Shown: positions 1-64,000 of the stretch, piece after piece
Layout: every line of letters starts with the position of its first letter
Numbering within the stretch: position 1 is the stretch's first letter
The notes under the pieces: generated by a model
Databases searched by the model: none
The model's input: the letters and a program-made list of their open reading frames with translations, nothing else
Told to the model about the DNA's origin: nothing
Source of the DNA: a virus
Lineage: Duplodnaviria > Caudoviricetes
Length of the DNA: 64,000 bases
IMG/VR virus record: IMGVR_UViG_3300026442_000101
Reading direction: 5' to 3' (one strand)
Made by a program: the position numbers and the translations under genes

Positions 1-1094
1 TTCTCAAAGAGACCTTGGGTCAGGCTATTGTAATCGCTAGCCGTAAAACGCTCGTCAGGCAGTCCAGCGATAGCCATACGTAACTGGCTGATTGGTGTGT
101 AAGCTCGGATCAGTAAAGACGGGTGAAGGCCGCAAGACAGTTCGGGAATACGCTCGATCTCGTATTGAGCCTGAACGAGATGTTGGCGCAGAGTCTCGGG
201 GTCCTCCACGACAGACTCGCCGACCAAGTTGCGGCGATGGTCAGCCTTACTGAGCGCTTCTTCGCGAACACGCAACTCTCCCATCAGTGCGGCACTTTGC
301 TCACCGAGGTCAGCTGACTTAGTGATGAGGTCCTCAAGGCTGATCTCACCGTCCTGACTTGGGTGATCGAGCATCAACCACTTAGCTGCGCGAGCATCGA
401 GTTCTTCGACGCGCCGTGCCATTTCTTCATCATCGAGGACTTCGGACGTATTGCGAGGTTCTCGCATCAGCATCTCAAGCGTGGCCTGCAGCTCAGCAGA
501 CTTAGCCTTCATCTCGGCGATAACGTCAGGCTCAAGTAAATGACCACGCGCTTCGGCAAGGCGATCTTTCAGGTACTTGACGATCTCAGTTTTAGAGTTC
601 GCCATCTTCCGCCAAGCCATGTACTTGGAGAAAGCAAAATCGAAGTTGGTAGGCGACAGCTTAGCGATCCAGTCCTGACGCTGCTTCGGGCTCATCGAGG
701 TGAACTCAGTGAGGCCAATAGCCAGAGCGTGGAAGTCCTTCGTGTAGCCGATGTGGATACGGACCAACTCAAACTGCGCAGTGACGGTCCGACCCTTGTT
801 CAGGTTCTCCCCGCCATCTACTATGAATGAGTAGGAATTCTTATCCCCATACTCGCAACGGATCTCGTAAGTGTGCCCTTTGTGATCGAAGATCTGGTGA
901 AGCGAACCCCCGTCTTCGAACCAGTTAGGATCGGGAGGGAGTGGGCAGAATGCAATAGCGAGCAGGCTGGATTTGCCGCCGCCGTTACTGCCTAACACCA
1001 TTTGGGTTTTTAGGCTAGGTCGGATCGTAATTGACTCGCTTCCATTGAGCGACATCCGGTTACATCTGACCAGCTTTACTTCTCTGAAAAACAT
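1..1094 (-). CDS. sbcC: SbcC/Rad50-like SMC ATPase, N-terminal part (runs off left edge; phiKZ gp165-like)
   Basis: Not in ORF track. Manual translation from ATG at 1094: MFFREVKLVRCNRMSLNGSESITIRPSLKTQMVLGSNGGGKSSLL, an N-terminal Walker A typical of SMC/Rad50; coiled-coil-like sequence follows. Confidence 0.85.
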   Translation of the reverse strand, partial: MFFREVKLVRCNRMSLNGSESITIRPSLKTQMVLGSNGGGKSSLLAIAFCPLPPDPNWFEDGGSLHQIFDHKGHTYEIRCEYGDKNSYSFIVDGGENLNKGRTVTAQFELVRIHIGYTKDFHALAIGLTEFTSMSPKQRQDWIAKLSPTNFDFAFSKYMAWRKMANSKTEIVKYLKDRLAEARGHLLEPDVIAEMKAKSAELQATLEMLMREPRNTSEVLDDEEMARRVEELDARAAKWLMLDHPSQDGEISLEDLITKSADLGEQSAALMGELRVREEALSKADHRRNLVGESVVEDPETLRQHLVQAQYEIERIPELSCGLHPSLLIRAYTPISQLRMAIAGLPDERFTASDYNSLTQGLFE

Positions 1095-1164
1095 GTCGGG
1101 ATGTCCCTAAGTCAATCTGCTTTAGCATTAGCGGGTTTTGTAGAATTTTATCTGGAGCTGAACC

Positions 1165-1995
1165 ATGAAGATGTCTGCGTTCAGATCTGTCGCGATTGGA
1201 CGGGTCGATACTAACCTAGAGCTAGGCTCGAAAGTGATTGAGATTGTCCCGATCGAGTGGATCCCAATGCGTGACGGCGAACTTACGTCGAACGCTACCA
1301 CGTCCACCTTCTCTACGGTCGACTCCGACAACAACGTCGTCAAAGGCGGTACGGTATCATCGAACACGATCAAGGCTACGTGGATGCCCTGCGGTTCCAA
1401 CCGCCTCACTGCTCCTAACGTGCGGCGTGGTGAGCGTGTAGAGGTCCTACAAGCGGCTGACGACGATAAGTATTACTGGCGCACCATGGGTCTGGATGAT
1501 CACTTGCGTAAGCTTGAGACCATTATCTTCGGTATCAGCGCCGATCCTAAGGAACAAGGCCCGGGTGAGACCACTGTCCTCAGTCCAGAGAACATGTACT
1601 GGTTCGAGTTCTCTTCGCACAGCAAGATGCTGGCCTTCCGCAGCTGTCAGGCGCAGGGCGAACCGTTCCTCTACGAGATGTACTTTGACTTTGGCGCTGG
1701 TGAGTTCATGGTCAAGGATGACATCGGTAACTTCATCAACATGATCAGTCAGCTCAGGCTGATTCACGCACAGAATGCTGAAGGCACATACGTCAAGCTG
1801 GATAAGAAGGACATCAAAGCCTTCGCCCCGCAAGACATCGCTGCCGAAGCTAAGCGTAACGTCAGCATCAAGGCGGGTATGAACATGGATCTCAAAGCTG
1901 GAGTTAAAGCTACCATTGACGGCGGGGGCAGTGTGATGACATTCATCGGTGCAGGCACTACCCTCAAGACTCCTCAATTCGTAGGGTTGACATAA
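1165..1995 (+). CDS. Baseplate central spike (phiKZ gp164-like)
   Basis: 276 aa; OB-like N-terminus (PNVRRGERVEV) and short beta-repeat C-terminus; directly upstream of a PAAR gene. Confidence 0.75.
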   Translation: MKMSAFRSVAIGRVDTNLELGSKVIEIVPIEWIPMRDGELTSNATTSTFSTVDSDNNVVKGGTVSSNTIKATWMPCGSNRLTAPNVRRGERVEVLQAADDDKYYWRTMGLDDHLRKLETIIFGISADPKEQGPGETTVLSPENMYWFEFSSHSKMLAFRSCQAQGEPFLYEMYFDFGAGEFMVKDDIGNFINMISQLRLIHAQNAEGTYVKLDKKDIKAFAPQDIAAEAKRNVSIKAGMNMDLKAGVKATIDGGGSVMTFIGAGTTLKTPQFVGLT

Positions 1996-2264
1996 TGGCC
2001 TTTCCAATCTCTCTCGTTGGTGAGTCTCAGGCCGGCGGCGTGATCACAGGTCCAGGTATGCCTACCTGGACGGTGCTTGGCAAACCCATGTCTCTGCTCA
2101 ATGACGATGTTGCAGGTCACGGCACAGGATCTCACGCAGGTCCAAAGATGGTGGAAGGTTCAGGGTGGTTCACCATCAACGGTATCCCAGTGGTCCGTAC
2201 CGGCAATAAAGCGTCGTGTGGCCACGAGGCCAACGGTAACCCGTGGATGATCCTTCCATTTTAA
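1995..2264 (+). CDS. PAAR-like spike tip protein
   Basis: 89 aa with VAGHG...H...GS..FTINGIPVVRTG..ASCGH metal-binding PAAR pattern; start overlaps spike stop. Confidence 0.85.
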   Translation: MAFPISLVGESQAGGVITGPGMPTWTVLGKPMSLLNDDVAGHGTGSHAGPKMVEGSGWFTINGIPVVRTGNKASCGHEANGNPWMILPF

Positions 2265-2265
2265 C

Positions 2266-2302
2266 GGCATAGTCGCCGGGTGGGGAACCACCCGGCTTCT
2301 AT
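2266..2302. terminator. Hairpin terminator between convergent genes
   Basis: gccgggtgg-ggaa-ccacccggc, preceded by ggcatag. Confidence 0.7.
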
Positions 2303-2307
2303 TCGGC

Positions 2308-3567
2308 TTACGTCGGGTTGGCGAGGTACTCAGTACCGAACTCGAGGAAATACGCCGAGGCATACTTCTGACGCTCTGACGATACCCTGGCACCGTTGTA
2401 ATACATGTCGTCGGCACGAGGACGTTTATCGTGGACGTAACGGTTCACGAGGTTGTCAGTCACGGCAATCGAATACAGGTCATCTTCGACGATGGCGATA
2501 TAGGACGGCACCAAACCGTTCTCGAGCTGCAGTGGGTAGCGTGGGCGCTCGTACGCTACGTAACGACCCGGCAGCTTGGTACGCTCCAGCCCGTGACGCT
2601 CGTAATAGAGGTTGCTGGCTTCGATGGTGATCACGAAGGACTGGCTCAGCGTCATGTACGCCTTGATCGCTTCGTCGCTGTTGGCTTGAGTGAGGTCGAG
2701 CGCATCGCCGTGGTTAGGGTTGCGGGTCAACGTCGCTTCGAATGCCGACAGATCGATCAACTTGTTGGAGTTGTAGTAACGATGAGCCAGAGGGATGTTG
2801 TACCACTGGACATCGATCGAATGGTCGCCCGTCACGCTGTACTGCTGTTCGCCGTAATGCAGGAACCCGCCGATCGACATCATGACGATTCGTTTCGACA
2901 GATCGATATTTGGCACGTTGACGACGAAGCCGTTGCGTAGAGGGTTGGTTCCCTTAGGCTTGATCATCGCAGCAGTGATTGGGGTCACAGTGACCTTACC
3001 AACGTCAAGGAAGCTGATCAGCCCGATGTCGTGGTTGTTAGCGATCCAAGTGCTGCGACCACCGCCTTTGACGCGCAGACCCCGGGTCGAATAGTCGGTG
3101 ATGTGGAACAGGCCATTCACGTTGACCAGGCAGTTGCGATACAGCAGCGCGTAGTCCATCTCAGGCTTGGTGAGAAGGAGGTCGGTCAGATCCTCATCAG
3201 GATACTCGTTACCCTCACCTGCTGTAGGGTGGACACGGTTAACGAGATAGCCAGCCGAGAAGGCATCGTTGAACTTAGCAACGCCCGCTGTACGCTTCGG
3301 TACGACGTTCGAAGTTGGAAGACTGGTGTCGCCAAGCGATACAAGCCAATCGTCGACCGTGACGTTGTCAAGGACACTATAAACAGTATCCAAGATGTCC
3401 ATCAGGTTGATGCTGAGTTCGTGGGAGACCGCTGGGTGCTTGAGGACGAGGTAAGCGACACTGTATTCGGTTACCAAGTTACGCAGATAGCTGTTACCCA
3501 CCTGCGCTTCAATCAGCCTCTGGTTCTCGCCACGAGGGCGTAGTAGCGCACGTTGGCAAGTGTACAT
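2308..3567 (-). CDS. Conserved phiKZ-like virion structural protein
   Basis: 419 aa ORF with GAGGTG RBS, inside the structural cluster; function not recognisable. Confidence 0.6.
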   Translation of the reverse strand: MYTCQRALLRPRGENQRLIEAQVGNSYLRNLVTEYSVAYLVLKHPAVSHELSINLMDILDTVYSVLDNVTVDDWLVSLGDTSLPTSNVVPKRTAGVAKFNDAFSAGYLVNRVHPTAGEGNEYPDEDLTDLLLTKPEMDYALLYRNCLVNVNGLFHITDYSTRGLRVKGGGRSTWIANNHDIGLISFLDVGKVTVTPITAAMIKPKGTNPLRNGFVVNVPNIDLSKRIVMMSIGGFLHYGEQQYSVTGDHSIDVQWYNIPLAHRYYNSNKLIDLSAFEATLTRNPNHGDALDLTQANSDEAIKAYMTLSQSFVITIEASNLYYERHGLERTKLPGRYVAYERPRYPLQLENGLVPSYIAIVEDDLYSIAVTDNLVNRYVHDKRPRADDMYYNGARVSSERQKYASAYFLEFGTEYLANPT

Positions 3568-3641
3568 GCATTCACCTCGTCGAAAAATGATATGCTCGAC
3601 GTCCTATAGACGCGAGTCCCATATTTTAATGGAGACCTCAA

Positions 3642-4373
3642 ATGGCTAGCGCCAATCCCCTCGATTATCTGTACCCATTGGACCTGACGGGTGCGGCGGC
3701 AACCAACAAGGTGGTCAATGAAAGCCGTACGCTGAACCCACCGGAAGAAGAGCTCGATTTCCATTTCCTGCTGCCGTGGGCCGGTCCCTACTTCCGCGAC
3801 ACCATGGTCCTGCGCCACATCACCACCAACCGCCTTTTGATCCGCGGTGTGGACTGGGCGCCTGGGCATAAGTTCAACAGCGCCAGTTACGAATTACAGA
3901 ACACCAAGGGTGGCGTCTATGCTTCCATCCTGCTGTTCGACCGCAAGCTGTCTGGCCAAGTCCGCATGGATTCGTACCAGACTCTGGGCGGCGCCTGGAC
4001 GCTGAGTGAGAACAAGATCCTCGAGATCATGTCCAACAAGATCGCCGACCCTCGTCAGGTGGCCTTCGAGGAAGTGAACGGTCTGCCGGAAGTATTCCCT
4101 CCGACCGAACACACTCACCCAGCTGACGACATGACCGGCTTCGCCGAACTGATCGCCGCTACCTACGACGTGGCCGCTGCCATTCGTGCGCGGACTCAGT
4201 CCTGGCTCGACAATCCTCCGCTGATCCCGAACCTCTACTACACCAAAGATGAGATCGACGCCAAGCTGCTCGAGATCGAAGGTGGCGGTGCGTCGGTATC
4301 GGATCTGGAAGAAATGATCGATTCCATGACCGCGTCTTACACCCAGGCGGCTAACGAACTCGGGGCGCTCTGA
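3642..4373 (+). CDS. Tail/baseplate adaptor-like protein (cassette 1, gene A)
   Basis: 243 aa; YPLDLTG..ATNKV.NE...L...GPYF motif shared with 8760..9404; helical C-terminus. Confidence 0.65.
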   Translation: MASANPLDYLYPLDLTGAAATNKVVNESRTLNPPEEELDFHFLLPWAGPYFRDTMVLRHITTNRLLIRGVDWAPGHKFNSASYELQNTKGGVYASILLFDRKLSGQVRMDSYQTLGGAWTLSENKILEIMSNKIADPRQVAFEEVNGLPEVFPPTEHTHPADDMTGFAELIAATYDVAAAIRARTQSWLDNPPLIPNLYYTKDEIDAKLLEIEGGGASVSDLEEMIDSMTASYTQAANELGAL

Positions 4374-4389
4374 GTAAGGAACTTCCGAC

Positions 4390-7320
4390 ATGAGTTTGAC
4401 TGAAAACCTTGCGGCACTCAGTGCCGCGATGGACCGACTGTTTACCCTGGTGGGTACAGTCGCCACCGGTAAGCGTAAAACGGCCGGTACGGCAGACAAA
4501 ACGAAGCTCGTGGCTGGATTGACTAAAACCCAGCTGGCTTCCGCTGTCCGTAAAGCTGCCGACGACCATGCCGCGCTGCAAGGTAACGTGCACAACGACA
4601 CCTTCACGTCGGTAGGGATTCACTCCAAGGCTACGTTCGACACTCTTCTGCCGACCGTTATGCCAAACGGCGTCTTGCCGCTCTCGCGTTTTGGTACGCA
4701 GAACTATCTGCCGCCAGGCATCCAGGGTAGCTTCGAGGGCGGTACGACTGGTCTTCAATACACCGACACTGCCTGCATCATCGAAGATGACGGTACCGCT
4801 GTCTATCTGCGTAACGGTACGGACGGTGCCAGTCAAGGCGTCTTCTACGCATTCCTTGAGGGCGCTAGTTCTAAGGTTGGCGTACCTATCCGTACCGGTC
4901 GGCGCTATCAGCCGAGCTGGTTCCCAGCAGGCACTACCGCCCTCGCCGTCTTCAACTCCAGCCAGTCTGTCATCGTTGGCCAGTTGCAGGATGCTTCCGG
5001 AACTCCGGGCGATTACTTCATAGCTCTGACCAACGGAACCTACGACGCTACCAAGCACGTAGGCGGGATCATCCCCAAAGCAGTCGGTGACACTTACATC
5101 AAGGTAGGTGGTGAGGCATTCGTAGCGGGTAACACTGTCTACTTCTACAACCTCACCTTCTCCGGCAGCAGCATGACGCAGCCGTATGACATCACTGTTC
5201 ACACGCTTCCGCGCGCAACTCTGGCAGCAGCCGGCGGTGGTCAGGTTACGTTCACGCAAGTGACTGGGATCACTACCAAGGGCTTTGGCAACGTCAGCTA
5301 CGCCGCTCTCGATCGGATGCGTTTTTGCAGTAAGATCGTGAGTCAGGATGCCTCGGAAAACCCGATGGTGCGTCAAGTCGGTACGCGGTTCTCCTTCTTG
5401 CAGATCATGTACTACTACAGTGGTACGCCTGTATCTGCGATGGATGAGGCGACTGGTAAGATCCGCACCAAGCTCTATCATCAGAGCCGTATGGTGACCA
5501 CCAGCGGCGCGCCGTATAGCGGCACCGGGTTCAGCTTTGTATTCGATCCGGTTGCCAAGACCGTGACGCTCGACCCGTTCTACTTGTCCGCCGAGAACAC
5601 GGTGACCGACGACGTTCCAACGCCGACCTACGCGGGTCCTATCTTCGACGGCATCGTGCTGGACAAGCTGGCCTCTGTTGGTCCGTACAAGCTCAACTTT
5701 GCGTACGATGACTTCGGTAACGTATTCAAGTTCATCTTGACGAACCTCGTGGATAACCTAACGGTCCAGGTCGGTCGGGTGACCAACTTCACCAGCCGCT
5801 ATGCAGCATTGGAAGGTGGCGTCGCTGCCGTCGCATCACTCGGAGCTCTTGTCGTAAGGCCTTCGTTCGGTACGGCTATCGGTTCCGGGATCCACGGCGC
5901 TGTCATGTTGTCGGCGACTAAGATGTATCTGTTCGCAGACGGTGTGACAAAAGCCGGTACTTGGCGACGCGGCATGGTGAAGACCACTCTGGAGGGCGAT
6001 GGGCAGTATAACTACGCGTCCATCTACCGCGGCACGATCAAAGGTTACGAGCCGTCGCCCACTCGGGATTTCTTCACTGACCTTGGTTATACCGACGACG
6101 ACTATAAGGCTCCAGTCAATGAGGTAACGGCTACCGGGTCGTTCTTCACGCACACTCAGCGATTCATCGCTGCAAAGACTGGCGTATCTTCGGTTAACCG
6201 ATTGGTCGGCAGGGCGTCCATCACGGAAGACCTGAGTCTCGGTGCTCAAGTCAGTGTCACTGATGCGATCATGCAAGGCTTAGGCAATCAGATCGCTTCT
6301 AAGTTGGCTGCTCAGGGCGAACCAGCCACCACTCAGTGGATTGCTGAATTGGTGATCCCTGCGAGTAACGGCGTCCCGCCTTTCGTTGCGTATCTGGGGC
6401 TGTGCGACAACGGCAACAACTACGTGACCATCTGTCCGGTGACAGTGACTCGCGATGGCGTAGGTAACGTCACAGGGGTGTCGGTAGGTACTCCGCACAC
6501 GCCTAAGTACATCTACACCAATGGTACCGGTGTAGGGCTTGCCATGAACTCCAACGGTATCCTTTACGGCGGCCCGTGCACCATGTACGACATCGGCACT
6601 GATGTCTTCATCGGTATCTGTACGTCGGGCTACATGCAGGTGCCTGGTGGTTCTCCGCAGTCGGCGTTCTGCTTCCGCTACAACCGGCCGGCGCAGGCGT
6701 TCCAGCACCGCGACGATTACTCCCAGCGTACCACTAACGTGTATTCTGGCGGCACCGGGCGTCATTTCGTAGCGCACCCTTCGTTAGGGTTCGGGTTCTG
6801 CTGGAACACCCAGCTGGCATCGGGCTACTCTGACGAAACCACCAAGTTGAACTTCCAGCCGATCGGGACGACCGTGGCCGAATTCAACGCATGGACCGGC
6901 CAGTCGATTTCTCCTCAGGAGACTTGGACGTGCCTGGCGTCTCAAAAGGCTGCTGAAGGCTGGGTCGTGTATTTCTCCGAAGATACCCCTGTGGTCATCA
7001 ACGGGACCTACTACGTCCTTCCGGTAAGTAGCGTCGATCTGCGCACGATCATCCCTGATGCTTCTAACCGGACGTTCTACGTCTACGTCAGGATCGTCGG
7101 CGGTGCGGCTCAGTATGTCATTGCAACTACGACCACTGCTGAAAGCAACCTGAACATGCTGGTGGGTACGGTAACCACCAACGCCACGCAGATTGTATCC
7201 ATCGCTGCTGAGAAGGTCACCCGACTCGGCAACTTCCGAATCAGCGCTACGTCGAAAGGTTCGGCTATCCCGGTATCCACCGGCCTGCCGCGCAACGCCG
7301 ACAAACTCGCATGGAGTTGA
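4390..7320 (+). CDS. Long tail fibre/tip-like protein (cassette 1)
   Basis: 976 aa, G/T/S-rich beta-type composition; H..GNVH and YLPP.I.GSFEGG N-terminus and RLG.FRIS...GSAIPVSTGLP C-terminus shared with paralogs. Confidence 0.7.
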   Translation: MSLTENLAALSAAMDRLFTLVGTVATGKRKTAGTADKTKLVAGLTKTQLASAVRKAADDHAALQGNVHNDTFTSVGIHSKATFDTLLPTVMPNGVLPLSRFGTQNYLPPGIQGSFEGGTTGLQYTDTACIIEDDGTAVYLRNGTDGASQGVFYAFLEGASSKVGVPIRTGRRYQPSWFPAGTTALAVFNSSQSVIVGQLQDASGTPGDYFIALTNGTYDATKHVGGIIPKAVGDTYIKVGGEAFVAGNTVYFYNLTFSGSSMTQPYDITVHTLPRATLAAAGGGQVTFTQVTGITTKGFGNVSYAALDRMRFCSKIVSQDASENPMVRQVGTRFSFLQIMYYYSGTPVSAMDEATGKIRTKLYHQSRMVTTSGAPYSGTGFSFVFDPVAKTVTLDPFYLSAENTVTDDVPTPTYAGPIFDGIVLDKLASVGPYKLNFAYDDFGNVFKFILTNLVDNLTVQVGRVTNFTSRYAALEGGVAAVASLGALVVRPSFGTAIGSGIHGAVMLSATKMYLFADGVTKAGTWRRGMVKTTLEGDGQYNYASIYRGTIKGYEPSPTRDFFTDLGYTDDDYKAPVNEVTATGSFFTHTQRFIAAKTGVSSVNRLVGRASITEDLSLGAQVSVTDAIMQGLGNQIASKLAAQGEPATTQWIAELVIPASNGVPPFVAYLGLCDNGNNYVTICPVTVTRDGVGNVTGVSVGTPHTPKYIYTNGTGVGLAMNSNGILYGGPCTMYDIGTDVFIGICTSGYMQVPGGSPQSAFCFRYNRPAQAFQHRDDYSQRTTNVYSGGTGRHFVAHPSLGFGFCWNTQLASGYSDETTKLNFQPIGTTVAEFNAWTGQSISPQETWTCLASQKAAEGWVVYFSEDTPVVINGTYYVLPVSSVDLRTIIPDASNRTFYVYVRIVGGAAQYVIATTTTAESNLNMLVGTVTTNATQIVSIAAEKVTRLGNFRISATSKGSAIPVSTGLPRNADKLAWS

Positions 7321-7323
7321 TTC

Positions 7324-8037
7324 ATGTCGATCCAAGATAAGATCAACACGCTTAAGGCGGAGGTGGCTGACTTCACGCAACAGATCGTTCGCGTTCTGTC
7401 TAAGAAGCCAGTCGCCGTTGAGTTGTCTGATGATTCGCCTCGTCTGAATAACCGTACACCGGCTCAGATGCAAGCGGATGTCGATACCTTGACGACCGCC
7501 CATGCTGCAAGAACCGATAACGCGCACAGACTGACGCCTGCAATTCTTGCGGCGTATACTGATACTGAGCTGAATGCGAAGATCAATGCGCTTGTTCGGG
7601 TGAACACACTGCCTATCAGTCAGTTCGGTTCTCTCGATAACTCGTCACTGCCGGTGTCCTCGACTGGAATGACACTGCGCCTAACGGCGCAGATTCCCCT
7701 GATTCTTTGGGGACGTTATTTCATGATGCCGATGACCAACAAGCTGATCACTGACGATGTACCGTCTGCGGCTAACAAGACGCTGTACGTGTACGCTGAG
7801 ATCGTAAACAACGCCCCCGTCTACAAGCTTTACGAGACGTTCCAGGCCGATGCCTTCAACAGACTTTATATCGGTACCTGTAACGTCGGGGCGTCTGCGA
7901 TCACATCGGTGGCGATCACTAAGGTCACCAAGCTCGATAACTTCAGGTTGTCCAGCGTCGGTATTGGTGCAGGTATTCCGTACACCACCGGCCTGCCAAC
8001 TGCAACTGCTTCCATCCCTGGTGGTTGGAAGTCTTAA
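7324..8037 (+). CDS. Short tail fibre-family paralog
   Basis: 237 aa; same N-terminal (HAARTDNAH) and C-terminal (FRLS...GAGIPYTTGLP) modules as the long proteins. Confidence 0.65.
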   Translation: MSIQDKINTLKAEVADFTQQIVRVLSKKPVAVELSDDSPRLNNRTPAQMQADVDTLTTAHAARTDNAHRLTPAILAAYTDTELNAKINALVRVNTLPISQFGSLDNSSLPVSSTGMTLRLTAQIPLILWGRYFMMPMTNKLITDDVPSAANKTLYVYAEIVNNAPVYKLYETFQADAFNRLYIGTCNVGASAITSVAITKVTKLDNFRLSSVGIGAGIPYTTGLPTATASIPGGWKS

Positions 8038-8049
8038 TGGAGGTAGACT

Positions 8050-8748
8050 ATGGGTGCCTTGACTACCGCCATTGCGCAGATGGCGGCTAAGTTCAACGCG
8101 ATGAAGGTCGAGGTTCTCGATCTTCTGTCCCGCAAGCCAAAAGCTTCACTGGCTGCTGACAACGCTTTAGCGCTGCAAGATGGAAGTACATCGACAAACA
8201 TCGTCAATGACGGGAGGGCTGTGGCTAACGCCCACATCACGAACTATCAGAACCCGCACGGCGTAACGCCTGAATCTCTCAGCGGGATGAAGAGTTCTGA
8301 TGTGGACGCAGCCTTGGCAAACCGTATCCCAGAGGGCGCTTTGCCGATTTCCCGGTACGGTGATCTTGACGGTACGGTGATCAGCGTGACTTCGAGTGGG
8401 CTGACTGTATCGTGGCCTGCTCAAGTACATGCGGTGATGATGGGCTACTATCGCCCATTGCCTGCGTTCAACATCACGCTGCAGCCTAACACCTCGTACA
8501 ACGTGTACGTTCGCTTCAACGGCGCAACCACGAGCTACATGTTCAGCACCGAGGACCTGGCCGAGACCACCACTCGGATGTGGATCGGTCGAGTTGTCAC
8601 CGGGGCTTCCACCGTGTCGTCCATCACCATCAACCGAGTGTCCCGTATCGATACCTATCGTACGTCGGCTACTCCGATCGGTTCTGCGGTTCCCGTAACT
8701 GTGGGTACTCCAAACACCTCCCAGATTCTTGCACCTGGCTGGTTCTAA
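8050..8748 (+). CDS. Short tail fibre-family paralog
   Basis: 232 aa; HITNYQNPH and RIDTYRTSATPIGSAVPVTVGTP motifs. Confidence 0.65.
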   Translation: MGALTTAIAQMAAKFNAMKVEVLDLLSRKPKASLAADNALALQDGSTSTNIVNDGRAVANAHITNYQNPHGVTPESLSGMKSSDVDAALANRIPEGALPISRYGDLDGTVISVTSSGLTVSWPAQVHAVMMGYYRPLPAFNITLQPNTSYNVYVRFNGATTSYMFSTEDLAETTTRMWIGRVVTGASTVSSITINRVSRIDTYRTSATPIGSAVPVTVGTPNTSQILAPGWF

Positions 8749-8759
8749 TCGAGGTCATC

Positions 8760-9404
8760 ATGGCTGACACCATTTTCAAATACCCGCTGGACCTCCTCGG
8801 CACCAGCGCGACCAACAAGGTCATTGACGAAAGTCACACGATCGGGTCGGTCAAGGGGCGGATCTTCGTCGCCGACTACGGTCCATTCTTCGGGGGCTCG
8901 GTCATCCTCAAAGACGGCGTGAGTGGCCGTACGCTTGTTGCGAACACTGACTACACTCTGGTCCACCATTACCGTGAGGCGACTGCGCGCACCGGTCAGG
9001 CGATCTACACCGCTGTGCGGATCGTCAATCCGAACGTCAGCACCACCATCCTCATGACCTGCCAGTATGTCGGTGGTGAGTTCTCGTTCTCGACCTATGC
9101 GCTCAAGCAAGCCATCGAAGAGCTGATGAACGACGATCGTCCCGTGTATTGGGGCGACCTCATTGGCGTACCTGCCCAATTCGTACCAGCTCCTCACCTG
9201 CACAGCGCCTACGACCTCTACGGCATGAAGTACGTCGTGGAAGCACAGGTCGATGTGGCCAACGCGATTCGTGAAGGCGATGCTGCGTCTCGAGCTTTGC
9301 TGCTCAAACAGATTCAGGATAAATTCCTGTCGTTCGATTCGTTCGCCAAGCAATTGGCCGACTGCTTCGAATCTGGCGCTGTAGAGCTCCGATCGATCAT
9401 TTGA
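8760..9404 (+). CDS. Tail/baseplate adaptor-like protein (cassette 2, gene A)
   Basis: Start placed at ATG 8760 after GAGGT RBS; KYPLDLLGTSATNKVIDE..GPFF paralog of 3642..4373. Confidence 0.65.
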   Translation: MADTIFKYPLDLLGTSATNKVIDESHTIGSVKGRIFVADYGPFFGGSVILKDGVSGRTLVANTDYTLVHHYREATARTGQAIYTAVRIVNPNVSTTILMTCQYVGGEFSFSTYALKQAIEELMNDDRPVYWGDLIGVPAQFVPAPHLHSAYDLYGMKYVVEAQVDVANAIREGDAASRALLLKQIQDKFLSFDSFAKQLADCFESGAVELRSII

Positions 9405-9421
9405 TAAAGGGACAACTCAAC

Positions 9422-12376
9422 ATGTCGAAGTCCTCTAGCACTATCATTGCTGAGACTATCGGTGAAGTCGAAGATTCGATGACCGAATTCAAGGAAGGGC
9501 TCGAAGCCGCCTTGAAGAAGAAGGCAGAGAGTGCCGAATATGCTGAGACCGCTGATACGCTAGAGGGCAAGACTCCGGCCGAAGTGGAAGCACTGCTTCT
9601 GGCCGAAGTCACCAAGCACACCAGCGCCCTTGGTCAGAACGTCCACGGCCTCAATGCTGGGATGGTCGGCAGTTATAACAAGTCCGAGTATGATGCGAAG
9701 TTTGACCTCATGCTCGACACCGACAGCGGTATCCCTCTGGACTTCTACGGTGACCGTGAATTCCTTCCACCATCGGTGACCGGTTCTTTCGAATCCGGCA
9801 GTAACACCACGCCGTATAGCAACGTGGCGATGATGATGGAAGATAACGGTACCTTGATGATTCTCCGTCCCGGTACCGATGGCGACAGTGCGGGTGTGTA
9901 TTACTCGTACCTGCGTAACGCCATGACCGAGACCGACCTCGCCAAGAACCTCGTGATGTCTAACGTCGAGTACCGGCCGGCATACTTCCCAGATGGGATG
10001 CGTGCAAAGTGTATCTTGAAAGGTACGCAGGACATCATTACCGGCATCATGAAAGATGCGACCACTGGCGCGCACACCGGTTACTTCATCTCGTTGACCA
10101 ACAACACGATGGACCAAACCAAGCACACCGGTATCTTCGTCCCGAACGGGAATTTCCTCTCGGTGCGAGGACCTCTCCCTGGTCTGTACCACACCCCGTT
10201 CGGTTTCATCAAAGGTAACTACGTCTACATCCTTCACGACATCCATCAAGAGGGTAAGATCGGTTACCGTGTATGGCGTCTGAATAAGAACGAGCTGATT
10301 ACCGGTAACTTCACCAGCGCCACTCAGATCAAAGGTTGGACCATCAACCGGGGTCAGAACGGCGTTGTGACTCGCGACGATATCGTGATCTACGACGATG
10401 TTGTTAGCTCCACCATCAACACCGGCATTCCTTCCACCACAGTCCTGGCCACCAACGGCTCGACCATGGCGACAGCTCTGACTCGCGACAACGGCGAGAC
10501 AGGCATCATGGGCAGCTGGTACATGCAGTTCTACCCTAGCGACAACATCTTCTCGGTTGCCAGCGCCCAAGCCTACTTCTCGTTTGAGTTCAACGAGAAT
10601 AAGCAGATCGATGTGTCGAAATACCACAACGATCCGATTCGAATGGACTATTCGTCGGCTGGGTGGGCACTGCAAGCTTCGGCTGCAATGAACCAGAATA
10701 CCTACAATAGCCACCACCGCCAACAGAACTCGCAGTCTACTGACTCGATCTACGCTAACGTTTATAACCAGTTGTGGTTGTGGACAGTAGTTTCGTACAC
10801 GGCAGGTACGGGCAGTATGTACCTACACCGATTCCAGTACGATCCTTCGATCGATCCAGTCGCTGTTCTTGCAGGCGACGCTAACTGGACGGAGCACGGG
10901 TATGTGTCGCCGGTAGGGCGTTTCGGTAGCGCACTCACGGCTTCGATGAGGGCTGTGTCCAACGTGGGTGATGGTGTTGTTAACTGTCTGAACTTCGGCA
11001 GGCTTCCTGAGCCATACGGTGCTACGTCATACTACGTGCGGTGTGCGCTGATCGGCGAACCTACCTTCCAGTACTCGTCGGTAACTGGTAACTTTGCCTG
11101 GAAAGGTTTCGGTCCGACTGATCAGCGTTACGACCAGATCGCGCTGAACCAACCTGCAACGAACTGGCACATCCTTCTAAACGAAGGTTCGCCTGGAGCG
11201 TCTCGTACCTCTCAGGCAAGGTTCACCAGAGCTCAGCCAACCCTGACCACCAGAGCGGCTGTGGTCAATGCCGACATGTCGGTGTCGGGTTCCGTAACTG
11301 TACCGCAGGCAGTCATGGAAACGCTGGAAGCTCAGATCCTGACTAACCTGGCTAGCCGGGGGTACACTCCGTCCACCGATCCGATCGCGGGCAGTTACAG
11401 TAAGTACCACTTCGAACTGAACATCCCGCAGATCTACACCGACATGCCTCCGTTCGTAGTCGGTTCGATCATGTCAGGTAACGGCGCCAACCGCGCTATC
11501 CACATGTTCATCTATACGGTGACCATCAGCGGTAGCAGGCAGAACGTGACTGGTGCGTCTATCCAGCCGGGCACTGCGTTACTGATCCGTAACGAGGCCA
11601 CTGTCGGCAGCGCATTGGGTGTACTTGAAGCTCGGGACTGTGGTCAAACGGCGATTCGTCGAGTCAGCGGTGGGTTCATGATCGGCTTTGCCGATAGCGT
11701 CTCCTATCACGTCGTAGGTAACGGTGGGCGGGCAATGCTCGCACTTCGTTATTCGGGAGGCACTTGGGCGGTGAACGGAAACGTTTACTGGGACTATTGG
11801 AACGGTACCGCTCCAGCTGGTTGGGTTAACCTTCCTAGCCGCGGTCTGTACTACGTCCTCTCGTCTGAGTTCATCTACTCGGAAATCGACTGCGGTACGA
11901 AGATGATCGCAACGCTGTTCGCCGATAATTCGATGTCGACGTTAAACGTTAACGAGTTGCGAGCAAGGTCGGTAGACCCGGCTTACGGCTTCGTGATGAT
12001 GTCGCAACGAGTGGTGAGTGCATGGACGGTCTACTTCGCAGACGAAACTCCAGCGATGTTGGACGGCTACTACAGCCTGGTTCAACCGTTGAACTACGCG
12101 CTGAACCCAGCTACTGATGCTAACAAGACGTTCTACGTCTGGTTGGTTCGAAGCGGGGCTGCTCTAACCTACGCTGTGACGACCACTAACCAACCGCCAT
12201 CGTCACCGTCGCTGTACCTCGGCTACTTCACCACAACCAACACCGGTCTTAACCTCATCGACGTGCGTAAGCGCGTGGCTGTGGATGGGAAGATGTTGTC
12301 GCCAGATGCGCGTGGTTCCTCGATCCCGCTCACCTCCGGTACTCCGAACTCCTACGGCCGCCTCAACTGGAAATAA
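9422..12376 (+). CDS. Long tail fibre/tip-like protein (cassette 2)
   Basis: About 984 aa (start 9422 or 9401); FLPPSVTGSFESG and LS..ARGSSIPLTSGTP motifs shared with 4390..7320; central part divergent. Confidence 0.7.
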   Translation: MSKSSSTIIAETIGEVEDSMTEFKEGLEAALKKKAESAEYAETADTLEGKTPAEVEALLLAEVTKHTSALGQNVHGLNAGMVGSYNKSEYDAKFDLMLDTDSGIPLDFYGDREFLPPSVTGSFESGSNTTPYSNVAMMMEDNGTLMILRPGTDGDSAGVYYSYLRNAMTETDLAKNLVMSNVEYRPAYFPDGMRAKCILKGTQDIITGIMKDATTGAHTGYFISLTNNTMDQTKHTGIFVPNGNFLSVRGPLPGLYHTPFGFIKGNYVYILHDIHQEGKIGYRVWRLNKNELITGNFTSATQIKGWTINRGQNGVVTRDDIVIYDDVVSSTINTGIPSTTVLATNGSTMATALTRDNGETGIMGSWYMQFYPSDNIFSVASAQAYFSFEFNENKQIDVSKYHNDPIRMDYSSAGWALQASAAMNQNTYNSHHRQQNSQSTDSIYANVYNQLWLWTVVSYTAGTGSMYLHRFQYDPSIDPVAVLAGDANWTEHGYVSPVGRFGSALTASMRAVSNVGDGVVNCLNFGRLPEPYGATSYYVRCALIGEPTFQYSSVTGNFAWKGFGPTDQRYDQIALNQPATNWHILLNEGSPGASRTSQARFTRAQPTLTTRAAVVNADMSVSGSVTVPQAVMETLEAQILTNLASRGYTPSTDPIAGSYSKYHFELNIPQIYTDMPPFVVGSIMSGNGANRAIHMFIYTVTISGSRQNVTGASIQPGTALLIRNEATVGSALGVLEARDCGQTAIRRVSGGFMIGFADSVSYHVVGNGGRAMLALRYSGGTWAVNGNVYWDYWNGTAPAGWVNLPSRGLYYVLSSEFIYSEIDCGTKMIATLFADNSMSTLNVNELRARSVDPAYGFVMMSQRVVSAWTVYFADETPAMLDGYYSLVQPLNYALNPATDANKTFYVWLVRSGAALTYAVTTTNQPPSSPSLYLGYFTTTNTGLNLIDVRKRVAVDGKMLSPDARGSSIPLTSGTPNSYGRLNWK

Positions 12377-12378
12377 CC

Positions 12379-13062
12379 ATGACTGATGCAGAGCTGAGAC
12401 AATATCTCGTTACCAAGTTCAATCTTTGGAAAGTTGAGATCATCAGGCTGCTGAAGCGGGTAGCTCCGATCGTAAAGCATGCCGACAACACGCTGAAGAT
12501 CAATGGGTATAGCCTTGCCGACCTCATCGCTATCATCAAGGGTGAGGTAGGTAACCACACGAGTCAGGTGCGTCCCCACGGGGAAACCCTGGCTCAGTTG
12601 GGAGGCATGACCACTGCAACATTTGATGCGCAGGCGGTCAACTATTTCCCGAAGGATGCTGTACCGCTGACCAAGATCCCCGCCGGAGCGGGGGTTTTCA
12701 CCTCAGCCACGATTTACACGCCCAACAACCTTGACATCGTTTATTACGGTCGCAAGCTTCGGGTTCCGTCCGGTAACGTCACGCTTTCCGGTACTGCTCG
12801 CCTGTATCTGAAAGTGGTGGTCACTGGTATCGGGCCAGCTGAAGCGGCTGTCTTCGCCATTTCTGCAAATGCTAACGAGGACTCGCGGAATATGGTAGTG
12901 GGGTGGCTTGACTACGCAGGTGGTAACTGGACACCTACGTTCATCCGTACGGTGCGTATCGGCGCTGCCGTACTCTCCGCGACTGTCCGTGGTAACGGTA
13001 TCCCATACTCCTCCGGTAGCCAAGCTGCCGCAGGTTCCATTCCGACCACTTGGTTCCAGTGA
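12379..13062 (+). CDS. Short tail fibre-family paralog
   Basis: 227 aa; HTSQVRPH and LSATVRGNGIPYSSG motifs. Confidence 0.6.
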   Translation: MTDAELRQYLVTKFNLWKVEIIRLLKRVAPIVKHADNTLKINGYSLADLIAIIKGEVGNHTSQVRPHGETLAQLGGMTTATFDAQAVNYFPKDAVPLTKIPAGAGVFTSATIYTPNNLDIVYYGRKLRVPSGNVTLSGTARLYLKVVVTGIGPAEAAVFAISANANEDSRNMVVGWLDYAGGNWTPTFIRTVRIGAAVLSATVRGNGIPYSSGSQAAAGSIPTTWFQ

Positions 13063-13070
13063 GGTAACAG

Positions 13071-13814
13071 ATGGCTGGTCCAATTACAGAAGGTGTCCTG
13101 CTGAGGATCCAGAAGTTCAAAGCTTACCAGGCCGAGATCGTAAGGATCCTCACGCAGATCAAACGGGACAGTGCGTTCGAATCGAAAGACGCTGGGCTGT
13201 TGGTGCCTGACTGGAACTTTACCAAGCTCCTGAAGAAGGCTCGTGATGCACTGACAGCTCACGTTGCTCGTAGGGACAATCCGCATCAAGAGACGATGGA
13301 AAGTATCGGCTCGTATAGCGCGACGGCGGTGAACGCCAAGCTCGCTGCTAAGGTACCGAACTCCGTAGTGCCGATCAGTACCTACGGCATCATCGAGTTC
13401 CTTACCGCCGCCCAGATTGCGGCTGCTTGGTCTGGTGCGGGCTGGGTCGTCTCGTGTAACCGTGCAATCAAGATTGTTCTGTCGGGTACGCCGTACACGC
13501 TACCGCCATTCAGTCTCGATCTTCGAGGTGTCGAAGCGAACCCTGCGAACTCGACGTTCAACGTTTACGTGCGTGCACGCTTTGGGCAGGTTACCTATCA
13601 GGCCCGGATCGACTCGCCTCCTGAGTCTGTATCGGTAATGTTCATTGGTACGGTGACGACTAATGCTAGTGGTATTGCTAGCCTTAACTTCGCACCCGTA
13701 ACACGGATCGATACCTTCCGTCTCTCGAACACTCCGCTTGGTTCTGTTATCCCGGTTACTGGCGGCACTATCGACGCGCCTGTCAAGCTTCCGGCAACGT
13801 GGAACCCGCTTTAA
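13071..13814 (+). CDS. Short tail fibre-family paralog
   Basis: 247 aa; HVARRDNPH and RIDTFRLSNTPLGSVIPVTGG motifs. Confidence 0.65.
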   Translation: MAGPITEGVLLRIQKFKAYQAEIVRILTQIKRDSAFESKDAGLLVPDWNFTKLLKKARDALTAHVARRDNPHQETMESIGSYSATAVNAKLAAKVPNSVVPISTYGIIEFLTAAQIAAAWSGAGWVVSCNRAIKIVLSGTPYTLPPFSLDLRGVEANPANSTFNVYVRARFGQVTYQARIDSPPESVSVMFIGTVTTNASGIASLNFAPVTRIDTFRLSNTPLGSVIPVTGGTIDAPVKLPATWNPL

Positions 13815-13827
13815 AGGATCGTAACCC

Positions 13828-14451
13828 ATGGCCTATGAAGTTCCACCAACCCCAACCAACGTCCAGACCACCAATCCATACGTGGCTCTCGACCGTGGTC
13901 TGTTCCTCTCGCAGAAAACCAACCCGGCAAAGTATGCGCGCATTCACGCTGCTCGCTGGGTAACCGTAGGCCCTGAGGCAGCGGTGGGTGTCCTGGAATA
14001 TCAGGTCATGGTTTACAACACCAAGCCCACAACCGCTGCTCAATACGCTGCCGGCACCCTGCTGGTAGCTCCTGGCGGCGGTAACTGGTTCGACACCTTC
14101 ACCAGGGGTCTGGTCACTGATCCGATCCTGGCTGAATACTGGGCGATCGATAGCTTCACTTCGAACTACCTTGCAGCTGATGCGACTCGTCTTAAGGACG
14201 ACGATAAGGCCGACAAGATCGTTCAAGCGCAGTTGTTCGTATCGACCATGGCGTCGTGGGCAGGTCTCAAAGAGATCAACCTCACTACCGTCTTCAATGC
14301 GGTAGCTGGACAACCACTGTCCCGCACCAGCATGAACCTTAGCATCGACTACGAAAAGAATGGCACCTCTGGCCACCTTGACGTAATCGATCTGCCGAGT
14401 GGGCGGTTCGATCCAGTGCATGTCGCATTGGACAAACTCCGAAACGTGTAG
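13828..14451 (+). CDS. Hypothetical protein, probably virion-associated
   Basis: 207 aa with AAGGA RBS, co-oriented between tail genes and endolysin. Confidence 0.55.
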   Translation: MAYEVPPTPTNVQTTNPYVALDRGLFLSQKTNPAKYARIHAARWVTVGPEAAVGVLEYQVMVYNTKPTTAAQYAAGTLLVAPGGGNWFDTFTRGLVTDPILAEYWAIDSFTSNYLAADATRLKDDDKADKIVQAQLFVSTMASWAGLKEINLTTVFNAVAGQPLSRTSMNLSIDYEKNGTSGHLDVIDLPSGRFDPVHVALDKLRNV

Positions 14452-14459
14452 GTGAAAAC

Positions 14460-15134
14460 ATGGCTGGTAATCCCACCGTAACGCAAACCCAACAGTACCT
14501 CAACACCCTCGGCTTCAACTGCGGGATCGCTGACGGTATCTGGGGTAAGAACTCTCAAGGAGCCCTCGATCAACTCAAAGCCTCGGCTATCGACGCTTCT
14601 CATCCATACGGCGTGAAGAAGCTAGGTTGGGGTAAGAAGCTGAACGATGCTGAGATCGCCAAGGTAGCTCAGGTGGTCTCTAACCTGGGTCTTCCGAAGT
14701 CGATGATCATTGATCTCATGGCCTGCATGGCGTGGGAATCTGGTGAGTCGTTCAGTCCGTCGATCCGTAACCCCAAGTCAACTGCCACCGGCCTGATCCA
14801 GTTCATGGAAGCCACCGCAGTAGGTCTGGGTACCACCACCGCCAAACTGGCGAAGATGACGGTCATCGAGCAGCTGAACTACGTAGAGCGTTACTTCAAG
14901 CCCTACGCCAAGCGCCTGCAGAACCTGGGCGACCTGTACATGGGTATCATCTGGCCGGTCGGTATCGGCAAGCCTGATTCCTACGTCATGTGGAAATCCG
15001 GCGACAAGCAGTTCGAGCCGAACAAAGGTCTGGATGTCAACAACGACGGCCAGATCCTGCGTATCGAATGCCTGCACAAGGTCAACAACAAACTTGTGAA
15101 GGGCTTCCAGTCGCAGTTCGTCAAAGAACTCTGA
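14460..15134 (+). CDS. Modular endolysin: peptidoglycan-binding domain plus lysozyme/transglycosylase-like domain
   Basis: N-terminal QQYLNTLGFNCGIADGIWGKNS (PG_binding_1 pattern); catalytic WESG...PS.RNPKSTATGLIQFM; phiKZ gp144-like position. Confidence 0.9.
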   Translation: MAGNPTVTQTQQYLNTLGFNCGIADGIWGKNSQGALDQLKASAIDASHPYGVKKLGWGKKLNDAEIAKVAQVVSNLGLPKSMIIDLMACMAWESGESFSPSIRNPKSTATGLIQFMEATAVGLGTTTAKLAKMTVIEQLNYVERYFKPYAKRLQNLGDLYMGIIWPVGIGKPDSYVMWKSGDKQFEPNKGLDVNNDGQILRIECLHKVNNKLVKGFQSQFVKEL

Positions 15135-15135
15135 C

Positions 15136-15186
15136 AAAAAAAAAGAAAGCATAGAGCAGGTGGGTTTCCCCACCTGCTCCTTATGC
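15136..15186 (-). terminator. Rho-independent terminator with GCATA/TATGC outer stem
   Basis: gcata-gagcaggtggg-tttc-cccacctgctc-cttatgc; minus-strand tail CTTTCTTTTTTTTT. Confidence 0.85.
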
Positions 15187-15189
15187 CGC

Positions 15190-15876
15190 TTAGGCTTTCT
15201 GGTCGCGTAGACCTTTGTGCCATTCCATCGCAGATTCATGTGTGGTCACATGGAACTCGATCGGCATGAATGGCCAGCGCTCGGTGAACTCGTGGACCAG
15301 GTCACTGGCAAACTTCTCCTTATCGCCAATAACCAGCGTGCACGACGTGCCGCGATACTTCGTTTCCAACGACCATACACCGGCTTCGGTAGCCGTTTTC
15401 CAGATGCCGCAAATTTCCGGCTGATACTGGAGAGGGTTCTGGTGCACTAGTCGGTACATTCGCAGAGTGTACAGCGGGGTCAGGAACATCTTGGCAAAGA
15501 TCTTCTGACCTTGTGCGGTCAAGTCACCCAATTTCACGTCAGGGTAAACGTGATTGTAGTAACTGGTTGCAGGTTGTGGGAAAATCACCCTGACCATTTG
15601 CTTGGTAGCCAGAGCGATCACGCTGGCCAGTTCGGTGGGGAGGTTGGTCTCGCGGAAAGCGTTAATGCGTTCAGTTTGCGATGTCGCCTGATCGGCGGTC
15701 ACATGGATGAAGTGACTCCGATCGCTTTCGGATTTGTGTCGATCATGCACGTTCTTCTCATCACTGGTGGCTGCCAGTAGATGGGGTATATCGCTCACTT
15801 TATCGATCACAGTCTCCTGACCGAAAACTTCAAAGGTGAGTGGACCAGTCTGCAGGCTGGTGATTGGGTTTCGCAT
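15190..15876 (-). CDS. Hypothetical protein
   Basis: 228 aa with AAGGAG RBS. Confidence 0.6.
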   Translation of the reverse strand: MRNPITSLQTGPLTFEVFGQETVIDKVSDIPHLLAATSDEKNVHDRHKSESDRSHFIHVTADQATSQTERINAFRETNLPTELASVIALATKQMVRVIFPQPATSYYNHVYPDVKLGDLTAQGQKIFAKMFLTPLYTLRMYRLVHQNPLQYQPEICGIWKTATEAGVWSLETKYRGTSCTLVIGDKEKFASDLVHEFTERWPFMPIEFHVTTHESAMEWHKGLRDQKA

Positions 15877-15970
15877 GGTGTAGCTCCTTTTGTTGGCTGC
15901 TCGTGTTCTGCCTGGTAGGACTTACGAGGAGTCAGCGCGGTTAGTGCCCGTCGGAATGACGGGCTCCTAA

Positions 15971-16327
15971 TTACTTGTCGAAGAAGTAGAACTGACCATC
16001 GGCCAGGTGCTTCAACACCGCAACCACTTCGGCCTGAGCGAATGCGCATTCGAAGTGGAACGAGATGTAGTTGGCCAGGTTGGCGCAAAGATCACCTGGT
16101 ACTGGGTCAGGAAGTTCATCGACATCGTATTCGTGCTGGAGGTTAATTCTCACCTCCGGCATCGGAACAACTGCCATCTTCTGACACAGCTCCAGCTTGT
16201 AGCCGGCCTCGAGCATACTGTCGAGGACGCCTTCAGCTGCGATCTCGGTATCGAGGTCATCGTGGAACAGATCACCAATAGCCATGGTGACCGCGACCTG
16301 CAAACGTTGATTGAGCTTCTTGCGCAT
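15971..16327 (-). CDS. Hypothetical protein
   Basis: 118 aa acidic ORF abutting 16330; hairpin gcccgtc-ggaat-gacgggc (15946-15964) just downstream. Confidence 0.55.
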   Translation of the reverse strand: MRKKLNQRLQVAVTMAIGDLFHDDLDTEIAAEGVLDSMLEAGYKLELCQKMAVVPMPEVRINLQHEYDVDELPDPVPGDLCANLANYISFHFECAFAQAEVVAVLKHLADGQFYFFDK

Positions 16328-16329
16328 GG

Positions 16330-16950
16330 TTAGGCTACCTTGTGCTCGACGACTTCGCCGTCCAGGATTTTGTTGATGAACATCGCTTGATCTTTGATGA
16401 AGGAACAGAGGCGCAGCTCACGGTTCGCATTGGTCTGATGGCGAATGTAGCCAGCTACCGTGACCAGGTCATTCGGCGGGAACGACGGTTCGATGAAGTC
16501 AACAGAGCCGCTGATGAAGTCTGAGACGCTCGTATAGCGCGTCTGAGCAGCGTTCCACACCAAGGTCTGGTCTTTGTACACATCGCTGTAATCAGCGAAC
16601 ATGTGCGTGCTGGCGAGCCCTGCTGCGAGCAGCATAGCCACGTCCTCATCTAGCATGAGCGCGAATTGACTCATGAGGATCTGGTACTTGTCGTTGTTCG
16701 GCACGTAACCGTGACGATACGAATGGACGTAGCGGAACGCATCGCCGAAGCGCTCGAGATACTGATCCATCCCCATCAAGTATTCTTCGCTGTGGATGTG
16801 GTTATGCACCCGGATGTTCCGCTCACGCAAAGCGATCGCGTCATTGTGACTGTTGGTCTTTCTCAGACCCTGGATGCCTGCGGCTGCAAACCCCAAGCCA
16901 GCTGCGCCGATCACGCCCAACGCGATAGCCTGTTTGATTGAAAGAGCCAT
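16330..16950 (-). CDS. Hypothetical protein with N-terminal hydrophobic anchor
   Basis: 206 aa; AIALGVIGAAGLGFAAAGI; GGAGG RBS. Confidence 0.6.
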   Translation of the reverse strand: MALSIKQAIALGVIGAAGLGFAAAGIQGLRKTNSHNDAIALRERNIRVHNHIHSEEYLMGMDQYLERFGDAFRYVHSYRHGYVPNNDKYQILMSQFALMLDEDVAMLLAAGLASTHMFADYSDVYKDQTLVWNAAQTRYTSVSDFISGSVDFIEPSFPPNDLVTVAGYIRHQTNANRELRLCSFIKDQAMFINKILDGEVVEHKVA

Positions 16951-17276
16951 GTTGCCTCCGTGTTTTATTGTGAATCGGATCTACGCCGAAGCGATCGTCC
17001 GAGTATTTGTTTGCTGATGCCTGCCCAAAGGTCTTCACTATCGGGCGCTGGCACATCTGGGTATTTCGGATAAGTGGCGGCGATATCAATATCGCCATCA
17101 AAGTCTTTGTTCAGTCTCGTTTTCGAGAACTGCCCTTCAGATTCACCCCCTTGATCTCCGGAAAGTCCTTCGGGAGCATGAACGATGGGGAAATGAAGAA
17201 CCGTTGGGCCAAGGTCAGTGATTGTGATAGTGATTTCAAGGAGTCTTCAAGTAAGATGCTAGAATCGTTAGCCAGG

Positions 17277-17298
17277 GTAGGTGGGGAAACCCACCTAC
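17277..17298 (-). terminator. Hairpin at AAA gene stop
   Basis: gtaggtggg-gaaa-cccacctac overlapping the stop codon. Confidence 0.6.
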
Positions 17299-18395
17299 TC
17301 GGACTCCAGGGTGGCTTTGCCTTCTTCGCTCACCTTGGCCTTACGTTTACGGTTGCCGGTGCTCGAAAGGTTCTGGCTCCATGAACGCATGATAGTCATG
17401 GTGACCTCGTCGTTGAACTTCACGCGATACTTCACGCCGGTAGGGGTCGTGTGGATCACGGTAGCGCCGGGGTGGTTACGATCGAAGACGTAAGAACCGA
17501 TCATCTCCAGAGAGCCGTCCTGAATCAGGTCGATTTCCAGATGACCGTTGTCGTAACGCTCGATGACTTCACCGACGAAGGACTTGCCCTGGAACGCTAC
17601 GTCCACGACCGCCAGAGCTTGGTGTACAGGACCCGGAACGTTGAGGATCTTGATACGCTTGTTGAGATCCTTAGCAGCGGTAACGCGCTGTGCTTGACGA
17701 ACCAGGTACATCAGGATGTCGAAGCTCAGGTGATGAACAGACGCGTAGGCAACCAGGTATTCGGTAAGCTCCTCGTTGATGTCGTTGGAGCGGCAGACGT
17801 CCTTCACGATTTCGCTGGTCAGATCACCGTAGTCGATACGGAACATGAAGCGCCCAGGCCGATCGATCATGTATTCGTTGAGCTCCTTGTCTTCGTTGGC
17901 AGTGACCACGAACATGACGTTCTTGAGGTCAGAGTCAGAGAAGAGGGTCAGCATCGAATCTTTGGCAGACTTGCCATAGATCTTGCCGTACTCATCGAAG
18001 TAGACCATGCACGAGCCGATCAGGCCGATGACCGCTTTGAGCAGACCAGGCGGCAGCTCGTTGTTGATCAGCAGGACAGGCATCTCGAGATCGAGACACT
18101 TGTTACCCAGGTGTTCAGCCAGCAGGGATTTGCCAGAACCCTTCAGACCTTTGAGCAACACGCCGGTAGAGCACTGACGTTCTTCAAAGGCTTCCATGAT
18201 TGCCGACAGGTTATCCTGGTGATCACCGTAGATCTTGCTCGGCAGGCTGAAGCGCTTACGGTCACGGACGAGATCCAGGCCATCTTCAGTGAGGTTGATG
18301 CGATAGACAGCTGGTGGAATCTTTTCCACCCGGCCGACTTCTGGAACGTTACGAGCCGATACGTGAGAACCGTGATCGAAGAATTGCAGACCCAT
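17295..18395 (-). CDS. AAA-family ATPase
   Basis: Walker A GLKGSGKS, Walker B VYFDEYGK, sensor VTAN, arginine finger DRPGRF. Confidence 0.9.
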   Translation of the reverse strand: MGLQFFDHGSHVSARNVPEVGRVEKIPPAVYRINLTEDGLDLVRDRKRFSLPSKIYGDHQDNLSAIMEAFEERQCSTGVLLKGLKGSGKSLLAEHLGNKCLDLEMPVLLINNELPPGLLKAVIGLIGSCMVYFDEYGKIYGKSAKDSMLTLFSDSDLKNVMFVVTANEDKELNEYMIDRPGRFMFRIDYGDLTSEIVKDVCRSNDINEELTEYLVAYASVHHLSFDILMYLVRQAQRVTAAKDLNKRIKILNVPGPVHQALAVVDVAFQGKSFVGEVIERYDNGHLEIDLIQDGSLEMIGSYVFDRNHPGATVIHTTPTGVKYRVKFNDEVTMTIMRSWSQNLSSTGNRKRKAKVSEEGKATLESE

Positions 18396-18444
18396 CTTAA
18401 TTTCCTTACTTAATGGTTGATGTTGCGGTTAGGATTCAAGCTTG

Positions 18445-18462
18445 TAATGTATCACTGAAAAT
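18445..18462 (-). promoter_or_regulatory. Phage promoter motif copy 1 (TTTTCAGTGATACATTA)
   Basis: Repeated motif about 50 nt upstream of the AAA start; other copies at 34265, 41754 and 57761. Confidence 0.6.
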
Positions 18463-18541
18463 GTTTTTACAGCATAAGCGCCCCTCCCCACCTCTAGTAA
18501 AGAGCACTAGAGATGTTCGTTCGTTCCACTCACTCACTTGT

Positions 18542-18583
18542 CTAATCGTCGACTTCATTCCTTCGATCCAAGATCTCAGTCAT
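18542..18583 (-). CDS. Candidate 13-aa microprotein MTEILDRRNEVDD
   Basis: GAGGAG RBS 5 nt upstream of ATG; followed by hairpin ctctagt...actagag. Confidence 0.3.
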   Translation of the reverse strand: MTEILDRRNEVDD

Positions 18584-18654
18584 TACGTCTCCTCTAGAAT
18601 AAGGATGGGAGCTTTTAATGCAAAAGATCAAGAGCTTATCTAACTTTTTACATG

Positions 18655-18705
18655 CAGCATAAAGTGAGAGTCAGGTGGATGGGTCTTACGACCCATCCAC
18701 CCTCC
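18655..18705 (-). terminator. Portal gene terminator hairpin
   Basis: ggtggatgggtc-ttac-gacccatccacc with cagcata flank. Confidence 0.75.
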
Positions 18706-18714
18706 TCTAGTTAC

Positions 18715-21546
18715 TTACAGACCTGGGAACGTCGGATCGTCGGCGGCGTCACCGCCTTCGTTACCTTCGGTACCACCAGTTTCGTCAGCAGGCTTAGGTT
18801 CTTCAACCTCTTCCTCTTCAGGCTCAACTGGCTGTTCAGTTTCTTCTACCGGAGGAGTTTCTTCCTCATTGGCGAGTTCCTCGTTGCCGAGTTCGTCTTC
18901 GGTATTCTCCTGATCACCCATGTCTGGGACAGGAGCTTCTGCATCGAAGTCAGGTTCAGCTTCCTCTTCAGGCTGACCAATTTCGTTCAGAGCATCCTTT
19001 GTCATCTGATCGGCTTTCAGAGCACGTTCCTGACGCTTACGGTTCTTGTAAGCATCCTGCGCCACGATTTCCATGTAGTCAGACAGACCTGCCAGAAGCG
19101 CGCTTACGTGAGTCTTCATCTCTTCGTTCAGATTCATCAGAGGACTTCCATCCTCAGTGTTGACGAAGATATCCAGATCACGGAACAGACCACGCTCTCG
19201 CATCCAACGACGCAGCTCATGACCCTTGAGGGACGCGATTACGGTTGGGATGGATTCGCGGATGGTGTCGTTCATGTAACCGTGGAAGTACTCTTCCTGC
19301 ACGTAAGCCGGCAAGATGGTATCGAGCACGTCGGAGTAGTTCTTGTACATCTCGATCTGCTTGGTCATGTTATCCGACTCAGGAGCCGGCAGCTTCACAG
19401 TCAAGGTATTCAGGAACTCTTCGAGGAACGCTTCCGGATCTTCCTTGAATTCATCAGGCAGATCTTTGGTGTTGTTCTCGATGATCTCCATCAGCTGTTC
19501 GACCAAAGGACCGCTGTTGTACGTGAAGATACGCACGTAGTCAGTGATCATCGGGTTGGCCAGGTTCTGGAGCACCATGACGCGCTTGAGGAGCATCAGG
19601 CTGTTGCGCACGATGGTAGTCGCGAACTCAGGCTGGTTAGCGCCGTCGATCATCTCAGGCGTCAGGCTGAAGACACGCACCAAGTCAGAACGCAGACTTT
19701 CCAGCAGATCGGTATCCACGGGGTTGTACGAACTTTCCCGTGGCGTGATAGAGGTCTTCACCTCAGGATAACGAGGGTTACCCGACACGTTCACCGATAG
19801 CGCAGACATCTGCAGCTGTTCAGCCAAGCCCTGAATGCTGACGATACCAGTAGGGAACTGGTGATACGCCAGAGCCATCGCTTCGTTAGCCAGGAAGCTC
19901 ACTGTACCGACAGGATCGCCATCGTCCTCAGGGAGTTCGATGTTGATGTCCTTACCAGGAATGGCGTTCTTGGTAGCGCCGATGATGGAAGCTACGAGCA
20001 GGTTGGCGCGCATTGCTGCGAGCGACTTGGCATCTTCCAGGATGGATTTACCAATACCGTACTCGTTATAGTCGAAGGCCATGTAGACCATCAGCTCAGC
20101 AGGCACGTAAAGCATGGTGGTCTGCTGGTTCTTCATCGAACGCGAGAAGAGCAGGCGGTCAACGTGCTCGCTCTTGCTGATCTCCACATCGCCGCCTTGC
20201 AGGCCGGTCTTGATGCGGGCAATGATGTCGTGGTCGATGAACTCACCGTGCAGCTGGACCAGACGATCGATCAACTGGTTCGACGCATTTTGAATGCCGC
20301 CGTTCAGCGTTTCGTTCGCCATGTTCAGCAGTTCACCAGACACCTGGCTAGCCGAACCTACCTGACTATCGCCACCCACTGTCCCACGACGAATATCTTC
20401 GTAGAAATTCAAGCGACGGCTAAATGATAGCGGGAATCCATTTGCGTCGAGGATGATAATGTAGCCGATGTGGTTCGTCTCATCGCCTGGCACGCAGACC
20501 GGCATTACGGCCTCGATCGGGAGATGGTAAACCAGCGGATGACCTACGGTATCAGCGCCTGCTTGCTTGAGGGTCGGTACGACTTCCAGGCGGCTGCGTT
20601 TGACGCCCTGAGGAGCTCTGAAGAAACGGGAATAGATGTTGGAGGTATCGACCTCACCTTTCTTCCCGCCAGACTTCTTGTCGAGGACCGTATCGCCCTT
20701 GTCAGCCATCTCCTGACGTTCACGCGTTTGACGCTGCTTACGCCGAGACTCAAGCGAAGATTCGCCGTAGGCTGCACGCATCAGACGGGCACGCTTCTGT
20801 TCCTGCACCGCAGGCATACGCAGCGCAGCCAGGTTGTCAGTAACCTTGAACGGCAGAGTGACGGACTTCTGACCCTTCGACGCTTTGATGGTATGATAGT
20901 CCGCCATCTTGTCGCGGGTAATCGCCCTTCTGGAGGACTCCAGGCTGGCGTATGCGCCGTTTTTGGCAGTGGGGATGCGCAGGCCCAAGACACCCTTAGG
21001 TTTGAACCAATCGCCTTCCCATTCGCCACCGTAGCTCGCCACCGATTCCATCGAAGCATTGGAGTCAGTACCATTGATCATACGGTCGATGGACGCTTCA
21101 GGCAAGATCATGATAGCGTGTGCGCCGGACCAGACGAGCGCGTTGTCAATCCAATCGGGCACCTTCTTGTCGAGGTTCTGTTCTTCGACGTGGAACTTAT
21201 ACAGACCATCGACGAGCTGTGAGGTAAGCGCCGTGTCCGGCCCCGGCATGCCGTTGGCCATCACAAGCGACGTCGAAGAGAGGTCACCAGGCGCGACGAC
21301 CGCACTGACCAGGATGTCCTTGGCAAGCTTAAGGTCTGGCTGAATCTGGAAGATGTTGCGGATGTCAGTGGCGTCACGCAGAGTGCGACGTACCACACTG
21401 GCAATCGCAGTCATGTCGACGTTTTTCAGCTTACCATTACTGGGATCCGTTCTGTCGGTCACCAGTCGTCCAAGCAGGCGTTCGTCAGCCTCACTCAGAT
21501 TCCTGAACTGCGCAATCTTTTGCTGTGCGCGGTCATCGTTATCCAT
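18715..21546 (-). CDS. Portal protein (phiKZ gp129-like)
   Basis: 943 aa; size, acidic C-tail, GHPLVYHLPIEAVMPV..PG and YGIGKSILE motifs, synteny near capsid genes; ASMES/ASLES protease-type sites. Confidence 0.75.
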   Translation of the reverse strand: MDNDDRAQQKIAQFRNLSEADERLLGRLVTDRTDPSNGKLKNVDMTAIASVVRRTLRDATDIRNIFQIQPDLKLAKDILVSAVVAPGDLSSTSLVMANGMPGPDTALTSQLVDGLYKFHVEEQNLDKKVPDWIDNALVWSGAHAIMILPEASIDRMINGTDSNASMESVASYGGEWEGDWFKPKGVLGLRIPTAKNGAYASLESSRRAITRDKMADYHTIKASKGQKSVTLPFKVTDNLAALRMPAVQEQKRARLMRAAYGESSLESRRKQRQTRERQEMADKGDTVLDKKSGGKKGEVDTSNIYSRFFRAPQGVKRSRLEVVPTLKQAGADTVGHPLVYHLPIEAVMPVCVPGDETNHIGYIIILDANGFPLSFSRRLNFYEDIRRGTVGGDSQVGSASQVSGELLNMANETLNGGIQNASNQLIDRLVQLHGEFIDHDIIARIKTGLQGGDVEISKSEHVDRLLFSRSMKNQQTTMLYVPAELMVYMAFDYNEYGIGKSILEDAKSLAAMRANLLVASIIGATKNAIPGKDINIELPEDDGDPVGTVSFLANEAMALAYHQFPTGIVSIQGLAEQLQMSALSVNVSGNPRYPEVKTSITPRESSYNPVDTDLLESLRSDLVRVFSLTPEMIDGANQPEFATTIVRNSLMLLKRVMVLQNLANPMITDYVRIFTYNSGPLVEQLMEIIENNTKDLPDEFKEDPEAFLEEFLNTLTVKLPAPESDNMTKQIEMYKNYSDVLDTILPAYVQEEYFHGYMNDTIRESIPTVIASLKGHELRRWMRERGLFRDLDIFVNTEDGSPLMNLNEEMKTHVSALLAGLSDYMEIVAQDAYKNRKRQERALKADQMTKDALNEIGQPEEEAEPDFDAEAPVPDMGDQENTEDELGNEELANEEETPPVEETEQPVEPEEEEVEEPKPADETGGTEGNEGGDAADDPTFPGL

Positions 21547-21578
21547 CTACTCCTCTCCTTAAAGATCGGGGTCAAGTC

Positions 21579-23807
21579 ATGAATGCCTACTACAGGCTTT
21601 ACATCAAAGCGGTTCTAAAGCTTGCTGCGACACTCGTGATCAAGAGTAGCTACACAGCGCGGGCAATGAACGACTATCTAAAGTCGCTCGGCTACACCGT
21701 CGATCCTGACGACCCCTACAGCTGGAAGTACTACTTAAACCTCGCCGGGGAATATCACGAAAGCAACACAATGATGAAGGTCACCTCTCTGGATACCCAG
21801 GAGGAGATTGAATTCACCAAAGCTAACTTGCGCCTTCACCGGGCAACGGCAAAGGAATACACGTACGGCAATCGGTACTATCGCGACCTGGTCGCGGCGA
21901 ATCCAGATCAACAGTTGTTGATTAACGGGATCATCAACCCTGTCGATATCGAAATTTCGATATCAGCGAGTGACCATAATATCCTGTCCTACGACAGCAA
22001 GCTTGTGGAGCCCGCAGAACAGCAGCTGATCCCTGATCTGCAATGGTACATTACCAAGTATTTCGAACGTTACGACAACTCGGATTACGCGCTGTTTGAG
22101 CCGTATTACTACCCAGGTCTGCTCGGCGTCCTATATAGCAAACTGCCGACCGTCATCCTGATGAGTCGTAAGCGTGCGTGTAAGACCGATCGGGCCCACA
22201 GCTACCACATCCGTCAGTACCTGAACAGCTTCCATGCTGAGGTGGGTGCTGAGTTCGATTTCATGAGCCAGAAGCAGAAGTTGGCTCTGTATCGGAACAT
22301 CCTCTACCTCAACAGGAACATCGGACGCAAAGAGACGTTCGAATGGTTGACGCAGCGGATCTTGACGGATCGTGGTTTCTCTCTGGCGACGTACGACTTC
22401 GTACACTCCACGGAGAACATGCCGAAGAACCTCGTCCCTGACATCATCATGGACCGCTACCCGCTGAACGGCATTGCGCCTGCGTCAGGTAGCGACCGTA
22501 AGTCGGTGGGTGAGCTTCTGGATCTAGAGCTGCCGCTTGCTCGTGACAACATGGTTGCTCGAGACGATACCGAGATCGAAGCCACTGCTATCATGCAGAA
22601 GTCCCTCTGGGGCAAGCTTCCGACCAAGGTGCTCGAGTCCAACGTCATCGACCGCAGCGATGCTGAGCCGTTCACGCTGACCGAAGTATTGCTCAACCAC
22701 TGGATCTACCTGTCGCACTACGACCGGTTCAAGTCCGTGGTCCCGATCGTCAACCCTGCTAACGGCGACATCTTCAGGTTGTCGGTGAAGAACGCCTTCA
22801 TCTTCTATCTGTACGCCTATAACAAGGCGAACGATGTAACCATGACCAAGGTCCCGGTCATTGCAGCGAAACGCGTACGACGCATCCCAATGCCTACCAA
22901 GGCTGAGTTGCGTAACTTAGCTCCGCGCAGCCTCGTCCCTGATTACTACATCGACTACATTCTGGACACCCAGGTGGAAATCGGCACGTACATCAGTATC
23001 GAAGCGTTCCGCGAGATGTGCGTGCGTGTACAAAAGGTCATGATCGGCCACCGTGCCATGCGTCACTATAATGGTGACTACAAGGCAGAAGGTGCGCTGC
23101 ACACGATCATCGATCGCTGCTACATGGATATCCGGATCGACCTGGCTGATCAGATGGATTACGAGGTGTGGTTGAAGGACGTCGGCATCGACACTTCTTC
23201 CATGGGTCGTTTGGAATACGGCTTGATGGCGGCAGCTATCCTGAAGTCAGCCACTGGCGCTGACCTCGGTGACACTACCACCATGCGTCAAGTCCACGCC
23301 TCCATGCTCAGGATCATGAGAGCGCTGTCATCCTACTCCGTGCAGTACATCGCACAGATCAACGACAGTCCAATCAAGATCATCGACGGTAAGTTCCCGA
23401 AGCTCTCGATTCCTAAAGAGCATACGACGACTCACCTCGATATCGAGCTGGACATCCCGACCGTCCTCGAACAGTCTGCGTACGAGAAAGAGACGATCGA
23501 CATCCCTGTCCCGCCTACGTACGTAAGCGTCACTGCCAAAGCGCAGAACGCCACCATGCGTGTGCCTACGGACATCTGGACTCGGATCATCGGAGTGGGC
23601 GATCACCATGCGCCTATTCCATTGCAGACTCCGGCCATCAGCCTAAGGCAGCCAGCGGTAACCGACTTGAGTGAATTCACTCAGAGCGGCATTGCCGGTT
23701 ATCTACCAATCCCTGAGCGCGCCCTTACCGATCTCATCACTGCCGCCCGTCTCGACGGTTACGACAAGATGACAGATGCTAGACGTAAGGCGTTCCTCGG
23801 CATTTGA
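21579..23807 (+). CDS. Large baseplate/virion structural protein (phiKZ gp128-like)
   Basis: About 742 aa from ATG 21579; WKYYLNLAGEYH motif; divergent from portal. Confidence 0.65.
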   Translation: MNAYYRLYIKAVLKLAATLVIKSSYTARAMNDYLKSLGYTVDPDDPYSWKYYLNLAGEYHESNTMMKVTSLDTQEEIEFTKANLRLHRATAKEYTYGNRYYRDLVAANPDQQLLINGIINPVDIEISISASDHNILSYDSKLVEPAEQQLIPDLQWYITKYFERYDNSDYALFEPYYYPGLLGVLYSKLPTVILMSRKRACKTDRAHSYHIRQYLNSFHAEVGAEFDFMSQKQKLALYRNILYLNRNIGRKETFEWLTQRILTDRGFSLATYDFVHSTENMPKNLVPDIIMDRYPLNGIAPASGSDRKSVGELLDLELPLARDNMVARDDTEIEATAIMQKSLWGKLPTKVLESNVIDRSDAEPFTLTEVLLNHWIYLSHYDRFKSVVPIVNPANGDIFRLSVKNAFIFYLYAYNKANDVTMTKVPVIAAKRVRRIPMPTKAELRNLAPRSLVPDYYIDYILDTQVEIGTYISIEAFREMCVRVQKVMIGHRAMRHYNGDYKAEGALHTIIDRCYMDIRIDLADQMDYEVWLKDVGIDTSSMGRLEYGLMAAAILKSATGADLGDTTTMRQVHASMLRIMRALSSYSVQYIAQINDSPIKIIDGKFPKLSIPKEHTTTHLDIELDIPTVLEQSAYEKETIDIPVPPTYVSVTAKAQNATMRVPTDIWTRIIGVGDHHAPIPLQTPAISLRQPAVTDLSEFTQSGIAGYLPIPERALTDLITAARLDGYDKMTDARRKAFLGI

Positions 23808-23816
23808 GGATGCGTA

Positions 23817-24770
23817 ATGATCGCACCAGAATCGCTCCTCAGGATGCATCCGCTGGATGCCTTGAGGGCACAAATCGGGGAGCGCCTCAAGGCTCCCCTG
23901 CAAGCTAGCTACCTGAAGATCGATCCACCTAAAACGGTGAGTGGCGTCAAGACTTCCGTCCAAGTGTCCATCGACAAGAGTAAGGCTCCGATAGACCTGT
24001 GGGATCGAGTGGGCACGTTCCACTTCGAGTACGACAGGATTGATCTCACCGCCTTTACCTCCGGTCTGAACAAGACTGTCAGGTCGTCTCTACCGGTAAC
24101 TCCCCAGGCGTTGCTTAGCAAGCTCTTCTATCTTTACGGGATTCCGATCATTGATAGTGACCTCGTTGATGCACGGTACACCACGCTTGGGTCAGCAGAT
24201 GTAATCGCCGCTGATGAATCCTACCGTTGGGTGGGTGACACTCAGCTGACGATCGCCATGCTGGGCATTGAAATCCTTGGCCTGATCATGGTCAATACCT
24301 TCACGTTCTCGTTCACCGCCGATTGGCGTTCAGCAGATGTGAAGAACCGGATCACCACTCACCTAAACCTTGGCAACTCTGCTTCGCTACCGACGGCTGT
24401 GGTGGCTTCGATGTTCACGCTGGGTACGCCAGTAGTGAATGGTCCGGAAAGCGCTGGTAACAACACCAAGATCAAGCTTACCTTCAATGGCAGTCCGTAC
24501 GAAGGTTCTGTGGACGTCGTCTACGGTCGTCGCTCCTTCCCGGACACGTTCCGCTGGCCTGTGAAGATTACCAATCCGGTGATCGACACCTCGGCCTTGG
24601 CCCCAACGCTTTCGACGAAACTCGGTTGCCTGATCACGTCCGGTGATTTGAAGGCAGAACCTATCCCGGCAGTTTCGGTAGGACAGAAGGTTTCGTTCCC
24701 TGTCCACTTCAAAGAGACGTCTCTGGCATACGTGGGTTCGATCCTCATCGAATACACCCGGACGGCTTAA
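23817..24770 (+). CDS. Virion structural protein, YxRxD adaptor family (two units)
   Basis: FEYDRIDL and VVYGRRSF; same unit as the 41.8-54.5 kb array. Confidence 0.6.
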   Translation: MIAPESLLRMHPLDALRAQIGERLKAPLQASYLKIDPPKTVSGVKTSVQVSIDKSKAPIDLWDRVGTFHFEYDRIDLTAFTSGLNKTVRSSLPVTPQALLSKLFYLYGIPIIDSDLVDARYTTLGSADVIAADESYRWVGDTQLTIAMLGIEILGLIMVNTFTFSFTADWRSADVKNRITTHLNLGNSASLPTAVVASMFTLGTPVVNGPESAGNNTKIKLTFNGSPYEGSVDVVYGRRSFPDTFRWPVKITNPVIDTSALAPTLSTKLGCLITSGDLKAEPIPAVSVGQKVSFPVHFKETSLAYVGSILIEYTRTA

Positions 24771-24777
24771 GTCATAG

Positions 24778-25302
24778 ATGGAAACCACCATGTCTGAAAC
24801 GCTACGGTTATTGAAGTTCGATCCGGCCGTGGCATTGCTGATCATGGCCAACAATCAACTCAACACTAACCTGATGCCTCAGTACGCTGAGGTTAGTGCG
24901 CCCACTGCGCTTGACGAGCTTCTAACCAGCGTGGTGATCACCACGCATCCGTCTAATGACGATGGGATCTATCGCCGCCATACTGGCAGCATTACCTATC
25001 GTTATAATCGGATCCATGTGGCCGACATCTTCGGTACCATGCGGTTGGATCTGACGCCCCCGACTACGGTCGGCGGTGTGATGAAAAACCTCGCGAACGC
25101 TTCTGGTCTCGTTATCACCGATGATGACTTTGAGAACGGGTTGGTCACCGACAACTCATTCATACTGAAGGCTAAGCCTCAGTCACTGCGATGGGTTGGC
25201 GAGACGACAGTGATGCTGAACGACCCAGGTGAGGCAATCCAGCTTTCTGAAGCATTCCCAATCAACATTCTTGACGGCTTGTATCCACCAGTGTTTTCGT
25301 GA
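24778..25302 (+). CDS. Virion structural protein, YxRxD adaptor family
   Basis: YRYNRIHV...SLRWVG; C-terminal LSEAFPINILDGLYP. Confidence 0.6.
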   Translation: METTMSETLRLLKFDPAVALLIMANNQLNTNLMPQYAEVSAPTALDELLTSVVITTHPSNDDGIYRRHTGSITYRYNRIHVADIFGTMRLDLTPPTTVGGVMKNLANASGLVITDDDFENGLVTDNSFILKAKPQSLRWVGETTVMLNDPGEAIQLSEAFPINILDGLYPPVFS

Positions 25303-25325
25303 GATATGGGTGAAGGGGCCATGAG

Positions 25326-26360
25326 ATGGTATCGTACAGCGATCCAAGACTATCTCGTTTCAAGAAGAAGTCGAAAGACCTCTTGATCGATTATATCAAC
25401 TTCAAGAACAACCGAGGTTTCCGGCCTGACCAGATCCTCTTCGGTGTTCCTGAGATGGTAGATGAGAACACCGGCTTGACGCACGTCGAGCTCCAGTTCA
25501 AAGAAGAGCTGGGCTGGAGTCGGGACAAGGCTATCCTTGCCTACAAGCGTCTGGACATCAACCAGCTGATGGGCAATAAGCCAATCGTCCTACATGTGGC
25601 TGAAGAGACCGATGAAGCCATCTACGCGGCTCTCTTAGAGCAGTACGGCTGGTTGCTTGAGCCTGAGCTGGCTGACCTTGAAATCTCCTCTAGGGGCTTC
25701 GAGAGCGCTGCTAGCAACACCAACCTTGGTGGGTTCGAAGTAGAAGACAACAGCGAAGGGGAAGAGGTGATAGTGCCGCCTTACTTGGAGAACAGGAATT
25801 ACATCCTGACCTTCAAGCCTGAGAACCTGATGTACTACGGTGAGGTGAAGATCTTCACTCGCAAGAGCATCGAACTGCTTGGAACCACTATCGACTCACT
25901 CCTCGATCTGCGTGAGTTCTACGCAGACGGTAACTACGATCGTCCATTCGTTGACTTGTTCGGCGACGCTGGTGCGTTCTACGTGACCGATGAGAAGACT
26001 GGCGATAAGACTCGCCGGGCATGGGAAAGCATGCTTTACGAACTGACCGTTGAACAAACCATCGACGTAGGGAGCGGCTTCCCTAAATTGATGCAGCTAC
26101 TCACCGGCGATGAGTGGGTGATCTCTTCCGAGAAGGTTCCGTTTAACCTGAATGACGTAAAGGTCGTTTACAACGGCTTCGTCAGCAAGGACTACAGCGT
26201 ACCCGATCCTGCTTACAACTATGTTGTAGCGCTCGAGCTGGGTCCTCTGTGTGAAAACCTGCAAGGTATCTTCAAGATCGGCTATCGCTTTAGCGACTCG
26301 AGGACCCCAGGTAATCTCCCGTACGACCGTGCGTCCGTTCATCCACTCTTCACTCGTTAA
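25326..26360 (+). CDS. Virion structural protein, YxRxD adaptor family with C-terminal tip domain
   Basis: AYKRLDI; C-terminal YNYVVALELGPLCENLQG pattern shared with array members. Confidence 0.6.
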   Translation: MVSYSDPRLSRFKKKSKDLLIDYINFKNNRGFRPDQILFGVPEMVDENTGLTHVELQFKEELGWSRDKAILAYKRLDINQLMGNKPIVLHVAEETDEAIYAALLEQYGWLLEPELADLEISSRGFESAASNTNLGGFEVEDNSEGEEVIVPPYLENRNYILTFKPENLMYYGEVKIFTRKSIELLGTTIDSLLDLREFYADGNYDRPFVDLFGDAGAFYVTDEKTGDKTRRAWESMLYELTVEQTIDVGSGFPKLMQLLTGDEWVISSEKVPFNLNDVKVVYNGFVSKDYSVPDPAYNYVVALELGPLCENLQGIFKIGYRFSDSRTPGNLPYDRASVHPLFTR

Positions 26361-26369
26361 GGTACATCC

Positions 26370-27278
26370 ATGAATACGGTACAATCTACCGCCTACGGCC
26401 TCGAAGTAATGTTGCGCATGCTGTTCGGCCACCCGCCGGCCATGGATGCAAAGTCAACCATGAACGAGCGCCTCGACATCCTCGGCAACGCCCGCCCCAC
26501 TGCTACTGAAAAGATGCAGATGGGTATCCTCGTAGCCGGTAACAAAGGTCACGAAGTCACCATCGGTAACGGCGGTATCGGCCTGACGTCGATTCTGGAC
26601 CACATGGCTACCAACGCCTCGGTCTACAACCCAATGCCGTTCTGCATGCGTACCGTGGATGAAGACATCCCACTAGCCCAACGTGCCAAGTACGCGCTGC
26701 GCAAAGAAGTCACCGTCGGCGGTATCAACTACTACGCCTACTTCGGCCTGCGCCTGGCCATCGGCACCGATGATGTCCACATCGTCAAGAAGAAGATCAC
26801 TACCGAGGGCGATACTGTCATCGAAGAACCGTGGGCGCCTTCGACTTCGGACCTGTACCCAGATCCGATCCTGCTCCCGCAAACAGGCGCGGTTACCACC
26901 ACTGATGTGAAGATCCAGGTCTCCGCAATCACCACGGTGAAGCTCAACGCCAACGACATCGAAGAGTACATCAACGTCGCCAAGATCATGTACGGCGGCG
27001 ATGAGCGTTACGCGGTGCTCTCCGAGTTCGCGCTGTGCACCGGTGCTGACCGCACCGTCACCGTACAGTCGACCGCTGGTAACATCAACTTCGTTGAATC
27101 CATCGGCACCCAAGCGTTTGCGTACGCCGCAGACCACAAGGCTGTTTACTACAACTCGCAAGAACTGACGCTGGACTTCGATGTCGGCGCGCAAATCCCA
27201 CTCCTGGGCACTGCGTCTATCCCGACTCTCGAGACTATCGGCACCCTCGCCGCTAATCCGAACGAAGTCACGCCGTAA
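26370..27278 (+). CDS. Conserved phiKZ-like virion (baseplate-region) protein
   Basis: 302 aa; GNKGH, PFCMR..DEDI...R.KY.LRK pattern; strong codon bias. Confidence 0.6.
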   Translation: MNTVQSTAYGLEVMLRMLFGHPPAMDAKSTMNERLDILGNARPTATEKMQMGILVAGNKGHEVTIGNGGIGLTSILDHMATNASVYNPMPFCMRTVDEDIPLAQRAKYALRKEVTVGGINYYAYFGLRLAIGTDDVHIVKKKITTEGDTVIEEPWAPSTSDLYPDPILLPQTGAVTTTDVKIQVSAITTVKLNANDIEEYINVAKIMYGGDERYAVLSEFALCTGADRTVTVQSTAGNINFVESIGTQAFAYAADHKAVYYNSQELTLDFDVGAQIPLLGTASIPTLETIGTLAANPNEVTP

Positions 27279-27333
27279 GCTTGCCTGATATAAGGAGAGC
27301 GGTGTAACCTAATAGTTGCACCGCGACGCCGTT

Positions 27334-27918
27334 ATGATTACAATCAGCAGCAACGGTTGGACGTACCGGATTGTCGGTATCGACAACGGAACTAACACCG
27401 TGGGATTCGTGGTCATCGACCATAACCTGCGGACGGGCATCTCCACCGTCGTATTCGCAGAAACCATCACTGCTGATCGTTCCGCTTACCTCCGGTTTCC
27501 GGGTATCTCTGCTCACCGCAGTAAGTTGCATGCACGCTTGGCTACCATCAAGCCGTGGATCGCAGACCTGATGGAAGAGCACGACCCGGACATCGTTGGG
27601 TGTGAATCTCCGTTCGCCCACCTTGGCATCAATACTTACGCAACTCTGCTTAAGTCCATGGATGCTATCGAGGACGAGGTCTACGATTACAGGTCTACCA
27701 CTGACTTTGTAAAGATCCCACCGGGGAAAGCCAAGAAGGCCGTGTGTCCTCCTGGCGATTATAAGAACGATAAGGAATCCATCCGCCAATTCATCTTGAA
27801 GGATGAACGAATAGTCGCTGGTTCGGGCATTGTACTCGACCGGTTAGACGAGCACTGCATTGATGGGATTGCAGTGGCTAGATGTTTGGCGCTTGATGCT
27901 GCCCGCGCGTTCGCTTAG
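27334..27918 (+). CDS. ruvC: RuvC-like Holliday junction resolvase
   Basis: IVGIDNGTNTVGF, VGCESPF, P..AKKAV, HCIDGIAVA acidic tetrad; start 27334 or 27316. Confidence 0.85.
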   Translation: MITISSNGWTYRIVGIDNGTNTVGFVVIDHNLRTGISTVVFAETITADRSAYLRFPGISAHRSKLHARLATIKPWIADLMEEHDPDIVGCESPFAHLGINTYATLLKSMDAIEDEVYDYRSTTDFVKIPPGKAKKAVCPPGDYKNDKESIRQFILKDERIVAGSGIVLDRLDEHCIDGIAVARCLALDAARAFA

Positions 27919-27994
27919 AGCAAGGAGTCAGGGCTAATAACATGGAGTGTAATGGCTCCATGATATCACAACACAACATCATCTGGGGGTTCTT

Positions 27995-28405
27995 ATGAAC
28001 GTGAAGGATGCTATCGATCTGATGGCTAGGAACCCGGCGGTGGGCTTTCCTTGGGAACCGACCTTGGTCAATCTGGTCAACGGTTTTCTTCCCTCAGGTT
28101 GCCAGTTGGACCCACACACCGCAGAGGCTCTGGAAATCCAGAACGCTATCGATAGCTTGGATGCCTCGATCCAGGAGATGGTCCTCACCTCAAGTATAGG
28201 CGCGGCCAATGTAGCTGCGTCGGTGCCAACACCGTCGATCCCTGCTCCAAAGCAATCTAAAGCGGATCTGCAGAAGTGGGCTGGTTTCCTCGTCTGCATC
28301 TTTGCCTTGTCGATCGCCGCGAAAATTGGCGATGGTGCCATTGTGCTCGAGATCATTAAGGTCTTCGCGCCATTGTTGGGTGTTGATCTCCCTTCTGGGC
28401 AGTAA
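27995..28405 (+). CDS. Membrane protein with C-terminal hydrophobic segments
   Basis: 136 aa; WAGFLVCIFALSIAAKIG..IVLEIIKVFAPLLG. Confidence 0.55.
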   Translation: MNVKDAIDLMARNPAVGFPWEPTLVNLVNGFLPSGCQLDPHTAEALEIQNAIDSLDASIQEMVLTSSIGAANVAASVPTPSIPAPKQSKADLQKWAGFLVCIFALSIAAKIGDGAIVLEIIKVFAPLLGVDLPSGQ

Positions 28406-28406
28406 A

Positions 28407-28447
28407 CAGCATAGAGCCCCGGGATGACTCCCGGGGTTTTATGCCGC
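28407..28447. terminator. Bidirectional hairpin with GCATA/TATGC flanks
   Basis: cagcata-gagccccggg-atgac-tccccggggtt-ttatgccg between convergent genes. Confidence 0.75.
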
Positions 28448-28660
28448 TCAGCCGCGGTGACCAATGGTCCCGACGTTGAAGATACGACGTACACATTCCT
28501 TACCGACGCGATGCGTGGCCATCGAAGTTTTCCGCAGGCGCTCGATATACACCGACCAGAGGGCCATTAATTCACGCTCGGCACGAGGGTAAGTAACGCT
28601 AGACACTTCACCGCTATTCGCCGCTCGAATAGCCAGACTCAACTTAGACGCATAGGCCAT
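28448..28660 (-). CDS. Small hypothetical protein
   Basis: 70 aa; GGAGG RBS; coupled to CYTH gene. Confidence 0.55.
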   Translation of the reverse strand: MAYASKLSLAIRAANSGEVSSVTYPRAERELMALWSVYIERLRKTSMATHRVGKECVRRIFNVGTIGHRG

Positions 28661-28662
28661 GA

Positions 28663-29307
28663 TCAGTCCTCCACATGGACGTTAGTCGAACGGAAGTACT
28701 TCTCGTACAGCTCACCAACCTTTTCGTTGATGCCGTTCGTATTGGCTTCTTTGGCCGCTGGCGTGACGATGAGGATTTCGTCATACTTGAACGGAATATC
28801 ACCCGCTTCGAGCACAGTTCCTTGAGGAAGCTCAGCATCCACCTTAACCCACGGTACCAACTCACCACGCTTGTTGTAGAAGACGTCCAGTTCGAACTTG
28901 AAGCGGATATCTTTATCTTCCAGCGTGGAGTCGACGAAGTAACGTGTCTTGATCAGCCCCTGGTCAGCGAGCAGTTTGAACTGGTTGAAACGAGTGACCG
29001 TAGTCAGCAGGTTATCTTCCAGCTTACCTTCCGCACCTTGGCTGGTCTTACAGGTTTCTTCGTACGAGGTGTTACCGTCAACAGTATCGGTCCTACGAAC
29101 GCGTATGTTGCCGCTGGAAGCGTTTTTGTCAGTCTTGGGGATGTAGATACCCCATTGCTCCTGACCCTCGTGTCCGGTCGCCTTTGCCTTGATCTCGTCG
29201 ATGTCGTAACCGAGCAGATAGACTTCGTTCTCGTATTCGATGCCGGAGGATTCAAAACTTTCCTCACTCTCACCGTCAACGAATGCCAGTTTTTCAATAA
29301 GAGACAT
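28663..29307 (-). CDS. CYTH-superfamily (triphosphate tunnel) enzyme
   Basis: EYENEVY, IRVRR, TCK, KTRYF, FELDVF, VKVDAEL motif order; start at ATG 29307 after GAGGTG. Confidence 0.75.
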   Translation of the reverse strand: MSLIEKLAFVDGESEESFESSGIEYENEVYLLGYDIDEIKAKATGHEGQEQWGIYIPKTDKNASSGNIRVRRTDTVDGNTSYEETCKTSQGAEGKLEDNLLTTVTRFNQFKLLADQGLIKTRYFVDSTLEDKDIRFKFELDVFYNKRGELVPWVKVDAELPQGTVLEAGDIPFKYDEILIVTPAAKEANTNGINEKVGELYEKYFRSTNVHVED

Positions 29308-29462
29308 GTCCACCTCGAAAAATAGACAAAAAAAATACGCCGCCATGACAGGCGACGACCGTGAGCACTGCTGAGGTGCCCACGGATTCGTCCTACAGTA
29401 TTAGTCAGAGGTTTATGGAAGGGTTGTCGACGTCCTAGCTGATGAGGCAGGACGTCTGGAGG

Positions 29463-31343
29463 TTACAACTGTGCCATTGCCAGAATGAACGCCTCTTTGC
29501 GGGCGGCAAACGGCAGCACTTCTACCAGACGGTTGTCAGACGTCGACAACAGCAGCCGGCCTTTCTGAGGAGCTGGCAAGACCTCGTCCAGGCGGCTGTA
29601 CAGTTTCCGGATCTCGAGGAACAGCGCGTTGTTCGCCGATGGCTCGATCACCAGACCTTCTTTGGATTCCAGCAGTTGCAGACCCAGGCCGATGTCGTCC
29701 AGGGTGTGGTCTACCGAAATGATTGCAGCGAAGTCGATGAAGACTGCTGCGTTGACGTTGGTTGCTTCGCCAATCAGGTCGCCAGCCAGCGCGGCCAGAT
29801 CTTCTTTGACGATGTGACAGCAGGCGATGTCGGAAACGAAGTGCATGCGCTTGGCGAATGCAGCTGCTTCTTCAGCGCCACGACGATCACGGAACGCCGC
29901 CAGCAACTTGCCGTAGCTGGTCGCGAAGTTCAGCTTGGCGATGTCGAACTGGAACTGGTAGGTGGAAGCACGAATGGTGTTGACCGAGAACCGGCGGTTC
30001 AGGTTTTCCCACAGCGGCTTCTCGAACTCCGGCTTGAGCTTCATCAACAGATCAGAAGCTTCGGTCAGAGTGGCCGCAGCATGCACCTGGTTGATCAGAT
30101 CCAGCTGGCTCTCGTCACGCAGCAGCACCGGCGTACGCAGGATGTGCAGGTCGATACGAGGCTGACCTTCGTCGCTTACCATCTTCACTTGGCTTTCGAA
30201 CACGGCGCCCTGGATGCTGTCGATGGTATCGGCTTTACCCAGGGTCATTTGTTCTTCAGGGATTTCGCGCAGGATCTCGGCCAGGCGCACAGTCTTGCTA
30301 CGTTGTTCGATACGGCTGTTGGTTACGCCGTCTTCACGGTTGGCCAGGCTGATACCTGCGGACAGGGTACGTGGCTTGGCATCGGGTTCACGGGTTTCTT
30401 CACGCAGGCTGTGGGCCATGTGGCGGTTGTCGTCGTTCACTTCTACGAGCTCCTCGCGGACTTCGCCGCGTTCATTCATGACGTAATACTTGATGTGGGT
30501 ATTGACGTCATAGACCGTTGGGATGGTGGAAAGGATGTCTTCGCCATTACCAGTCAGCTTCCACTTGGTAACGCTGGCAGCTTGGTAATGGTACTCGCCT
30601 ACCCAGTAATCGTCGTACGGGTTGGCTTTAGTGTAGTCAGGACCCTGGATGACAAAGCCTGGATCCTCACGGCGCGGGGCCTGTTCGGTGTGGTGATATT
30701 CAGGACGCTCTTCACGAGCTGTACGTTCTTCACGTTCAGGCTCGCGACGATCATCATCCTCACGACGATCGTCGTCATTGTGGCCGGTATCGGCTAACCA
30801 ATGAGCACTGTCGTCGGAACCGCGATCGCGGCCTCGCGATCCGCCAGACCGTCGATCATCTCGGCGACTATCACGAGAATCACGACGATCATCACGATCA
30901 CGACCGCGGCCACGATAGTCCCGATCATCATTCTCGCGTGAGCGTTCGCGGCGAGACCCTTCCACCATTTCTTGAGCATCGGCACGGGCGTCCTTCATCT
31001 CGTTGTAAATGGCGTCACTCAGATCCCGTGATACACGACTATCGCTAAGCACCAGCTCAGCGAAATGACCATCGACGACGATCTCAACCGTCTTGTCGAT
31101 GATATCGGCTTCACTATCACCGCGATCGCCGTACTTACGATCAACACGATCGTAGGCTCCGACGATGCCATCTACCAGTTCATTGAAGTTTCGGTTTTCC
31201 CAACGACGATCGCTGAGTTGGTCTGCGTAGCTACGACGCAGATCCAACATCAAGTCGTCGCGGATATCCCGGGATTTCGCCTGTGCGTTGATGTAGCGAA
31301 TCGCTGCATCAGCACAATCGTCCCAGAAACGATCTCCACTCAT
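29463..31343 (-). CDS. Conserved jumbo-phage protein with long R/D-rich low-complexity segment
   Basis: 626 aa directly downstream of nvRNAP beta-N; residues about 130-215 are RD/RS/RG-rich. Confidence 0.65.
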   Translation of the reverse strand: MSGDRFWDDCADAAIRYINAQAKSRDIRDDLMLDLRRSYADQLSDRRWENRNFNELVDGIVGAYDRVDRKYGDRGDSEADIIDKTVEIVVDGHFAELVLSDSRVSRDLSDAIYNEMKDARADAQEMVEGSRRERSRENDDRDYRGRGRDRDDRRDSRDSRRDDRRSGGSRGRDRGSDDSAHWLADTGHNDDDRREDDDRREPEREERTAREERPEYHHTEQAPRREDPGFVIQGPDYTKANPYDDYWVGEYHYQAASVTKWKLTGNGEDILSTIPTVYDVNTHIKYYVMNERGEVREELVEVNDDNRHMAHSLREETREPDAKPRTLSAGISLANREDGVTNSRIEQRSKTVRLAEILREIPEEQMTLGKADTIDSIQGAVFESQVKMVSDEGQPRIDLHILRTPVLLRDESQLDLINQVHAAATLTEASDLLMKLKPEFEKPLWENLNRRFSVNTIRASTYQFQFDIAKLNFATSYGKLLAAFRDRRGAEEAAAFAKRMHFVSDIACCHIVKEDLAALAGDLIGEATNVNAAVFIDFAAIISVDHTLDDIGLGLQLLESKEGLVIEPSANNALFLEIRKLYSRLDEVLPAPQKGRLLLSTSDNRLVEVLPFAARKEAFILAMAQL

Positions 31344-31375
31344 TTAATACACACTCCTGTATTGCGCGGGATTTG

Positions 31376-33082
31376 TTAATTACGGCGAACAGCATCATCG
31401 ATGTGATCGATGACCGGCCTCATGTGTTCTTTGCGACAGATGGTATTCTTTCCGTCGAGCAACGTCGTCGGGTTGATCGTTGCACAAGCCAACGGATAGT
31501 TCTTCGGCAAGATGCCGTAGTTACCACATTCAGCACGAGATGCATGCATTCGCGACAGAGGATCGTTCACGTTGATGTTGGTCGGCTTCTTACCCCCAGA
31601 GGTTTGAGCCTGCATCACCAGACGGGAAGTGATCTTGAAGAACATGTTGTCTCCGGGCGTAGAGACAGACGACATGAAGGCCTTCTGACTGGTCTTCCTG
31701 AGGTTGAAGATGATGGTTGGCATGAACCACTTACCCAGGATCTTGTTGTAATCCTCGGCGGTGTGCTTACGTTTCTTGTTGTTCGTGATTTCAAACAGGC
31801 AGCGGAAAATCTGCTCGGTGATATCACGCAAGACGTACTGGGAAGTTACAAGCCGTTTCCCGTACATGCTACCGATGTCTTCTTCCTTATCCCGGATCAG
31901 CCCTTCGATGTTTTGCAGGATGTAGTTGAACAGCTCGTAGATGGTGTCGATCTTAAGATCTTCCTCCTCGAGCAACATCCGGCGTACTTCGATATCGACG
32001 TAATAGTCGAGGCTGGTCAAGTGGGACTCAACGTTCTCCACCAGTTTACCGGTACCGAGCTGGTCACCGAAGAGCACATAACCCATCCAGATCTTCCAAC
32101 GCTCATCTCCCATCAACTCGTCGATATCCGTTACCTCAGGGAACAGATCGACAGTGTAGAAGAACGCACGAGCGTAGGACATCGTCAGAGGGTTGGTGCG
32201 ATCTTTAGGGATCAACATCGCCATCGGAGATTTGATGGTGCTATACAGCACTTTCTGCTTGAGGGCAGACGGCCTGACATGAGACGAGGTAACGACCGTG
32301 AACTTGTCAAGATCGTAACCCTGCTCCTGTACCTGCCTGATGATCTCCGCCTGAATTTTGTCAGGTTCACGAAGCTCATCAGGAACGAAGACCTTGGTGA
32401 GCTGCACCTCGGTTCGAGCAAACCGGCGGAACGTTTCAGCCATTCCGTACCGACAGAACAGATAGTGAGGCAAAGTACTAACTGCCTTACCAAGCGATAA
32501 TGTATCACTCTGCCCAGTTCGGTTATTAGCGCCGCCGCTATTGTGCAACCAAGACCACGCCACGTAATCCGAAACATCCTCCCCATTGACTCGGATCGTG
32601 TGGATGATTTGTTTGAATGTTACCGGAGCGCGGGACATCCGGATGAACACGTAATCAGGCCCAATACTCAGACCTGGATCCATCAACACTGTACCAATCC
32701 CGAACTGCTTACCTGCGATCATCGTCAGGGAACCCCGACGGGCATAAGGCAGGAAGAAGTACCGTGGGATGAGCTTGGTCTCATCACACAGGAATTGGTA
32801 TTTGACCAGGTACACGTCGGTCGTGGCCAGATCGATAGACGGCTGACCACGATCCGAACGGGACATCGAGGATGCCATTACAGCGATCGCTTCTTGCGGA
32901 CTACAGATTTCCGAATGCGAGAACGAGAAGTTATCCGGGAATCCCGGCTCCGCGCACGCAATGTACTGATCGATTTCCTCCTTAGCTCTCCGGAGGTCCT
33001 TGAATGCCAGACCGTCCAGGATATCCTGGTTGAAGACTGGCATGTCCTCCTGGCACTCATCGAACAATTGATAGTCAGGCAT
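31376..33082 (-). CDS. Non-virion RNA polymerase beta subunit, N-terminal part (phiKZ gp123-like)
   Basis: 568 aa; C-terminal SRMHASRAECG resembles the beta R.VH.SH.GR.CP region; synteny two genes from the capsid gene as in phiKZ. Confidence 0.8.
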   Translation of the reverse strand: MPDYQLFDECQEDMPVFNQDILDGLAFKDLRRAKEEIDQYIACAEPGFPDNFSFSHSEICSPQEAIAVMASSMSRSDRGQPSIDLATTDVYLVKYQFLCDETKLIPRYFFLPYARRGSLTMIAGKQFGIGTVLMDPGLSIGPDYVFIRMSRAPVTFKQIIHTIRVNGEDVSDYVAWSWLHNSGGANNRTGQSDTLSLGKAVSTLPHYLFCRYGMAETFRRFARTEVQLTKVFVPDELREPDKIQAEIIRQVQEQGYDLDKFTVVTSSHVRPSALKQKVLYSTIKSPMAMLIPKDRTNPLTMSYARAFFYTVDLFPEVTDIDELMGDERWKIWMGYVLFGDQLGTGKLVENVESHLTSLDYYVDIEVRRMLLEEEDLKIDTIYELFNYILQNIEGLIRDKEEDIGSMYGKRLVTSQYVLRDITEQIFRCLFEITNNKKRKHTAEDYNKILGKWFMPTIIFNLRKTSQKAFMSSVSTPGDNMFFKITSRLVMQAQTSGGKKPTNINVNDPLSRMHASRAECGNYGILPKNYPLACATINPTTLLDGKNTICRKEHMRPVIDHIDDAVRRN

Positions 33083-33101
33083 CCCCTACACCTATATCTG
33101 T

Positions 33102-34196
33102 CTAAGCTGGCTTTAGTTTTAGCAACGTCGTAGCGAAAGCGAAGATCGACGAAACGATACCCGTCGTCAGCTTTATCCAATCGCCGAAGTTGCGAGTACT
33201 CTCCTTTACATCTTCTTCGTTTGCGCGATAGCGCTGCCGCTCTTCCCTTTCACGACTTTGTTGTTGCTCGTACTGCATTTTCTCACGCCAATTCTCATGC
33301 TCCCAATCGGCGCGCTCTTTGGTACGTTCATAAGCTTTGCTGGTGAGTTCTTCTTTACGCATTTCTGCCTGACTAACCCCAGCTCTTGCCTGCTCGATTG
33401 TCTCAAACAAACAATACTTCTTATCTGCCTCTTCGAAGGACAGATGCTCATGTTCGATCGAATGACCAAATCCACCCATGTTCTTAACGACGGCTGTCCG
33501 CCTTCGTGTGACATGGATCCCGTCTAACATGTCCGGATCACGTTCGATAGGAATGTGATAAACCTCACTACCCACCATCATGAACCGATCGTGCCTGTTG
33601 CGCAGCTGCCCGTTGTCGATTGCGCGAATGGACATAACGAAAGTCTCATTCCCCAACGCTGGCAACTCTTGCGCCAAGCTAGCCTTTGCACGGCTGTTCT
33701 TACTAAATGGATGTTCCGCGAATTTCTGCTGCTCCCCAGCAAAGCAGATCGTCACATCCAGATCCTCAACATAAACAGAACCACCAGCTGCCAGAATATC
33801 CGACATATGGAATTCCATCTGCAACGTCAGGGAATAGACCAGACCTTGGAAAGGACTGGAATCTTTCGCCCGATAGAATGCGTTGATGATCGCTTGCGTT
33901 GTCTCGTCCGGAACCGTGTGTCGATCCTGAAGGTCGATGTAGGTAGCCATGAAGGCTTCCTCAGTCATCCTCCAGACGATGAACACATCCACGTACTCGA
34001 GCCTGCGATTCTTCAGATCCGGCTTCAGGATGGAGTTAACGCCAAGCCTAGACTTGATGCGAACTTCGCGAGACGTATTGTTCACCCAGCGGTACGTAAC
34101 CTCTGAATGTTCAAGACCTGCCTCGACTCCTTCCTGGTGAGTACAGCGAACTTGGTAGTTCCTAAACACTGGTGTTCGAAGACCACCACTATTCAT
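33102..34196 (-). CDS. Conserved hypothetical protein with C-terminal coiled coil and hydrophobic tail
   Basis: 364 aa; own upstream promoter motif at 34265. Confidence 0.65.
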   Translation of the reverse strand: MNSGGLRTPVFRNYQVRCTHQEGVEAGLEHSEVTYRWVNNTSREVRIKSRLGVNSILKPDLKNRRLEYVDVFIVWRMTEEAFMATYIDLQDRHTVPDETTQAIINAFYRAKDSSPFQGLVYSLTLQMEFHMSDILAAGGSVYVEDLDVTICFAGEQQKFAEHPFSKNSRAKASLAQELPALGNETFVMSIRAIDNGQLRNRHDRFMMVGSEVYHIPIERDPDMLDGIHVTRRRTAVVKNMGGFGHSIEHEHLSFEEADKKYCLFETIEQARAGVSQAEMRKEELTSKAYERTKERADWEHENWREKMQYEQQQSREREERQRYRANEEDVKESTRNFGDWIKLTTGIVSSIFAFATTLLKLKPA

Positions 34197-34264
34197 AACG
34201 ATAAATCCCCTGAGTTAAAAATTACAACGCTCCATTCTTGCTTTACCCTGCCTCATCATCTTGA

Positions 34265-34282
34265 TAATGTATCACTGTAATC
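34265..34282 (-). promoter_or_regulatory. Phage promoter motif copy 2 (GATTACAGTGATACATTA)
   Basis: Shares taatgtatcactg with 18445; about 70 nt upstream of 34196. Confidence 0.6.
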
Positions 34283-34297
34283 GCTTTATCCATAAAA

Positions 34298-34356
34298 CAG
34301 CATAATGCAGCATAAAGAGCGGTGGTTTCCCACCGCTCTTTATTAAACGCCTATGC
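34298..34356 (-). terminator. Major capsid gene terminator
   Basis: taaagagcggtgg-tttc-ccaccgctcttta with tandem cagcata flanks. Confidence 0.8.
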
Positions 34357-34365
34357 CCTTACGGG

Positions 34366-36618
34366 TTAAGGAGTTACGGTGCCGCCGCCGGAGTCGTCGC
34401 CGCCACCGGTCCCACCAGTACCACCGGTACCGCCAGTGCCTGCGTCGGTGCCACCGTCGCCAGCTTCAGCTTCGGTGAGTTTGACACGAAAAGGCAGGGT
34501 CTGCTCCAGGAGCTCAGCAACGCCTTCCACGTTCACCTTGACGATGATCGGGCAGAAGTTGTAGTGCTGGAAGCGCGGCTGCACTACAGCCTCGTTCACT
34601 GGACGGCCATCACGGGTAACCGAGATGGTGGAGACCAGGGTCGGAGTCAGCAGCATTGCGCCGGAGCTCAGAGCGTCGATGCCTTCGCCATCGCGAACGA
34701 TGACCATGTACATGACGTCGCGCAGACGGGCGTCCACGTCCGATTCCAGCTGGTACTTCAGACCAGCACCCAGGGTGCGGCTGTCGCCCGAGATGGTCAT
34801 GAAGCGCTCGATCTGCTTCGAGGTCACCAGACCGAAGCGGAACGGTTGAGCAACTTCACCGCCGTCCATGTAGCGGCAGGCGTTCTCGTAGTTGGTCTTC
34901 TGCAGGATGTCGAAGGCCACCGAACGCAGGGTGTTGACCAGGACCGCAACGCCGTTCTCGACGTTGGCGACGGTTTCCTGCGACTGGGCAGTTTCCATCA
35001 GGTCGACGGTCAGTTCCTGAACGTACGGGTTGACGAGGTAACGGCCGATACCTTCGATAGGCAGGGCGTTGATCTCGAAGTCGCCAGCGGTCATCTCGCC
35101 GCGCAGGCCACCGGTCAGACGCATCAGACGCTCGTGGTAACCGATCAGGGTACCCACAGCTTCGTTGTTGATGTAGCTGGAGACCGCGAAGGTCAGCCAG
35201 TCCATCACGGTCTGGTCACGGTTTTCGCTCAGTGGGTACGGAACGAAGAACGGCGAACGCTGACGGGTCAGCAGACGCTCGGTCACGTTACGGACGTTGA
35301 GCATCAGGCCCAGGTGACGGTGGTTGGTGTTGGTCAGACGAGCGTCCGGCCACCAGCCGACTACCTTCAGTTGTGCCAGGCCATCAACGATGGTCTTGCC
35401 GACGCCGGTGCCCAGCGGGATGCGCTCGCCAGCTTCGTTCTCGATGTACATCACTTCCATGGAAGTGGTGGACACGTCGATGGTGCCGCGCTCAACATCG
35501 CTGTTGCCGTTCAGACGGGTCTTCAGACGGACGCTGTAGCCACCATCTTTGATGGTGGTGAACACCGCACCAGTCAGAGCTTCGCCCTTGTAGTTGGTGG
35601 TGTTCTTGTCGATCTTCAGGGTGGTCAGAACGAAGTTCAGCGACAGTTGACGGCCGCCTTGTTCTGGCAGCTTCACGAAGCGGCTGAATGGCAGACCCTT
35701 GGTGTCGAACACGATGGTGTCGGCGCCCAGGCCCAGGTACACGTCGGCAACGCCGATGTTACGGTCCAGTGCTTCGGTGTAGTCGGCTTGACCAACGCGG
35801 CTGATCGAGTCGGACTGACCCAGGCCGAAGATGTTGACGGTCTTGTTGACCAGCAGAGCCGAGGTCTTGACGGTACGACGACCGGAGATGTAGTCGAACG
35901 GCTCGACAACGGATTCGGCGACGAAGTTGTCTTTCGACACGTCGGCGTAGCCCGGGATCAGCTGGGTGCTGTTGTCGTGCAGTACGGTGTAGTCGATCGC
36001 CGAGTCCATGACGCGGCGCAGGCCGAAGTCGGATTCGGAACCATCCAGCTCGTGGCGCAGGGTGTTCTGCACGTAGAGGTTCGGGATGGTGATGTCGATA
36101 CCGCCTTGCTCAGGAGTCAGTGGAACGGTGCGGTACACCATTTCCATGGCCGGGCCCTGGCGCGCGATCTTGTAGTTCAGACCGATGGAGATCGGCAGGT
36201 GATCGATCAGCGACTGGTTGTCGAAGGATTCCTTCGAGTATTCGCTGTCGAATTCCATGCCGTCGGCGTGAGCGTAACGCACACCAGCGCCCAGCTGCTT
36301 GCTTTCGGTCGAGATCTGCAGGTTCAGCAGGTCGGAAGGACGCTGGGCGAACGAGGCGATGAACGAGGCTGCTGCCATACCGGCCGGGTTCTTGTAACCG
36401 GCTTCGGTGTTGCCTGGCTCGAGGACGCTTTTCAGGTTCTCGGCAACGCTCGACAGATCGACGCGGCTTTCGAAGGAACCTTCTTGCAGCCACTTGATGG
36501 CGTCAGCGCTCTCGGTGGAATAACCACCGGAGTGAATGTTTTCCTGGATCTGGGTAGCCAGCACGCCAGAGCCGGCGCCGAAGTTGCCGCCGGGCTTGTT
36601 GAGTTTGATGACACTCAT
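34366..36618 (-). CDS. Major capsid protein (phiKZ gp120-like)
   Basis: 750 aa, extreme codon bias, N-terminal propeptide with STES/SFES/SKES sites, VQPRFQHYNFCPII C-terminal motif, next to DnaB. Confidence 0.9.
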   Translation of the reverse strand: MSVIKLNKPGGNFGAGSGVLATQIQENIHSGGYSTESADAIKWLQEGSFESRVDLSSVAENLKSVLEPGNTEAGYKNPAGMAAASFIASFAQRPSDLLNLQISTESKQLGAGVRYAHADGMEFDSEYSKESFDNQSLIDHLPISIGLNYKIARQGPAMEMVYRTVPLTPEQGGIDITIPNLYVQNTLRHELDGSESDFGLRRVMDSAIDYTVLHDNSTQLIPGYADVSKDNFVAESVVEPFDYISGRRTVKTSALLVNKTVNIFGLGQSDSISRVGQADYTEALDRNIGVADVYLGLGADTIVFDTKGLPFSRFVKLPEQGGRQLSLNFVLTTLKIDKNTTNYKGEALTGAVFTTIKDGGYSVRLKTRLNGNSDVERGTIDVSTTSMEVMYIENEAGERIPLGTGVGKTIVDGLAQLKVVGWWPDARLTNTNHRHLGLMLNVRNVTERLLTRQRSPFFVPYPLSENRDQTVMDWLTFAVSSYINNEAVGTLIGYHERLMRLTGGLRGEMTAGDFEINALPIEGIGRYLVNPYVQELTVDLMETAQSQETVANVENGVAVLVNTLRSVAFDILQKTNYENACRYMDGGEVAQPFRFGLVTSKQIERFMTISGDSRTLGAGLKYQLESDVDARLRDVMYMVIVRDGEGIDALSSGAMLLTPTLVSTISVTRDGRPVNEAVVQPRFQHYNFCPIIVKVNVEGVAELLEQTLPFRVKLTEAEAGDGGTDAGTGGTGGTGGTGGGDDSGGGTVTP

Positions 36619-36812
36619 CGTGATACTCCAAATAGCTATTTGGTATAATTGAGAGATCGAAGCTTCGTTTTCGGGACTGACGCCTGTCTCCTAGTAGTCG
36701 ACTACCAAAAGCAATCCCTCGTCCTGCTGGCGTATTCTTGAATTCTGTCGATCGCCATACGGCGTAATCTACATATCACCGTGATAACACACGGATTTTC
36801 CATAACATGTAT

Positions 36813-37340
36813 TTACGGTTTGGCGCTGTCGTTCTCGAGCTCTTTACTGGTGGTCATCACCTGGCTCTTGCTAGCCCCGGAGTTTTTATTTACCGAGGAT
36901 AGGAATTTATTGAACGACTTCGACGCGTAAGCCACTTCACGACCGCGATAGGTTGCCATCGCAGTGAGCAGCTCACGAATGAGATCTTTCTTGTCCGAGC
37001 CATCCTTTTCAATGAGCAGGATGCCATCATAACTATCTGGAACGATCACAAAGTGACCGAGCTCGAACTGCGGTACGGTAGCATCCTTCTGGTCGGAGCC
37101 GTAGAGCGCAAACACTGCATCGTCGGCGCTGAACTGGCCGACCTTGTCCGCTGCTGGGAATACGAAATCATCGATACCCAGAGCTTTGAAGCGAGAACGC
37201 AGCAGATGGTTGGCGACATAGTAGAGTCCGATGTCATGCGGCGATACTATGCTCTCGAAATCTTTTACGTTAGTCCCGTAATGTTCGATAGAGCCGCTCA
37301 GCCATTTTGGAATGAACCGAAGCTCGATTGGTTTGTTCAT
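36813..37340 (-). CDS. Virion/head-associated protein (phiKZ gp119-like position)
   Basis: About 175 aa between DnaB and capsid genes. Confidence 0.55.
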   Translation of the reverse strand: MNKPIELRFIPKWLSGSIEHYGTNVKDFESIVSPHDIGLYYVANHLLRSRFKALGIDDFVFPAADKVGQFSADDAVFALYGSDQKDATVPQFELGHFVIVPDSYDGILLIEKDGSDKKDLIRELLTAMATYRGREVAYASKSFNKFLSSVNKNSGASKSQVMTTSKELENDSAKP

Positions 37341-37379
37341 CACACACCCATTAACTTTCAATGCCTGCGGTGAGGCGGT

Positions 37380-38921
37380 ATGGAAATCAAGCTACTGTTA
37401 GCCAAGGCCATCAGCGCCATCTATTACGCAAGTCACTCCGGAGGTCAAGATCCGGAAGCTACCTCGAACCTGATCGAACGCACTCTGGAACACCTAAGCC
37501 TTCCAGACGATCCGCTGAACTCGAACCGCGAGCACTCAGCGCTGATGCGTACACGCCAGATCTTGGTCTGGATGAAAGGTAAAGGTATCGACCACGCCTA
37601 CGATCAAAACGACCTCATGGCGAGGCTTTGTGCGTCCTGTGGGGACAATGATCGTCTATATGATCTCTTCTGCAAGAGTATCCTGGTAGTTGACGATCCG
37701 GATGCGGCAAAAGACAAGTACGATTCGATCGCACATGAACTGTACGATTTCATTGCAGTAGAAGACTTCGTCAAGCTGGCCAGGGCTGCATCCCACAAGA
37801 TCGCATTCAACCGCGACAAGATCACTGACGTAGCTCGTTTCCGCGACGAGCTGGTGCTCAAGTTGCAGGACCTGCCGCTGGCCGGTAAACGTCGCGCTGC
37901 ATCCGCTGGTCGCTGCATTGACATTGGTGATATCGAAAGCTTGACCCAAGTCTACCAGCTCGCTCAAAGCGCGATCGATCCAGATGCCATCCTCAAGCTG
38001 CCGTTCAAAGCAGCTAACCGCATGACGGGTGAGCAGGACGGCGTGCGTCGTGGTGAATGGGGTAACGTGTCGGCTCTGTCGGGTATGAACAAGTCAGGTA
38101 CACTGCTTGATGAGTTCATCTCGTTCTGTATCTTCAACACACCGAAGCTGATTGACGAAACCAAGAAGCCTTGCCATGTGTTGGCGATTCTGGAAGACAA
38201 GCCCGAACTCGTACTCCAGAAGCTCTACGTTCTGCTCATGCAGCACGAAACAGGTCTGCCTGTGATCATCCGAGGGGTAGACCCGAAAGAGATCGCACAG
38301 TACGTCATGGAGCGTCTGCAGCGCAATGGCTGGCATGTCAAGATCTTTGACTATACAGAAGGCGCTGAGGTAGACGACTGTATCGAAGACCTGCGTCAGC
38401 TGCAACGTGATGGCTACGAGATCTTCACATTCGGTTGCGACTACCCGAACCTGTTCGATAAGAGCAGCATCGTGGTGCAGGTAGCCGGTGAAGAGATCCA
38501 GCTCTGCCACCGTAAGCTGCGTAAGTTCACTGCGCCGAACAACATCTACGGTTACGCAGTGCACCAGTTGTCCACGCAAGCTAAGGAGATGTCCCGTCAG
38601 TATCCTGAAGACTACATCAAGAAGCTGCCTGGTAAGGGTTACTACGAAGGCTGTAAGAAGCTCGACACTGAGTTCGACTTCGAGCGGTTTGTAGCCAAGA
38701 CCATGCATGGTGGTCAAGCGTGGCAAGAAGTGCAGTGGGGCAAGCACCGTAAGATCGGTACGACTCCTGAGCAGGATAAGTACTACGCACTGAAGTTCCT
38801 CCCGTATCCAATGATGGGCTTCAAGTACGACTTCGATCTCGAAGAAGATCTGTCCTTCCGTAAAGTCGGCGGGCGTCTTGCAGCAGGAGCTGCCGGTCAC
38901 GAGTGGACCGATTTCGACTGA
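37380..38921 (+). CDS. dnaB: DnaB-like replicative helicase (phiKZ gp118-like)
   Basis: 513 aa; ALSGMNKSG P-loop, DYPNLF, HQLS motifs. Confidence 0.85.
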   Translation: MEIKLLLAKAISAIYYASHSGGQDPEATSNLIERTLEHLSLPDDPLNSNREHSALMRTRQILVWMKGKGIDHAYDQNDLMARLCASCGDNDRLYDLFCKSILVVDDPDAAKDKYDSIAHELYDFIAVEDFVKLARAASHKIAFNRDKITDVARFRDELVLKLQDLPLAGKRRAASAGRCIDIGDIESLTQVYQLAQSAIDPDAILKLPFKAANRMTGEQDGVRRGEWGNVSALSGMNKSGTLLDEFISFCIFNTPKLIDETKKPCHVLAILEDKPELVLQKLYVLLMQHETGLPVIIRGVDPKEIAQYVMERLQRNGWHVKIFDYTEGAEVDDCIEDLRQLQRDGYEIFTFGCDYPNLFDKSSIVVQVAGEEIQLCHRKLRKFTAPNNIYGYAVHQLSTQAKEMSRQYPEDYIKKLPGKGYYEGCKKLDTEFDFERFVAKTMHGGQAWQEVQWGKHRKIGTTPEQDKYYALKFLPYPMMGFKYDFDLEEDLSFRKVGGRLAAGAAGHEWTDFD

Positions 38922-38926
38922 TCGAA

Positions 38927-38978
38927 ACAAAAAAAAAGAAAGCGAGGGAGCCGGGGCACGAAGCCCCGGTCCTTATGC
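38927..38978 (-). terminator. Bidirectional terminator with CTTTCTTTTTTTTT tail
   Basis: gga-gccggggc-acgaa-gccccggtcc-ttatgc. Confidence 0.8.
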
Positions 38979-38980
38979 TG

Positions 38981-39286
38981 CTATTGCTTAGAAGCAGATT
39001 TCATCAGATTCAAGAACCCAGCCAACTTCACCGCGCGTTCCCGCCCGGCTTGGTCTAACAGCTTGAGGATGTATTCTTGAGTATCGATTGTCATCTTCTT
39101 CAACGCCAGTGCATTGTAGAGGAACAGACCGATTGGCTCGGTGAGGTAGGACTCGTCGTTCTCCTCAGCTGCCCACTGCGCCAGCCTGGCGCGCTTCTCG
39201 TACTCAAGCTTCCACTCGGCGCTGATCTCAAGCAACTTATTGGCGATCTCGAAAGCGCCATCGTCATCCCTGATCTCAAGTTTCAT
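38981..39286 (-). CDS. Hypothetical protein
   Basis: 101 aa; ATGA overlap with upstream gene. Confidence 0.6.
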   Translation of the reverse strand: MKLEIRDDDGAFEIANKLLEISAEWKLEYEKRARLAQWAAEENDESYLTEPIGLFLYNALALKKMTIDTQEYILKLLDQAGRERAVKLAGFLNLMKSASKQ

Positions 39287-39429
39287 GCTGCTGCTCCTGC
39301 GGCTTCGGCACGTCCCTCGGCTCGCGCCTTGGCGATTACTTCTGCTCGCTCTTGAGCATTCTTGTGCTTGAGATGATTGATGTACATCCCAAGGCAGATG
39401 CCGATTGCGAGAATAGTTACTTCTTTCAT
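39283..39429 (-). CDS. Small membrane-anchored protein (48 aa)
   Basis: GAGGAGG RBS; MKEVTILAIGICLGMYINHLK. Confidence 0.6.
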   Translation of the reverse strand: MKEVTILAIGICLGMYINHLKHKNAQERAEVIAKARAEGRAEAAGAAA

Positions 39430-39446
39430 TTTGACCTCCTCGGTCG

Positions 39447-39677
39447 TTAAAGAAATCGATTGAGTTCGGTCACCCATGCCTTAACTAGGTGATAGGGCGA
39501 ACTTGTGTTGTGAATTGCGATGTGGCGGATCTTGGATTTGATACTGGGGTTAGCCAGCACTTGTCGACCGATGTCGGTTTTCTTGGCTGCATCCAGATCA
39601 GCTTTAAGTTGAATCATCAACTGCCTGATCTTTTCAGCATCCTGTACGGTGCGTTCTGCGGTGCTCATGGTGCGCAT
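39447..39677 (-). CDS. Hypothetical protein
   Basis: 76 aa in a tightly packed operon. Confidence 0.5.
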   Translation of the reverse strand: MRTMSTAERTVQDAEKIRQLMIQLKADLDAAKKTDIGRQVLANPSIKSKIRHIAIHNTSSPYHLVKAWVTELNRFL

Positions 39678-39862
39678 TCATCCAGAAGGCCGGCTTTGTT
39701 AGTGTCGAGCAGAACACCAGCTTCAGCGCGAAGGTTATTGTTGATACAGTCGCCCGGCCGATCGAGGATATCGAAGAGCAAGGCGACGTTAGCACAAATC
39801 ACCAACACAGCTGCAAGAGCCGTGATGGTGAGGTCTTTTGGTTTATCATCCGTGAAGGTCAT
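39665..39862 (-). CDS. Small membrane protein (65 aa)
   Basis: ATGA overlap with upstream ORF; LTITALAAVLVICANVALLF. Confidence 0.5.
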   Translation of the reverse strand: MTFTDDKPKDLTITALAAVLVICANVALLFDILDRPGDCINNNLRAEAGVLLDTNKAGLLDECAP

Positions 39863-40029
39863 GCTGCACCCATGATCAATGCCACGATGGAGAGGACTAC
39901 GAAACATGGGATACCGATGATCAGGACCCACTTGAGGAAATTGTCAAGCTTTCTGAGCAGCCGCAGTTTCCTACGAGCTGCCATGCTCTCTTCAAGCTGA
40001 CGTTCCAGATCGTTGATAGCTTCGTCCAT
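39859..40029 (-). CDS. Small membrane protein (56 aa)
   Basis: Not in ORF track; MDEAINDLERQLEESMAARRKLRLLRKLDNFLKWVLIIGIPCFVVLSIVALIMGAA; TAATG and ATGA overlaps on both sides. Confidence 0.6.
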   Translation of the reverse strand: MDEAINDLERQLEESMAARRKLRLLRKLDNFLKWVLIIGIPCFVVLSIVALIMGAA

Positions 40030-40547
40030 TACAGTCCAACCTCCTTAGCGTGACGCTGGAACTCCCGGGTGAAGGAGTCCAGGATCTTCTTGGGTTTGTA
40101 ACTACCTTCCAGATCAACCTTGATCATCAGATCCTTGTTGAACTTGTAGAGCGACTTCCAGGCTGCGATACACTTGTTGTTGAACTCAGCTGCAAACTTG
40201 AGCGTAGTGAACTTGCGGTAGCACTTCTCGATTGGATCACGTACCAAGAAGAGACCGTTGATCTCACGGATCTCGTACGCCCGGCGAATACGCGGAAGGA
40301 GACGACGGGTGAAGAGCATTTCCATCGAATTCTCACGCGCTTCAACCGCCATCTCGAATGCTTCGATCGCACCATGCTTCTTAATGCTGAAGGACTTGGA
40401 AGTCCAGCCAGCAGTGTCAGAGAGAACGCTGGCAGTCCAGCGCTCTGCATCTTCCTGATAGCTCACGCCGCATGGGGCACTGAGCACCTTAGTTACGCCA
40501 GCTTCCGATACAACTACTTTACGAGCTTCGAGTTTGATTACAGCCAT
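40029..40547 (-). CDS. AP2-domain DNA-binding protein
   Basis: GVSY...RWTASV...SKSFSIKKHGAIEAFEMAVEARE matches the phage/apicomplexan AP2 pattern; GGAGG RBS. Confidence 0.7.
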   Translation of the reverse strand: MAVIKLEARKVVVSEAGVTKVLSAPCGVSYQEDAERWTASVLSDTAGWTSKSFSIKKHGAIEAFEMAVEARENSMEMLFTRRLLPRIRRAYEIREINGLFLVRDPIEKCYRKFTTLKFAAEFNNKCIAAWKSLYKFNKDLMIKVDLEGSYKPKKILDSFTREFQRHAKEVGL

Positions 40548-40579
40548 TACGTTGACCTCCGCGGTCGATGGGTACAACT

Positions 40580-40915
40580 TCAATGAACGGTCTTGTGACC
40601 TGAGTACCAACCACGCTTCTGTTGCGCGATGGATGGGTTGAAACGTTTGCTGCGCGGCAAGCTACCGTTATAGTTCTCGAGGATCTGCTCGATAACTGCC
40701 GGGTTCTCACAAGTGCGGCGGAGCTCCTTCTCGAAGTCCTCGCGCTCTTTCTTGTCAGAGTAGATCTTCAGGCTACCGAAGATCCGGATGTAAATCGGAC
40801 TGCCATGATCGAAGTAGATCGGGACAGTGCCGATGCGGTGCGTCTCTGGAGGCGGATCAGAATCCCCGCAGAGAATGAGCGGATTGCCCATGATGTTGAT
40901 GGACAGTTGGGACAT
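40580..40915 (-). CDS. Hypothetical protein
   Basis: About 111 aa; GAGGA RBS. Confidence 0.55.
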   Translation of the reverse strand: MSQLSINIMGNPLILCGDSDPPPETHRIGTVPIYFDHGSPIYIRIFGSLKIYSDKKEREDFEKELRRTCENPAVIEQILENYNGSLPRSKRFNPSIAQQKRGWYSGHKTVH

Positions 40916-40926
40916 GGTTTGATTCC

Positions 40927-41418
40927 TCATAGGGGGAATTTCTCCGGGTCAAGTTCGTTCATCCGCTGCGCGAAGTTGGAGTAGAGCGCGGTACCGCGGT
41001 CAGGTTCTCTGACGCAGATATCGAGACACTCAACGAGCGACGTTACGGGGTGACCCTCCTCAGCTGCTTTACGCAGCAAGTTAGTGACATGTGCTTCATG
41101 CTCGGTAAAGACCCGAGTCTTCTTGTAACGCTCGCTTAGGTAGACTTCACCAAGCGAGTCGAATGCGATGTAACCCCGCAGACCGGGCGCTACGATGAGC
41201 GACCGATCAGGGAGTCTTGCAGCCCACTTACGACCGATGTCGTTGCGGTTCTCCACCAGCCAACCGCCAGCATGGTTAGCTGCGCTTTCGACGGATTCAT
41301 GCTCACCAAGATTACTGAAGTGCTCGGTAAACATGAAGTGAATCATGAACAACTCTTCGGGGCTGATTGGATCAGCATCCTTTTGAATTAGTTCGATGAC
41401 GGAGATATCGTTCTTCAT
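40927..41418 (-). CDS. Hypothetical protein
   Basis: 163 aa; GGAGGT RBS. Confidence 0.6.
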   Translation of the reverse strand: MKNDISVIELIQKDADPISPEELFMIHFMFTEHFSNLGEHESVESAANHAGGWLVENRNDIGRKWAARLPDRSLIVAPGLRGYIAFDSLGEVYLSERYKKTRVFTEHEAHVTNLLRKAAEEGHPVTSLVECLDICVREPDRGTALYSNFAQRMNELDPEKFPL

Positions 41419-41427
41419 GGTACCTCC

Positions 41428-41712
41428 TTAAGCAGCCATTGCTTGCGGCAGGTGGAAGACTTCGCCTTCTTCAAGGGCGATGAAGTGGCAGCGCGTGATA
41501 TACTTGCGCAGGTCTTCAGCTTGACTCTCCAGCTTCTCCAGCTTAGCCAGGTCAGTTTGCAGACCAGCCCAGTCGCCGATGTAGGCGCCGACGTTGTTCA
41601 GCTTCTCTTCGAGCTGGGTAGCTTTCTGACGAAGCACTACGCGCTCGCAGGCGGCGAAAGCGATAACTTCTTTGATGGTTTCAACGTTAGCAGCGGTGAT
41701 TACTTGTTGCAT
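41428..41712 (-). CDS. Small coiled-coil protein, first gene of the small-ORF operon
   Basis: 94 aa; GAGGAGG RBS; promoter motif 40 nt upstream. Confidence 0.65.
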   Translation of the reverse strand: MQQVITAANVETIKEVIAFAACERVVLRQKATQLEEKLNNVGAYIGDWAGLQTDLAKLEKLESQAEDLRKYITRCHFIALEEGEVFHLPQAMAA

Positions 41713-41753
41713 GATGTTAGCCTCCTCGGCTATTGATGTTAGGTTCGTGTTGA

Positions 41754-41771
41754 CTATGTATGACTGTAAAA
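41754..41771 (-). promoter_or_regulatory. Phage promoter motif copy 3 (TTTTACAGTCATACATAG)
   Basis: Variant of the repeated motif heading the small-ORF operon. Confidence 0.55.
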
Positions 41772-41820
41772 ATCTTGACTGCAAATAGGATGTAGAGAAA
41801 CCCTCTTATAAAGGTGCGAT

Positions 41821-42369
41821 ATGACCGGTGTAGAACTTCTTATTGGAATGATCACCGAGGCTAACCGGGCTATGCTCGAAGAGGTTAACCTCGTATTGAC
41901 TACAAAGAACATCCGCTTCACCGATCTGTACCCAGGTGAGTGGGAAGGTGGATTCAACACCAAGGTCGGGGCGACTGGTTTCGGTCCAAGACTCGAAGGT
42001 ACCCACGTCTACTATTACAACCGTCTTGACATTCAGCAAGCGTTTGTCGATATCGGCGTGGATGAGGTAGTGGCGCAGGTGGTGGGTGAAGTCACTCCAG
42101 CATCTATCCTTGCGGCACTCGCAACCAAGCACAACCTCTGGCTGCGTCTCGATGACCTGAGCGATTACACCTACGTTGATGGCGTGGCTGTCTTCACCCT
42201 CAAGCCAACGTCCTACGTGTGGCTAGGGACGCTCACCGTCACCGTTGTGAACGAACCCCTGACCTTAGGCGTCATGTTCCCCTTCAACGTCTTAAACGGC
42301 CTCGTTGAGCCTGGTGGCGTTGAGATGACTGATGGCGGGATTTACGAGGAGCTGATCCAGCAGCCGTGA
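41821..42369 (+). CDS. YxRxD adaptor/fibre family member
   Basis: YYYNRLDI; SYVWLG; C-terminal LGVMFPFNVLNGL. Confidence 0.6.
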   Translation: MTGVELLIGMITEANRAMLEEVNLVLTTKNIRFTDLYPGEWEGGFNTKVGATGFGPRLEGTHVYYYNRLDIQQAFVDIGVDEVVAQVVGEVTPASILAALATKHNLWLRLDDLSDYTYVDGVAVFTLKPTSYVWLGTLTVTVVNEPLTLGVMFPFNVLNGLVEPGGVEMTDGGIYEELIQQP

Positions 42370-42411
42370 ATTCTATGACCTTCTGACCATCCATCAACCG
42401 AGACTTCGTGT

Positions 42412-42948
42412 ATGGCCACCGATTACACTAAGAGTGAAGCCGACATCATTGTCGACCTCATTCGTCAGGACAATGGACGCAAGCCACTCACCAGTTCGAT
42501 GGTGACGTTCGGTACGCCAAATGTCTACATCCCTCAGCCCGGGGTGAACCGCAACACTGTCGTGGTGGTCACCGCTCGCCCCGGCCAGACGCTCGAAGGT
42601 AGCCACAGCTACTATTACAACCGGGTACCACTCCCCCAGTTTGTAAACCCCAACGTCCCGGACATCTTGGAATTCGTGATCGAAGGCGAGACCAAGCTGT
42701 CTGAACTTCTCCCTCGAATCAATGAACGCCTCAACATCAACCTTGGCGTGAGTAAGATCTTCGACCGGGACATCCCTGACTTCGAACAGATCGGTTCTGC
42801 TGGAGAAGACATCGAACTTAAGGTGACCTCCAACTCGTTGGTGTTCCTGAGCTCGATCATGATCCACGTCAAACCGGTCCTCATCCCTCTGGGCGCTGTC
42901 ATCAAGACCAAGCGCATGGACGGCCTCACTTACGCACCACCTGTCTGA
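42412..42948 (+). CDS. YxRxD adaptor/fibre family member
   Basis: YYYNRVPL; SLVFLS; LGAVIKTKRMDGLTYAPPV. Confidence 0.65.
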   Translation: MATDYTKSEADIIVDLIRQDNGRKPLTSSMVTFGTPNVYIPQPGVNRNTVVVVTARPGQTLEGSHSYYYNRVPLPQFVNPNVPDILEFVIEGETKLSELLPRINERLNINLGVSKIFDRDIPDFEQIGSAGEDIELKVTSNSLVFLSSIMIHVKPVLIPLGAVIKTKRMDGLTYAPPV

Positions 42949-42950
42949 TG

Positions 42951-42989
42951 CAGCATACATGGGGAGGGCGACCTCCCCTAAATATGCCG
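42951..42989 (+). terminator. Hairpin with GCATA/TATGC flanks
   Basis: cagcata-catggggagg-gcga-cctcccc-taaatatgccg. Confidence 0.7.
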
Positions 42990-43079
42990 TAAATGTTGAC
43001 GAATGCTATAGGGTTGGAGAAGGAAAACCAATTCTATGCATTGGCTATTTATAGCCTATCCCGAAAGCTCTCGAGAGTA

Positions 43080-43631
43080 ATGAAGATGGCCGACAATCTG
43101 ACCCTTGCGCCCAAAGAGGTGCTTTGCGCCCTCATCAACCGCAACAACACCGCACAGGGTGCCGCGCTGACTCCTGAACTGGTAGACTTCGGTCTCCCGA
43201 CTCAGTCCGCCGGCGCCAAGAACACCGACATCACCGTAACCGCCAAAGTAGGCTCCGGTTACACTGGTGCTGAAGTCATCAACTATGACCGCGTCCACCT
43301 GCAGACCGACGTGGTCAACGCCTACGTGGCATCCGCTGCAGGTCGCGACGTAGTCTTCGCTGTTGGCAATGCTGTCAAGATCTCCGACATGATCGCCGAG
43401 ATCAACTCGCGTCTGGCTATCAACCTGACCCCCGACGACTACGTTGACGCCACCCTGCCTGAGTTCACCGGTGTGGCCAACGAAGAGTTGGACGTCCAGG
43501 TTACTGCCAAGGCCGACTCGCTCTGCTACCGCGGCAGCTTCACCTTCAAACTGAAGGCTGAGGACATCCCGCTGAGCGAAGTGATCGTGACCAAGGTCCT
43601 GAACGGCCTGACCTACGCGCCTCCGGCCTGA
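43080..43631 (+). CDS. YxRxD adaptor/fibre family member, probably high-copy
   Basis: NYDRVHL; SLCYRG; LSEVIVTKVLNGLTYAPPA; strong codon bias; own leader and terminator. Confidence 0.65.
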   Translation: MKMADNLTLAPKEVLCALINRNNTAQGAALTPELVDFGLPTQSAGAKNTDITVTAKVGSGYTGAEVINYDRVHLQTDVVNAYVASAAGRDVVFAVGNAVKISDMIAEINSRLAINLTPDDYVDATLPEFTGVANEELDVQVTAKADSLCYRGSFTFKLKAEDIPLSEVIVTKVLNGLTYAPPA

Positions 43632-43644
43632 TGGGTCTCCGATC

Positions 43645-43702
43645 AGACATAAGCACGGACGAGGGGAGGGCACACCCCTCCCCTCGTCCTGTCTGCCCGC
43701 GC
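43645..43702 (+). terminator. Hairpin terminator
   Basis: ggacgaggggaggg-caca-cccctcccctcgtcc. Confidence 0.7.
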
Positions 43703-43715
43703 TAGGAGATGCGTT

Positions 43716-44519
43716 ATGTTTCTGTTACCAGGCGGATCGGAGCAGGCTCTGGTCGACGCCATCAATGCCGTAAACGAACTGCCGACTCCACTTGCCCCCG
43801 ATGACCTGTATCTAGGCAAGTTCACCCCAGTGCCTAACGGCCAGCCGGGTGAGATCTCGCTACCTGTAGTGGCGATGTACAACAGCGACTTCGAAGGCTA
43901 CGTTCGGTTCACGTACAACCGCCTTGATCTCGGCAAGGTCTACGGTACTGTAAAGCCGTCGATCAGACGTGTCGGTTATCCGACCCTCTACAGGTTGCTG
44001 CCGATCATCAACGAGACGCTGGGTCTTTCTCTCACCGAGAACGACGTGGTCGATATCTCGATCACCTGGCTCAACGATAACGAGCAGATCAACATCCCGA
44101 TCGTGGCGAAAGCCGAATCGCCGGTGTATGAAGGTCAGTTCGTAGTCGAGTACGTCCGCGTACGTCCAGAGCTTGCCACCATCGTCTTCCGCGACCTCGA
44201 CGTGCTGAAGCACCCGATCGATCCTGCGCTAGGTAAGAAGTCTATTGCCATGCACACCTGGTCGATGGACTTCACCGATTTCCAATCGGAACTCCTCCTT
44301 CGAAACGGTACGTGGTGGGATATCACTCGCGTCAGGAGAGTGATGGATAAGTTCGGCATGCCTAACTGGCCGCAGGTGCCGACTTCGCCGTGGATTTCTG
44401 TACAGTCCACCAAAGACGTCCCGACTGCCAACAAGTCGTTCACTCACGTTATCGTACAGCGGGATGTCAATCTGCCGGATATGGTTGGCGACGCTTACAT
44501 TCATTTCAACCGTAGCTAA
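43716..44519 (+). CDS. YxRxD family with C-terminal tip domain
   Basis: FTYNRLDL; ends GDAYIHFN. Confidence 0.65.
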   Translation: MFLLPGGSEQALVDAINAVNELPTPLAPDDLYLGKFTPVPNGQPGEISLPVVAMYNSDFEGYVRFTYNRLDLGKVYGTVKPSIRRVGYPTLYRLLPIINETLGLSLTENDVVDISITWLNDNEQINIPIVAKAESPVYEGQFVVEYVRVRPELATIVFRDLDVLKHPIDPALGKKSIAMHTWSMDFTDFQSELLLRNGTWWDITRVRRVMDKFGMPNWPQVPTSPWISVQSTKDVPTANKSFTHVIVQRDVNLPDMVGDAYIHFNRS

Positions 44520-44530
44520 GAGGCTCGCTC

Positions 44531-45361
44531 ATGGCCTTGTATAATGATCCACTCGACACTATCTTGGAGTCGATCAAGACGCTGAACAACGGCGTCTCGC
44601 TGGGGCGTGACGAGTACAACTATTCGGCACCTGGCGTAATCCCAGTAGAAGCCTCCGGCGTCAACACCACCATGACCATTACCTCGCCTGGACCGCAAAG
44701 TCCGTATGCGGGCGAAGTCACGGTGAAACACATCCGCTTGAATCTGGCTGACCTGCTGGTCCTGATCCCTTCTGAAGTAGCGGTGAGCGGCGTGACTACC
44801 ACGCTCGCTTTCGCCCAACAGCTGAACAGCATCTACGGTTTGGCTTTCACTGAAGACGACATCGTCAACGAGCCGGTCGCTCTACCGAACGGTACCGGTC
44901 AGATCACCCTGACCGCTGTAGCTACCTCTCGCGGCTGGATTGGTTCCGTTACCTTCAACGTGGTGCCTGGTCGTCAGAAGCTCGATGAGCTGATCACCGT
45001 CACCCGACTGGATGGCCTGAATTATCCTGACCCGTACGAAGGTAAGCCTTTCGGCAACGCCTACAGCTACTGGCGCGATTATTCGGCGCGCTACAACCTG
45101 CTGGATGTTCTCGTAGCGGGAGAGGGCGGGGATCTGGTGAATGTCAAAGACGCCCTCGTCTACATCACCGGTGACGCGTGGGTTACTGAGGGTTCCAGTC
45201 GTTACTCTCTGGAAGGTACCGAGATTCTCTACGTCGGTCCGACGTCTGGTTACCTTGAGACCAACCAAGCCTACGCCAAAGTCGTGGTGGTGAAATTGGG
45301 TACTGCGTGTCTCGGTTTCTCCGGACGCATGTTCCTCCACTACAACCTGCCAGTTACGTGA
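44531..45361 (+). CDS. YxRxD family with C-terminal tip domain
   Basis: KHIRLNL; LDELITVTRLDGLNYP; ends GRMFLHYN. Confidence 0.65.
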   Translation: MALYNDPLDTILESIKTLNNGVSLGRDEYNYSAPGVIPVEASGVNTTMTITSPGPQSPYAGEVTVKHIRLNLADLLVLIPSEVAVSGVTTTLAFAQQLNSIYGLAFTEDDIVNEPVALPNGTGQITLTAVATSRGWIGSVTFNVVPGRQKLDELITVTRLDGLNYPDPYEGKPFGNAYSYWRDYSARYNLLDVLVAGEGGDLVNVKDALVYITGDAWVTEGSSRYSLEGTEILYVGPTSGYLETNQAYAKVVVVKLGTACLGFSGRMFLHYNLPVT

Positions 45362-45369
45362 GGTGAGAG

Positions 45370-46146
45370 ATGGATAGCGCTGAGAAACTCCGTCAGTTAC
45401 TCAACGACGAGCAGCTGCCACCAAAGCTCTTCACCGAGCGCAACCTGATCATGCGCATCCCGGAAGCCGATGTCGGTGAGGGGTGGAACACCAAGCTGGA
45501 ACTTGAAGGCATCCCGGGTCGCGGCTACTACGGTACCGATGAGGTCTTCTATAAGCGTATCCCGCTTGAGCTGATCCAACGCGTCACACCGCTGCGTTCT
45601 GTCGCTGCCCTGACGCCACAGCTCGTGGTAGACCTCTTCAACGCCAGTACTGGCGCATGGCTGATCCTTGACGACCTTGAGGAGTTCACTCCTCCAGAGT
45701 TGGCTGACGGCGAGAGTGGGTCGGTTACCATCACGGCTAAGTCCACTTCGTTGGGCTTCACCGGTTCGGCGTTGATCAATCTTGAGTACGGTCGTTCGTG
45801 GCTGGATTCCGTAGTCGCATCACGTAACCTCAATGTCCTGACGCATCCCATCAAGGTCGACTATCGAAAGTCGGCCCGCATGCTGACGTGGTCGAAAGAT
45901 TTCACGTCGTTGCGCGATTCCATGCTGCCGGTTAAAGGCATTTATGCCGACTGGGAGATCTTCAGCGCTGCGTGTGGTGAAATGGGTATCCCGACTTGGG
46001 TTCGCGCCAGCTGCACTGATTACCCGACTTCAGCCATACCCGACAGCAACCCCGCTTTCCATCGTGTAGTCATCCAACGAAACGTGGTGAGTGGTGGAAT
46101 GATCGGGGATCTGTACTTCCATTACAATGTCCTCGAAGAGATGTGA
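45370..46146 (+). CDS. YxRxD family with C-terminal tip domain
   Basis: FYKRIPL; SLGFTG; ends GDLYFHYN. Confidence 0.65.
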   Translation: MDSAEKLRQLLNDEQLPPKLFTERNLIMRIPEADVGEGWNTKLELEGIPGRGYYGTDEVFYKRIPLELIQRVTPLRSVAALTPQLVVDLFNASTGAWLILDDLEEFTPPELADGESGSVTITAKSTSLGFTGSALINLEYGRSWLDSVVASRNLNVLTHPIKVDYRKSARMLTWSKDFTSLRDSMLPVKGIYADWEIFSAACGEMGIPTWVRASCTDYPTSAIPDSNPAFHRVVIQRNVVSGGMIGDLYFHYNVLEEM

Positions 46147-46149
46147 CCC

Positions 46150-47097
46150 ATGCCTCTTTACAAAAAGCCCTCGAAAGACTTGGTGTACGACCTCATCAAC
46201 GAGGCGAACCCACAGCTTGAAATTCCAGCCTCGGCACTTAACGTGTCGCTCGGTGTGCCGGCAGCCATTGCCGGTACGTCCTGGCCGGCAAACAACACCA
46301 ACATCGTTCTATCCCCAGCGCCAGGCAGCGGCGACTTCATCGGTCGCCAGACCGTCAGCTACCGTCGCCTGGATCTGTCGGCCTTGTTCCGTGGCCAGAC
46401 CATCCTGATCAAGAAATTCAAGTCTACCGCCAGCTCCAGCTCGGGCACTTTGATGTACACCGTCTATCAGCTGTTGGCGGACATCAACTCTCGGTACGGG
46501 ATGAACCTGACCGAAGACGACGTCAACAATGCCAACATCCTACGGGGCAGTACCCTGGAAGACGGGCAGTACACCACTACCGTTACAGTGAGCACCAAAG
46601 CGACCTCGCTCGGTTATACCGGCAGCTTCTCTCTGAAGTGGCTGAACACCAAGCAGTCGTTGGAAGACATGATTACTGTCCGCACGCTGGGCGGTCGTCT
46701 CTTCCCGGGCGGTAACGACTTCAGTGGGGCGCACAAAGAAATTCTCGCCATGGCCGGTTACGGTATCGATGGCAGCGATGCACTTCGTCGAACCAGCTCG
46801 ACCTGGAACGGTACGGCTACGTCAGGAGTCGTCGCCGCAGCGCACCAAGTGTGGCTGTCCGCCATGCTGGATGATATCAACATCAAGTGCGGCACCAGCT
46901 ATAAATGCACCAACGGCGGATCGTACCTGACCACCAACGAGTTCTTCGGCATGAACTACACGATCGTAGTCCTGCCGCACGCCAACTACCCGGACGCGAA
47001 TACGACAGACTTCAACCGTCTGTTCATCATCACCGCGCCGGCGAACTGTCCATGGGCGGTTGGTGATCTGTACGTCCACGCCAACTACCCGTTCTAA
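46150..47097 (+). CDS. YxRxD family with C-terminal tip domain
   Basis: SYRRLDL; SLGYTG; ends GDLYVHANY. Confidence 0.65.
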   Translation: MPLYKKPSKDLVYDLINEANPQLEIPASALNVSLGVPAAIAGTSWPANNTNIVLSPAPGSGDFIGRQTVSYRRLDLSALFRGQTILIKKFKSTASSSSGTLMYTVYQLLADINSRYGMNLTEDDVNNANILRGSTLEDGQYTTTVTVSTKATSLGYTGSFSLKWLNTKQSLEDMITVRTLGGRLFPGGNDFSGAHKEILAMAGYGIDGSDALRRTSSTWNGTATSGVVAAAHQVWLSAMLDDINIKCGTSYKCTNGGSYLTTNEFFGMNYTIVVLPHANYPDANTTDFNRLFIITAPANCPWAVGDLYVHANYPF

Positions 47098-47110
47098 GGA
47101 TAGGTGAACC

Positions 47111-47986
47111 ATGAGTTTCCTCACTCCGTCCAGACAGGACATTTTGAACTACGTCAACTTGGCGAACAGTACCTCGTACGTGTTGGCTGACGTGACGTTC
47201 GGTACGCCTGCGCCGACCGAAGGTAGTTGGCAGGGCAACGTTACCGATAAGAACACCGTCGTCCGCATCACTGCGGCTGCAGGCGGTACGTTCCAGGGCA
47301 GCGCGGTTGTCGTTTACGATCGCCTCAATCTGGCGAGCCTTGCGAACATCAAGGGTTTCAAGCCCCGCGTTACCGCGCCAGCGACCACGCACGATCTACT
47401 CGCGTCGATCAAGTACTTCACCGGCTTGAGCTTGTCGGTCAATGACATCGAAGCTACCCCAATGACCGACAATGGCAACGGCACCTATTCCGGTACCCTG
47501 ACTGCCAAAGCTGGATCGTGGGGATGGTACGGGAGTCTGCCGATCACTGTGCAGAAGGGCGGCGATCGCCTGAGCGACATCATTACCGATGTTACGCTCG
47601 ACGGCCTGAACTACCCGACGACGTCGGATCAGGAAATCTACGGGGCACTCTACATGTACCCGTACGACATGACCCCATACTTCAACACTCTGATCGATCT
47701 GGAAGACGGCGTAGCGCTTACCACCGAGCAGGTCAATGCCTTGGTGTTGGCGTTCAACGCGGTGGACGTTTCGTCCGGTAAGGGTCTGTGGACTGGTAGC
47801 GGTGCTGCCACTACCTGGACGCTGGGCGGTGCCAAGTGTGTGCGTAACGGCCTCAACGGCTCCGACCTGCCAACCAACCCTGGCTACAAATACGTGGCTG
47901 TGATCGAATTGCGTGCTGACGTCACCACTCCTCGCGGCGTGATGTACCTGCACTACAACGACTACACCGATCCTAACGCCGTTTAA
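47111..47986 (+). CDS. YxRxD family with C-terminal tip domain
   Basis: VYDRLNL; LSDIITDVTLDGLNYP; ends GVMYLHYN. Confidence 0.65.
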   Translation: MSFLTPSRQDILNYVNLANSTSYVLADVTFGTPAPTEGSWQGNVTDKNTVVRITAAAGGTFQGSAVVVYDRLNLASLANIKGFKPRVTAPATTHDLLASIKYFTGLSLSVNDIEATPMTDNGNGTYSGTLTAKAGSWGWYGSLPITVQKGGDRLSDIITDVTLDGLNYPTTSDQEIYGALYMYPYDMTPYFNTLIDLEDGVALTTEQVNALVLAFNAVDVSSGKGLWTGSGAATTWTLGGAKCVRNGLNGSDLPTNPGYKYVAVIELRADVTTPRGVMYLHYNDYTDPNAV

Positions 47987-47991
47987 CATCC

Positions 47992-48018
47992 AGCGGGTCC
48001 CTTCGGGGACCCTTCGCT
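47992..48018 (+). terminator. UUCG hairpin between array sub-blocks
   Basis: gggtccc-ttcg-gggaccc. Confidence 0.6.
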
Positions 48019-48030
48019 AAGGAGCGAGTT

Positions 48031-49056
48031 ATGTTACGAGCTATGCTCGGCTTCGACCACTGTCCCCGGAACGTGGCCAACAGCTGGATTGCCAACTCCG
48101 GCTATTCGATCGAACGCTATTACCTGGACACTGGTGTCGGTCGTGACATCATCGTCGATAACAATGCCAAGTTGTCCATCTCTGCCGGCAACACTGCTGG
48201 CCGTACCTTGCACGTCCTGAACCTCAGTCAGTTCCTGGTCCCGAACGCAGCCAACAGCTTTGTATTCGGCTATCGGGCGAAGATGGAGACGGCCGGCGGT
48301 GCGGTTGGTGACTGGGCGCTATGGGTGGATTACCAGCGTGGTAACACTGGCGCAACCATCCTCAACCTCGGCCATATTTTCGGCACTGTTACGGCCGGTG
48401 TCGAGGCGTACATCGAGATCGTCATCCTGACGTCCGGCGCTGTAGAGTTCTGGAAGGACGGTGTGCTGGTCAGTTACAACGCTACTCTTTTGAGCGGCAT
48501 GATTGCTCAACTGAAAGCTGGTAACTTCTCCCTCGTCTTGCTGGCAGCTACCGCCAACACCCCTGCCGTGATTTCGTATCGCGACTTCTACTTGCTCGAT
48601 GACGTGCCTGGCGATGGTTTCACTTCCCGTCTTGGTTCCCGCGTCGTACGACCGGTCACTATTGACGCTGTTCCGGTGTCTACCGGCTGGAGCGCAACGA
48701 ACTCGCAGACTCCGCTGGAGATCCTCAGTGCACCGATCGATACCGCGAGTCCAGGTCTTCTGACCTCGTCCGTGGGCGCTCAGGCGCTTGAGGTGAGTTT
48801 GAAGTCGACCATCCCGGCCAACACCAAGGTGGAAGCGATTCAGCTCATGGCGGGCGCACTAGGCAGCACTGCGGCTTCTCGCCTAGGTTTCTCTCTGAAG
48901 GATGCTAACGGGGTTACTTCTCGTCGAGTAGTCACGCCAAGCACCACCCTCAAGTACGGTTTGCCGACCGGCTGCTGGACTCGTAGCCCGAGTGGACAAG
49001 AGTGGACCAACGCCACCATCGATAGCACGTCGCTGGTGATCACCCCTGATCTGTGA
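48031..49056 (+). CDS. Lectin/LamG-like beta-sandwich virion protein (paralog 1)
   Basis: YIEIVI...F; YRDFYLLDD...RLG...VRPV; W....ID...L.ITP shared with 50959 and 52087. Fold is inferred. Confidence 0.5.
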   Translation: MLRAMLGFDHCPRNVANSWIANSGYSIERYYLDTGVGRDIIVDNNAKLSISAGNTAGRTLHVLNLSQFLVPNAANSFVFGYRAKMETAGGAVGDWALWVDYQRGNTGATILNLGHIFGTVTAGVEAYIEIVILTSGAVEFWKDGVLVSYNATLLSGMIAQLKAGNFSLVLLAATANTPAVISYRDFYLLDDVPGDGFTSRLGSRVVRPVTIDAVPVSTGWSATNSQTPLEILSAPIDTASPGLLTSSVGAQALEVSLKSTIPANTKVEAIQLMAGALGSTAASRLGFSLKDANGVTSRRVVTPSTTLKYGLPTGCWTRSPSGQEWTNATIDSTSLVITPDL

Positions 49057-49066
49057 GTAATCGGCT

Positions 49067-50095
49067 ATGACGATTTCCGTTCGTAACGCGCTGGGTTATG
49101 CATTAACCCGGCCAGCCGGGACCAACACTCTGCGTAACGTCATTGGTTACGCGCTGACGTTACCGGCAGCTGATGCAGTCGTGAAAGGCGGCGACGTAAA
49201 TCTGCTGGCTTCTCGCGAGCAGATGTTGTACCAGCTCGTTGTCAAGAGCAACCCCAAGATGGCCAGCTACGCCGCTACCGACATTGCCTTCAGTAGCGTC
49301 ACTGCCATGAACGCCACTATAGCTCCAAGCGGCGGCTCGTCGCTGATGCCGGATACTTCGGCGATCGTGAAGGCAGCAGGCTCCGGTAGTATGATCGGAC
49401 AGCAGACCGTCTATTACCGCCGCATCGACATCAGCAAACTGTTCAAGGGCAGGACGCTGACGTTGAAGGTGCCCTACGCCATGGGCACGACTGCGATTAC
49501 GAGGGCTCAGGCTCTAGACTTCGCTGCTCAGCAGTTTGGCATCAGGATCCCTACCGATGACGTTAACTTCACGTCTTGGTCGTTCCCTGCAAACAATAGC
49601 CTCAGTATAGTCGGAACGAGTCCTTGTTTCAAAGGGACGCTGATCATCAGGGTTGAGCGCGATAAACAGCTCCTGAGTTCGGTGGTTGGGGATCGAACCT
49701 TTGCCGGCCGGTCTTGGCCAGATGCGATGATCGACGTGGGCGATGGAACCAAGCCGCAAGGCGAACTGCTGTTGTACGACATCGATTACAGTTCCCAGAA
49801 ATCGGTATTGAACAACCTATCTTCTGGCACAGTTCCTGACGTCAACACCACCGGGAGTCTTGCTGCTGCGATGAACGCAGTACCTAACAACTCAGGGTAC
49901 GCGTTTGGTAATCAGCGGTGCGATACCCCGCCTGGGATCTTACTGGCGCGAGCGACACGGTATACGCTGCCTAACGCAGCAATTCCCGAGGCCAACTCGG
50001 CGCAATACAATCGCTGTGTTGTTATCGAAAACGTCGATTACCCGCAGTATCCGTCGTGGTGGGCGGGGAAGATCATCCTTCATTACAATGTCTAA
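49067..50095 (+). CDS. YxRxD family with two N-terminal RNxxGYALT repeats
   Basis: VRNALGYALTRPA and LRNVIGYALTLPA; YYRRIDI; ends GKIILHYN. Confidence 0.65.
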   Translation: MTISVRNALGYALTRPAGTNTLRNVIGYALTLPAADAVVKGGDVNLLASREQMLYQLVVKSNPKMASYAATDIAFSSVTAMNATIAPSGGSSLMPDTSAIVKAAGSGSMIGQQTVYYRRIDISKLFKGRTLTLKVPYAMGTTAITRAQALDFAAQQFGIRIPTDDVNFTSWSFPANNSLSIVGTSPCFKGTLIIRVERDKQLLSSVVGDRTFAGRSWPDAMIDVGDGTKPQGELLLYDIDYSSQKSVLNNLSSGTVPDVNTTGSLAAAMNAVPNNSGYAFGNQRCDTPPGILLARATRYTLPNAAIPEANSAQYNRCVVIENVDYPQYPSWWAGKIILHYNV

Positions 50096-50106
50096 CGGGG
50101 CAACCT

Positions 50107-50601
50107 ATGTCAGTTTATACGGAATCCAGGGCTGATGTGATCGACCTGTTCCTGAAAAAGACTGGCTTGTCGATCCCGACGGCTGACCTCATCGTCAGCC
50201 GTCCGAAGGTGAACGATGATCCAGCTCGCCCTACAACCAACACCCAGGTCAAGTTTACGGTGGCGGATACCAACGCCAGCTACAGTGGTAGCGAGGTATT
50301 CCACTACAATCGGCTAGACTTGGCCAGGTTGGCAAACTACCCAGCGCCGGACTACCCGCCGATTACTAACGTCGGGGTGTCGGTATACGCGCTGCTAACG
50401 CAAATCAAAAACGCCATGGGGTTATCCTTCACCCCTGACGATTTGGTGGAGACGTTCGTGACCGGTACCGAAGGTAACACGTCCATCCTCCTCAAAGCCA
50501 AGACCACTTCGCTGGGATGGATCGGTGAGTTCAACCTACCGCTCGGTGTTCCGCCGCTGCTGAGCAGCATCTTCGTCAAAGACTTCGTTCTCTGGAGCTA
50601 G
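50107..50601 (+). CDS. YxRxD family, adaptor-only half
   Basis: HYNRLDL; SLGWIG; ATG at 50107. Confidence 0.65.
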   Translation: MSVYTESRADVIDLFLKKTGLSIPTADLIVSRPKVNDDPARPTTNTQVKFTVADTNASYSGSEVFHYNRLDLARLANYPAPDYPPITNVGVSVYALLTQIKNAMGLSFTPDDLVETFVTGTEGNTSILLKAKTTSLGWIGEFNLPLGVPPLLSSIFVKDFVLWS

Positions 50602-50603
50602 TA

Positions 50604-50948
50604 ATGGCTAACGATATCAATTGGGTCCGTTACGGATTCCACATCAACGACCCGGCCGTCAAGCCTGTCGCTGAGCAGTTCGAGACCGGTGAAATCGTCG
50701 ATATCGAGAAAGGTCAGTTGCTCGCTGATCTGATGAACGAGATCGATAAGAAGGAAGGTAAGGGTCAGTGGGTCAGTAATGACGAACTGCCCGGCAACTT
50801 CAACTTCAACGGCTGTTACGTCGACCACCGCGGGCCGAACAGCTTCAACTATCCGACCAAGGGTACCATGCAGAACGTGTTGATTCTGTCGTTCCCCTCC
50901 TCGGCTGTACAGCCGGTTGGTCGCATCTACATTCCCTACAACGACTAG
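50604..50948 (+). CDS. Stand-alone tip domain of the array family
   Basis: 114 aa ending NVLILSF...VGRIYIPYND, like the fused tip domains. Confidence 0.6.
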   Translation: MANDINWVRYGFHINDPAVKPVAEQFETGEIVDIEKGQLLADLMNEIDKKEGKGQWVSNDELPGNFNFNGCYVDHRGPNSFNYPTKGTMQNVLILSFPSSAVQPVGRIYIPYND

Positions 50949-50958
50949 GAGTTGAGTC

Positions 50959-52044
50959 ATGCCTATTCTTTCTGTTGAAGGGATGTTGGATGCCCTCCCC
51001 GGCGCCGGTCACAACAGTGCGAGCGTCGGTACGGCATTGCTTGGCAGTCCATACCTGATCTTCGCAAACTCTGCCGCCACCTTCAGTGAGGTGACCATCT
51101 CCAAGGATGTGAACGGTTGGCTGAACACCCGCACAGGCCCAGCCACCGGCACCACGACGCAGACCACCAAGTACTGCGGCATCAGCCGACTCCTTTCTGA
51201 CTACACGACGATTGCGGCGAGCACGTACCTTTACGGCGGGGTGCGTCTGAAGGTATTCGTCAACGCCACCCAGCTTCCAATCGTAACGCTCCATGACCGG
51301 AAGAGTCTTCCGAATACCCCCTCGAACCAGGTGGTCATCTTCAACTATCAGGATATCCCGGGCGGTGTGGTGGCTGGTCAAGAGTACTACTTCGAATGGG
51401 CCATCGATATGGCTGCCGGTAAGGTGTATCGTCGCCTTGATGGCAATCGTATTGCCGACGTTACCCTATCGGCCGCTAACATCACTGCGCTACTAGCGCA
51501 GGGGTTTGGTATCTGCTACGGCTTTGCGGCTGGTTACTCCGTGGCGATGTCCACTGTGGTCGGATACAGCATCAAAGACATCTATGTCGGCGAGAAAGTG
51601 GCTGGCGAGACTGTCGACTGGCTGGGGCCTCGCTCTGTGGTGCCTGTCGACTTCAACGCGTTGGATTCGCAGTGGCTTGCCAGTGCCGGCACACCGCTCA
51701 GCGCACTGCAGACCCCGATCAACGATAGCGCTTCGCTAAACGCGCCGTCGGTCACTTCCGATGTGGCGGGTACCCCTGGTACGTTCACCATGAACACCCC
51801 AGCGGTTACCGGCATTATCAATGCCGTAACGCTCACAGGCCTGGCCAAGCGGCAAGCAGGTTCGTTGGGCGGTCTGAAGGGCGCTATTAAGTCTGGCAAC
51901 AACCAGATCGATGGTCAGCCCAAGAACCTGGATCTTACCTACACCTACGTCACCCTCGGTCTGTATCCTAAGGCCCCAGGTAACGTGTCGTGGACTAAGG
52001 AACTACTGGGTTCGCTCAGCACCATCGTCACGCCGAGTAACTAA
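50959..52044 (+). CDS. Lectin/LamG-like beta-sandwich virion protein (paralog 2)
   Basis: YYFEWAID; IKDIYVG...WLGPRSVVPV; WT...L..L...VTP. Confidence 0.5.
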   Translation: MPILSVEGMLDALPGAGHNSASVGTALLGSPYLIFANSAATFSEVTISKDVNGWLNTRTGPATGTTTQTTKYCGISRLLSDYTTIAASTYLYGGVRLKVFVNATQLPIVTLHDRKSLPNTPSNQVVIFNYQDIPGGVVAGQEYYFEWAIDMAAGKVYRRLDGNRIADVTLSAANITALLAQGFGICYGFAAGYSVAMSTVVGYSIKDIYVGEKVAGETVDWLGPRSVVPVDFNALDSQWLASAGTPLSALQTPINDSASLNAPSVTSDVAGTPGTFTMNTPAVTGIINAVTLTGLAKRQAGSLGGLKGAIKSGNNQIDGQPKNLDLTYTYVTLGLYPKAPGNVSWTKELLGSLSTIVTPSN

Positions 52045-52086
52045 ACATCGCACGGGGAGTGGCGACACTCCCTACGAGGATTTCCC

Positions 52087-53223
52087 ATGCGCGGATTCAA
52101 CATCATCGGTCTCAATCACCTCCAGAAAGGCAAGCTCGGTGACATGAACGCTTGCTACGGATTTGGTTCCAGTCAATGGGAGCCGGTCGCCATTCGCAAC
52201 GCGACGAGCCAGGGTCAAGTTGGGTTGTACGTCAATACTGCCAACAAGCTGGTGTTTGCAGTAAACGACACGGTCGGAACAACCAAGGCCGGCTGCACTC
52301 AAATCAAGCTGTCTAAATTGATCGATAACGCAGCCGACGTCGCTGAGCTTACCATCGGTATGCGTCTTGATGCTGCGCCGTATACGCCGTCCATCACCAG
52401 CGCTTATCCACTGGTCTGCCTTTATGCGATACAGCCCGCTGTCGGCGCTACCAACGGACCACAATCCACTCTCGTGATACAGCCTTCTGCTAACGTCGCT
52501 GCAGCGTCTGGTTACTACGAGTTCGTATTCACCCTAACCGCCGTAGGTGCCGGCGGTGGTAGGATCGACATCTATCTGGATAAAGTCTTCCAGGGCTACA
52601 CCACGTTGGCATCCACGATCGGTCGAACCAACATTGGTAACTACTACCTCAGCTTCGGTCGTATGGCTATGGTTTGCTATAACAGCACGACTCCTGGGCT
52701 CGGTGGTGCGGATACGGTGCTCTTCACCATGGAGGACATTTACTGCGTGTACGACACCGTCGTTCAAGATGGTAGTACCCGTAAAGGTCCGATGAAGATC
52801 CGCCCTCTGGACGTCGATACCAACAACGATGTCGCGTGGCAGACTTCGGACGGCAGTGCTCGTGCAGCGTGCTTGAACCTCGCCGATCACCACGGCACTA
52901 TCTTGACGCCGTATGTCCTGTCCCCACTCGACATGACGGCCATCAAACTCAGACGCGTCACTACGCCGATCAGCGACAGCGACAAGATCCTCTGCATTGC
53001 TGGAGCGACTAGCGCTTCTCGTGACGTAGGGCAGTCAGCGAACATCTCGGCTAAGTGGAAGTTCAACTCTTCGGAATCGGCAGCTACCAGCTATCTGCCC
53101 ACTTCCGGAGACTACACCACGCAGAAGGACTTCCCGCTAGTCACTCTCCAGGCCATGCCGGACGGCTCACCCTTCACCAAGGCCAAGTTGGCTGACCTCG
53201 AGATGGTCCTGACTCCGGTATAA
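52087..53223 (+). CDS. Lectin/LamG-like beta-sandwich virion protein (paralog 3)
   Basis: GYYEFVF; MEDIYCVYD...RKGPMKIRPL; FT...L.DL..VLTP. Confidence 0.5.
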   Translation: MRGFNIIGLNHLQKGKLGDMNACYGFGSSQWEPVAIRNATSQGQVGLYVNTANKLVFAVNDTVGTTKAGCTQIKLSKLIDNAADVAELTIGMRLDAAPYTPSITSAYPLVCLYAIQPAVGATNGPQSTLVIQPSANVAAASGYYEFVFTLTAVGAGGGRIDIYLDKVFQGYTTLASTIGRTNIGNYYLSFGRMAMVCYNSTTPGLGGADTVLFTMEDIYCVYDTVVQDGSTRKGPMKIRPLDVDTNNDVAWQTSDGSARAACLNLADHHGTILTPYVLSPLDMTAIKLRRVTTPISDSDKILCIAGATSASRDVGQSANISAKWKFNSSESAATSYLPTSGDYTTQKDFPLVTLQAMPDGSPFTKAKLADLEMVLTPV

Positions 53224-53233
53224 CGAGGTCGTC

Positions 53234-53944
53234 ATGCCGCAAATCAAACTTAGGAACGCCCCACTCTACGTGGGTATGGTGGGCGATGCGCGAGTTAAGT
53301 TGCGTAACGCCCCGATGTATGTGGCGGTTCAGAGCCCACCTGTGGTAGAGTTCCGTAGCGTCAGGGCCTACGCTTTGACTCAACCAGCGAACACCACGCA
53401 GTTACGTAATGTTCGGATGTACGCGCTGGTGCAGATGGCGCCGCTTACCTATCTTGCCAAGGCAGGCGCGGTAGCTCTCCTCGAGGCTATCAACAAGGAA
53501 CATTCCAAAACCCTGACTGCGGAGCAGGTGTATTTCGAGAATCCCCAACCTCTGGCTGGTGATGATCACTTCAACTCGCAGATCACCATGAAGCCACATG
53601 CGGTGTTCCCGTATTCTGGACAAATGGTGTTCCGGTATAACCGATTCGTCATCGCTGACTTCTTCGCAGGTAAGGATACCAGTACCCTGCCAGCAGGTAG
53701 TCAGACCACCATCCACGGACGACTGGCGGCTATCAATAGTACGTTTGGGTGCTCGTTATCGACGACTGATGTCGTGAACGCTCCAGTGGCAGCTAATACC
53801 ACAGGCCTCACGCTCACCATCGCTACCACGAGTATTCTATTCGTACCAGGTAGTAAGATGTTCATCGGACAGTCGTTACCAGCCGACGATCTCTCGGTCA
53901 AGGCTCCGGTAACCGATCTCGGTGGTTTTGATGCAGAAGGCTAA
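53234..53944 (+). CDS. YxRxD family with four N-terminal LRNxxxY repeats
   Basis: KLRNAPLYV, KLRNAPMYV, FRSVRAYAL, LRNVRMYAL; RYNRFVI; ends VTDLGGFDAEG. Confidence 0.65.
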   Translation: MPQIKLRNAPLYVGMVGDARVKLRNAPMYVAVQSPPVVEFRSVRAYALTQPANTTQLRNVRMYALVQMAPLTYLAKAGAVALLEAINKEHSKTLTAEQVYFENPQPLAGDDHFNSQITMKPHAVFPYSGQMVFRYNRFVIADFFAGKDTSTLPAGSQTTIHGRLAAINSTFGCSLSTTDVVNAPVAANTTGLTLTIATTSILFVPGSKMFIGQSLPADDLSVKAPVTDLGGFDAEG

Positions 53945-53949
53945 GTAGA

Positions 53950-53986
53950 CAGCATACAGCCCCGGCGCGAGCCGGGGCTGTATGTC
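53950..53986. terminator. Bidirectional terminator with GCATA/TATG flanks
   Basis: gcatacagccccggc-gcga-gccggggctgtatg. Confidence 0.85.
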
Positions 53987-53994
53987 GCTTGGGA

Positions 53995-54519
53995 TTAACC
54001 CTCGGCGTCGAAGCCGTCCAGGTCAGTCACGGAAGCTGCTTCGTTCAGAGGAACGTCAGCGTCCGGTACGGACAGAACAGCAGCGAAGGTGCCGGTGTAC
54101 AGCAGGCTGCCAGCGTCGGCAACAACATCGGCCGAACCGTTGGTGTCTTCGTCAACCGGGCGAACGATGTTCGACAGGCTGATTTCCGATTCGATCAGAC
54201 CCAGCGCGGTAGCGACCTTGGTCAGGACCTGTGCGTCGGTATCGCCTTCAGCGATGACCACAGGGATGGCCTTGGCAGTAGCGATACCTTCGCCAGCAGT
54301 CAGCGCCCGACGGGTGTAGCTGAAGGTCTGGGTGCCGCTGAAGCCTTGGTTGTCGACAGCGGTGTAGGTGATGCTGGTGTTGCGACCACCAGTGCCAGCT
54401 TCGCTGACAACCGAGCCAGGAGTGATCTGGGCGGCGGTAGCGTTCAGGCTGGGGTTAGCAGCGTTGATCAGTGCCAGGACGTTAGCCGCGGCAGTGATGG
54501 CGATATTGACTTTAGCCAT
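53995..54519 (-). CDS. YxRxD family member on opposite strand, probably high-copy
   Basis: SYTRRAL; SLLYTG; ends VTDLDGFDAEG; strong codon bias. Confidence 0.65.
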   Translation of the reverse strand: MAKVNIAITAAANVLALINAANPSLNATAAQITPGSVVSEAGTGGRNTSITYTAVDNQGFSGTQTFSYTRRALTAGEGIATAKAIPVVIAEGDTDAQVLTKVATALGLIESEISLSNIVRPVDEDTNGSADVVADAGSLLYTGTFAAVLSVPDADVPLNEAASVTDLDGFDAEG

Positions 54520-54570
54520 GATGTTGAACCCTTCATGTTTGCGGTTAGGGACAGTCCTAACATAGCATCA

Positions 54571-54620
54571 GCGGCATAAGCCCCTACACCAGAGCCGTGA
54601 AGCCTGGTGTAGGGGAATGC
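54571..54620 (-). terminator. Hairpin closing ncRNA candidate A
   Basis: cccctacaccag...ctggtgtagggg 12-bp stem with gcata/aatgc flanks. Confidence 0.75.
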
Positions 54621-55242
54621 TCAAGGATCAGAAAGGCAACTACCCGACAATGGATACCTGGGGAGGAGATGCGCGGCTGCTACGCGCTCCATCGTCGTTA
54701 GGTCGACCAAGACTTTTGTCGCCCTTATCTCCGTTTCAGTGAGGTCAATACCCACCCATCAGATCGCCTATAATAGACGTGCACATCCATTACAAGCATC
54801 TGAAGGCTGCGTACTACGAGCCGCGTTGGTCGGCAGTCCATTTCCGTCTTTTACGATCATCGCTTCAGCCCACTGGACTGCGGGTCGAACCCGGAGCAGC
54901 GGTCCACTAGACCGACGGAGCGTGACGGCGTACCACGATTAACTGCCAAGCGCGAACATCGTGCAACAACTTGAGTACTCCTTGAAGCGTTGGCGTGCTT
55001 AACGAGTCCCCCGTACCCTTCGAAACTCTAATCACCGGCCAGGGGTCAGAGAGTCTCTCATATACTCCAATAGTCCAGGGTGAGGTTATTGGAGATGCCC
55101 TAAGGCATATCAAACACAAGAGTGTTTCACGCCATGTTTAACGTCTTGCGATCATCAGTGATAAGACGATCAGAGGACCAGCTGCCTTAGACAGTCAGGC
55201 GGCCAGCGAGGGAGTCCGGGATGCGCGGCTGGTCCTCTGATA
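54620..55242 (-). ncRNA. Large structured ncRNA candidate A (about 620 nt; strand tentative)
   Basis: No credible ORF; at least nine stems seen by eye; 12-nt direct repeat at 54668 and 55220. Confidence 0.55.
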
Positions 55243-55263
55243 TAATACTTTCATGTTTCGTAA

Positions 55264-55971
55264 TTATTCACGGATAGTTCGCACCATGTACTCGTTGGTC
55301 ATCTTGATGACGTTACCTAACTTAGTAGCCGCGTTGATGCGCTGGCAGAACTCTTTGAGGATCGGTCCACCGGACTGGGATTTACAGTTGAAGGTCAGTT
55401 GGATCATGCCGGCGAAGATACGGACTTCGATAAGCGGCACCGGCAGCAGGGTGGCTTGGATCACCTTGCCGTCGATATCGGTACGATATAGCACGTAATG
55501 GTAATCGAGATCACGAGTGCTATCAAGTACGACTTGGTTGATGCCGTAGAGGGCTTGCCGTATCGCATCACGATCGGCAGTGTCGGTGTCGTTAAACACT
55601 ACGCTGATACTTCCGCCAGTATCCTCACCACCAACCGAGACTACCTGCATACGCAGCAGGGCGTTAATGACATCACGATTGGCTTTGAGGTGATCCATGC
55701 TCGAGTCGAACTGTAACGCAGTGATCGCTAAGCTCGTGTCCACGCGGCGTGGTACGTTCTGTTCCTTGATGACGATCTCGACTTTACTGCCATCAAGGCT
55801 AGTCCAGTTACGGATATCCTCGCCAACGAGGTTGCGCTCTGCACGCAGATCCTCGCTGGTGATCTTAACCTCGTGACCGTACTCCTGCATCAGAGCACGC
55901 TCGATGATTGCCATGACGTGACTTTTACCGACGCCGGTCGAACCTTTAACGATGACTTCGAGCTTTTCCAT
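55264..55971 (-). CDS. Hypothetical protein with N-terminal P-loop-like motif
   Basis: VIVKGSTGVGKSHV; no clear Walker B. Confidence 0.6.
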   Translation of the reverse strand: MEKLEVIVKGSTGVGKSHVMAIIERALMQEYGHEVKITSEDLRAERNLVGEDIRNWTSLDGSKVEIVIKEQNVPRRVDTSLAITALQFDSSMDHLKANRDVINALLRMQVVSVGGEDTGGSISVVFNDTDTADRDAIRQALYGINQVVLDSTRDLDYHYVLYRTDIDGKVIQATLLPVPLIEVRIFAGMIQLTFNCKSQSGGPILKEFCQRINAATKLGNVIKMTNEYMVRTIRE

Positions 55972-56341
55972 TGGCTGCGATCTCTCTTTTGATGTATGAC
56001 CATTTGTTCATGATGCCCGCCGCAGCGCCGAGCGCTACGTCATGACAATCATTGTATTCAAACGCTACCTCCCTGAGACCAGGTCGTAGGGCTCCGACCT
56101 GCTTGTCGTCACGCTTAGCTTCGAGGACGACACAGTAGACCTCGTGTTTGACGAGGTGCGCCACGTACCGGGCAGCGTCACGCCACAGCTTGTTAGGGAC
56201 ATCATGGCAGGTCATCTTACGGACCTCATTGAGATAACCCTCAACCTTTAAGATGAGGACGTATTCGTCGCCAAGGAGTCGAAGTAAGTCTCGAGGTATT
56301 TGATGCCGCACACAGTCCAGCAGAAATGCTTCCAGTTCCAT
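55946..56341 (-). CDS. Hypothetical protein
   Basis: 131 aa; GGAGGT RBS. Confidence 0.6.
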   Translation of the reverse strand: MELEAFLLDCVRHQIPRDLLRLLGDEYVLILKVEGYLNEVRKMTCHDVPNKLWRDAARYVAHLVKHEVYCVVLEAKRDDKQVGALRPGLREVAFEYNDCHDVALGAAAGIMNKWSYIKREIAANGKARSHR

Positions 56342-56394
56342 GACGACCTCCGTTTATTCATTACATAGCCGTCATTGTTAAATGTATACGAACG

Positions 56395-56660
56395 GCATAA
56401 AGACCCGGCCGAAGCCGGGCATCTTGATCTTCATGTTGCCCGTCGTTGTACATGCGCATCCGGCTAGAGGCAGCGAACCGCCCGATAGGTTTCAGCTACA
56501 AGCATTGATAGGCGCGTTCAGCCTCAGGAAGAACGCTAAGGGGTGGCGTTGCCGCCATTGGGGTTCCATTCCTCAGGGAGCTGGACGAAACGGACGTCCT
56601 TACTGTGAGTTCAAGATCTAAATTGTGAAAGAGCTCAGAGAACAACTTGTGAGGGCATTC
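56395..56660 (-). ncRNA. Structured ncRNA candidate B (about 250 nt) with UUCG terminator hairpin
   Basis: Minus-strand GCAA and UUCG tetraloop hairpins; closing stem atcttga/tcaagat. Confidence 0.55.
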
Positions 56661-56698
56661 TCTACATAGTATATTGACATCATCCGTAAGTATTCACG

Positions 56699-56748
56699 CA
56701 AAAAAAAAAGAAAGTAGCACAGCCCGGCTTTCGCCGGGCTGTATGCTG
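56699..56748 (-). terminator. Terminator with CTTTCTTTTTTTTTT tail
   Basis: gca-cagcccggc-tttc-gccgggctg-tatgc. Confidence 0.85.
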
Positions 56749-57072
56749 TCAGTCTTTGCGACGTCTGAAGGATGTGATTGCTTTCTTGATGTAGGAGAGG
56801 TTCTTGATCTCGGAATACGGGACCGAGTTCTGCCGACAGAAATCTCTGTAGGCGATCAACTCCTCCATCTTCGAAAGCTGCACGTAGTGACTGATCTCAC
56901 CATCGGGTAGATAGTGGCGGATATAGATCATGTCGTCCTTGTGCTTACTTGGGTCAGCAGCTTCCCAGATGAGTCGCTCCTTACCGTGGATCGTATCTAC
57001 GAAGAGGTGGACGACAGTGCCGTCCTCATCCCCGTAGTGATCCTGACTGTGCTTGATGTACGGCTGTGTCAC
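56749..57072 (-). CDS. Hypothetical protein
   Basis: 107 aa, GTG start overlapping upstream stop. Confidence 0.55.
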   Translation of the reverse strand: MTQPYIKHSQDHYGDEDGTVVHLFVDTIHGKERLIWEAADPSKHKDDMIYIRHYLPDGEISHYVQLSKMEELIAYRDFCRQNSVPYSEIKNLSYIKKAITSFRRRKD

Positions 57073-57374
57073 GTAACTACCTCGTAGACTTTGTTGTACA
57101 GATCACGGATCTCCTTGAGGACCCGATCGCGATCACCTTTGTAGTCATGCGAGATGATTGTCTGCATGAGCCACGCTTCTGCCGCAGTGAGCTTGCGCTC
57201 GATATCTGCGATCTTCTCCAGGATCTTCTTGTGAAGAAACTCGATCTCCTCATCGATCTTCTTCTTATCCGCCTCGGTCCGAGGAGTTGGTTTGTATCGC
57301 TGGTAAGCTGCGTAACCTCCACCAGTGATCACGCCAGCTGCTATCAGAGCGGCTACTAACTTTGCTGCGTTCAC
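57069..57374 (-). CDS. Membrane-anchored coiled-coil protein
   Basis: GGAGGT RBS with GTG start; AALIAAGVITGGGYAAYQ. Confidence 0.6.
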   Translation of the reverse strand: MNAAKLVAALIAAGVITGGGYAAYQRYKPTPRTEADKKKIDEEIEFLHKKILEKIADIERKLTAAEAWLMQTIISHDYKGDRDRVLKEIRDLYNKVYEVVT

Positions 57375-57383
57375 GGTTACCTC

Positions 57384-57722
57384 CTAGCCTACATTAGGCA
57401 TGACGATAAGTTTGATGACCTTCAGCTGATCCTGGATGCTCTCCAGTTCGGTAGGCGACAATTTGTCGAGTTCGCCCGTGGTGCTCTGGACAGTCAGCTT
57501 AGCAAGGAAATCTACCTGGACATCGCTCAGCAAACCGCTGCCATTCAGGTTGACGAACAGGCTGATCATCTGAAGATCCACAATGATCGAAGTGACTTTC
57601 ATCTTGGCGAGAGTTCTGTCTTCGCTTTCCTTTGTAGCTTTGATGGACTTGTAGGCTGCGTAACCCAGACCACCAACGATTGCACCCAGAGCAGCGATAC
57701 GGACGATATTACCAAAGTTCAT
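57384..57722 (-). CDS. Membrane-anchored protein
   Basis: GAGGAGGT RBS; IAALGAIVGGLGYAAYK. Confidence 0.65.
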   Translation of the reverse strand: MNFGNIVRIAALGAIVGGLGYAAYKSIKATKESEDRTLAKMKVTSIIVDLQMISLFVNLNGSGLLSDVQVDFLAKLTVQSTTGELDKLSPTELESIQDQLKVIKLIVMPNVG

Positions 57723-57760
57723 TGCGCGACCTCCTCGGTCATTGAGATTGTTCATCGCGA

Positions 57761-57778
57761 CAATGTGTGACTGAAAAA
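57761..57778 (-). promoter_or_regulatory. Phage promoter motif copy 4 (TTTTTCAGTCACACATTG)
   Basis: 40 nt upstream of 57722. Confidence 0.55.
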
Positions 57779-57787
57779 TAGTTAAAT

Positions 57788-57836
57788 GCGGCATATACCC
57801 CACCACCGGCGGAGCGACCGGTGGTGGGGATCTATG
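57788..57836 (-). terminator. Hairpin closing ncRNA candidate C
   Basis: ccccaccaccggc-ggagc-gaccggtggtgggg with gcata/tatg flanks. Confidence 0.75.
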
Positions 57837-57844
57837 TTGGTTCA

Positions 57845-58060
57845 CACTTGGGGCTGAGTGGTCACCCCACAGAGTTCGGCTTGTCCTCACGACGCTGAAC
57901 TCTGCAGGCTGTGCACTCTAGGCACTAGCTAGACTCCGACGGACCCGCGACCGTCGTAGCCTAAGGTCGGAGAGGACTCCCGACCACGGTGATCCAACGA
58001 TGGGAGTGTGCACACCGTTGGATTAAACTGAATCCATTCGCCCGAAATAATTCAGTCTAA
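57845..58060 (-). ncRNA. Six-hairpin ncRNA candidate C (strand tentative)
   Basis: Adjacent stems at 57849-57869, 57870-57904, 57919-57963, 57965-57985, 57992-58023 and 58027-58056. Confidence 0.55.
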
Positions 58061-58078
58061 CATATAATACATCACATG

Positions 58079-58495
58079 TCACCAGTTGAACATCTTACTC
58101 CTCTCCGATGCATTAGCCTCGACAGTGTATTCGTCGAAAGGCTTGGCATTTGCGTATGCACGTTTAGCTGTAGGGAGGAACCCTGCGGCTTTGTATGCGC
58201 GGATGCTTGAAGCATTCTTCGGTTCGATCCAGGCTCTCATGCGCTTACCTTGACGAAATGCGCGAATGAAGTCTGCTGCCACACCTTTACCCCGATATTC
58301 GGGGAGGATGTAAATAGAGCCTGTCCGCCAGTAGCCGTCCGGCTCTTGGAATGGTACAGAGAATCCCACGACCTTCCCCTCGAAGTACAAGGGTTCGATA
58401 TTTTCCATGTGGTTCTTAAGTGCGGCAGGGCCTAAGAATGGATCCTTCAAGGCTTTGTCCACGAGCGCTTTAAGCTCAGGTGTTATAGTCGCCAT
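58079..58495 (-). CDS. GNAT-family acetyltransferase
   Basis: IYILPEYRGKGVA (acetyl-CoA loop) and NASSIRAYKAAGF. Confidence 0.85.
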   Translation of the reverse strand: MATITPELKALVDKALKDPFLGPAALKNHMENIEPLYFEGKVVGFSVPFQEPDGYWRTGSIYILPEYRGKGVAADFIRAFRQGKRMRAWIEPKNASSIRAYKAAGFLPTAKRAYANAKPFDEYTVEANASERSKMFNW

Positions 58496-58551
58496 GATCC
58501 TACTCTCAATATACTTGACCATACGATAAGTTTTAACGAACACCCCCTATA

Positions 58552-58595
58552 CAAAAAAAGAAAGCACACCAGGGCCTTGCGGCCCTGATGTGTTT
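58552..58595 (-). terminator. Terminator with CTTTCTTTTTTT tail
   Basis: cagggcc-ttgc-ggccctg. Confidence 0.75.
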
Positions 58596-58599
58596 AGTC

Positions 58600-58926
58600 T
58601 TACTTGATCACGCTAAGAGTCGGTGGGTGCGAACTCTTTCGGAACCATGCTGTCCACGCCGCTTTGAAGGACGGAAATCGGTCCTTGGTTACCTTACGGC
58701 CAAAGCGGTCAGTCAGCACATAACCAGCATCATCCAGTTGGTTGAGCAACCAGGCGACACCATGACTCGCGCCAGCATTATAAATGTTCACTTCTTCTGG
58801 CGTGTCGATGATTTCGGTGATGTTATCGCCGACGTCTGCGATCTTACCTCGGAAGCCGTGAACAAGCGCAGCCGCAGACTCTGCTCGGTAAGCGTCCCAC
58901 ATGAGTTCTTCAAGCGGAGATTTCAT
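58600..58926 (-). CDS. Hypothetical protein
   Basis: 108 aa; TGATG overlap with upstream gene. Confidence 0.55.
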   Translation of the reverse strand: MKSPLEELMWDAYRAESAAALVHGFRGKIADVGDNITEIIDTPEEVNIYNAGASHGVAWLLNQLDDAGYVLTDRFGRKVTKDRFPSFKAAWTAWFRKSSHPPTLSVIK

Positions 58927-60239
58927 CAGTCTTCCTCAGAATCGACTTGATCAGTGGTGGTCAGATGGGTTAGCCAGCGGCAAAGATTGTGCTGCACATC
59001 TTCGTCACTCAACTGACTGGTCAGACGACCGGTCATACACATCGGAATGCTGATGGTCGGCATCAGGCCGCGATCGATCAGGTGGACATTCATCACCCCA
59101 TGTCGAGTACAGTTCACCGATACGCCAGTGATGTATTCGGCGAACTCGCAGATTGCGTTACGCATCTCTTCCATGAGACGCTCCATGACCTTCTGTGCGA
59201 TCTCATCACCGTAAGGGACGCCGATGGTATCCATCAAGGTGGTGAAATGCGGGATGAAAGTCGCGCCGTTATACACGACGTTGAGCGTGTCGAGGTTGAG
59301 TTCGGACATCGTCGACAGAGTCGCGCGGTAGATGCGGTTGAGGATGTGTCGATATTCCGGATCCGAAGCTTCGATAGTTTCATCGAACGACTTCACGATG
59401 ATCTCCGGCCCGAAGGTGGTTGGGATGCCACTGAAAATCCTGACCAACTCACCGAACGTAACGTAACCGTCCGAAGCGAACTGCGTATCGCGACTGAGCC
59501 TGTCGAGGAACATGACGTGACTGAGTGGTCGAGTTTCCGTCGCGTAACTCATCTGCTCCAAGGTATCATGAGGAGCTGCGTCGAGGTCGAACTCTTTCGC
59601 AACACCGTCGTATGCCCGCAGGATCTCGTCCAGCCATTCTCTCGAAGACTCGGTGAGTACCGGCACCAGTCGCACCGTAGTCGGAACGCCAGTCAGGTTG
59701 AGTGCAGGGCTACCTATCCGAGTGTGTGCTCCTAACACCGCCTCGGAGATCGTACGGTTGATGAGGTCGCCCGGACGAAGGCTGTAGAGTCTCTCATCGA
59801 TGCGATGAGTCGGCGGGACGACGTGGTCATCAGTGATCGTCTGCACGAGAGGACCATGCGGTGTGTTGAGCTGACGATAGGTAGTCACGCGGTCGAAGTA
59901 CAGCTTGGCATCGTGATCGACCAACCCACCCATGCTGACGACACTGGCGTCTTCAGTGAAGCCCGTAACGACAGCAGTCTGCTTACCGAACCCTGGACCA
60001 CCGACATTGCTCTCCATGGTCAGGGTGAACGCGTAGCGCGGTTGATCGTTGCCGCCCGGGATGGTGACTTCCCGCCCGTCGCGCAATGAGATCGACAGAG
60101 CGTCGTCGATCAGTTCGTCACGTTGGATATGACAACGCATACCTGGAGTGAGAATCGGATAAGCGACCAGCTTTGGAACTGGGCTCAGCTGGCGGAAGTT
60201 GATGGAGACAGCATCGTAGGTTTCGATCTGAATATGCAT
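58926..60239 (-). CDS. Divergent homologue of nvRNAP promoter-specificity (sigma-like) subunit, phiKZ gp68 family
   Basis: Motif order V.IP.G...R..F.L / GFT / D....YF / LRP.D / W.L..IL.AY matches my recollection of gp68-family proteins; needs a profile search. Confidence 0.55.
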   Translation of the reverse strand: MHIQIETYDAVSINFRQLSPVPKLVAYPILTPGMRCHIQRDELIDDALSISLRDGREVTIPGGNDQPRYAFTLTMESNVGGPGFGKQTAVVTGFTEDASVVSMGGLVDHDAKLYFDRVTTYRQLNTPHGPLVQTITDDHVVPPTHRIDERLYSLRPGDLINRTISEAVLGAHTRIGSPALNLTGVPTTVRLVPVLTESSREWLDEILRAYDGVAKEFDLDAAPHDTLEQMSYATETRPLSHVMFLDRLSRDTQFASDGYVTFGELVRIFSGIPTTFGPEIIVKSFDETIEASDPEYRHILNRIYRATLSTMSELNLDTLNVVYNGATFIPHFTTLMDTIGVPYGDEIAQKVMERLMEEMRNAICEFAEYITGVSVNCTRHGVMNVHLIDRGLMPTISIPMCMTGRLTSQLSDEDVQHNLCRWLTHLTTTDQVDSEED

Positions 60240-60250
60240 TATAAAGCTCC

Positions 60251-60280
60251 GGCATAAGTGGGGCGGTTTCCCGCCCCTAA
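60251..60280 (-). terminator. Hairpin with gcata flank
   Basis: ggggcgg-tttc-ccgcccc. Confidence 0.7.
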
Positions 60281-60285
60281 TTAGA

Positions 60286-60870
60286 TTACATGTTGTCGAT
60301 CAGGCGGCGTTGTTCGGCGAGCTCATCGCCGAATACATCAAGATACATTTTCGGATATCGCGCATAGCCAGCCGCTGCACCAAACTTCTCTTTGATGTGC
60401 TCGATCGCAGGCTTCATCGCTTCGTTGCGACTCATCCCTTGATTCATGCGATACAGCACAGCGCGTTCAACCATCAAACCGATGTTCCCTGGTAACTCTC
60501 GATCAGCTGAAGCCATCAGCTCCGCGAACATACTCGGATACCCGCCCTCGTACGACGCTCGGTGATACTGACATCCAAGCGCCACCTGTTCTCGATCGGT
60601 GATATCCAACTCAGTGATCATCTTGTAATCAGTGCTGCGCACCCACTCAGCGCTCAGCAGATGGTGGTTGTGTCGCTGATGAGCAAACATATCGTGGAAG
60701 TGCGCGACCAGCATGATCAGCTTGGGATCATACCCCAACCCTAACCGATCGTTGATTACATTCCCGCACAATTCAACCCGAGTGAAATGATCTACTCGAT
60801 GCGCTTTGTCATTGACTTCCCACGCCTTGGTGAAGTCTTCGATAACCTTGTTTCTTAATTCATCAAGCAT
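60286..60870 (-). CDS. HD-domain phosphohydrolase
   Basis: H..DH..RV, AHFHD, H, YHR, ADR metal ligands; AAGGA RBS before ATG 60870. Confidence 0.85.
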   Translation of the reverse strand: MLDELRNKVIEDFTKAWEVNDKAHRVDHFTRVELCGNVINDRLGLGYDPKLIMLVAHFHDMFAHQRHNHHLLSAEWVRSTDYKMITELDITDREQVALGCQYHRASYEGGYPSMFAELMASADRELPGNIGLMVERAVLYRMNQGMSRNEAMKPAIEHIKEKFGAAAGYARYPKMYLDVFGDELAEQRRLIDNM

Positions 60871-60991
60871 TGCGTTATCCTTTCGGATGTTGTTGTTCAT
60901 GACTACAATGTAGTATTCAAATTCGTTTGACTGCGCGATACCAATTTTATGTCAACTCTTTCTTTCACCACAGATAAATTCGGAGTCATCT

Positions 60992-63900
60992 ATGTTTGCA
61001 GGAATCAAAAGAAGGCTGGGACTGGTGGAAGTCACCACCACCCCGACCTATATCGTGGTGGAAGGATTCAGTACCTTATCGTTCACCAAGGACATGTATC
61101 GCGTATGGGGTAACAACACCATCGCCAAGTACATGTTCTCTCAAGTACGGTCGAGCGAATTCAAGCTGCGACACTTCTTCGGCCTCGACTTCCTCTACAT
61201 CTGCCGTCGCCTCTACGACGAGAAATACACCAGCATGCCAAAGCGTATCCTGGGTAAGATCATCGAGGAGCTCGAAGAGAAGACCTGGCTCGGCCAAGTC
61301 GGTAAGGACATCACTCCGATCACTGACATCAGTGTAGCCGACAAGACCGTAAGCTTCACCCTGAAGCCATTCCAGCGTGAGTTCGTGGAAGTGTTCGGGA
61401 AGATGGTCCCAGCCTACCGTCTGAAGGGCTACATGCTCGATGCAGGTGCAGGTACCGGTAAGACCGTCACAGACCTCGTTATCGCAGCGTCCCTGCATGC
61501 CAACAAGGTAATCATCGTCACGCCAAAGAACGCCGCAGAGCGCGTCTGGGAAGCTACCATCAAGGACATCGTCCTGAAGAAGCAACCCTACTGGCTGTCG
61601 GTGGGTAACAAGCCGCCTAGCGTCAACGACTACTACTTCATCTGCCACTACGAGTCGCTCGAGCAGATGCTGGCGTTTGTCAAGGCAAACCCACAGGCGT
61701 TCAAGAACACTTTCGTCATCCTTGACGAGTCGCACAACTTCAACCGCATCGCATCGGACCGTACCCAGTTCTTCATCGAGCTGTGCAACCTCCCTCAGGT
61801 TACCTACAACCTCTGGGCTTCTGGTACCCCGATCCAGGCGCTGGGCACTGAGTGCATCCCGTTCCTGAAGTGTGTTGACCCGCTGTTTGACAGCTACTGC
61901 GAAGAAGCCTTCCGTAAGATCTACGGTCGTGACGCTAAGCGCGCTAACGACATCCTGCGTAACCGCATCGGTCACCTCAAGTATCACGTACCTCAACAGG
62001 ACGTGGTCCATACCGAGGTTATCGTTGAGACCGTCAAAGTCTCGATGCCTAACGCGAAGGATTACACCCTCGAGAACATCGGTAAGCTGCTGCGTGAGTT
62101 CATCGACAAGCGTCGTGAGCATTACGCCAAACACCGACTGGACTATGTCAAGTTCTACGAGGATGGCCTGAAGGTCTTCAAGCAGACGCTCAAGACTGAC
62201 CAGCAGAAGCGTCAGTTCGAAGCGTACCAGTCTGCATTCAAAGTCATCGCCGGTCGTTTTGATCCGCAGACGATGAAGGCTGAAGCACAGCTCTGTAACC
62301 AGTACGAGCTCAAGACCATCATCCCGGTCCTGAACAATCCGCTGAAGAACAACTTCAAAGGTGCTCGTTCGGTTATCAAGTACGTCGACCTCAAGATCAT
62401 GGGCGAGGCACTCGGCACCATCGTTGGCGGTATGCGCTCGAAGTGTCACGTCGAGATGGTCAAGCACATCGACTTCAACAAGTACATCGACGACGCTGAG
62501 AAGAAGACGCTGATCTTCACCAGCTACGTCGAGGTCCTCGAGTCGGTGGCTGATATCGTCGACAGCAACGGCTATAAGTCTGGGCGCGTCTACGGCGCTA
62601 CCAACAAAGACTTGGCATCGATCGTGGGTCAGTTCTACAAAGACGAAGACCTCAATCCGCTGTGCGCTACCTACCAGTCACTCTCGACTGCGGTACCTCT
62701 CACTGCGGCCAACACGATCCTCATGATCAACCAGCCGTTCCGTGACGCTATCCGTACACAGACCATCGCTCGTGCAAACCGTCTTGGTCAGGACAAGAAC
62801 GTCTACGTGTTCGACTTCCTGCTCGACACTGGCGACATGCCGAACATCTCGACGCGCAGTAATGACATCCTGCTCTGGAGTCAGAACCAAGTGTCGCAGA
62901 TCCTTGGCGTGAATAACGTCGACGTGGATACGCTGGCATTGGAATCCGCGTCCGTTGATGAGTACTCGACTGAGGTGTTCGATCTGCTTGTCGACGCTGG
63001 TGACCTGCTCGCACAAATCCTCGGTATTGACAAGTTCCTTGACCGCATCGGGGCTCGTACGAACTTGACTAACCAAGGCCGGACAGGTTGGGGTAACGAA
63101 GCTTACTCGAAAGAGAGTGTGGGCTTTGATGTCCCGCATTACCTGTACCACGGCTCGATGTATAAGCAGGGCGAACTCATGCCTGGCTTCCAGCGCTCCG
63201 GTGAGCTGGTTCGTTGGGATGGCGTGGAGTCGAACGAGTGGCTGTACGCAACCACCGATCGTGAAGATGCGATCATGTTGGGGATTGGCTCGGCTCTTGA
63301 GAAAGAGTTCCGTGTCGATCGATATTCGTACGATGCCAAGACTCGTAAGCTGGTCATTACCTCGCCGGACAACATCACTCCCGCTGACGTCAGAAAGGCC
63401 CAGGTCTTCCTGTACACCATCAAGGGTGAGAACTCTGACGAGTGGCTGCCGAACTTCAATCAGCAGAACGGCATCGAGAACGAGTATAAGACCCAGAACA
63501 CTATCGATGAATCGATCATCAAGACCGAGCAAGTCGATATCAGTAAGGTGCTCGCCAACTACCGTCTCGAGATCGTCAAGTCGAAAGCGGAATACTCGAC
63601 CGAAAGCTTCTCGCAGGTGATGAGTAACCTGAAGAAGATGATCTTCGGCGATAATCGCGAAGACAAGAAGAAACACCTACCGACTAAACCTTGGATGAGC
63701 ACCAAGGAAATTAAAGCGCTGCTTGAATACATCGATGATTACTTCGGCAACGATTCCTGGCTGTCTAAACAACAGTTCAACGTCGACGTCCCAAGTAACG
63801 GCATCATCCAGGCGTTGTCGTACGACGGTAAGTTCACGACCACCAATCCGATGTCGGCTATCAATGGTCATCTCAATGACTACAAGACGAAGGCTGCCAA

Positions 63901-64000
63901 GTTTGCGTCCCAACTCAAAGAGATGGACAGTGCGGTGCAGCGGGTTTACGGCAAGTATGAGAAACCACTCATCGCCGCTGCCAAGGCTGATCAGCACGAC
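60992..64000 (+). CDS. SNF2/SF2 helicase fused to ART-like and further domains (runs off right edge)
   Basis: Not in ORF track; manually open for 1003 codons. GAGTGKT, ILDESHN, ASGTP, TIARANRLGQ, then YLYHGS...LYATT...NEY. Confidence 0.9.
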   Translation, partial: MFAGIKRRLGLVEVTTTPTYIVVEGFSTLSFTKDMYRVWGNNTIAKYMFSQVRSSEFKLRHFFGLDFLYICRRLYDEKYTSMPKRILGKIIEELEEKTWLGQVGKDITPITDISVADKTVSFTLKPFQREFVEVFGKMVPAYRLKGYMLDAGAGTGKTVTDLVIAASLHANKVIIVTPKNAAERVWEATIKDIVLKKQPYWLSVGNKPPSVNDYYFICHYESLEQMLAFVKANPQAFKNTFVILDESHNFNRIASDRTQFFIELCNLPQVTYNLWASGTPIQALGTECIPFLKCVDPLFDSYCEEAFRKIYGRDAKRANDILRNRIGHLKYHVPQQDVVHTEVIVETVKVSMPNAKDYTLENIGKLLREFIDKRREHYAKHRLDYVKFYEDGLKVFKQTLKTDQQKRQFEAYQSAFKVIAGRFDPQTMKAEAQLCNQYELKTIIPVLNNPLKNNFKGARSVIKYVDLKIMGEALGTIVGGMRSKCHVEMVKHIDFNKYIDDAEKKTLIFTSYVEVLESVADIVDSNGYKSGRVYGATNKDLASIVGQFYKDEDLNPLCATYQSLSTAVPLTAANTILMINQPFRDAIRTQTIARANRLGQDKNVYVFDFLLDTGDMPNISTRSNDILLWSQNQVSQILGVNNVDVDTLALESASVDEYSTEVFDLLVDAGDLLAQILGIDKFLDRIGARTNLTNQGRTGWGNEAYSKESVGFDVPHYLYHGSMYKQGELMPGFQRSGELVRWDGVESNEWLYATTDREDAIMLGIGSALEKEFRVDRYSYDAKTRKLVITSPDNITPADVRKAQVFLYTIKGENSDEWLPNFNQQNGIENEYKTQNTIDESIIKTEQVDISKVLANYRLEIVKSKAEYSTESFSQVMSNLKKMIFGDNREDKKKHLPTKPWMSTKEIKALLEYIDDYFGNDSWLSKQQFNVDVPSNGIIQALSYDGKFTTTNPMSAINGHLNDYKTKAAKFASQLKEMDSAVQRVYGKYEKPLIAAAKADQHD

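Follow-up and report, generated by a model that had tools for sequence, protein, structure and literature searches.

The question raised by this locus is why two proteins of a phage DUF7941 array, each encoded directly behind lectin-like genes, carry rows of short repeats at their N-termini, and whether these rows hold the neighboring lectin-like proteins. The analyzed window, a 64-kb stretch of DNA, is derived from an uncultured chimallivirus-like (phiKZ/SPN3US-type) jumbo phage; a megablast search of the region against phages returned no match. The DUF7941 array spans 41.8–54.5 kb of the window. DUF7941 (PF25613) is the “paralog family B” of SPN3US, and proteomics of tailless SPN3US particles led to its description as head-associated (PMC5694885). 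In the sections of two other sources that deal with the family, its proteins in phiKZ and Goslar are placed at the peripheral baseplate, where the module is described as forming anchored head-to-tail filaments in chimalliviruses, on the evidence of Goslar gp22 electron microscopy and the phiKZ map (PMC13250141; bioRxiv 10.64898/2026.04.21.720040). The location in the virion, head or peripheral baseplate, is thus disputed. A profile built from the array members matched PDB 9xqd chain 0 (PHIKZ127, that is phiKZ gp127; E 4.2e-20), and the array gene at 47111–47986 is the ortholog of SPN3US gp143. The features of the array are as follows.

41821–47986, plus strand: eight DUF7941 paralogs, upstream part of the array, without repeats or lectin partners
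48031–49056, plus strand: lectin-like protein A, 341 aa, predicted N-terminal ConA-like jelly roll and C-terminal beta-sandwich (AlphaFold2 mean pLDDT 86.6)
49067–50095, plus strand: adaptor A, 342 aa, full DUF7941 module behind two 17-residue repeats (PF25613, 105.8 bits)
49073–49174, plus strand: type A repeat pair, core RNxxGYALT, residues 3–36 of adaptor A
50107–50601, plus strand: DUF7941 protein with the N-domain only, 164 aa, no repeats (PF25613, 72.5 bits, profile positions 1–163)
50604–50948, plus strand: small protein, 114 aa, C-terminal part of DUF7941 only (DUF7941 profile positions 198–285)
50959–52044, plus strand: lectin-like protein B, 361 aa (lectin profile E 2e-118)
52087–53223, plus strand: lectin-like protein C, 378 aa (lectin profile E 2e-102)
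53234–53944, plus strand: adaptor BC, 236 aa, DUF7941 N-domain and linker behind four 17-residue repeats (PF25613, 63.7 bits)
53243–53344, plus strand: distal repeat pair, core LRNAPxYV, putative address of lectin C
53345–53446, plus strand: proximal repeat pair, core RxVRxYAL, putative address of lectin B
53995–54519, minus strand: convergent DUF7941 N-domain protein, 174 aa, ending the array, no repeats (PF25613, 58.6 bits)

The three lectin-like proteins are colinear distant paralogs, each with a ConA-like jelly roll and a C-terminal beta-sandwich; protein B is paralogous to A (BLASTP E 3e-9), and C is a weak colinear paralog. The Pfam search with E up to 0.1 assigned no family to A or B and gave a chance-level match only for C, and no sequence relative of these proteins was found in the PDB. 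A Foldseek comparison of the lectin A model with the PDB retrieved BoNT Hc-N, the calreticulin lectin domain, TtX122B, and alginate lyase Aly36B (E about 1e-6 to 1e-5, probability 1.0), with only the N-domain aligned and a TM-score by target of about 0.39–0.50 for the single-domain targets. In the model, the N-domain of lectin A has the ConA-like lectin/glucanase fold, and “lectin-like” is used here as a fold label only. The profile of the lectin family retrieved 1523 cluster representatives. FLC9, a cultured relative, was the sole match of a tblastn search with the lectin, and searches for related loci using the adaptor or lectin C as the query yielded nothing new.

Both adaptors exceeded the Pfam gathering score for PF25613 (27 bits) and were therefore assigned to DUF7941. 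Adaptor A covers the full model (residues 49–341, profile positions 7–275 of 276; also phrog_1037), whereas adaptor BC covers only the N-domain and linker (residues 74–213, profile positions 4–146; also phrog_2935 and phrog_1037). The small protein at 50604–50948 also matched phrog_1037 (positions 207–283) and is kept in all relatives, and the convergent protein that ends the array has the same location in all of them.

The analysis of the repeats confirmed the five open reading frames and the adaptor repeats of the original prediction, namely two units after lectin A and four after lectins B and C. The unit cores are RNALGYALT and RNVIGYALT in adaptor A and LRNAPLYV, LRNAPMYV, RSVRAYAL, and RNVRMYAL in adaptor BC; all six follow an exact 51-nt (17-residue) period and share the core h-R-N-h-x-x-Y-A-L. 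Rather than unrelated motifs, they form a single tandem repeat family with sub-types, two copies on adaptor A and four on adaptor BC. The two pairs on adaptor BC, called distinct in the original prediction, are sub-types of this one family. Similarity was 0.57–0.77 within pairs vs 0.25–0.45 between them, a result obtained in none of 5000 shuffles. In a six-frame scan of the window, the pattern R[NS][AV]xxY[AV][LV] had four matches, all within the two adaptors (chance expectation roughly 0.1), and the looser RNxxxY additionally captured both APxYV units. When a unit profile was run on 728 ORFs, drawn from the window, 11 related phage loci, and the SPN3US array (12 loci besides the window), all matches fell on DUF7941 proteins that either follow a lectin or are fused with one, apart from two weak antisense matches. 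Both scans agree with the prediction that no other array member bears the repeats. Tandem Repeats Finder detected no DNA repeat in the region, and the members of one pair are about 50% identical in DNA, with shared residues mostly in different codons; the repeat is therefore old and maintained at the protein level. The units form the best-conserved stretch of adaptor A among its orthologs, with core residues invariant in proteins only 32–49% identical overall, and the exact 17-residue period is preserved from this phage to FLC9.

In a comparison of 16 loci, every unit-bearing protein was a DUF7941 protein that either directly followed a lectin module or was fused to one. Units were absent from about 150 other DUF7941 ORFs, including those of the SPN3US array; the counter-case is a DUF7941 protein of L012 (15741–16349) that lacks its own lectin but shows a degenerate repeat-like extension. 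Within the phage clade, seven genomes have two repeats for one lectin and four for two lectins. Losses were matched as well: L005 is without lectin C and without exactly the distal repeat pair, and retains the proximal pair together with the lectin B ortholog, its only second-block lectin. Lectin A is missing in L013, L015, and FLC9, and their adaptor A orthologs begin without the 40-residue repeat region; the sister genome L001 has both. Natural fusions were of two kinds. The first, with two examples in L014 and a further one in L018, consists of a full lectin module, one unit, and then DUF7941; the second, in L001 and L013, of the lectin N-domain, two units, and then DUF7941.

Outside the clade, the counts deviated. 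One repeat per lectin was observed in L014; L017 and L018 have three repeats behind a single lectin, and FLC9 has eight behind six lectin modules. A strict 2:1 rule was rejected on these counts. Counting only the FLC9 lectins with a free C-terminus (four for eight repeats) would be a post hoc rescue; gp314 and gp315 hold the full module. In this phage, units are found on gp310. The predicted co-variation of repeat and lectin number thus holds in the clade (seven genomes and the L005 loss) and not as a general 2:1 relation, and the count is not a general code: it is better read as one repeat per protomer, with each lectin loaded twice in this clade. Repeat sub-types tracked lectin orthogroups across differing architectures. 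The mirror-tree test set type A apart (r 0.75 vs −0.14 and −0.23), whereas B and C were not separable, and the proximal pair of L012, compared with the unit types, could not be assigned to one of them. Co-variation would also be expected of neighboring genes if they were passed on jointly as cassettes.

Physical contact was explored by structure prediction. The complex model of two copies of lectin A with residues 1–48 of adaptor A had an ipSAE of 0.86, against 0.29 for the best of three controls; the ipSAE mark is reached by 58 of 80 solved complexes and 2 of 110 mismatched pairs, a calibration that differs from our model, which was built on small custom alignments and two copies of one chain. 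The runs had at least 90% of contacts in common, with a partner pLDDT of at least 70. In the model, unit 1 (residues 10–13) contacts lectin copy 2 at residues 7, 206–209, and 269–271, and unit 2 (residues 27–31) contacts copy 1 at the same residues, so that Y11–L13 and Y28–L30 lie on equivalent sites of the two copies. The use of two lectin copies as input may itself bias the prediction toward one unit per copy. No complex similar to the lectin–unit model was found among solved structures. Eight of the 19 most conserved lectin positions fall within the predicted interface, which comprises about 21% of the residues (permutation p 0.02), and the conserved GFDH motif of the lectin N-termini lies within the predicted groove. 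In the model of the natural fusion P0144, made with AlphaFold2 as a second program, the single unit is an ordered strand (E325–337) directly after the last strand of the lectin (block pLDDT 90 and 78), and the linker strand is longer than in the free lectin model. Likewise, the linker segment 203–208 is a strand only with the unit present, as in the fusion model (E184–195). Free lectin A is modeled confidently without a donated strand (pLDDT 86.6).

Taken together, co-occurrence, matched losses, fusions, and the complex model support the original proposal of docking: the repeats very likely serve to dock the lectin-like proteins encoded next to them, all evidence for the binding being computational. 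The mechanism may be pictured as follows. Each unit would be a short beta-strand (hydrophobic-R-polar-hydrophobic-x-x-aromatic-hydrophobic-hydrophobic) followed by a Pro-rich turn, and rows of such units would stand N-terminal to the DUF7941 N-domain in two array proteins. The strand would insert at the seam between the jelly roll and beta-sandwich of one free lectin-like protein copy, at a site predicted to comprise residues 5–10, 204–209, 267–272, and 335–340. There it would contact the GFDH strand at the N-terminus, the linker strand with GPRxVxP, the strand near Ala269, and the final strand. A single unit would hold one lectin protomer. Adaptor A would be loaded with lectin A twice, and adaptor BC with two copies each of lectins C and B, the former on its distal and the latter on its proximal pair. 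If one repeat docks one protomer, the 2:1 count is specific to the clade, in which two similar units per lectin gene imply that each lectin is loaded twice.

Other explanations of the same data were considered. Two units might jointly bind one lectin monomer, as a hairpin or on two faces, so that 2:1 would be the stoichiometry of a single site. The strictness of this count in about ten genomes is in keeping with such an arrangement, and so is the extent of the modeled interface, about 70 residues per lectin copy, which would allow the copies to sandwich both units. However, the natural fusions and the L014 adaptor have exactly one unit per lectin module; L017 and L018, with three units behind a single lectin, are at odds with joint binding; and the lowest-error contacts place each unit core on equivalent residues of different copies. 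We therefore regard joint binding as unlikely.

Alternatively, the units may not bind lectins at all and instead attach the adaptor to some other component of the virion or to the DUF7941 subunit that follows, with the co-variation produced by recombination cassettes. The array is indeed mosaic (in P0030, an N-domain like that of adaptor c is joined to a C-domain like that of adaptor A), and the correlation of lectin A and unit A identities between genomes (r 0.75) is expected from cassette inheritance too. In addition, the preprint section on DUF7941 reports that these proteins bind each other via linkers (bioRxiv 10.64898/2026.04.21.720040). Against this, L005 and L013 retained the adaptor body and lack only the units matching the lost lectin, fusions have the unit exactly between lectin and DUF7941, the complex model exceeds its controls, and the profile scan found no units on lectin-less DUF7941 proteins; an explanation without lectin binding is quite improbable. 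The degenerate copy pair without a lectin in L012 could suggest that the units are no more than a flexible spacer lacking function or the remnant of a decaying duplication. This appears highly improbable, as the preserved period, the invariant core residues in otherwise diverged orthologs, and the different codons behind shared residues all oppose it.

Thus, the full explanation that we consider probable is that tandem strand units on DUF7941 carriers each dock one lectin protomer. The repeats with their period, the folds, the co-occurrence, and the fusions are established; binding, the one-strand-to-one-protomer rule, and type specificity are what we infer, and the lectin-like proteins presumably serve host recognition on the filaments. 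A further-reaching reading, which we put forward tentatively as possible but doubtful, is that the unit is a portable type-specific address, whose sequence picks the lectin paralog and whose number sets the copies on a programmable DUF7941 scaffold. If so, the load could be read from the N-terminus of the filament subunit and rewritten by gain, loss, or fusion of units, as the cases of L001, L012, L014, L015, and FLC9 illustrate.

Chimallivirus DUF7941 filaments were proposed as a host-finding “fibre cloud” only in 2026. If docking is true, a non-covalent, countable loading rule for lectin-like heads joins the filament model, a function can be named for a large unannotated lectin-like family (the 1523 cluster representatives), and the head composition of uncultured jumbo phages becomes readable from sequence. 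As a natural docking tag, the unit would also be very small and might find use in protein display.

Plug-in loading of binding heads by tandem short strands has not been described previously. The closest system is that of the DUF7941 filament proteins Goslar gp22, gp23, gp86, gp92, and gp161 and phiKZ gp126 and gp127, as covered in the relevant sections of the sources (bioRxiv 10.64898/2026.04.21.720040; PMC13250141, PDB 9XQD). The DUF7941 results section of the preprint describes binding domains fused C-terminally to DUF7941 in Goslar and does not describe N-terminal strand docking of separate proteins; the terms “lectin,” “concanavalin,” and “strand complementation” are absent from its main text as available (bioRxiv 10.64898/2026.04.21.720040). 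The likeness lies in filaments bearing heads of a sugar-binding type. Unlike in Goslar, the lectin-like proteins here are separate, or sometimes N-terminal fusions, and would be held by N-terminal tandem 17-residue strands.

In chaperone-usher pili, the Ig-like fold of a subunit is completed by the N-terminal extension of its neighbor (donor-strand complementation). An N-terminal extension, alternating hydrophobic residues, and a predicted strand insertion into the beta-sandwich of the partner are common to both systems; however, there is no homology, the lectin model is confident without the strand, and the strands are in tandem and engage separate partner copies. The resemblance is one of mode of working, not of membership. 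Branched receptor-binding complexes of phages include the K1-5/SP6 adaptor with two tailspikes, TSP1–4 of CBA120, gp63.1/gp66 of G7C, and the Klebsiella phage anchor-branch systems with docking peptides or domains. As in these complexes, one virion-bound protein would carry several alternative binding proteins, and assembly would be mirrored in gene order. In the branched systems, the binding protein itself bears the docking element at its N-terminus, whereas here the units are on the DUF7941 carrier and the predicted groove is on the binding protein, whose N-terminus shows a different conserved motif (GFDH) in place of a docking peptide of the K1-5/SP6 type. Finally, cellulosome scaffoldins carry tandem cohesins, each binding one dockerin-bearing enzyme. 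Although 17-residue strands have neither sequence nor fold relation to the 150-residue cohesin domain, the number and type of tandem docking units would set the number and kind of partners in the phage array, as they do on scaffoldin.

The N-termini of two DUF7941 proteins that follow lectin-like genes are composed of copies of one 17-residue unit with an exact 51-nt period, two in adaptor A and four in adaptor BC. The part of the array concerned is as follows.

48031-49056: lectin A, lectin-like by fold
49067-50095: adaptor A, DUF7941 protein with two units
50107-50601: DUF7941 N-domain-only gene
50604-50948: 114 residues, matching the DUF7941 C-domain only
50959-52044: lectin B
52087-53223: lectin C
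53234-53944: adaptor BC, DUF7941 protein with four units
53995-54519 (-): convergent DUF7941 gene closing the array

The repeats of the original prediction were thus confirmed at both adaptor starts. Its "two distinct pairs" on adaptor BC hold as two sub-types by core positions, a distal LRNAPxYV and a proximal RxVRxYAL pair, but all four are copies of the same unit. In the six-frame translation of the window, the other 128,000 residues lacked the motif. No DNA-level repeat was detected at the unit region; members of a pair have about half of their bases in common and use different codons for most shared residues.

PHROG matches in the window included a major head protein of the phiKZ type at 34366-36618, along with virion proteins, helicases and a polymerase, and tblastn recovered distant relatives only (Burkholderia phage FLC9 and SPN3US, Erwinia, Cronobacter and Salmonella jumbo phages). 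The source is an uncultured chimallivirus-like jumbo phage. DUF7941 paralogs (PF25613; phrog_1037 and phrog_2935, "virion structural protein") are encoded across 41821-54519. SPN3US gp143 of "paralog family B" (PMC5694885) is the ortholog of the gene at 47111, and an array-member profile matched the solved chain of phiKZ gp127 (PDB 9XQD, E 4e-20), which sits in the outer peripheral baseplate (PMC13250141). The main array is preceded, 16 kb upstream, by three further DUF7941-type genes (23817-26360), one with two N-domain-like stretches. The pair 50107-50601 and 50604-50948 looks like a split DUF7941 and is kept at the same position in all relatives, including FLC9 (gp318/gp317).

The genes at 48031, 50959 and 52087 are colinear, highly diverged paralogs for which no Pfam family was found. 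The AlphaFold2 model of 48031 was confident (mean pLDDT 86.6). Its N-domain matched ConA-like jelly rolls in the PDB, and in BFVD the complete two-domain fold matched proteins of several unrelated small phages (TM 0.6-0.78) that are labelled "virion structural" or left uncharacterised. These phages, in which the fold often occurs in several paralogs, include Serratia JS26, Achromobacter AchV4, Cronobacter JC01, Providencia Kokobel1 and Vibrio VpV262. Among 1.84 billion proteins, the family profile retrieved 1523 cluster representatives with E of 1e-3 or lower.

We compared lectin modules and units in related phage loci, counting modules located directly upstream of, or fused with, a DUF7941 protein.

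Lectin modules and units per DUF7941 protein
Window, L003, L004, L006, L007, L011: 1 to 2 and 2 to 4
L012: 1 to 2 and 2 to 4; also a lectin-less DUF7941 protein with a degenerate extension
L005: 1 to 2 and 1 to 2
L001: 1 to 2, four times; one adaptor additionally fused to a lectin N-domain
L013: 0 to 0, then 1 to 2 three times
L015: 0 to 0 and 2 to 4
FLC9 (L002): 0 to 0 (gp319) and 6 to 8 (gp316-311, then gp310)
L014: fusion 1 to 1, free 1 to 1, fusion 1 to 1
L018: fusion 1 to 1 and 1 to 3
L017: 1 to 3; two further lectin genes downstream, before the contig end
L016: at least 2 to 3; contig ends within the locus

The only rule common to all loci was that units are present only with an adjacent or fused lectin module; no other DUF7941 ORF in the loci scanned, SPN3US array included, carried units. 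The 17-residue period was kept everywhere except at the first unit of L016 (offset 16). Absences were matched: in L005 both lectin C and precisely the distal unit pair are missing, while L013, L015 and FLC9 are without lectin A and the entire unit region but retain the rest of adaptor A. The expectation that repeat number follows lectin gene number at 2:1 therefore held in the window's wider clade, to which this ratio is limited, but failed in L014 (1:1), L017 and L018 (1 to 3) and FLC9 (6 to 8).

Each of the lectin orthogroups A, x, c and d retains its own unit type, be the units on separate adaptors (L001, L013), together on one adaptor (L012, L015) or part of a fusion (L014). On shared adaptors, the distal pair is closest to type c, and the lectin gene that adjoins the adaptor is of the c type; three of four tested pair assignments agreed and one was ambiguous. 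Based on L005, the proximal pair of the window is assigned to lectin B, which leaves the distal pair for lectin C. These sequence relationships are suggestive of unit types serving as type-specific lectin addresses.

A complex of two lectin A copies with adaptor A residues 1-48 (six-row alignment per chain) was predicted with an ipSAE of 0.86, versus 0.29 for the best of three controls; for calibration, 58 of 80 solved complexes and 2 of 110 mismatched pairs attained that mark, counts that apply only roughly here. Runs had at least 90% of contacts in common, with partner pLDDT of at least 70. No similar complex was found among solved structures, so the score does not reflect the reproduction of a known structure. 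In the lowest-error contacts, unit 1 (residues 10-13) meets lectin copy 2 and unit 2 (residues 27-31) meets copy 1, each against the same lectin residues (5-7, 187, 204-209, 267-272). These include the family-conserved GFDH start, GPRxVxP linker and Ala269, and 8 of the 19 most conserved positions fall within the predicted interface (p 0.02). AlphaFold2, as a second program, was applied to P0144, a natural fusion of lectin c, one unit and a DUF7941 N-domain. In that model the unit is an ordered strand (E325-337, pLDDT ~78-90) directly after the last lectin strand, and the linker strand is longer than in the free lectin model, which agrees indirectly with the predicted complex.

Natural fusions contain one unit per lectin module. 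Members of one pair are more alike than units of different pairs, and they change jointly (type c, both without Arg; type d, both HAL; L003 type C, both YAA). Together with the equivalent sites on the two modelled copies, this points to one unit per protomer. The 2:1 ratio would then reflect double loading, each lectin being loaded twice with one protomer per unit, and 1:1 and 3:1 would be permitted in other lineages; the eight FLC9 units would fit, post hoc, as 2+2+1+1+1+1 over six modules. The proposed docking is well supported computationally, and the fixed 2:1 "code" gave way to "one strand, one protomer", the copy number varying by lineage.

The lectin-less DUF7941 protein at L012:15741-16349 has a ~35-residue N-terminal extension resembling two decayed units at a spacing of 17 residues (ITSVSQFVL, CRVVDSAFLM), which may be a relic of d-type lectin loss. 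P0030 (L014:10001-11839) fuses an A-type lectin module and one A-type unit to a DUF7941 N-domain closest to L001 adaptor c and a C-domain resembling adaptor A; this mosaic points to recombination within the array. Just beyond the array of L005, a LAGLIDADG/helicase-type gene and a GIY-YIG gene (11714-15507) may represent mobile elements close to the rearranged end. In more distant relatives, carriers and lectin modules bear extra LamG-like and glycine-rich C-terminal domains (FLC9 gp310, gp314, gp315, gp307 and gp308; L016:2840-4351; L015:10989-12356), so that covalent and non-covalent heads are combined on one protein.

A 2026 Goslar preprint (bioRxiv 10.64898/2026.04.21.720040), in its DUF7941 section, describes the module as N-domain, linker and C-domain, forming head-to-tail filaments (purified gp22 is filamentous). 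In the authors' proposal these make up a baseplate-anchored "fibre cloud", with carbohydrate-binding, hydrolase or LRR domains fused to some of its members. This placement agrees with phiKZ (PMC13250141), whereas the SPN3US work classed the family as head-associated because it was found in tailless particles (PMC5694885). By analogy with the Goslar model, the near-identical C-terminal peptides of 53234-53944 and 53995-54519 (VTDLGGFDAEG, VTDLDGFDAEG), which resemble the LxGF end of many N-domain-only members in relatives, may be linkers docking onto the next N-domain. Free lectin partners and N-terminal repeats are absent from that section, and searching the main text for "lectin" and "strand complementation" gave no match. 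The DUF7941 component is already known, and the tandem strand docks with free lectin-like partners appear to be undescribed.

Follow-up and report, generated by a model that had tools for sequence, protein, structure and literature searches.

What does a phage keep between two of its genes in a stretch of DNA that encodes no protein? The question is raised by positions 54520-55263 of the window, i.e., of the whole 64,000-nucleotide stretch analysed here (IMG/VR record IMGVR_UViG_3300026442_000101), which form the gap between the minus-strand genes 55264-55971 and 53995-54519. A sequence-only reading had described a gene-free region there and had proposed a large, highly structured non-coding RNA. 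Few large structured RNAs of unassigned function are known, and time and again such RNAs have proved to be ribozymes, scaffolds, or regulators. As argued below, the region probably encodes a stand-alone, non-coding structured RNA of ~670 nt, which is transcribed from the minus strand and apparently matured by a hammerhead ribozyme, in a soil jumbo phage related to phiKZ.

The locus and its relatives

In the sense of transcription, the upstream gene (55264-55971, minus strand) encodes a 235-aa protein of unassigned function, and the downstream gene (53995-54519, minus strand) encodes a 174-aa DUF7941 virion protein, a product also found on contigs up to 248 kb. The 750-aa major head protein is less than 40% identical to those of phiKZ-type jumbo phages of Pseudomonas, Xanthomonas, Erwinia, and Ralstonia. 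The source is an uncultured, phiKZ-related jumbo phage from soil; comparison of the stretch and 10 kb of neighbouring sequence with GenBank phages at the DNA level gave no match, and a search of viral contigs with the 235-aa protein found nothing.

Homologous non-coding stretches in the same place and orientation were found in five further lineages, through look-ups from the flanking proteins and, for L031, through a hammerhead scan. Identity to the window amounts to 88% in L003, 76% in L005/L006, and 85% in L040/L041; L010 shares conserved blocks only, and L031 is distant. When the collected loci were searched by nhmmer with a profile of the whole RNA, no further homologues were obtained. In its degree of conservation, the RNA does not stand out from the genomic backbone (85% identity between the window and L040 over the RNA, 81% over the neighbouring genes), and in the same comparison hypervariability is confined to the C-terminal part of the 235-aa gene. 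The region is gene-free, as had been claimed: its longest frame comprises just 70 aa, no reading frame is conserved within 54520-55263, and open segments shift frame among close relatives, with none shared with L010 or L031.

The slot is variable, in that some relatives carry a protein gene there and others carry different non-coding stretches. A gene of 332-341 aa occupies it in L007, L011, and L034-L037, and the Pfam domain Acb2_Tad1_hairpin was recorded for slot proteins of L007-L009 and L034. The Acb2/Tad1 family is named after anti-defence sponge proteins. Given these occupants, the stretch might be viewed as the decaying pseudogene of such a ~335-aa gene; this view is scarcely credible, as tblastn of the slot proteins against the stretch gave nothing below E = 0.3, and the stretch, which keeps no frame, is conserved like the neighbouring genes and shows compensatory pair changes.

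A structured RNA on the minus strand

The folding energy lies well below that of dinucleotide shuffles on both strands (minus strand, MFE -286 kcal/mol, z -5.21; plus strand, MFE -267 kcal/mol, z -4.25), and on neither strand did any of 20 shuffles fold as well as the native sequence. RNAalifold predicted 167 pairs from a six-sequence alignment of the full RNA. Double-sided compensatory changes were observed in 48 of these pairs, as compared with a mean of 19.6 and a maximum of 32 in 500 column shuffles, for an alignment that represents only ~6 independent lineages, four of them close, such that much of the model of the body rests on few sequences. Canonical cells account for 90.5% in the 167 pairs and for 35-44% when the 3' partners are slid. 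Both folding and covariation thus agree with the large structured non-coding RNA that had been proposed.

Because both strands fold better than shuffles and the contents of the slot vary among relatives, it might be supposed that the hairpins act in DNA, where they could serve as an origin of replication, as a packaging site, or as a hot spot for recombination in a slot of this kind. This is very improbable. The predicted pairs contain 119 G-U cells vs. 23 A-C cells (the two are about equal in slid controls), which would be unexpected for cruciforms, and several single substitutions in helices P1 and H5 of L005 and L040, C to U or A to G, preserve the pairing if the minus strand is the RNA but not if the plus strand is. 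Because of these two observations, the element reads as a minus-strand RNA rather than as a DNA cruciform. Two findings presented below, a conserved ribozyme core and a ~100-fold local depth excess in RNA libraries, also speak against a DNA element.

With respect to known classes, no Rfam 15 family reached its gathering score across the whole window, and at E<=10 over 54300-55500 there were just three chance-level matches to unrelated small families. The covariance models of GOLLD, ROOL, OLE, HEARO, raiA, and other large non-coding RNA families in Rfam 15 gave no match. Likewise, neither ARAGORN (tRNA and tmRNA) nor the Rfam models found the tRNA, tmRNA, or RNase P whose hallmarks had been reported as missing. 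A T-arm-like GGGUUCGACCC at about 54900 falls in a lineage-specific variable insert.

All stems that had been listed from the letters are present. An inverted-repeat scan recovered the 17-nt arms 55169-55185/55225-55241, the stems 55065-72/55087-94 and 54833-40/54874-81, and the 12-bp terminal hairpin 54581-92/54604-15, and it also returned CTCCAATA/TATTGGAG and GCAGTCCA/TGGACTGC; cgtctt/aagacg, aaacac/gtgttt, and atgcc/ggcat are visible by reading the sequence. The suggestion that gcagtcca/tggactgc forms a switch or pseudoknot stood in part: UGGACUGCC can indeed pair in two ways, but covariation is seen for the long-range partner alone (GGCAGU near 54945), the local one being part of a lineage-specific insert. 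Of the 12-nt repeat GATGCGCGGCTG there are exactly two copies, at 54668 and 55220, as had been noticed (chance expectation, 0.01 copies); because the second copy is degenerate in all homologues, the repeat probably has no function.

The 5' part of the unit

The unit would start at or just past the stop codon of the 235-aa gene, and three features mark its first part.

55259..55271, minus strand: conserved element GUGAAUAAUUACG, which overlaps the stop codon of the 235-aa gene (homologue comparison)
55240..55248, minus strand: motif GUAUUAUAU, directly 5' of the first helix (two exact copies in the window)
55169..55241, minus strand: P1 leader hairpin with a 14-bp stem (55241-55228/55182-55169) and a branched interior (fold, inverted repeat)

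UUACG is invariant at the start of six of the six homologous regions, and GUGAAUAAUUACG might be a promoter or the 5' boundary of the RNA; in L028, a related GUAAAUAGUUACG comes after a terminator and a TATG motif. The two copies of GUAUUAUAU (55248-55240 and 58070-58062) are both on the minus strand, each ahead of a non-coding unit, and UAwUAUAw is kept in L003, L005, L040, and L010. In P1, the C-to-U and A-to-G changes of L005 and L040 yield G-U pairs on the minus strand only, and L031 has an entirely different 14-bp stem, UAGAGUACCCCAUC/GGUGGGGUGCUCUA, in the P1 position. A pseudoknot between the P1 interior CUAAGGCA (55190-83) and UGCCUUAG just past the cut site was also considered; it performs no better than shuffles and is broken in L005.

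The way in which the 5' end is organised differs among the occupants of the slot. The stretches of L001 and L028 are strongly structured (z -4.8 and -6.2, respectively) and have no hammerhead, and the slot RNA begins there with the terminator of the upstream gene, a U-run, and a TATG motif. In the lineage group of the window, P1 and a hammerhead are found where L001 and L028 have this terminator, and the upstream 235-aa gene has no terminator of its own between its stop codon (55264) and P1. This alternation is consistent with a ribozyme that would make the 5' end of the body.

The hammerhead domain

Directly downstream of P1, the minus strand from 55163 to 55108 reads UAUCA-CUGAUGA-U-CGC...GCG-U-GAA-ACAC-UCUU-GUGU-U/UGAUA, where the slash denotes the predicted cut.

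55108..55163, minus strand: putative type I hammerhead ribozyme (descriptor scan, per-sequence helices, invariant core)
55164..55168, minus strand: 5' strand CGUCU of a predicted pseudoknot with AGACG of loop II at 55146-55142 (covariation)
55163-59 with 55112-08, minus strand: stem I
55158-52, minus strand: core CUGAUGA
55151-55129, minus strand: stem II, with a U10.1-U11.1 mismatch followed by CGC/GCG
55128-26, minus strand: GAA
55125-14, minus strand: stem III
55113, minus strand: U as H17, with the predicted cut at 55113/55112

All of the required core nucleotides are present, i.e., C3 U4 G5 A6 N7 G8 A9, G12 A13 A14, the A15.1-U16.1 pair (here A55125 with U55114), and an H17 other than G. 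The core is identical in L003, L005, L040, L010, and L031, with A as H17 in L010 and L031, and nowhere in the 5' region is conservation higher than in the core blocks UCACUGAUGAUCGC and GCGUGAAAC, also when L010 and L031 are included. Because MAFFT misplaced the rearranged stem III of L010 and the pseudoknot register of L031, helices were checked sequence by sequence. Across this small number of independent lineages, stems I and III covary. Stem I comprises 4-5 bp, and an A-U pair in it is replaced by U-A in L010. Stem III differs between the window (ACAC/GUGU) and L031 (ACCU/AGGU) by two compensatory pairs, and an insertion in L010 rebuilds a 9-bp stem III followed by A/UGAA (the slash again marking the cut). 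Stem II lacks the usual G10.1-C11.1 pair; U-U stands at 10.1/11.1 in all members and is followed by an invariant CGC/GCG, and the 15-nt loop of stem II is unusually long and conserved in sequence. The five nucleotides 5' of stem I can pair with loop II in all lineages, and the predicted 5-bp pseudoknot between them covaries (CGUCU/AGACG in the window, CGCCC/GGGCG in L010, UGUCG/CGACA in L031).

A descriptor that combined the core with at least three of four stem II pairs, at least three stem III pairs, an H17 other than G, and at least four stem I pairs matched RNA-bearing loci only, among 297 kb, with 0.1 matches expected per shuffled set. The domain appears, from its sequence, to be a complete type I hammerhead of the U10.1-U11.1 variant with putative self-cleavage activity. 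If so, the P1 leader would open the unit, the hammerhead would follow and be stabilised by the pseudoknot that its 5' flank forms with loop II, and self-cleavage at 55113/55112 would detach the leader together with read-through mRNA of the upstream gene. A body of ~540 nt with a 5'-hydroxyl would thus be freed, ending at the terminal hairpin 54615-54581.

It is also conceivable that the RNA is real and its hammerhead-like segment is catalytically dead, or that these nucleotides serve another fold, for example CGUCUUAUCA...UGAU...AAGACG. Indeed, the alignment fold favours this alternative hairpin over the hammerhead segment, the Rfam hammerhead models gave no match on 101 bases even at E<=10, and inactive hammerhead-like sequences occur in nature (PMC3088659). 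The U-U mismatch and the long loop of stem II point in the same direction. Nevertheless, a dead or misread hammerhead is quite unlikely. The covarying CGUCU/AGACG of the alternative hairpin fits the hammerhead fold as the pseudoknot, stems I and III covary independently, and the insertion in L010 recreates precisely the UGU-A-UGAA needed by stem III, H17, and stem I. The U10.1-U11.1 mismatch does not exclude the domain from the hammerhead class, because it is tolerated better than any other mispair and is present in natural active hammerheads (Perreault et al. 2011, PMC3088659). Moreover, the Rfam result is weak counter-evidence, because the models also miss the canonical-looking small-phage hammerheads L042, L045, and L048, which share the core CUGAUGA-U-CGC..GCG-U-GAAAC, and because a gathering-threshold scan, the sole one run on the genome of phage PaP3, reports none there despite the active hammerhead published for this phage.

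A first hammerhead-based pattern had no match in viral contigs; a looser core pattern yielded small-phage hammerheads only in viral contigs and, in genome contigs, about the number of matches expected by chance, which resemble ordinary genomic sequence. No large RNA was found with the looser pattern in either set. A second hammerhead candidate within the unit, CUGAUGG...GAAAC at about 54760-54730, was rejected since its GAAAC is not conserved.

The body and its core helix

Downstream of the predicted cut, the body consists, from 5' to 3', of H4, H5, a long-range helix, a variable central insert, the core helix, the terminal hairpin, and CUUAUGCCG.

55095..55108, minus strand: H4 hairpin AUGCC-UUAG-GGCAU, right after the predicted cleavage site (alignment)
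55065..55094, minus strand: H5 hairpin CUCCAAUA...UAUUGGAG (inverted repeat, alignment)
55011..55020, minus strand: 5' strand AAGGGUACGG of a predicted long-range helix closing the body (alignment fold)
54743..54817, minus strand: irregular core helix (..CAGCCUUCAG.. / ..CUGAUGGGUGGG..) with a variable apical hairpin (covariation, covariance model R2)
54623..54631, minus strand: 3' strand CUGAUCCUU of the predicted closing helix (alignment pairs 264-273 with 673-681)
54572..54615, minus strand: terminal 12-bp hairpin (54615-54604/54592-54581) and CUUAUGCCG, the predicted 3' end of the unit (covariation)

H4 shows compensatory changes in L005, L010, and L031 (pairs 146-150 with 175-179 in alignment A8). 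H5 is present as CUCUGAU/AUUGGAG in L040, with G-U pairs that form on the minus strand only, and as CACCGA/UCGGUG in L031. The long-range helix would close the body, which would be built round the irregular core helix at 54817-54743. The closing helix is a prediction from conservation and one-sided changes: its strands are nearly invariant in the six sequences, and the two changes in L031 (G-U to A-U and G-C to G-U) keep pairing. A further long-range pairing in the alignment fold, between GGCGUGAA in the hammerhead and UUUAUGCC at the 3' end, is uninterpretable, as both sides are invariant for other reasons. The terminal stem covaries in L003, L040, L010, and L031. The same punctuation, a hairpin followed by TTATGCYG, is found at further intergenic sites of the window (34 matches vs. 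17 expected).

In a nine-sequence alignment of the core helix, 90% of the cells are paired vs. 35-43% in slid controls, and double-sided changes occur at 14 of its 27 pairs (shuffles give 6.3 +/- 1.7, and 14 was not reached in any of 500), with purine-purine and U-U mismatches conserved between the pairs. With a covariance model trained on the 3' core (R1), weak matches were obtained at the same slot in L018, L029, and L028, as well as in the window's second non-coding unit. A second model (R2), built from the nine-sequence core-helix alignment, matched outside its training set L001 and L014 (33 bits, E about 5e-9) and the second unit of the window at 57919-57853 (26.5 bits, E 1e-6), the latter being an untrained sequence, as is L040:1561-1626, the counterpart of this second unit, which R2 also matched. 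It should be noted that an R2 search of whole records missed an L001 match found by cmsearch, and its negatives were therefore disregarded. Altogether, 13 sequences have a core helix with invariant A-U and C-G pairs and with purine-purine and U/G-U/G mismatches at fixed positions. Judged by these matches, the core helix would define an RNA family in related jumbo phages that includes the second unit of the window, and the fixed pattern of mismatches suggests a site for protein binding or tertiary contacts.

Abundance in soil RNA libraries

The stretch is contained in 21 soil metatranscriptome runs, four of which were mapped over 52500-57500 by means of Logan contigs.

54895..55094, strand not given: very-high-depth part of the body (assembly pieces in two runs)

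In run X4, pieces of 31-60 nt covering 54895-54985 have depths of 15,483-18,000, and in run X14, pieces of the same size covering 55004-55094 have depths of 15,067-22,483, whereas the flanking 40-kb contigs average 145-271; depths of this kind carry no ends, strand, or profile, do not rank genes, and are no evidence of lower abundance for those parts of the RNA without short deep pieces. In both X4 and X14, the assembly breaks inside the RNA, and the pieces are accompanied by low-depth single-letter variants. The whole phage genome is also present in long contigs of the same libraries, which points to DNA carry-over or pervasive transcription. The local depth excess is ~100-fold or more and is beyond DNA carry-over. 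As regards a discrete transcript, for which the sequence-only reading had called, this excess over the flanking contigs speaks in its favour; the contigs give no transcript ends, and the boundaries used here would be those suggested by the sequence features.

These depths could also be explained in another way. The stretch might be a structured 3' trailer of the mRNA of the 235-aa gene or a 5' leader of the DUF7941 mRNA, in which case the hammerhead would only split a polycistronic transcript, and the depth would reflect a stable decay intermediate. Such an origin would be in keeping with the absence of a terminator between the upstream stop codon and P1, with the position of small-phage hammerheads of the same core, which sit immediately 5' of a ribosome-binding site and ATG, and with the proposal that phage intergenic hammerheads split polycistronic transcripts (PMC3088659). 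However, ~540 nt of covarying structure past the cut go far beyond the needs of a processing signal. The unit also has its own end hairpin and TTATGCCG, after which comes a TATG motif belonging to the DUF7941 gene itself; in L031, a further ORF stands between the RNA and the DUF7941 gene; and the core helix is found again in the second non-coding unit of the window. A trailer or leader is therefore regarded as unlikely, and the stand-alone RNA as the probable reading.

Possible function and relation to known RNAs

As to what a stand-alone RNA of this kind might do, it is tentatively proposed that it acts as a stable scaffold or decoy that would bind a phage or host protein via its mismatched helix. 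This proposal is made because of the mismatched helix itself, the high abundance of the RNA, its paralogue in the second unit, and the location in an accessory slot. A broader and more doubtful idea is that such RNAs form a new class in phiKZ-related jumbo phages, i.e., abundant scaffolds that are matured by a ribozyme or from a promoter and that might capture a protein for host take-over or counter-defence. The only hints of this are two, namely the accessory slot, which in sister phages holds a gene whose product has a recorded Acb2/Tad1-hairpin match, and the fact that the phage carries two or more paralogous units.

The hammerhead adds one more member to an established class and, within it, to a variant already on record. 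Intergenic hammerheads of phages, as well as pseudoknots between stems I and II, have been described (PMC3088659), and the present domain resembles the type I hammerheads among them in its full core, three helices, type I topology, U-U at 10.1/11.1, predicted pseudoknot-type stabiliser between stem I and loop II, and intergenic site. In contrast to them, it lies near the 5' end of a conserved ~670-nt RNA and not just upstream of a coding gene, has a conserved 15-nt loop of stem II, and escapes the Rfam models. GOLLD and ROOL are comparable to the whole RNA in that they, too, extend over several hundred nucleotides, contain many conserved helices, are associated with phages or prophages, and are abundant; the RNA described here differs from both in having no match in Rfam 15, a predicted self-cleaving ribozyme, a mismatched irregular helix, and hosts among phiKZ-related soil jumbo phages. 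Viroid-like RNAs and retrozymes (PMC5680766) share the 600-1000 nt range, a hammerhead, and abundance in RNA libraries, whereas here there is a single hammerhead in one copy in a dsDNA phage genome. A circular RNA was considered and is not supported, because no second ribozyme, ribozyme-carrying repeat, or circular junction was found in the unit or in the RNA contigs examined; the 12-nt repeat is unconserved.

Non-coding transcription units are expressed by phiKZ and 201phi2-1, and the available portions of the respective reports describe neither a ribozyme-containing RNA nor a ~600-nt family (PMC13282480, PMC11512511). The large RNA family appears to be undescribed, with no match among curated families and no description found in the papers searched, where no large structured RNA was found for this uncultured clade of phiKZ-like jumbo phages. 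Known phage hammerheads have been linked to the splitting of polycistronic transcripts (PMC3088659); here, a large non-coding RNA would owe its maturation to a putative self-cleaving ribozyme, and the abundance of this RNA in soil RNA libraries apparently exceeds that of the remaining phage genome ~100-fold. The predicted cleavage site is concrete and testable, the RNA could serve as bait for its binding partner, and the core-helix motif can be used to find more members of the family.

A probable paralogous unit and a third gene-free stretch

The core helix of the main RNA, an irregular helix with conserved mismatches, is also present in a second non-coding unit, where its covariance model R2 matches at 26.5 bits (E = 1e-6); R2 likewise matches the counterpart of this second helix at L040:1561-1626, in one of the related phages that carry a homologue of the main RNA.

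About 57800-58070, minus strand: second non-coding unit, with the core helix at 57853-57919
56395-56665, minus strand: third gene-free stretch, located between the main RNA and the second unit

The second unit is preceded by the motif GTATTATAT (58070-58062), as is the main RNA, and its 3' end consists of a hairpin and TATATGCCG. The unit is a probable paralogue of the main RNA. The third stretch is closed by TTTATGCCG (56401-56393) and gave no match to R2 or to R1, the covariance model of the 3' core.

A hairpin followed by (T/C)TTATGC(C/T)G is repeated at intergenic sites of the window (34 matches vs. 17 expected, with at most one mismatch).

15180, 18655, 28438, 34308, 38972, 56393 and 60250: examples of the hairpin with (T/C)TTATGC(C/T)G

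This element looks like a combined terminator and late-promoter punctuation of the phage; its TATG resembles the phiKZ late-promoter motif.

The slot and its flanking genes

Sister phages carry, in place of the RNA, a gene for a protein of 332-341 aa in the slot that lies upstream of the DUF7941 gene.

Slot protein genes of sister phages:
L007:1914-2912
L034:232-1248
L011:1893-2906
L035:1889-2899
L037:1937-2962

These proteins share 40-72% pairwise identity, and a Pfam Acb2_Tad1_hairpin match is on record for those of L007-L009 and L034. Because the window's lineage carries an RNA where sister phages carry a protein gene, the slot behaves as an accessory, swappable position. The slot RNAs of two other relatives, L001 (3700-3790) and L018 (2715-2790), have in common a 5' module, GAAAnUUCUCUCCAGGGCA..UG.AGAGA.UCUUCG, that is missing from the window's main RNA, which suggests a modular family, built of exchangeable parts around the core helix.

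Two convergent DUF7941 virion-protein genes lie in the window (53234-53944, plus strand; 53995-54519, minus strand), and their C-terminal peptides are nearly alike (DLGGFDAEG and DLDGFDAEG, respectively). Upstream of the main RNA, two thirds of the 235-aa gene, at its C-terminal end, form a hypervariable patch (55309-55747, minus strand). Here the window and L040 show no nucleotide match and are 45% identical at the protein level; both flanks of the patch are 80-85% identical.

Hammerheads in small phages

On small-phage contigs, type I hammerheads of canonical appearance share the U10.1-U11.1 core of the main RNA (CUGAUGA-U-CGC..GCG-U-GAAAC) and are directly followed by a ribosome-binding site and ATG.

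L042:8240-8300, minus strand: small-phage hammerhead
L045:2200-2275, plus strand: small-phage hammerhead
L048:8495-8570, plus strand: small-phage hammerhead

Rfam 15 matched none of these three loci at gathering score, nor that of L045 even at E<=10.

RNA libraries

In four libraries labelled as metatranscriptomes (X4, X7, X11 and X14), the whole phage region 52500-57500 lies within single contigs of 16-69 kb, which reflect either phage DNA carry-over or genome-wide transcription. At 54952, one X4 contig contains a run of 255 unrelated letters that probably stems from a chimeric join.

Follow-up and report, generated by a model that had tools for sequence, protein, structure and literature searches.

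Jumbo phages that build a nucleus need RNA and protein transport across a protein shell, and their known non-coding RNAs have so far been only short, poorly characterised candidates. The stretch of viral DNA analysed here (64,000 nucleotides; hereafter the window) contains three gene-free gaps, A, B and C, close to several small operons, and raises the question of what these gaps encode and how they are transcribed. Judged from its genes, which include a phiKZ-type major head protein, a helicase and DUF7941 and phiKZ_IP-type genes, the window appears to derive from a divergent chimallivirus, an uncultured, phiKZ-like giant phage; a 626-aa ORF adjoining the DNA polymerase had no PHROG match. 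The original prediction was that the gaps are RNA genes under a dedicated promoter class, GTATTATAT, read by a sigma-like subunit encoded nearby. Our analyses favour, with a probability of about 0.6, a different account: A, B and C would be independent genes for stable structured RNAs of one clade of nucleus-forming jumbo phages, starting at rare variants of the TATG signal, transcribed by the ordinary non-virion RNA polymerase (nvRNAP), ending at a hairpin followed by UAUGCYG and linked to the neighbouring Imp1 gene by synteny only. Coordinates are collected in Table 1.

Table 1. Features of the RNA locus and its neighbourhood in the window.
Feature	Positions	Strand	Remarks
Gene-free gap A	54520-55263		
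End of RNA A	54572-54615	-	GC hairpin 54581-54615, then TATGCCG 54572-54578; in L008 hairpin kept, sequence different
RNA A	54579-55239	-	About 660 nt, multi-helix; 5' third and 3' third conserved, centre variable
5' motif of RNA A	55240-55248	-	GTATTATAT then C; promoter-like, without the G of TATG
P-loop NTPase gene	55264-55971	-	235 aa; first gene after RNA B in most relatives; homologue follows B in L082
Gene-free gap B	56342-56748		
End of RNA B	56393-56419	-	GC hairpin and TATGCCG
RNA B	56400-56665	-	About 266 nt; conserved core 56511-56639
5' motif of RNA B	56665-56673	-	TATACTATG; G at 56665 is the predicted start
Intrinsic terminator of upstream three-gene operon	56718-56743	-	Hairpin and T-run; the B motif follows after about 45 nt; same layout in all B relatives
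Gene-free gap C	57732-58078		
End of RNA C	57789-57829	-	12-pair GC hairpin 57798-57829 and TATGCCG
RNA C	57796-58061	-	About 266 nt; conserved core 57850-57992 with 17-pair hairpin
5' motif of RNA C	58061-58070	-	GTATTATATG; G at 58061 is the predicted start; contains GTATTATAT at 58062-58070
GNAT acetyltransferase gene	58079-58495	-	Pfam PF00583 and PF13508
Motif before GNAT gene	58520-58528	-	TATCGTATG, same motif class; downstream of intrinsic terminator 58565-58592
Imp1/PicA-family gene	58926-60239	-	437 aa, phiKZ gp69 family; phrog_3141, E = 5.5e-18
HD-type phosphohydrolase gene	60286-60900	-	phrog_3921, E = 4e-51; tblastn matches annotated HD domain proteins in jumbo phages

None of the gaps contains a conserved ORF. 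Comparison of their folds with those of shuffled sequences gave z = -4.5 for A, -1.9 for B (flanks included; RNA B alone folds modestly better than shuffles) and -6.0 for C. Among eight RNA C sequences, 93.9% of cells were paired and 24 of the 46 pairs showed compensatory changes, whereas sliding the partners left 1-6 such pairs and none of 500 shuffles reached the observed value. For RNA B, whose length in the first seven relatives ranges from 201 to 268 nt, pairing was retained in 96.2% of cells on seven sequences, with compensatory changes in 13 of 30 pairs, and in 94.8% on 12 sequences (23-49% with partners slid). The covariance model of C (R1) recovered L082/L091, L042, L037 and the cultured Pseudomonas phage pPa_SNUABM_DT01 (DT01), and L079 weakly, while that of B (R2) matched six further IMG/VR jumbo contigs; in such contigs B follows C at a distance of 1.5-2.6 kb, both lying on one strand. 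RNA A is confined to the closest relatives, being syntenic in L003 and L008 only, and in its three sequences 28 of the 203 predicted pairs remain intact through changes on both sides, weaker support than that for B and C. The two hallmarks of a structured non-coding RNA, compensatory pairs and the lack of a conserved ORF, were thus found in B and C and, less strongly, in A. The view of the three gaps as genuine RNA genes is supported, and B and C appear to represent new families of structured RNA, with lengths of about 210-280 nt.

The gaps might alternatively act at the DNA level, as sites of replication, packaging or recombination, or be the remains of lost genes in decay. Relatives carry a 336-aa gene at the position of RNA A, and the centre of A has been replaced between close relatives, as such a reading might lead one to expect. 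However, the relatives' 336-aa protein had no tblastn match in A, and we rejected A as a remnant of that gene. Furthermore, compensatory changes preserve base pairs of one strand over large divergence, promoter-like and terminator-like signals flank each gap on that same strand, and the gaps are more conserved than the neighbouring genes (nucleotide identity of around 90% for B and C, compared with 54-89% for flanking genes). We consider this explanation very unlikely.

B and C are kept in at least 12 syntenic jumbo-phage contigs, and the positions of the non-coding gaps persist in relatives whose Imp1-like protein is merely 16-42% identical. The conserved core module carrying the two RNAs runs in the order Imp1, GNAT, RNA C, two to three small genes, RNA B, P-loop NTPase and DUF7941 virion genes. 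Both proteins expected near the RNAs, a GNAT and an HD hydrolase, are indeed present (Pfam and phrog_3921, respectively). The GNAT gene lies directly upstream of C in six relatives (L003, L008, L082, L042, L037 and L079); in five others (L009, L010, L012, L013 and L014) the gene at this position scores as a weak or faint GNAT at best, with none in L010 and L013, and most of these five have an extra gene of 165-168 aa before C. The window stretch was also found in 24 soil metatranscriptome runs, in contigs of up to 237 kb with flat depth, so that DNA carry-over is possible.

We then turn to the sequence preceding the RNAs. There are two exact copies of GTATTATAT in the 64 kb (0.05 expected; 0 of 100 shuffles reach two), which lie on the minus strand directly before the first stems of A and C, as had been proposed, and the looser version reported for B was likewise confirmed. 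The 'CATG' part of the motif did not hold up, since relatives do not keep it. At the RNA A position L003 carries GTAATATAT and then C, and every relative has ATTATATG or a close variant before C. The best form of the shared motif appears to be TATNNTAT(G/C), inside which lies TATG, the signal at which the ordinary nvRNAP of phiKZ-type phages starts. Of 19 copies of B and C examined in relatives, 18 have TATG at the 5' boundary (the exception being B of L014, with ACTG), and TATG is also present in DT01 and Noxifer; the predicted start of RNA A has TATC. In around 250 kb of the relatives' loci, TATNNTATG occurs solely at the starts of B and C and before GNAT, against a chance expectation of about 3 per 64 kb. 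A separate motif, AGTGATACATT, has three exact copies elsewhere. The shared motif differs from those before most protein genes, in agreement with the original prediction, but it is not exclusive to RNAs, since it also precedes the GNAT gene, both here and, among relatives, in the window's subgroup.

The DT01 genome, which is complete, provided a further view of the motif. Its C-like RNA lies inside a 513-nt gap, with a predicted transcript starting at TATAGTATG (262318-262326) and ending near 262750. Four of the seven motif copies in this genome head three non-coding gaps and a tRNA-Asn/Asp unit, and three fall inside coding sequence; one of the units under the motif is closed by its own T-run terminator. 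In Noxifer, one motif copy precedes a unit of 130 nt, which again closes with a hairpin and TATGCCG. RNAs under this motif in DT01 and Noxifer contain either 13 nt complementary to the 3' end of 16S rRNA or GGA-rich tracts.

These counts also bear on promoter class. Early promoters of jumbo phages, read by the virion RNA polymerase, are recognised as a conserved AT-rich element of around 10 nt near -10, upstream of many early protein operons, and phiKZ has about 32 of them (PMC10914365). The motif is AT-rich, but its few copies in the whole DT01 genome lie at RNA or tRNA units or within coding sequence, and on these DT01 counts an early assignment is unlikely. A tRNA of 201phi2-1 is read from a 'middle' promoter (PMC11512511), so the motif may belong to a middle instead of a late class; both its timing and the polymerase assigned to it are drawn from analogy with phiKZ.

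Would transcription from this motif involve a dedicated factor? The gene proposed to encode one was described as gp68-like, after a subunit of the phiKZ nvRNAP, but its 437-aa product is a member of the phiKZ gp69 family. The only PHROG family that the protein matches is phrog_3141, and its homologues in relatives match phrog_3141 at 3e-9 to 6e-13, the same family as gp69 (2.7e-179), whereas gp68 matches phrog_3209 (5e-183). In hhalign comparisons, the family profile aligned with gp69 at 96.4% (E = 1.4e-9, 373 columns) and with gp68 at 0.09%, and we rejected the protein as a gp68-like sigma-like factor. It has no sequence match in the PDB, though nvRNAP structures with gp68 are published, and its AF2 model was poor (pLDDT 45). 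By sequence, the gene product is thus a member of the family of Imp1/PicA, a nuclear-shell import factor (bioRxiv 10.1101/2024.03.27.586873; PMC13282480) that selectively brings proteins into the phage nucleus, and its apparent link to the RNAs is synteny only.

The model of a dedicated promoter class read by a sigma-like subunit from 58926-60239, driving an RNA-based module, accords with the rarity of the motif, its concentration at RNA genes and the position of the gene 1-5 kb from the RNAs in most relatives. With an Imp1/PicA homologue as the neighbour, the proposed RNA-plus-sigma system does not hold. Moreover, gp68 is not an exchangeable factor but an integral subunit of the nvRNAP, in which gp123 reads TATG (PMC12809450). 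Because the motif contains the TATG that the beta-like subunit of the standard phiKZ nvRNAP reads (PMC12809450), an extra factor is unnecessary, and a separate polymerase specificity found no support. The RNAs and the gene do occur together in the conserved core locus, but L012 holds RNA C without a gene of this type between HD and GNAT and the C-like RNA of DT01 adjoins an unrelated gene, so that co-occurrence is not complete and a functional link not supported. The motif heads the GNAT protein gene as well. The sigma-subunit model, which we regard as scarcely credible, is already largely refuted by sequence evidence. This correction averts a false lead on exchangeable sigma-like factors in these polymerases. 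The locus is better described as a putative stable-RNA module with a rare promoter variant and without a dedicated sigma-like factor.

At their other ends, all three RNAs close with a GC hairpin and then TATGCYG. This heptamer occurs 21 times against 11 expected, mostly directly after GC hairpins and in one case between convergent genes, and hairpin plus TATGCYG is probably the general terminator signature of the phage. The next start codon lies 55-75 nt past the end of each RNA, and the sequence between hairpin and gene is conserved too. Such an arrangement would also suit downstream operons that begin with long structured 5' leaders, in which conditional or premature terminators set read-through and the short RNA is a by-product or cis-regulator, a role put forward for RNA species within 5'UTRs of phiKZ and 201phi2-1; phiKZ has the same architecture of start site, structured RNA and terminator in a gene's 5' region (PMC10914365; PMC11512511). 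Against this stands the variation of the genes downstream of B and C while the RNAs persist: the first gene after C encodes 115 aa in the window and 286 aa in L009, and B is followed by a 131-aa gene, the P-loop gene or, near-directly, DUF7941 (L079). The RNAs, at 200-660 nt and with many covarying helices, are also well beyond the needs of a terminator switch, and in DT01 the motif heads the tRNA unit and the unit with its own T-run terminator. Leaders are therefore a possible but unlikely explanation, and we retain independent RNA genes as our preferred reading.

As independent genes, each unit would start at TATNNTATG, a rare, AT-rich form of the TATG signal that the phage itself uses, with G as the predicted first base; the ordinary non-virion RNA polymerase would read this sequence, and transcription would close at the GC hairpin and UAUGCYG, the next operon starting afterwards. 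We infer an action in trans as the most likely role of the RNAs, which would bind proteins or serve as scaffolds, perhaps together with the GNAT or P-loop proteins encoded beside them. A more speculative and rather improbable extension is that TATNNTATG marks a dedicated 'stable-RNA regulon' in one clade of nucleus-forming jumbo phages, with B and C as subunits of ribonucleoproteins formed with their constant neighbours, GNAT and P-loop NTPase, acting at the phage nucleus or on host translation, and with the sister RNAs of DT01 and Noxifer targeting ribosomes or RsmA-type regulators. Two covarying RNA families conserved despite protein divergence thus lie in a core locus beside a putative nuclear import factor. 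The C homologue in a cultured phage of Pseudomonas aeruginosa makes the RNAs directly open to mapping, deletion and knock-down, and the rare TATNNTATG offers a testable answer to what, beyond the four bases of TATG, makes a strong nvRNAP promoter.

Compared with known systems, the 437-aa protein shares with Imp1/PicA (phiKZ gp69, PhiPA3 gp63 and 201phi2-1 gp125) its PHROG family and 373 columns aligned at 96% probability, although it is around 120 residues shorter and only about 14% identical. With phiKZ gp68 it has a common size range, phiKZ gene 68 adjoining gene 69, but neither sequence nor profile similarity. GOLLD and ROOL (Rfam) are large structured phage-associated RNAs, and RNA A is likewise 600-700 nt long, highly structured and phage-borne; it differs in being limited to close relatives, and Rfam gave no match to it, whether at gathering thresholds or with E <= 10. 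Across the whole window, Rfam 15, including hammerhead, GOLLD, ROOL, 6S, tmRNA and RNase P, gave no match at the gathering score; at E <= 10 the search of 54400-58200 gave only chance-level matches and that of 55070-55200 none, and ARAGORN found nothing. The phiKZ nvRNAP late promoter is TATG with G at +1 (PMC7598289; PMC12809450), without a known conserved upstream element. TATG likewise stands directly before the first helix in B, C and their relatives, while RNA A has TATC; here an extra upstream TAT, two bases off, gives a 9-mer nearly absent elsewhere, and TATG also recurs within the TATGCYG that follows hairpins before many protein genes. Similar in layout are the 5'UTR and intergenic ncRNA candidates found by ONT-cappable-seq in phiKZ and 201phi2-1, which likewise run from a phage start site to a hairpin terminator shortly before a gene and in some cases keep their position among related giant phages (PMC10914365, PMC11512511). 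Covariance model searches of phiKZ found neither B nor C. Those candidates are mostly <250 nt and were defined by transcriptomics, without covariation analysis (PMC10914365, PMC11512511), whereas B and C are defined by comparative structure and form one module whose downstream genes change.

On sequence grounds, the window belongs to the phiKZ-like, nucleus-forming jumbo phages (chimalliviruses). Its SNF2 helicase shares 38-42% identity with the helicases of LucasX, the cultured Pseudomonas phage pPa_SNUABM_DT01 (hereafter DT01), Noxifer and the Erwinia RAY group, its HD hydrolase is 50% identical to the Noxifer and DT01 homologues, and further phiKZ-like proteins include a phiKZ-type major head protein, DUF7941 virion proteins, a DNA polymerase and a DnaB-like helicase. 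A 626-aa ORF with no PHROG match lies immediately downstream of the DNA polymerase gene and, judged by this position, could encode chimallin, the protein of the nuclear shell, in a very divergent form. The minus strand carries every gene between 54 and 61 kb. No cultured phage matched the window at the nucleotide level, nucleotide and protein searches of cultured phages with the locus and its 437-aa protein returned nothing, and the same protein found no match in IMG/VR. Using the 437-aa and HD proteins, we reached syntenic metagenomic contigs (L003/L004, L008, L009, L010, L012, L013 and L014), which keep the order HD, 437-aa gene, GNAT, gap C, two to three small genes, gap B, further genes and DUF7941, and in which identity of the 437-aa protein drops to 16-42%. 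In two contigs, inserted GIY-YIG homing-endonuclease genes (L010 7130-7873; L014 7102-7902) interrupt the SNF2 helicase region and split the helicase reading frame.

The gaps holding the three candidate RNAs, A, B and C, are gene-free and fold better than shuffled sequence (z = -4.5 for A, -1.9 for B with flanks and -6.0 for C), which upholds the RNA trio of the original prediction. Neither an Rfam family nor a tRNA or tmRNA was detected in them, and ORFs within the gaps vary in frame, strand and length from relative to relative. Between L003 and the window, C is 91% and B 90% identical, compared with 54-89% for the flanking genes, and the gaps rank among the best conserved segments. Covariation of B and C is strong. 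For C, 93.9% of cells were paired across eight sequences (46 predicted pairs), falling to 32-44% with partners slid, and 24 pairs had double changes (1-6 when slid); for B, the corresponding values over seven sequences were 96.2% and 29-45%, with double changes in 13 of 30 pairs (0-4 when slid). None of 500 shuffles reached the observed level in either case. In the B core, pairing stayed at 94.8% over 12 sequences, and single positions showed as many as five pair types. Covariance models of the C and B cores (R1 and R2) found no additional copies in the window and indicated that A, B and C are mutually unrelated.

Coordinates of the RNAs, sequence motifs and associated features
Feature	Source	Coordinates	Strand	Details
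Gap A	window	54520-55263	-	gene-free; inferred start ~55239, terminal hairpin 54581
Gap B	window	56342-56748	-	gene-free; inferred start 56665, terminal hairpin 56404
Gap C	window	57732-58078	-	gene-free; inferred start 58061, terminal hairpin 57798
GTATTATAT	window	55240-55248; 58062-58070	-	ahead of A; ahead of C
TATACTATG	window	56665-56673		ahead of B
9-mer	window	58520-58528		ahead of GNAT gene
GC hairpin + TATGCYG	window	2265-60256		about 16 sites
TATGCYG	window	53950-53956		between convergent genes
AGTGATACATT	window	34276; 32509; 18456	-	exact copies
AGTGATACATT variant	window	57769
Hammerhead-like core	window	55108-55163	-	within A
Depth spike, run X1	window	54895-54985		within A
626-aa ORF	window	29463-31343	-	possible divergent chimallin
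437-aa gene	window	58926..60239	-	phrog_3141
TATAGTATG	DT01	262326 (G)	coding	heads C-like RNA, 262318-262760 (L019 7319-7760)
TATAGTATG	DT01	119639 (G)	coding	heads 400-nt gap; purine-rich RNA with own terminator, 119631-119930 (L021 832-1130)
TATTGTATG	DT01	229901 (G)	coding	heads 180-nt gap; unit 229893- (L023 893-1050)
TATGGTATG	DT01	171056 (G)	coding	300 nt ahead of tRNA-Asn and tRNA-Asp
R1 match	DT01	262608-262750		within unannotated 513-nt gap
TATTGTATG	Noxifer	unit 211548-211700 (L029 548-700)		heads 130-nt unit with same hairpin-TATGCCG end

Pattern matches in IMG/VR, once screened with R2, revealed B in six more jumbo-sized contigs (L082/L091, L042, L079, L047, L037). Where their flanks suffice, R1 placed C 1.5-2.6 kb upstream of B on the same strand, the match in L079 being weak (13.9 bits, E 0.03), and with enough flank the GNAT gene immediately precedes C in each. 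In metagenomes, the B pattern had at least 120 matches, none of which was accepted by the B covariance model, and exact 20-24-mers of A and C were absent from IMG/VR. R1 also matched DT01, which infects Pseudomonas aeruginosa; R2 yielded weak matches there only (E = 0.07 and 0.6), which we set aside. Neither model matched Noxifer or phiKZ, which falls short of proving absence. The C-like RNA of DT01 carries a 5' B-like block, GTTCTTTCACAA, after TATG TAGGAC and closes with a long hairpin of the C type; B and C may be combined in it, or it may represent their ancestral form.

RNA A is present in the window, L003 and L008 only. Its 5' 200 nt are almost invariant, its centre is variable or replaced, and 28 of its 203 predicted pairs withstand changes on both sides. 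In more distant relatives a 336-aa gene occupies this position; A is not a decayed copy of it, as tblastn of the 336-aa protein gave no signal. The tRNA-like appearance of its centre was rejected by ARAGORN. By eye, A contains a hammerhead-like core (CUGAUGA ... GAAA ... GUU), for which no Rfam hammerhead model matched a 131-nt slice even at E <= 10; this stretch is identical in all three relatives, making covariation uninformative there. The whole stretch occurs in 24 soil metatranscriptome runs, but in contigs that reach 237 kb and have flat depth, and transcription is therefore not proven by these data; depth was flat over the whole stretch in three of four runs, with RNA ends not visible. 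In run X1, the contig was broken inside A, where unitigs reached a depth of 15,000-18,000 between 40-kb flanking contigs at depth ~145, a roughly 100-fold spike. This single observation hints that ~90 nt of the variable centre are a very abundant RNA or share words with one.

As originally predicted, A and C share a 5' motif: the window has exactly two copies of GTATTATAT (0.05 expected by chance), each immediately before the first stem, and B has TATACTATG. 'CATG', formerly included in the motif, is not conserved across relatives; the element common to all of them is TATNNTATG, with ATTATATG or a close variant ahead of C everywhere, ACTATG, TTATATG or CCTATG ahead of B in relatives, and T(A/T)TATATC ahead of A. 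The 9-mer has three copies in the window, at B, at C and ahead of the GNAT gene, and over ~250 kb of relatives' loci it is confined to these positions, chance giving ~3 copies per 64 kb. The complete DT01 genome has seven copies, all on the coding strand, three of which lie within coding sequence and appear random. The motif is thus scarce and clusters at stable-RNA genes, without being exclusive to them; it also precedes the GNAT gene. By its counts in the window, the relatives' loci and DT01, it is too rare to serve the virion polymerase as its general early promoter.

A sigma-factor system, in which a gp68-like specificity subunit (the 437-aa protein) would read this promoter class, is not supported and we consider it highly improbable. 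The sole PHROG match of the 437-aa protein is phrog_3141, whose prototype is phiKZ gp69, also called Imp1/PicA, whereas gp68 falls in phrog_3209; a profile of seven homologues matched gp69 with 96.4% probability over 373 columns and gp68 with 0.09%. The misassignment may have arisen because phiKZ genes 68 and 69 adjoin. An AF2 model (pLDDT 45) was too poor for a fold search. The suggested check, co-occurrence of the RNAs with this gene, was either uninformative or came out negative: the gene is part of the chimallivirus core and its locus is conserved; in L012, C is present without a 437-aa-type gene between HD and GNAT; and the DT01 C-like RNA adjoins an unrelated 526-aa gene.

Each of the three RNAs closes with a GC hairpin and (T)TATGCYG after it, a signature that is not special to them: TATGCYG is present at 21 places in the window (11 expected), mostly immediately 3' of GC hairpins and often within a palindrome, CAGCATA-hairpin-TATGCTG. 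At most of the hairpin sites it stands in for the usual long U-run, and we read it as the putative general terminator or end-of-unit signal of the phage; TATGCYG may double as the TATG start of the next operon. The original prediction had also distinguished the RNA motif from another promoter-like motif, and AGTGATACATT is indeed a third, separate one. Two of its copies lie 25-30 nt past hairpin-TATGCTG and 35-60 nt ahead of a start codon, relatives retain GT(A/G)ATACATTGT at the same place after C, and it is probably a further promoter or leader element.

Small units headed by TATTGTATG in Noxifer and DT01 contain CAGGAGGUGAUCCAG and GAGGGGGUGAUCCAG, respectively, which are an extended complement of the 16S rRNA 3' end with no ORF at a usable distance downstream; these units may be candidate ribosome-directed sRNAs. 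The very purine-rich DT01 unit is ~290 nt long, has T-run terminators on both sides and many GGA triplets, and is reminiscent of protein-sponge RNAs of the RsmY/RsmZ type.

The reading we favour, with a probability of roughly 0.6, is that A, B and C are three independent stable-RNA genes, which would start at a rare extended TATG read by the regular phage polymerase and end at the standard hairpin signature. B and C constitute new RNA families within a clade of chimalliviruses. Such RNAs might act in trans in a putative protein-binding role, perhaps with their constant GNAT or P-loop neighbours. The main rival makes them conditional-termination leaders of the same kind as the phiKZ 5'UTR RNAs; it is possible but rather unlikely, as the genes downstream of the RNAs change between relatives. 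The shared 5' element contains TATG, which by itself makes up the entire late-promoter consensus in phiKZ (PMC7598289, PMC12809450).

Follow-up and report, generated by a model that had tools for sequence, protein, structure and literature searches.

The window analyzed here is a 64-kb stretch of viral DNA (64,000 nucleotides). It carries genes for a major head protein, a polymerase, a DnaB-like helicase, and virion proteins of the phiKZ type. Even the closest of the named relatives are far removed from it: one protein is approximately 50% identical to its counterparts in Noxifer and DT01, and the helicase shows approximately 40% identity. Contigs that are near-identical to the window extend to 246-248 kb. 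The phiKZ-type proteins, the distance of the named relatives, and the size of these contigs together indicate that the source of the window is an uncultured chimallivirus-like (phiKZ-like) jumbo phage. The number of tRNA genes varies widely among four related genomes that we refer to as G001 to G004 (0, 2, 4, and 6).

The locus of interest is a 407-bp gap between genes for a 107-aa protein and a 131-aa protein, both encoded on the minus strand. Neither protein could be assigned to a family (Pfam included). Furthermore, the 107-aa protein, which lies upstream, gave no lead in Pfam, PHROG, or Atlas and was not found in G001, G002, or G003. An initial annotation of this gap, made from the sequence alone, proposed that it carries an independently transcribed, structured ncRNA on the minus strand. 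All of the stem arms listed in that annotation are present on this strand. The features that we assign to the locus are as follows, in the 5' to 3' direction of the RNA.

56700-56743, minus strand: upstream intrinsic terminator (hairpin and U-tract) that ends the operon of the 107-aa gene and insulates the RNA gene
56662-56673, minus strand: late-type promoter and start, with TATG at 56668-56665 and a predicted +1 at the G of position 56665
56637-56663, minus strand: P0, an optional and variable 5' hairpin (AGAGAA/UUCUCU) that is absent in the L014/L044/L045 lineage
56623-56636, minus strand: M1, a 14-nt motif with the consensus GYUCWUUNACAA, predicted to be single-stranded, with 9 invariant bases
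56611-56623, minus strand: 5' arm of a possible closing helix (pairing with 56431-56421), plausible in close relatives only
56572-56609, minus strand: core hairpin, composed of P2a (CUCA/UGAG), an N/CCC loop, an invariant AGU/GCU helix, an AA/A loop, and the variable P2b (GGACG/CGUCC)
56544-56557, minus strand: P3, a hairpin with a GCAA loop here; a 4-5 bp stem is found in all homologues with variable loop and sequence
56514-56536, minus strand: P4, with a 6-bp stem, a 2x2 pyrimidine internal loop, a 2-bp stem, and a triloop
56438-56513, minus strand: P5, a variable 3' domain (approximately 40-100 nt) with a GCGG-UUCG-CUGC hairpin, showing compensatory and wobble changes among close relatives
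56393-56420, minus strand: 3' hairpin followed by UUUAUGCCG, with the predicted 3' end at approximately 56393; found in all homologues with differing stems
56382-56621, plus strand: 79-aa shadow open reading frame, not a gene, with stops or frameshifts in L005 and L008

Predicted boundaries of the transcription unit

The placement of the unit after a terminator, as first annotated, is borne out by the hairpin and T-run at 56743-56700, and a hairpin with a T-run precedes the start in every homologue described below. The TATG that had been pointed out before the first stem is likewise present. In phiKZ, late promoters carry TATG and initiate at its G (PMC4666361). The sequence CTATGTA, a motif enriched in non-coding DNA, is found at the start in 12/12 homologues, and this conservation together with the phiKZ rule places the predicted start at position 56665. 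At the other end, the terminal cccggc-UUCG-gccggg hairpin exists as described (56419-56404), but with the adjoining TTTATGCCG it constitutes the standard terminator used throughout the phage genome, and the tail motif occurs 16-30 times in the non-coding DNA of each related genome. From these boundaries, we infer an RNA of approximately 270 nt transcribed from the minus strand, from 56665 to approximately 56393. The 79-aa plus-strand frame, whose conservation would have argued for a protein-coding gene, is broken in two of the homologous loci, is absent from a collection of 15 billion proteins, and has no Pfam match.

Homologues and conserved architecture

At least 12 distinct homologous sequences were found in at least seven lineages, with lengths of 229-319 nt and identities of 47-95%. 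Five close variants (87-95% identical to the window) were reached via the flanking proteins, and the distant homologues are 47-57% identical to the window. A profile built from the five close variants recovered L015 with an E-value of 4e-15 and gave a weaker match in L014. Motif scans then yielded L019/L020/L028, L036, L044, and L045, and a scan that dispensed with the CCCUG end yielded L168. This last sequence was held out, being used neither to build the core model nor to derive the P2a register. Core model scores are 58-82 bits for lineages included in the model, 37.7 bits for the held-out L168, and no more than 23 bits for chance pattern matches, with one outlier at 31.8 bits (L027:4290-4345). 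This outlier is a perfect 7-bp AT-rich hairpin that fits the core pattern. It belongs to a bacterial contig, where it lies immediately ahead of a LysR-like gene in antisense orientation, and it was treated as a chance match. Search patterns based on the cctgagg stem or on the P4 motif specific to the window retrieved no homologues.

The RNA is present as a single copy in 5/5 related genomes. No convincing match to the core model or pattern was observed in 14 cultured chimalliviruses (phiKZ and 13 others, a set that does not include 201phi2-1). The best score among them was 22.5 bits at phiKZ position 277767, where ribonucleotide reductase genes are separated by an AT-rich terminator gap. When the window and three distant homologues were compared by blastn with 50,697 phage records, the only matches were the size of a terminator. 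Likewise, the Rfam comparison that was originally suggested matched no family (Rfam 15, gathering and E-value thresholds), with terminator-hairpin fragments as the best hits at E-values of 0.66 or worse, and ARAGORN found nothing in the window. A search of the literature, whose coverage excluded most subscription papers, returned no description of this RNA. The structured RNA family is apparently undescribed and belongs to one jumbo-phage lineage.

Within the RNA gene, close relatives show a mosaic composition, as seen when L008, L009, L012, and L013 are compared with the window and L005. For example, L012 combines a 5' half of the L008 type with a 3' half of the window type, and the 3' half of L008 is of the L005 type. 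Domains of the gene appear to have been exchanged by recombination among these phages.

From 5' to 3', the RNA consists of the optional P0, M1, a variable linker, the core hairpin, P3, P4, P5, an A-rich linker, and the terminator. A total of 25 bases are invariant, and all of these reside in M1 (9 bases) and the core hairpin (16 bases), the latter containing the motifs M2 (56608-56600) and M3 (56582-56574). This conserved core, composed of a 14-nt motif predicted to be single-stranded and a hairpin made irregular by bulged CCC and AA, was missed in the initial annotation. M1 forms no stable local hairpin (pair probability of 0.00-0.03 in predicted folds) and lies 7-44 nt from the start, depending on the lineage. 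The predicted folds favor the AGU/GCU helix, leave M1 unpaired, and pair M2 with M3. Comparison of the homologues reveals that the string of hairpins (core, P3, P4, and P5) drifts in sequence while its pairing is kept, whereas 25 bases in the three short motifs are unchanged. Hairpins equivalent to P4 are found in other lineages, and a P5-equivalent domain with a different sequence is found in L014 and L044.

Several of the originally listed stems need to be reassigned. The ggacg/cgtcc stem (56599-56583) corresponds to P2b, and the tggcg-GCAA-cgcca (56557-56544) and ggcgg-UUCG-ctgcc (56482-56469, with one G.U pair) hairpins are also found on the minus strand. However, the stable tetraloops that had been taken as a sign of selection at the RNA level vary among homologues. 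The internal UUCG loop is replaced by UGCG or UCCG in relatives with 87-89% identity, and the GNRA loop is GCAA, GAAA, GAGA, or GGAA in some homologues and UAAC, UUCA, CUCA, or 3-9 nt in others. Both arms of the proposed cctgaggaa/ttcctgagg stem exist (56577-56569 with 56530-56522), but this stem is interrupted by a G.G mismatch at its center and does not persist among homologues. Rather, the two arms are parts of two different helices, both of which covary, and P4 makes use of bases from this stem. The atcttga/tcaagat closing stem (56617-56611 with 56427-56421) is also present and shows one U.G to C-G change in L008, but such a long-range helix is no better than shuffles in distant homologues.

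Whole-segment folding gives a z score of -0.87, and 23/100 shuffled sequences fold equally well; therefore, the hairpins alone provide no evidence for a structured RNA. What goes beyond chance, judging from the aligned sequences, is the conservation and covariation across lineages. As the initial annotation had recommended examining, covariation is indeed observed in the P2a, P2b, and P4 helices. Three of the four P2a pairs are changed on both sides (plain sequence alignment; 4/500 shuffles), and in L168 UCA/UGA is replaced by AGA/UCU. P2b has a covariation score of 0.32 (model-fitted alignment; 0/500 shuffles), and a G-C base pair is kept under many different stems. For P4, 100% of the cells are paired, and two double changes are present in L168. 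An alternative core register that pairs CAG with CUG was rejected because it is broken in L005 and L168. The inner AGU/GCU helix, an M1:M3 pseudoknot, and an M1 hairpin consist of invariant bases, and covariation therefore cannot judge them.

Among close relatives, 10/12 ungapped variant pair types still pair, compared to 41% for random partners. This and the other pair statistics given here are optimistic because the helices were chosen with the homologues in view. All seven one-sided changes in these relatives involve G.U pairs. Such changes preserve pairing only on the minus strand, which fits an RNA made from that strand. Pair counts fail in the L014/L044 and L036/L015 comparisons because MAFFT offsets the 3' arms, and helix equivalence in these cases rests on individual folds. 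The start and terminator found in 12/12 homologues, the covarying helices, and the changing neighbors all fit the independently transcribed, structured minus-strand ncRNA that was first proposed, and the locus is very probably a real gene for a conserved, structured, non-coding RNA.

Two explanations would do without a separate functional RNA of this kind. The first is that the conserved sequence acts at the DNA level, for example, as an extended late promoter or as an origin- or packaging-type site. In phiKZ, where late promoters depend on undefined downstream sequence, TATG is required but does not suffice (PMC4666361); M2 resembles the CAGTNA portion of a promoter-like motif, and there is one copy per genome. 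This promoter-like motif, CAGTNA(T/C)ACAT, is enriched in non-coding DNA, with 3-8 copies per genome in the window, G001, G003, and G004, and shares CAGTNA with M2. However, a spacing between M1 and the start that ranges over 7-44 nt by lineage, covariation and strand-specific G.U changes over 270 nt, and the bounding of the unit by a start and a terminator make a DNA element very improbable.

The second explanation is that the RNA is a cis-acting leader, attenuator, or riboswitch of the downstream gene. The 131-aa gene is located 3' of the RNA and is separated from it by a terminator-like hairpin with a short U-run, and small RNAs derived from 5' UTRs exist in phiKZ and 201phi2-1 (PMC10914365, PMC11512511). 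Regardless, all homologue loci lie between a GNAT gene and a DUF7941 virion gene (or adjoin one of these where the locus is short), and within this constant neighborhood the genes directly adjoining the RNA differ between lineages. No neighboring protein gene accompanies the RNA across all lineages compared. Across lineages, the gene downstream is either unrelated or missing, and the RNA is followed by another non-coding unit in L014 and L045, which argues against a leader. Furthermore, no conserved antiterminator was seen, the terminator is the generic one, and there is no constant position upstream of functionally related genes. We therefore give the leader reading only a very slight chance of being correct.

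The 131-aa gene has homologues at G001:208659, G002:192439, and G003:177028, where it does not adjoin the RNA. In the window, a 9-bp hairpin (56375-56340, minus strand) covers the ribosome-binding site and start codon of this gene. The hairpin carries a compensatory change in L008 and is kept in L005, and it was not seen in the same form in distant lineages. This structure may silence read-through transcripts.

Candidate functions for the invariant core

The best reading of these data, which we hold tentatively and at somewhat less than even odds, is that the RNA is a late protein-binding scaffold or decoy. Late in infection, the non-virion RNA polymerase of the phage would initiate at the G of TATG and stop at the standard hairpin terminator. 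The single-stranded M1 and the non-canonical core loops (bulged CCC and AA/A) could then pack into one compact surface that would be recognized by a phage or host protein, with P3 to P5 as a scaffold. Accordingly constituted, the RNA would act as a ribonucleoprotein scaffold or protein decoy and not as an mRNA leader or base-pairing guide. Protein binding is suggested on both negative and structural grounds: there is no leader arrangement, no conserved pairing target in related phage genomes or Escherichia coli rRNA, and no reverse transcriptase or Ro60 partner in the related genomes examined, and the conserved bases extend beyond what local pairing demands. For instance, a retron, DGR, or DRT ncRNA was rejected because PF00078 is absent from five related genomes (four of them near-complete), although very divergent reverse transcriptases could escape this search. 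Similarly, a bacterial Y RNA (YrlA/Yrn) was rejected because PF05731 (Ro60/TROVE) is absent from the five related genomes and no Rfam match was obtained. The invariant core would fit a ribozyme or an aptamer equally well.

A recognition surface is preferred over a guide because the invariant bases fall in loops and in a strand that local pairing does not explain, and because no conserved complementary target was found in four related phage genomes or in E. coli rRNA. A base-pairing small RNA or pocket guide would be consistent with invariant short strands on either side of a variable hairpin, such that M2 and M3 flank this hairpin as in H/ACA or bridge RNAs, and CUCC resembles an anti-Shine-Dalgarno sequence. 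However, predicted folds have M2 paired with M3, four related phage genomes offer no conserved non-coding target, and complementarity to the rRNA of E. coli, which may not be the host, is at the level of chance. A guide function is consequently improbable. We assign a similarly low likelihood to a decoy built from part of a tRNA, in which the CUUU(C/U)AC of M1 would mimic the anticodon loop of tRNA-Glu or tRNA-Lys and thereby titrate anticodon nucleases or modifying enzymes of the host. The E. coli tRNA-Glu loop has exactly the sequence CUUUCAC, and the base that varies falls at the third anticodon position. Weighing against this idea, 8% of shuffled sequences also yield a 7-nt match, the required stem has a pair probability of 0.00-0.03 and a C.A mismatch, L019 has an A at the U33 position, and ARAGORN finds nothing.

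Another possibility is a new class of catalytic RNA (self-cleaving or processing) in which M1 docks into the core, for example, through a pseudoknot between GCU and the AGC of M3. The 25 invariant bases in loops are compatible with an active site, and the M1:M3 pairing can form in all homologues, with the sole change (C to U) occurring opposite a G. Yet no double change is seen in this pairing, 500/500 shuffles reach an equally high score, there is no match to an Rfam ribozyme, and the hammerhead core is not kept. We thus regard catalysis as quite unlikely. The hammerhead comparison arose because L014 carries GUA, a hairpin, and then CUGAUGA, as in type III hammerheads. This candidate was rejected because CUGANGA is not maintained in other lineages (CUG is followed by AGGA, AUUU, AUAA, UUGA, or CUGA, and L168 lacks the G) and stem I is not contiguous. 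Moreover, GAAA-CUG(U/G), which would supply the GAAA and the stem III partner of a CAG-UA site, was present in no homologue searched.

Two further resemblances were considered and set aside. The acceptor end of tmRNA and tRNA-Ala shares with the core a hairpin of 5 bp with a 7-nt loop that is followed by CAGCUCC. However, the present RNA has no CCA, no GGGGCU 5' strand, no T-loop consensus, and no acceptor stem with G3.U70; in addition, its hairpin size varies and ARAGORN is negative. The core U-A-A-G opposite C-A-G also matches the footprint of the U.A pair and AA platform in the 11-nt GAAA tetraloop receptor (PMC2275092). Only these features are kept, whereas a G-C pair takes the place of the closing G.U (a substitution with a cost of 4.33 kcal/mol in the receptor; PMC2275092), the A-minor pair is G-C where the receptor has C-G, and there is no conserved GAAA loop.

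Related phage RNAs and neighboring units

ROOL, GOLLD, and similar RNAs are stand-alone, conserved, multi-hairpin non-coding RNAs of phages that are orphans in function. Compared to these, the present RNA is much smaller (229-319 nt), has no Rfam match, and has a pseudoknot only as a candidate. The nearest known kind is the uncharacterized small RNAs of phiKZ and 201phi2-1, together with orphan structured phage RNAs. Like 201phi2-1 sRNA005 and phiKZ sRNAgp182, it is a short, structured, start-to-terminator RNA from a nucleus-forming jumbo phage (PMC11512511, PMC10914365). Many of the phiKZ and 201phi2-1 small RNAs are derived from 5' UTRs, and sRNA005 is tied to one tail gene (PMC11512511, PMC10914365), unlike the present RNA, whose neighbors change between lineages.

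A function is known for few of the RNAs that lytic phages make (PMC10884466). The RNA described here has outlasted the replacement of neighboring protein genes in a nucleus-forming phage lineage that has no cultured member among the relatives examined. Its invariant core is small (approximately 65 nt) and so offers an inexpensive and immediate starting point for cleavage assays, probing, structural studies, and pull-downs. If the RNA proves to bind a host defense protein or to be catalytic, it would represent a new RNA function in the biology of jumbo phages; should it serve only as a scaffold, it would still be a new RNA family for Rfam. A bolder proposal, which we consider rather unlikely, is that the 25-base core forms the catalytic center of a new ribozyme class, or else serves as the recognition surface in a new RNA-protein machine of the phage, one that acts together with two nearby units, RNAs A and C, in or around the phage nucleus.

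Several observations concern these neighboring units, relative to which the present RNA is designated RNA B. An RNA C-like unit, with a TTATATG-type start and a terminator at its end, is located at 57800-58065 of the window (minus strand), and such a unit follows the GNAT gene in every lineage inspected (L005, L014, L015, L019, L036, and L044). The 5' hairpin of RNA A (55235-55185 of the window, minus strand) has a stretch that may resemble the 5' region of the HDV ribozyme. In L019/L020 and L044, no RNA A is found at its usual position. At the corresponding place, L015 carries a gene-free, GC-rich unit of approximately 400 nt (L015:9530-9935) with an ATATG start and a terminator, and this unit has no blast match to RNA A. 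A second gene-free, hairpin-rich unit of approximately 250 nt directly follows RNA B at L014:9690-9945 and L045:1065-1320 and ends in the standard terminator; it is near-identical in the two contigs and likewise has no blast match to RNA A. Overall, RNA B and RNA C co-occur more tightly than does RNA A.
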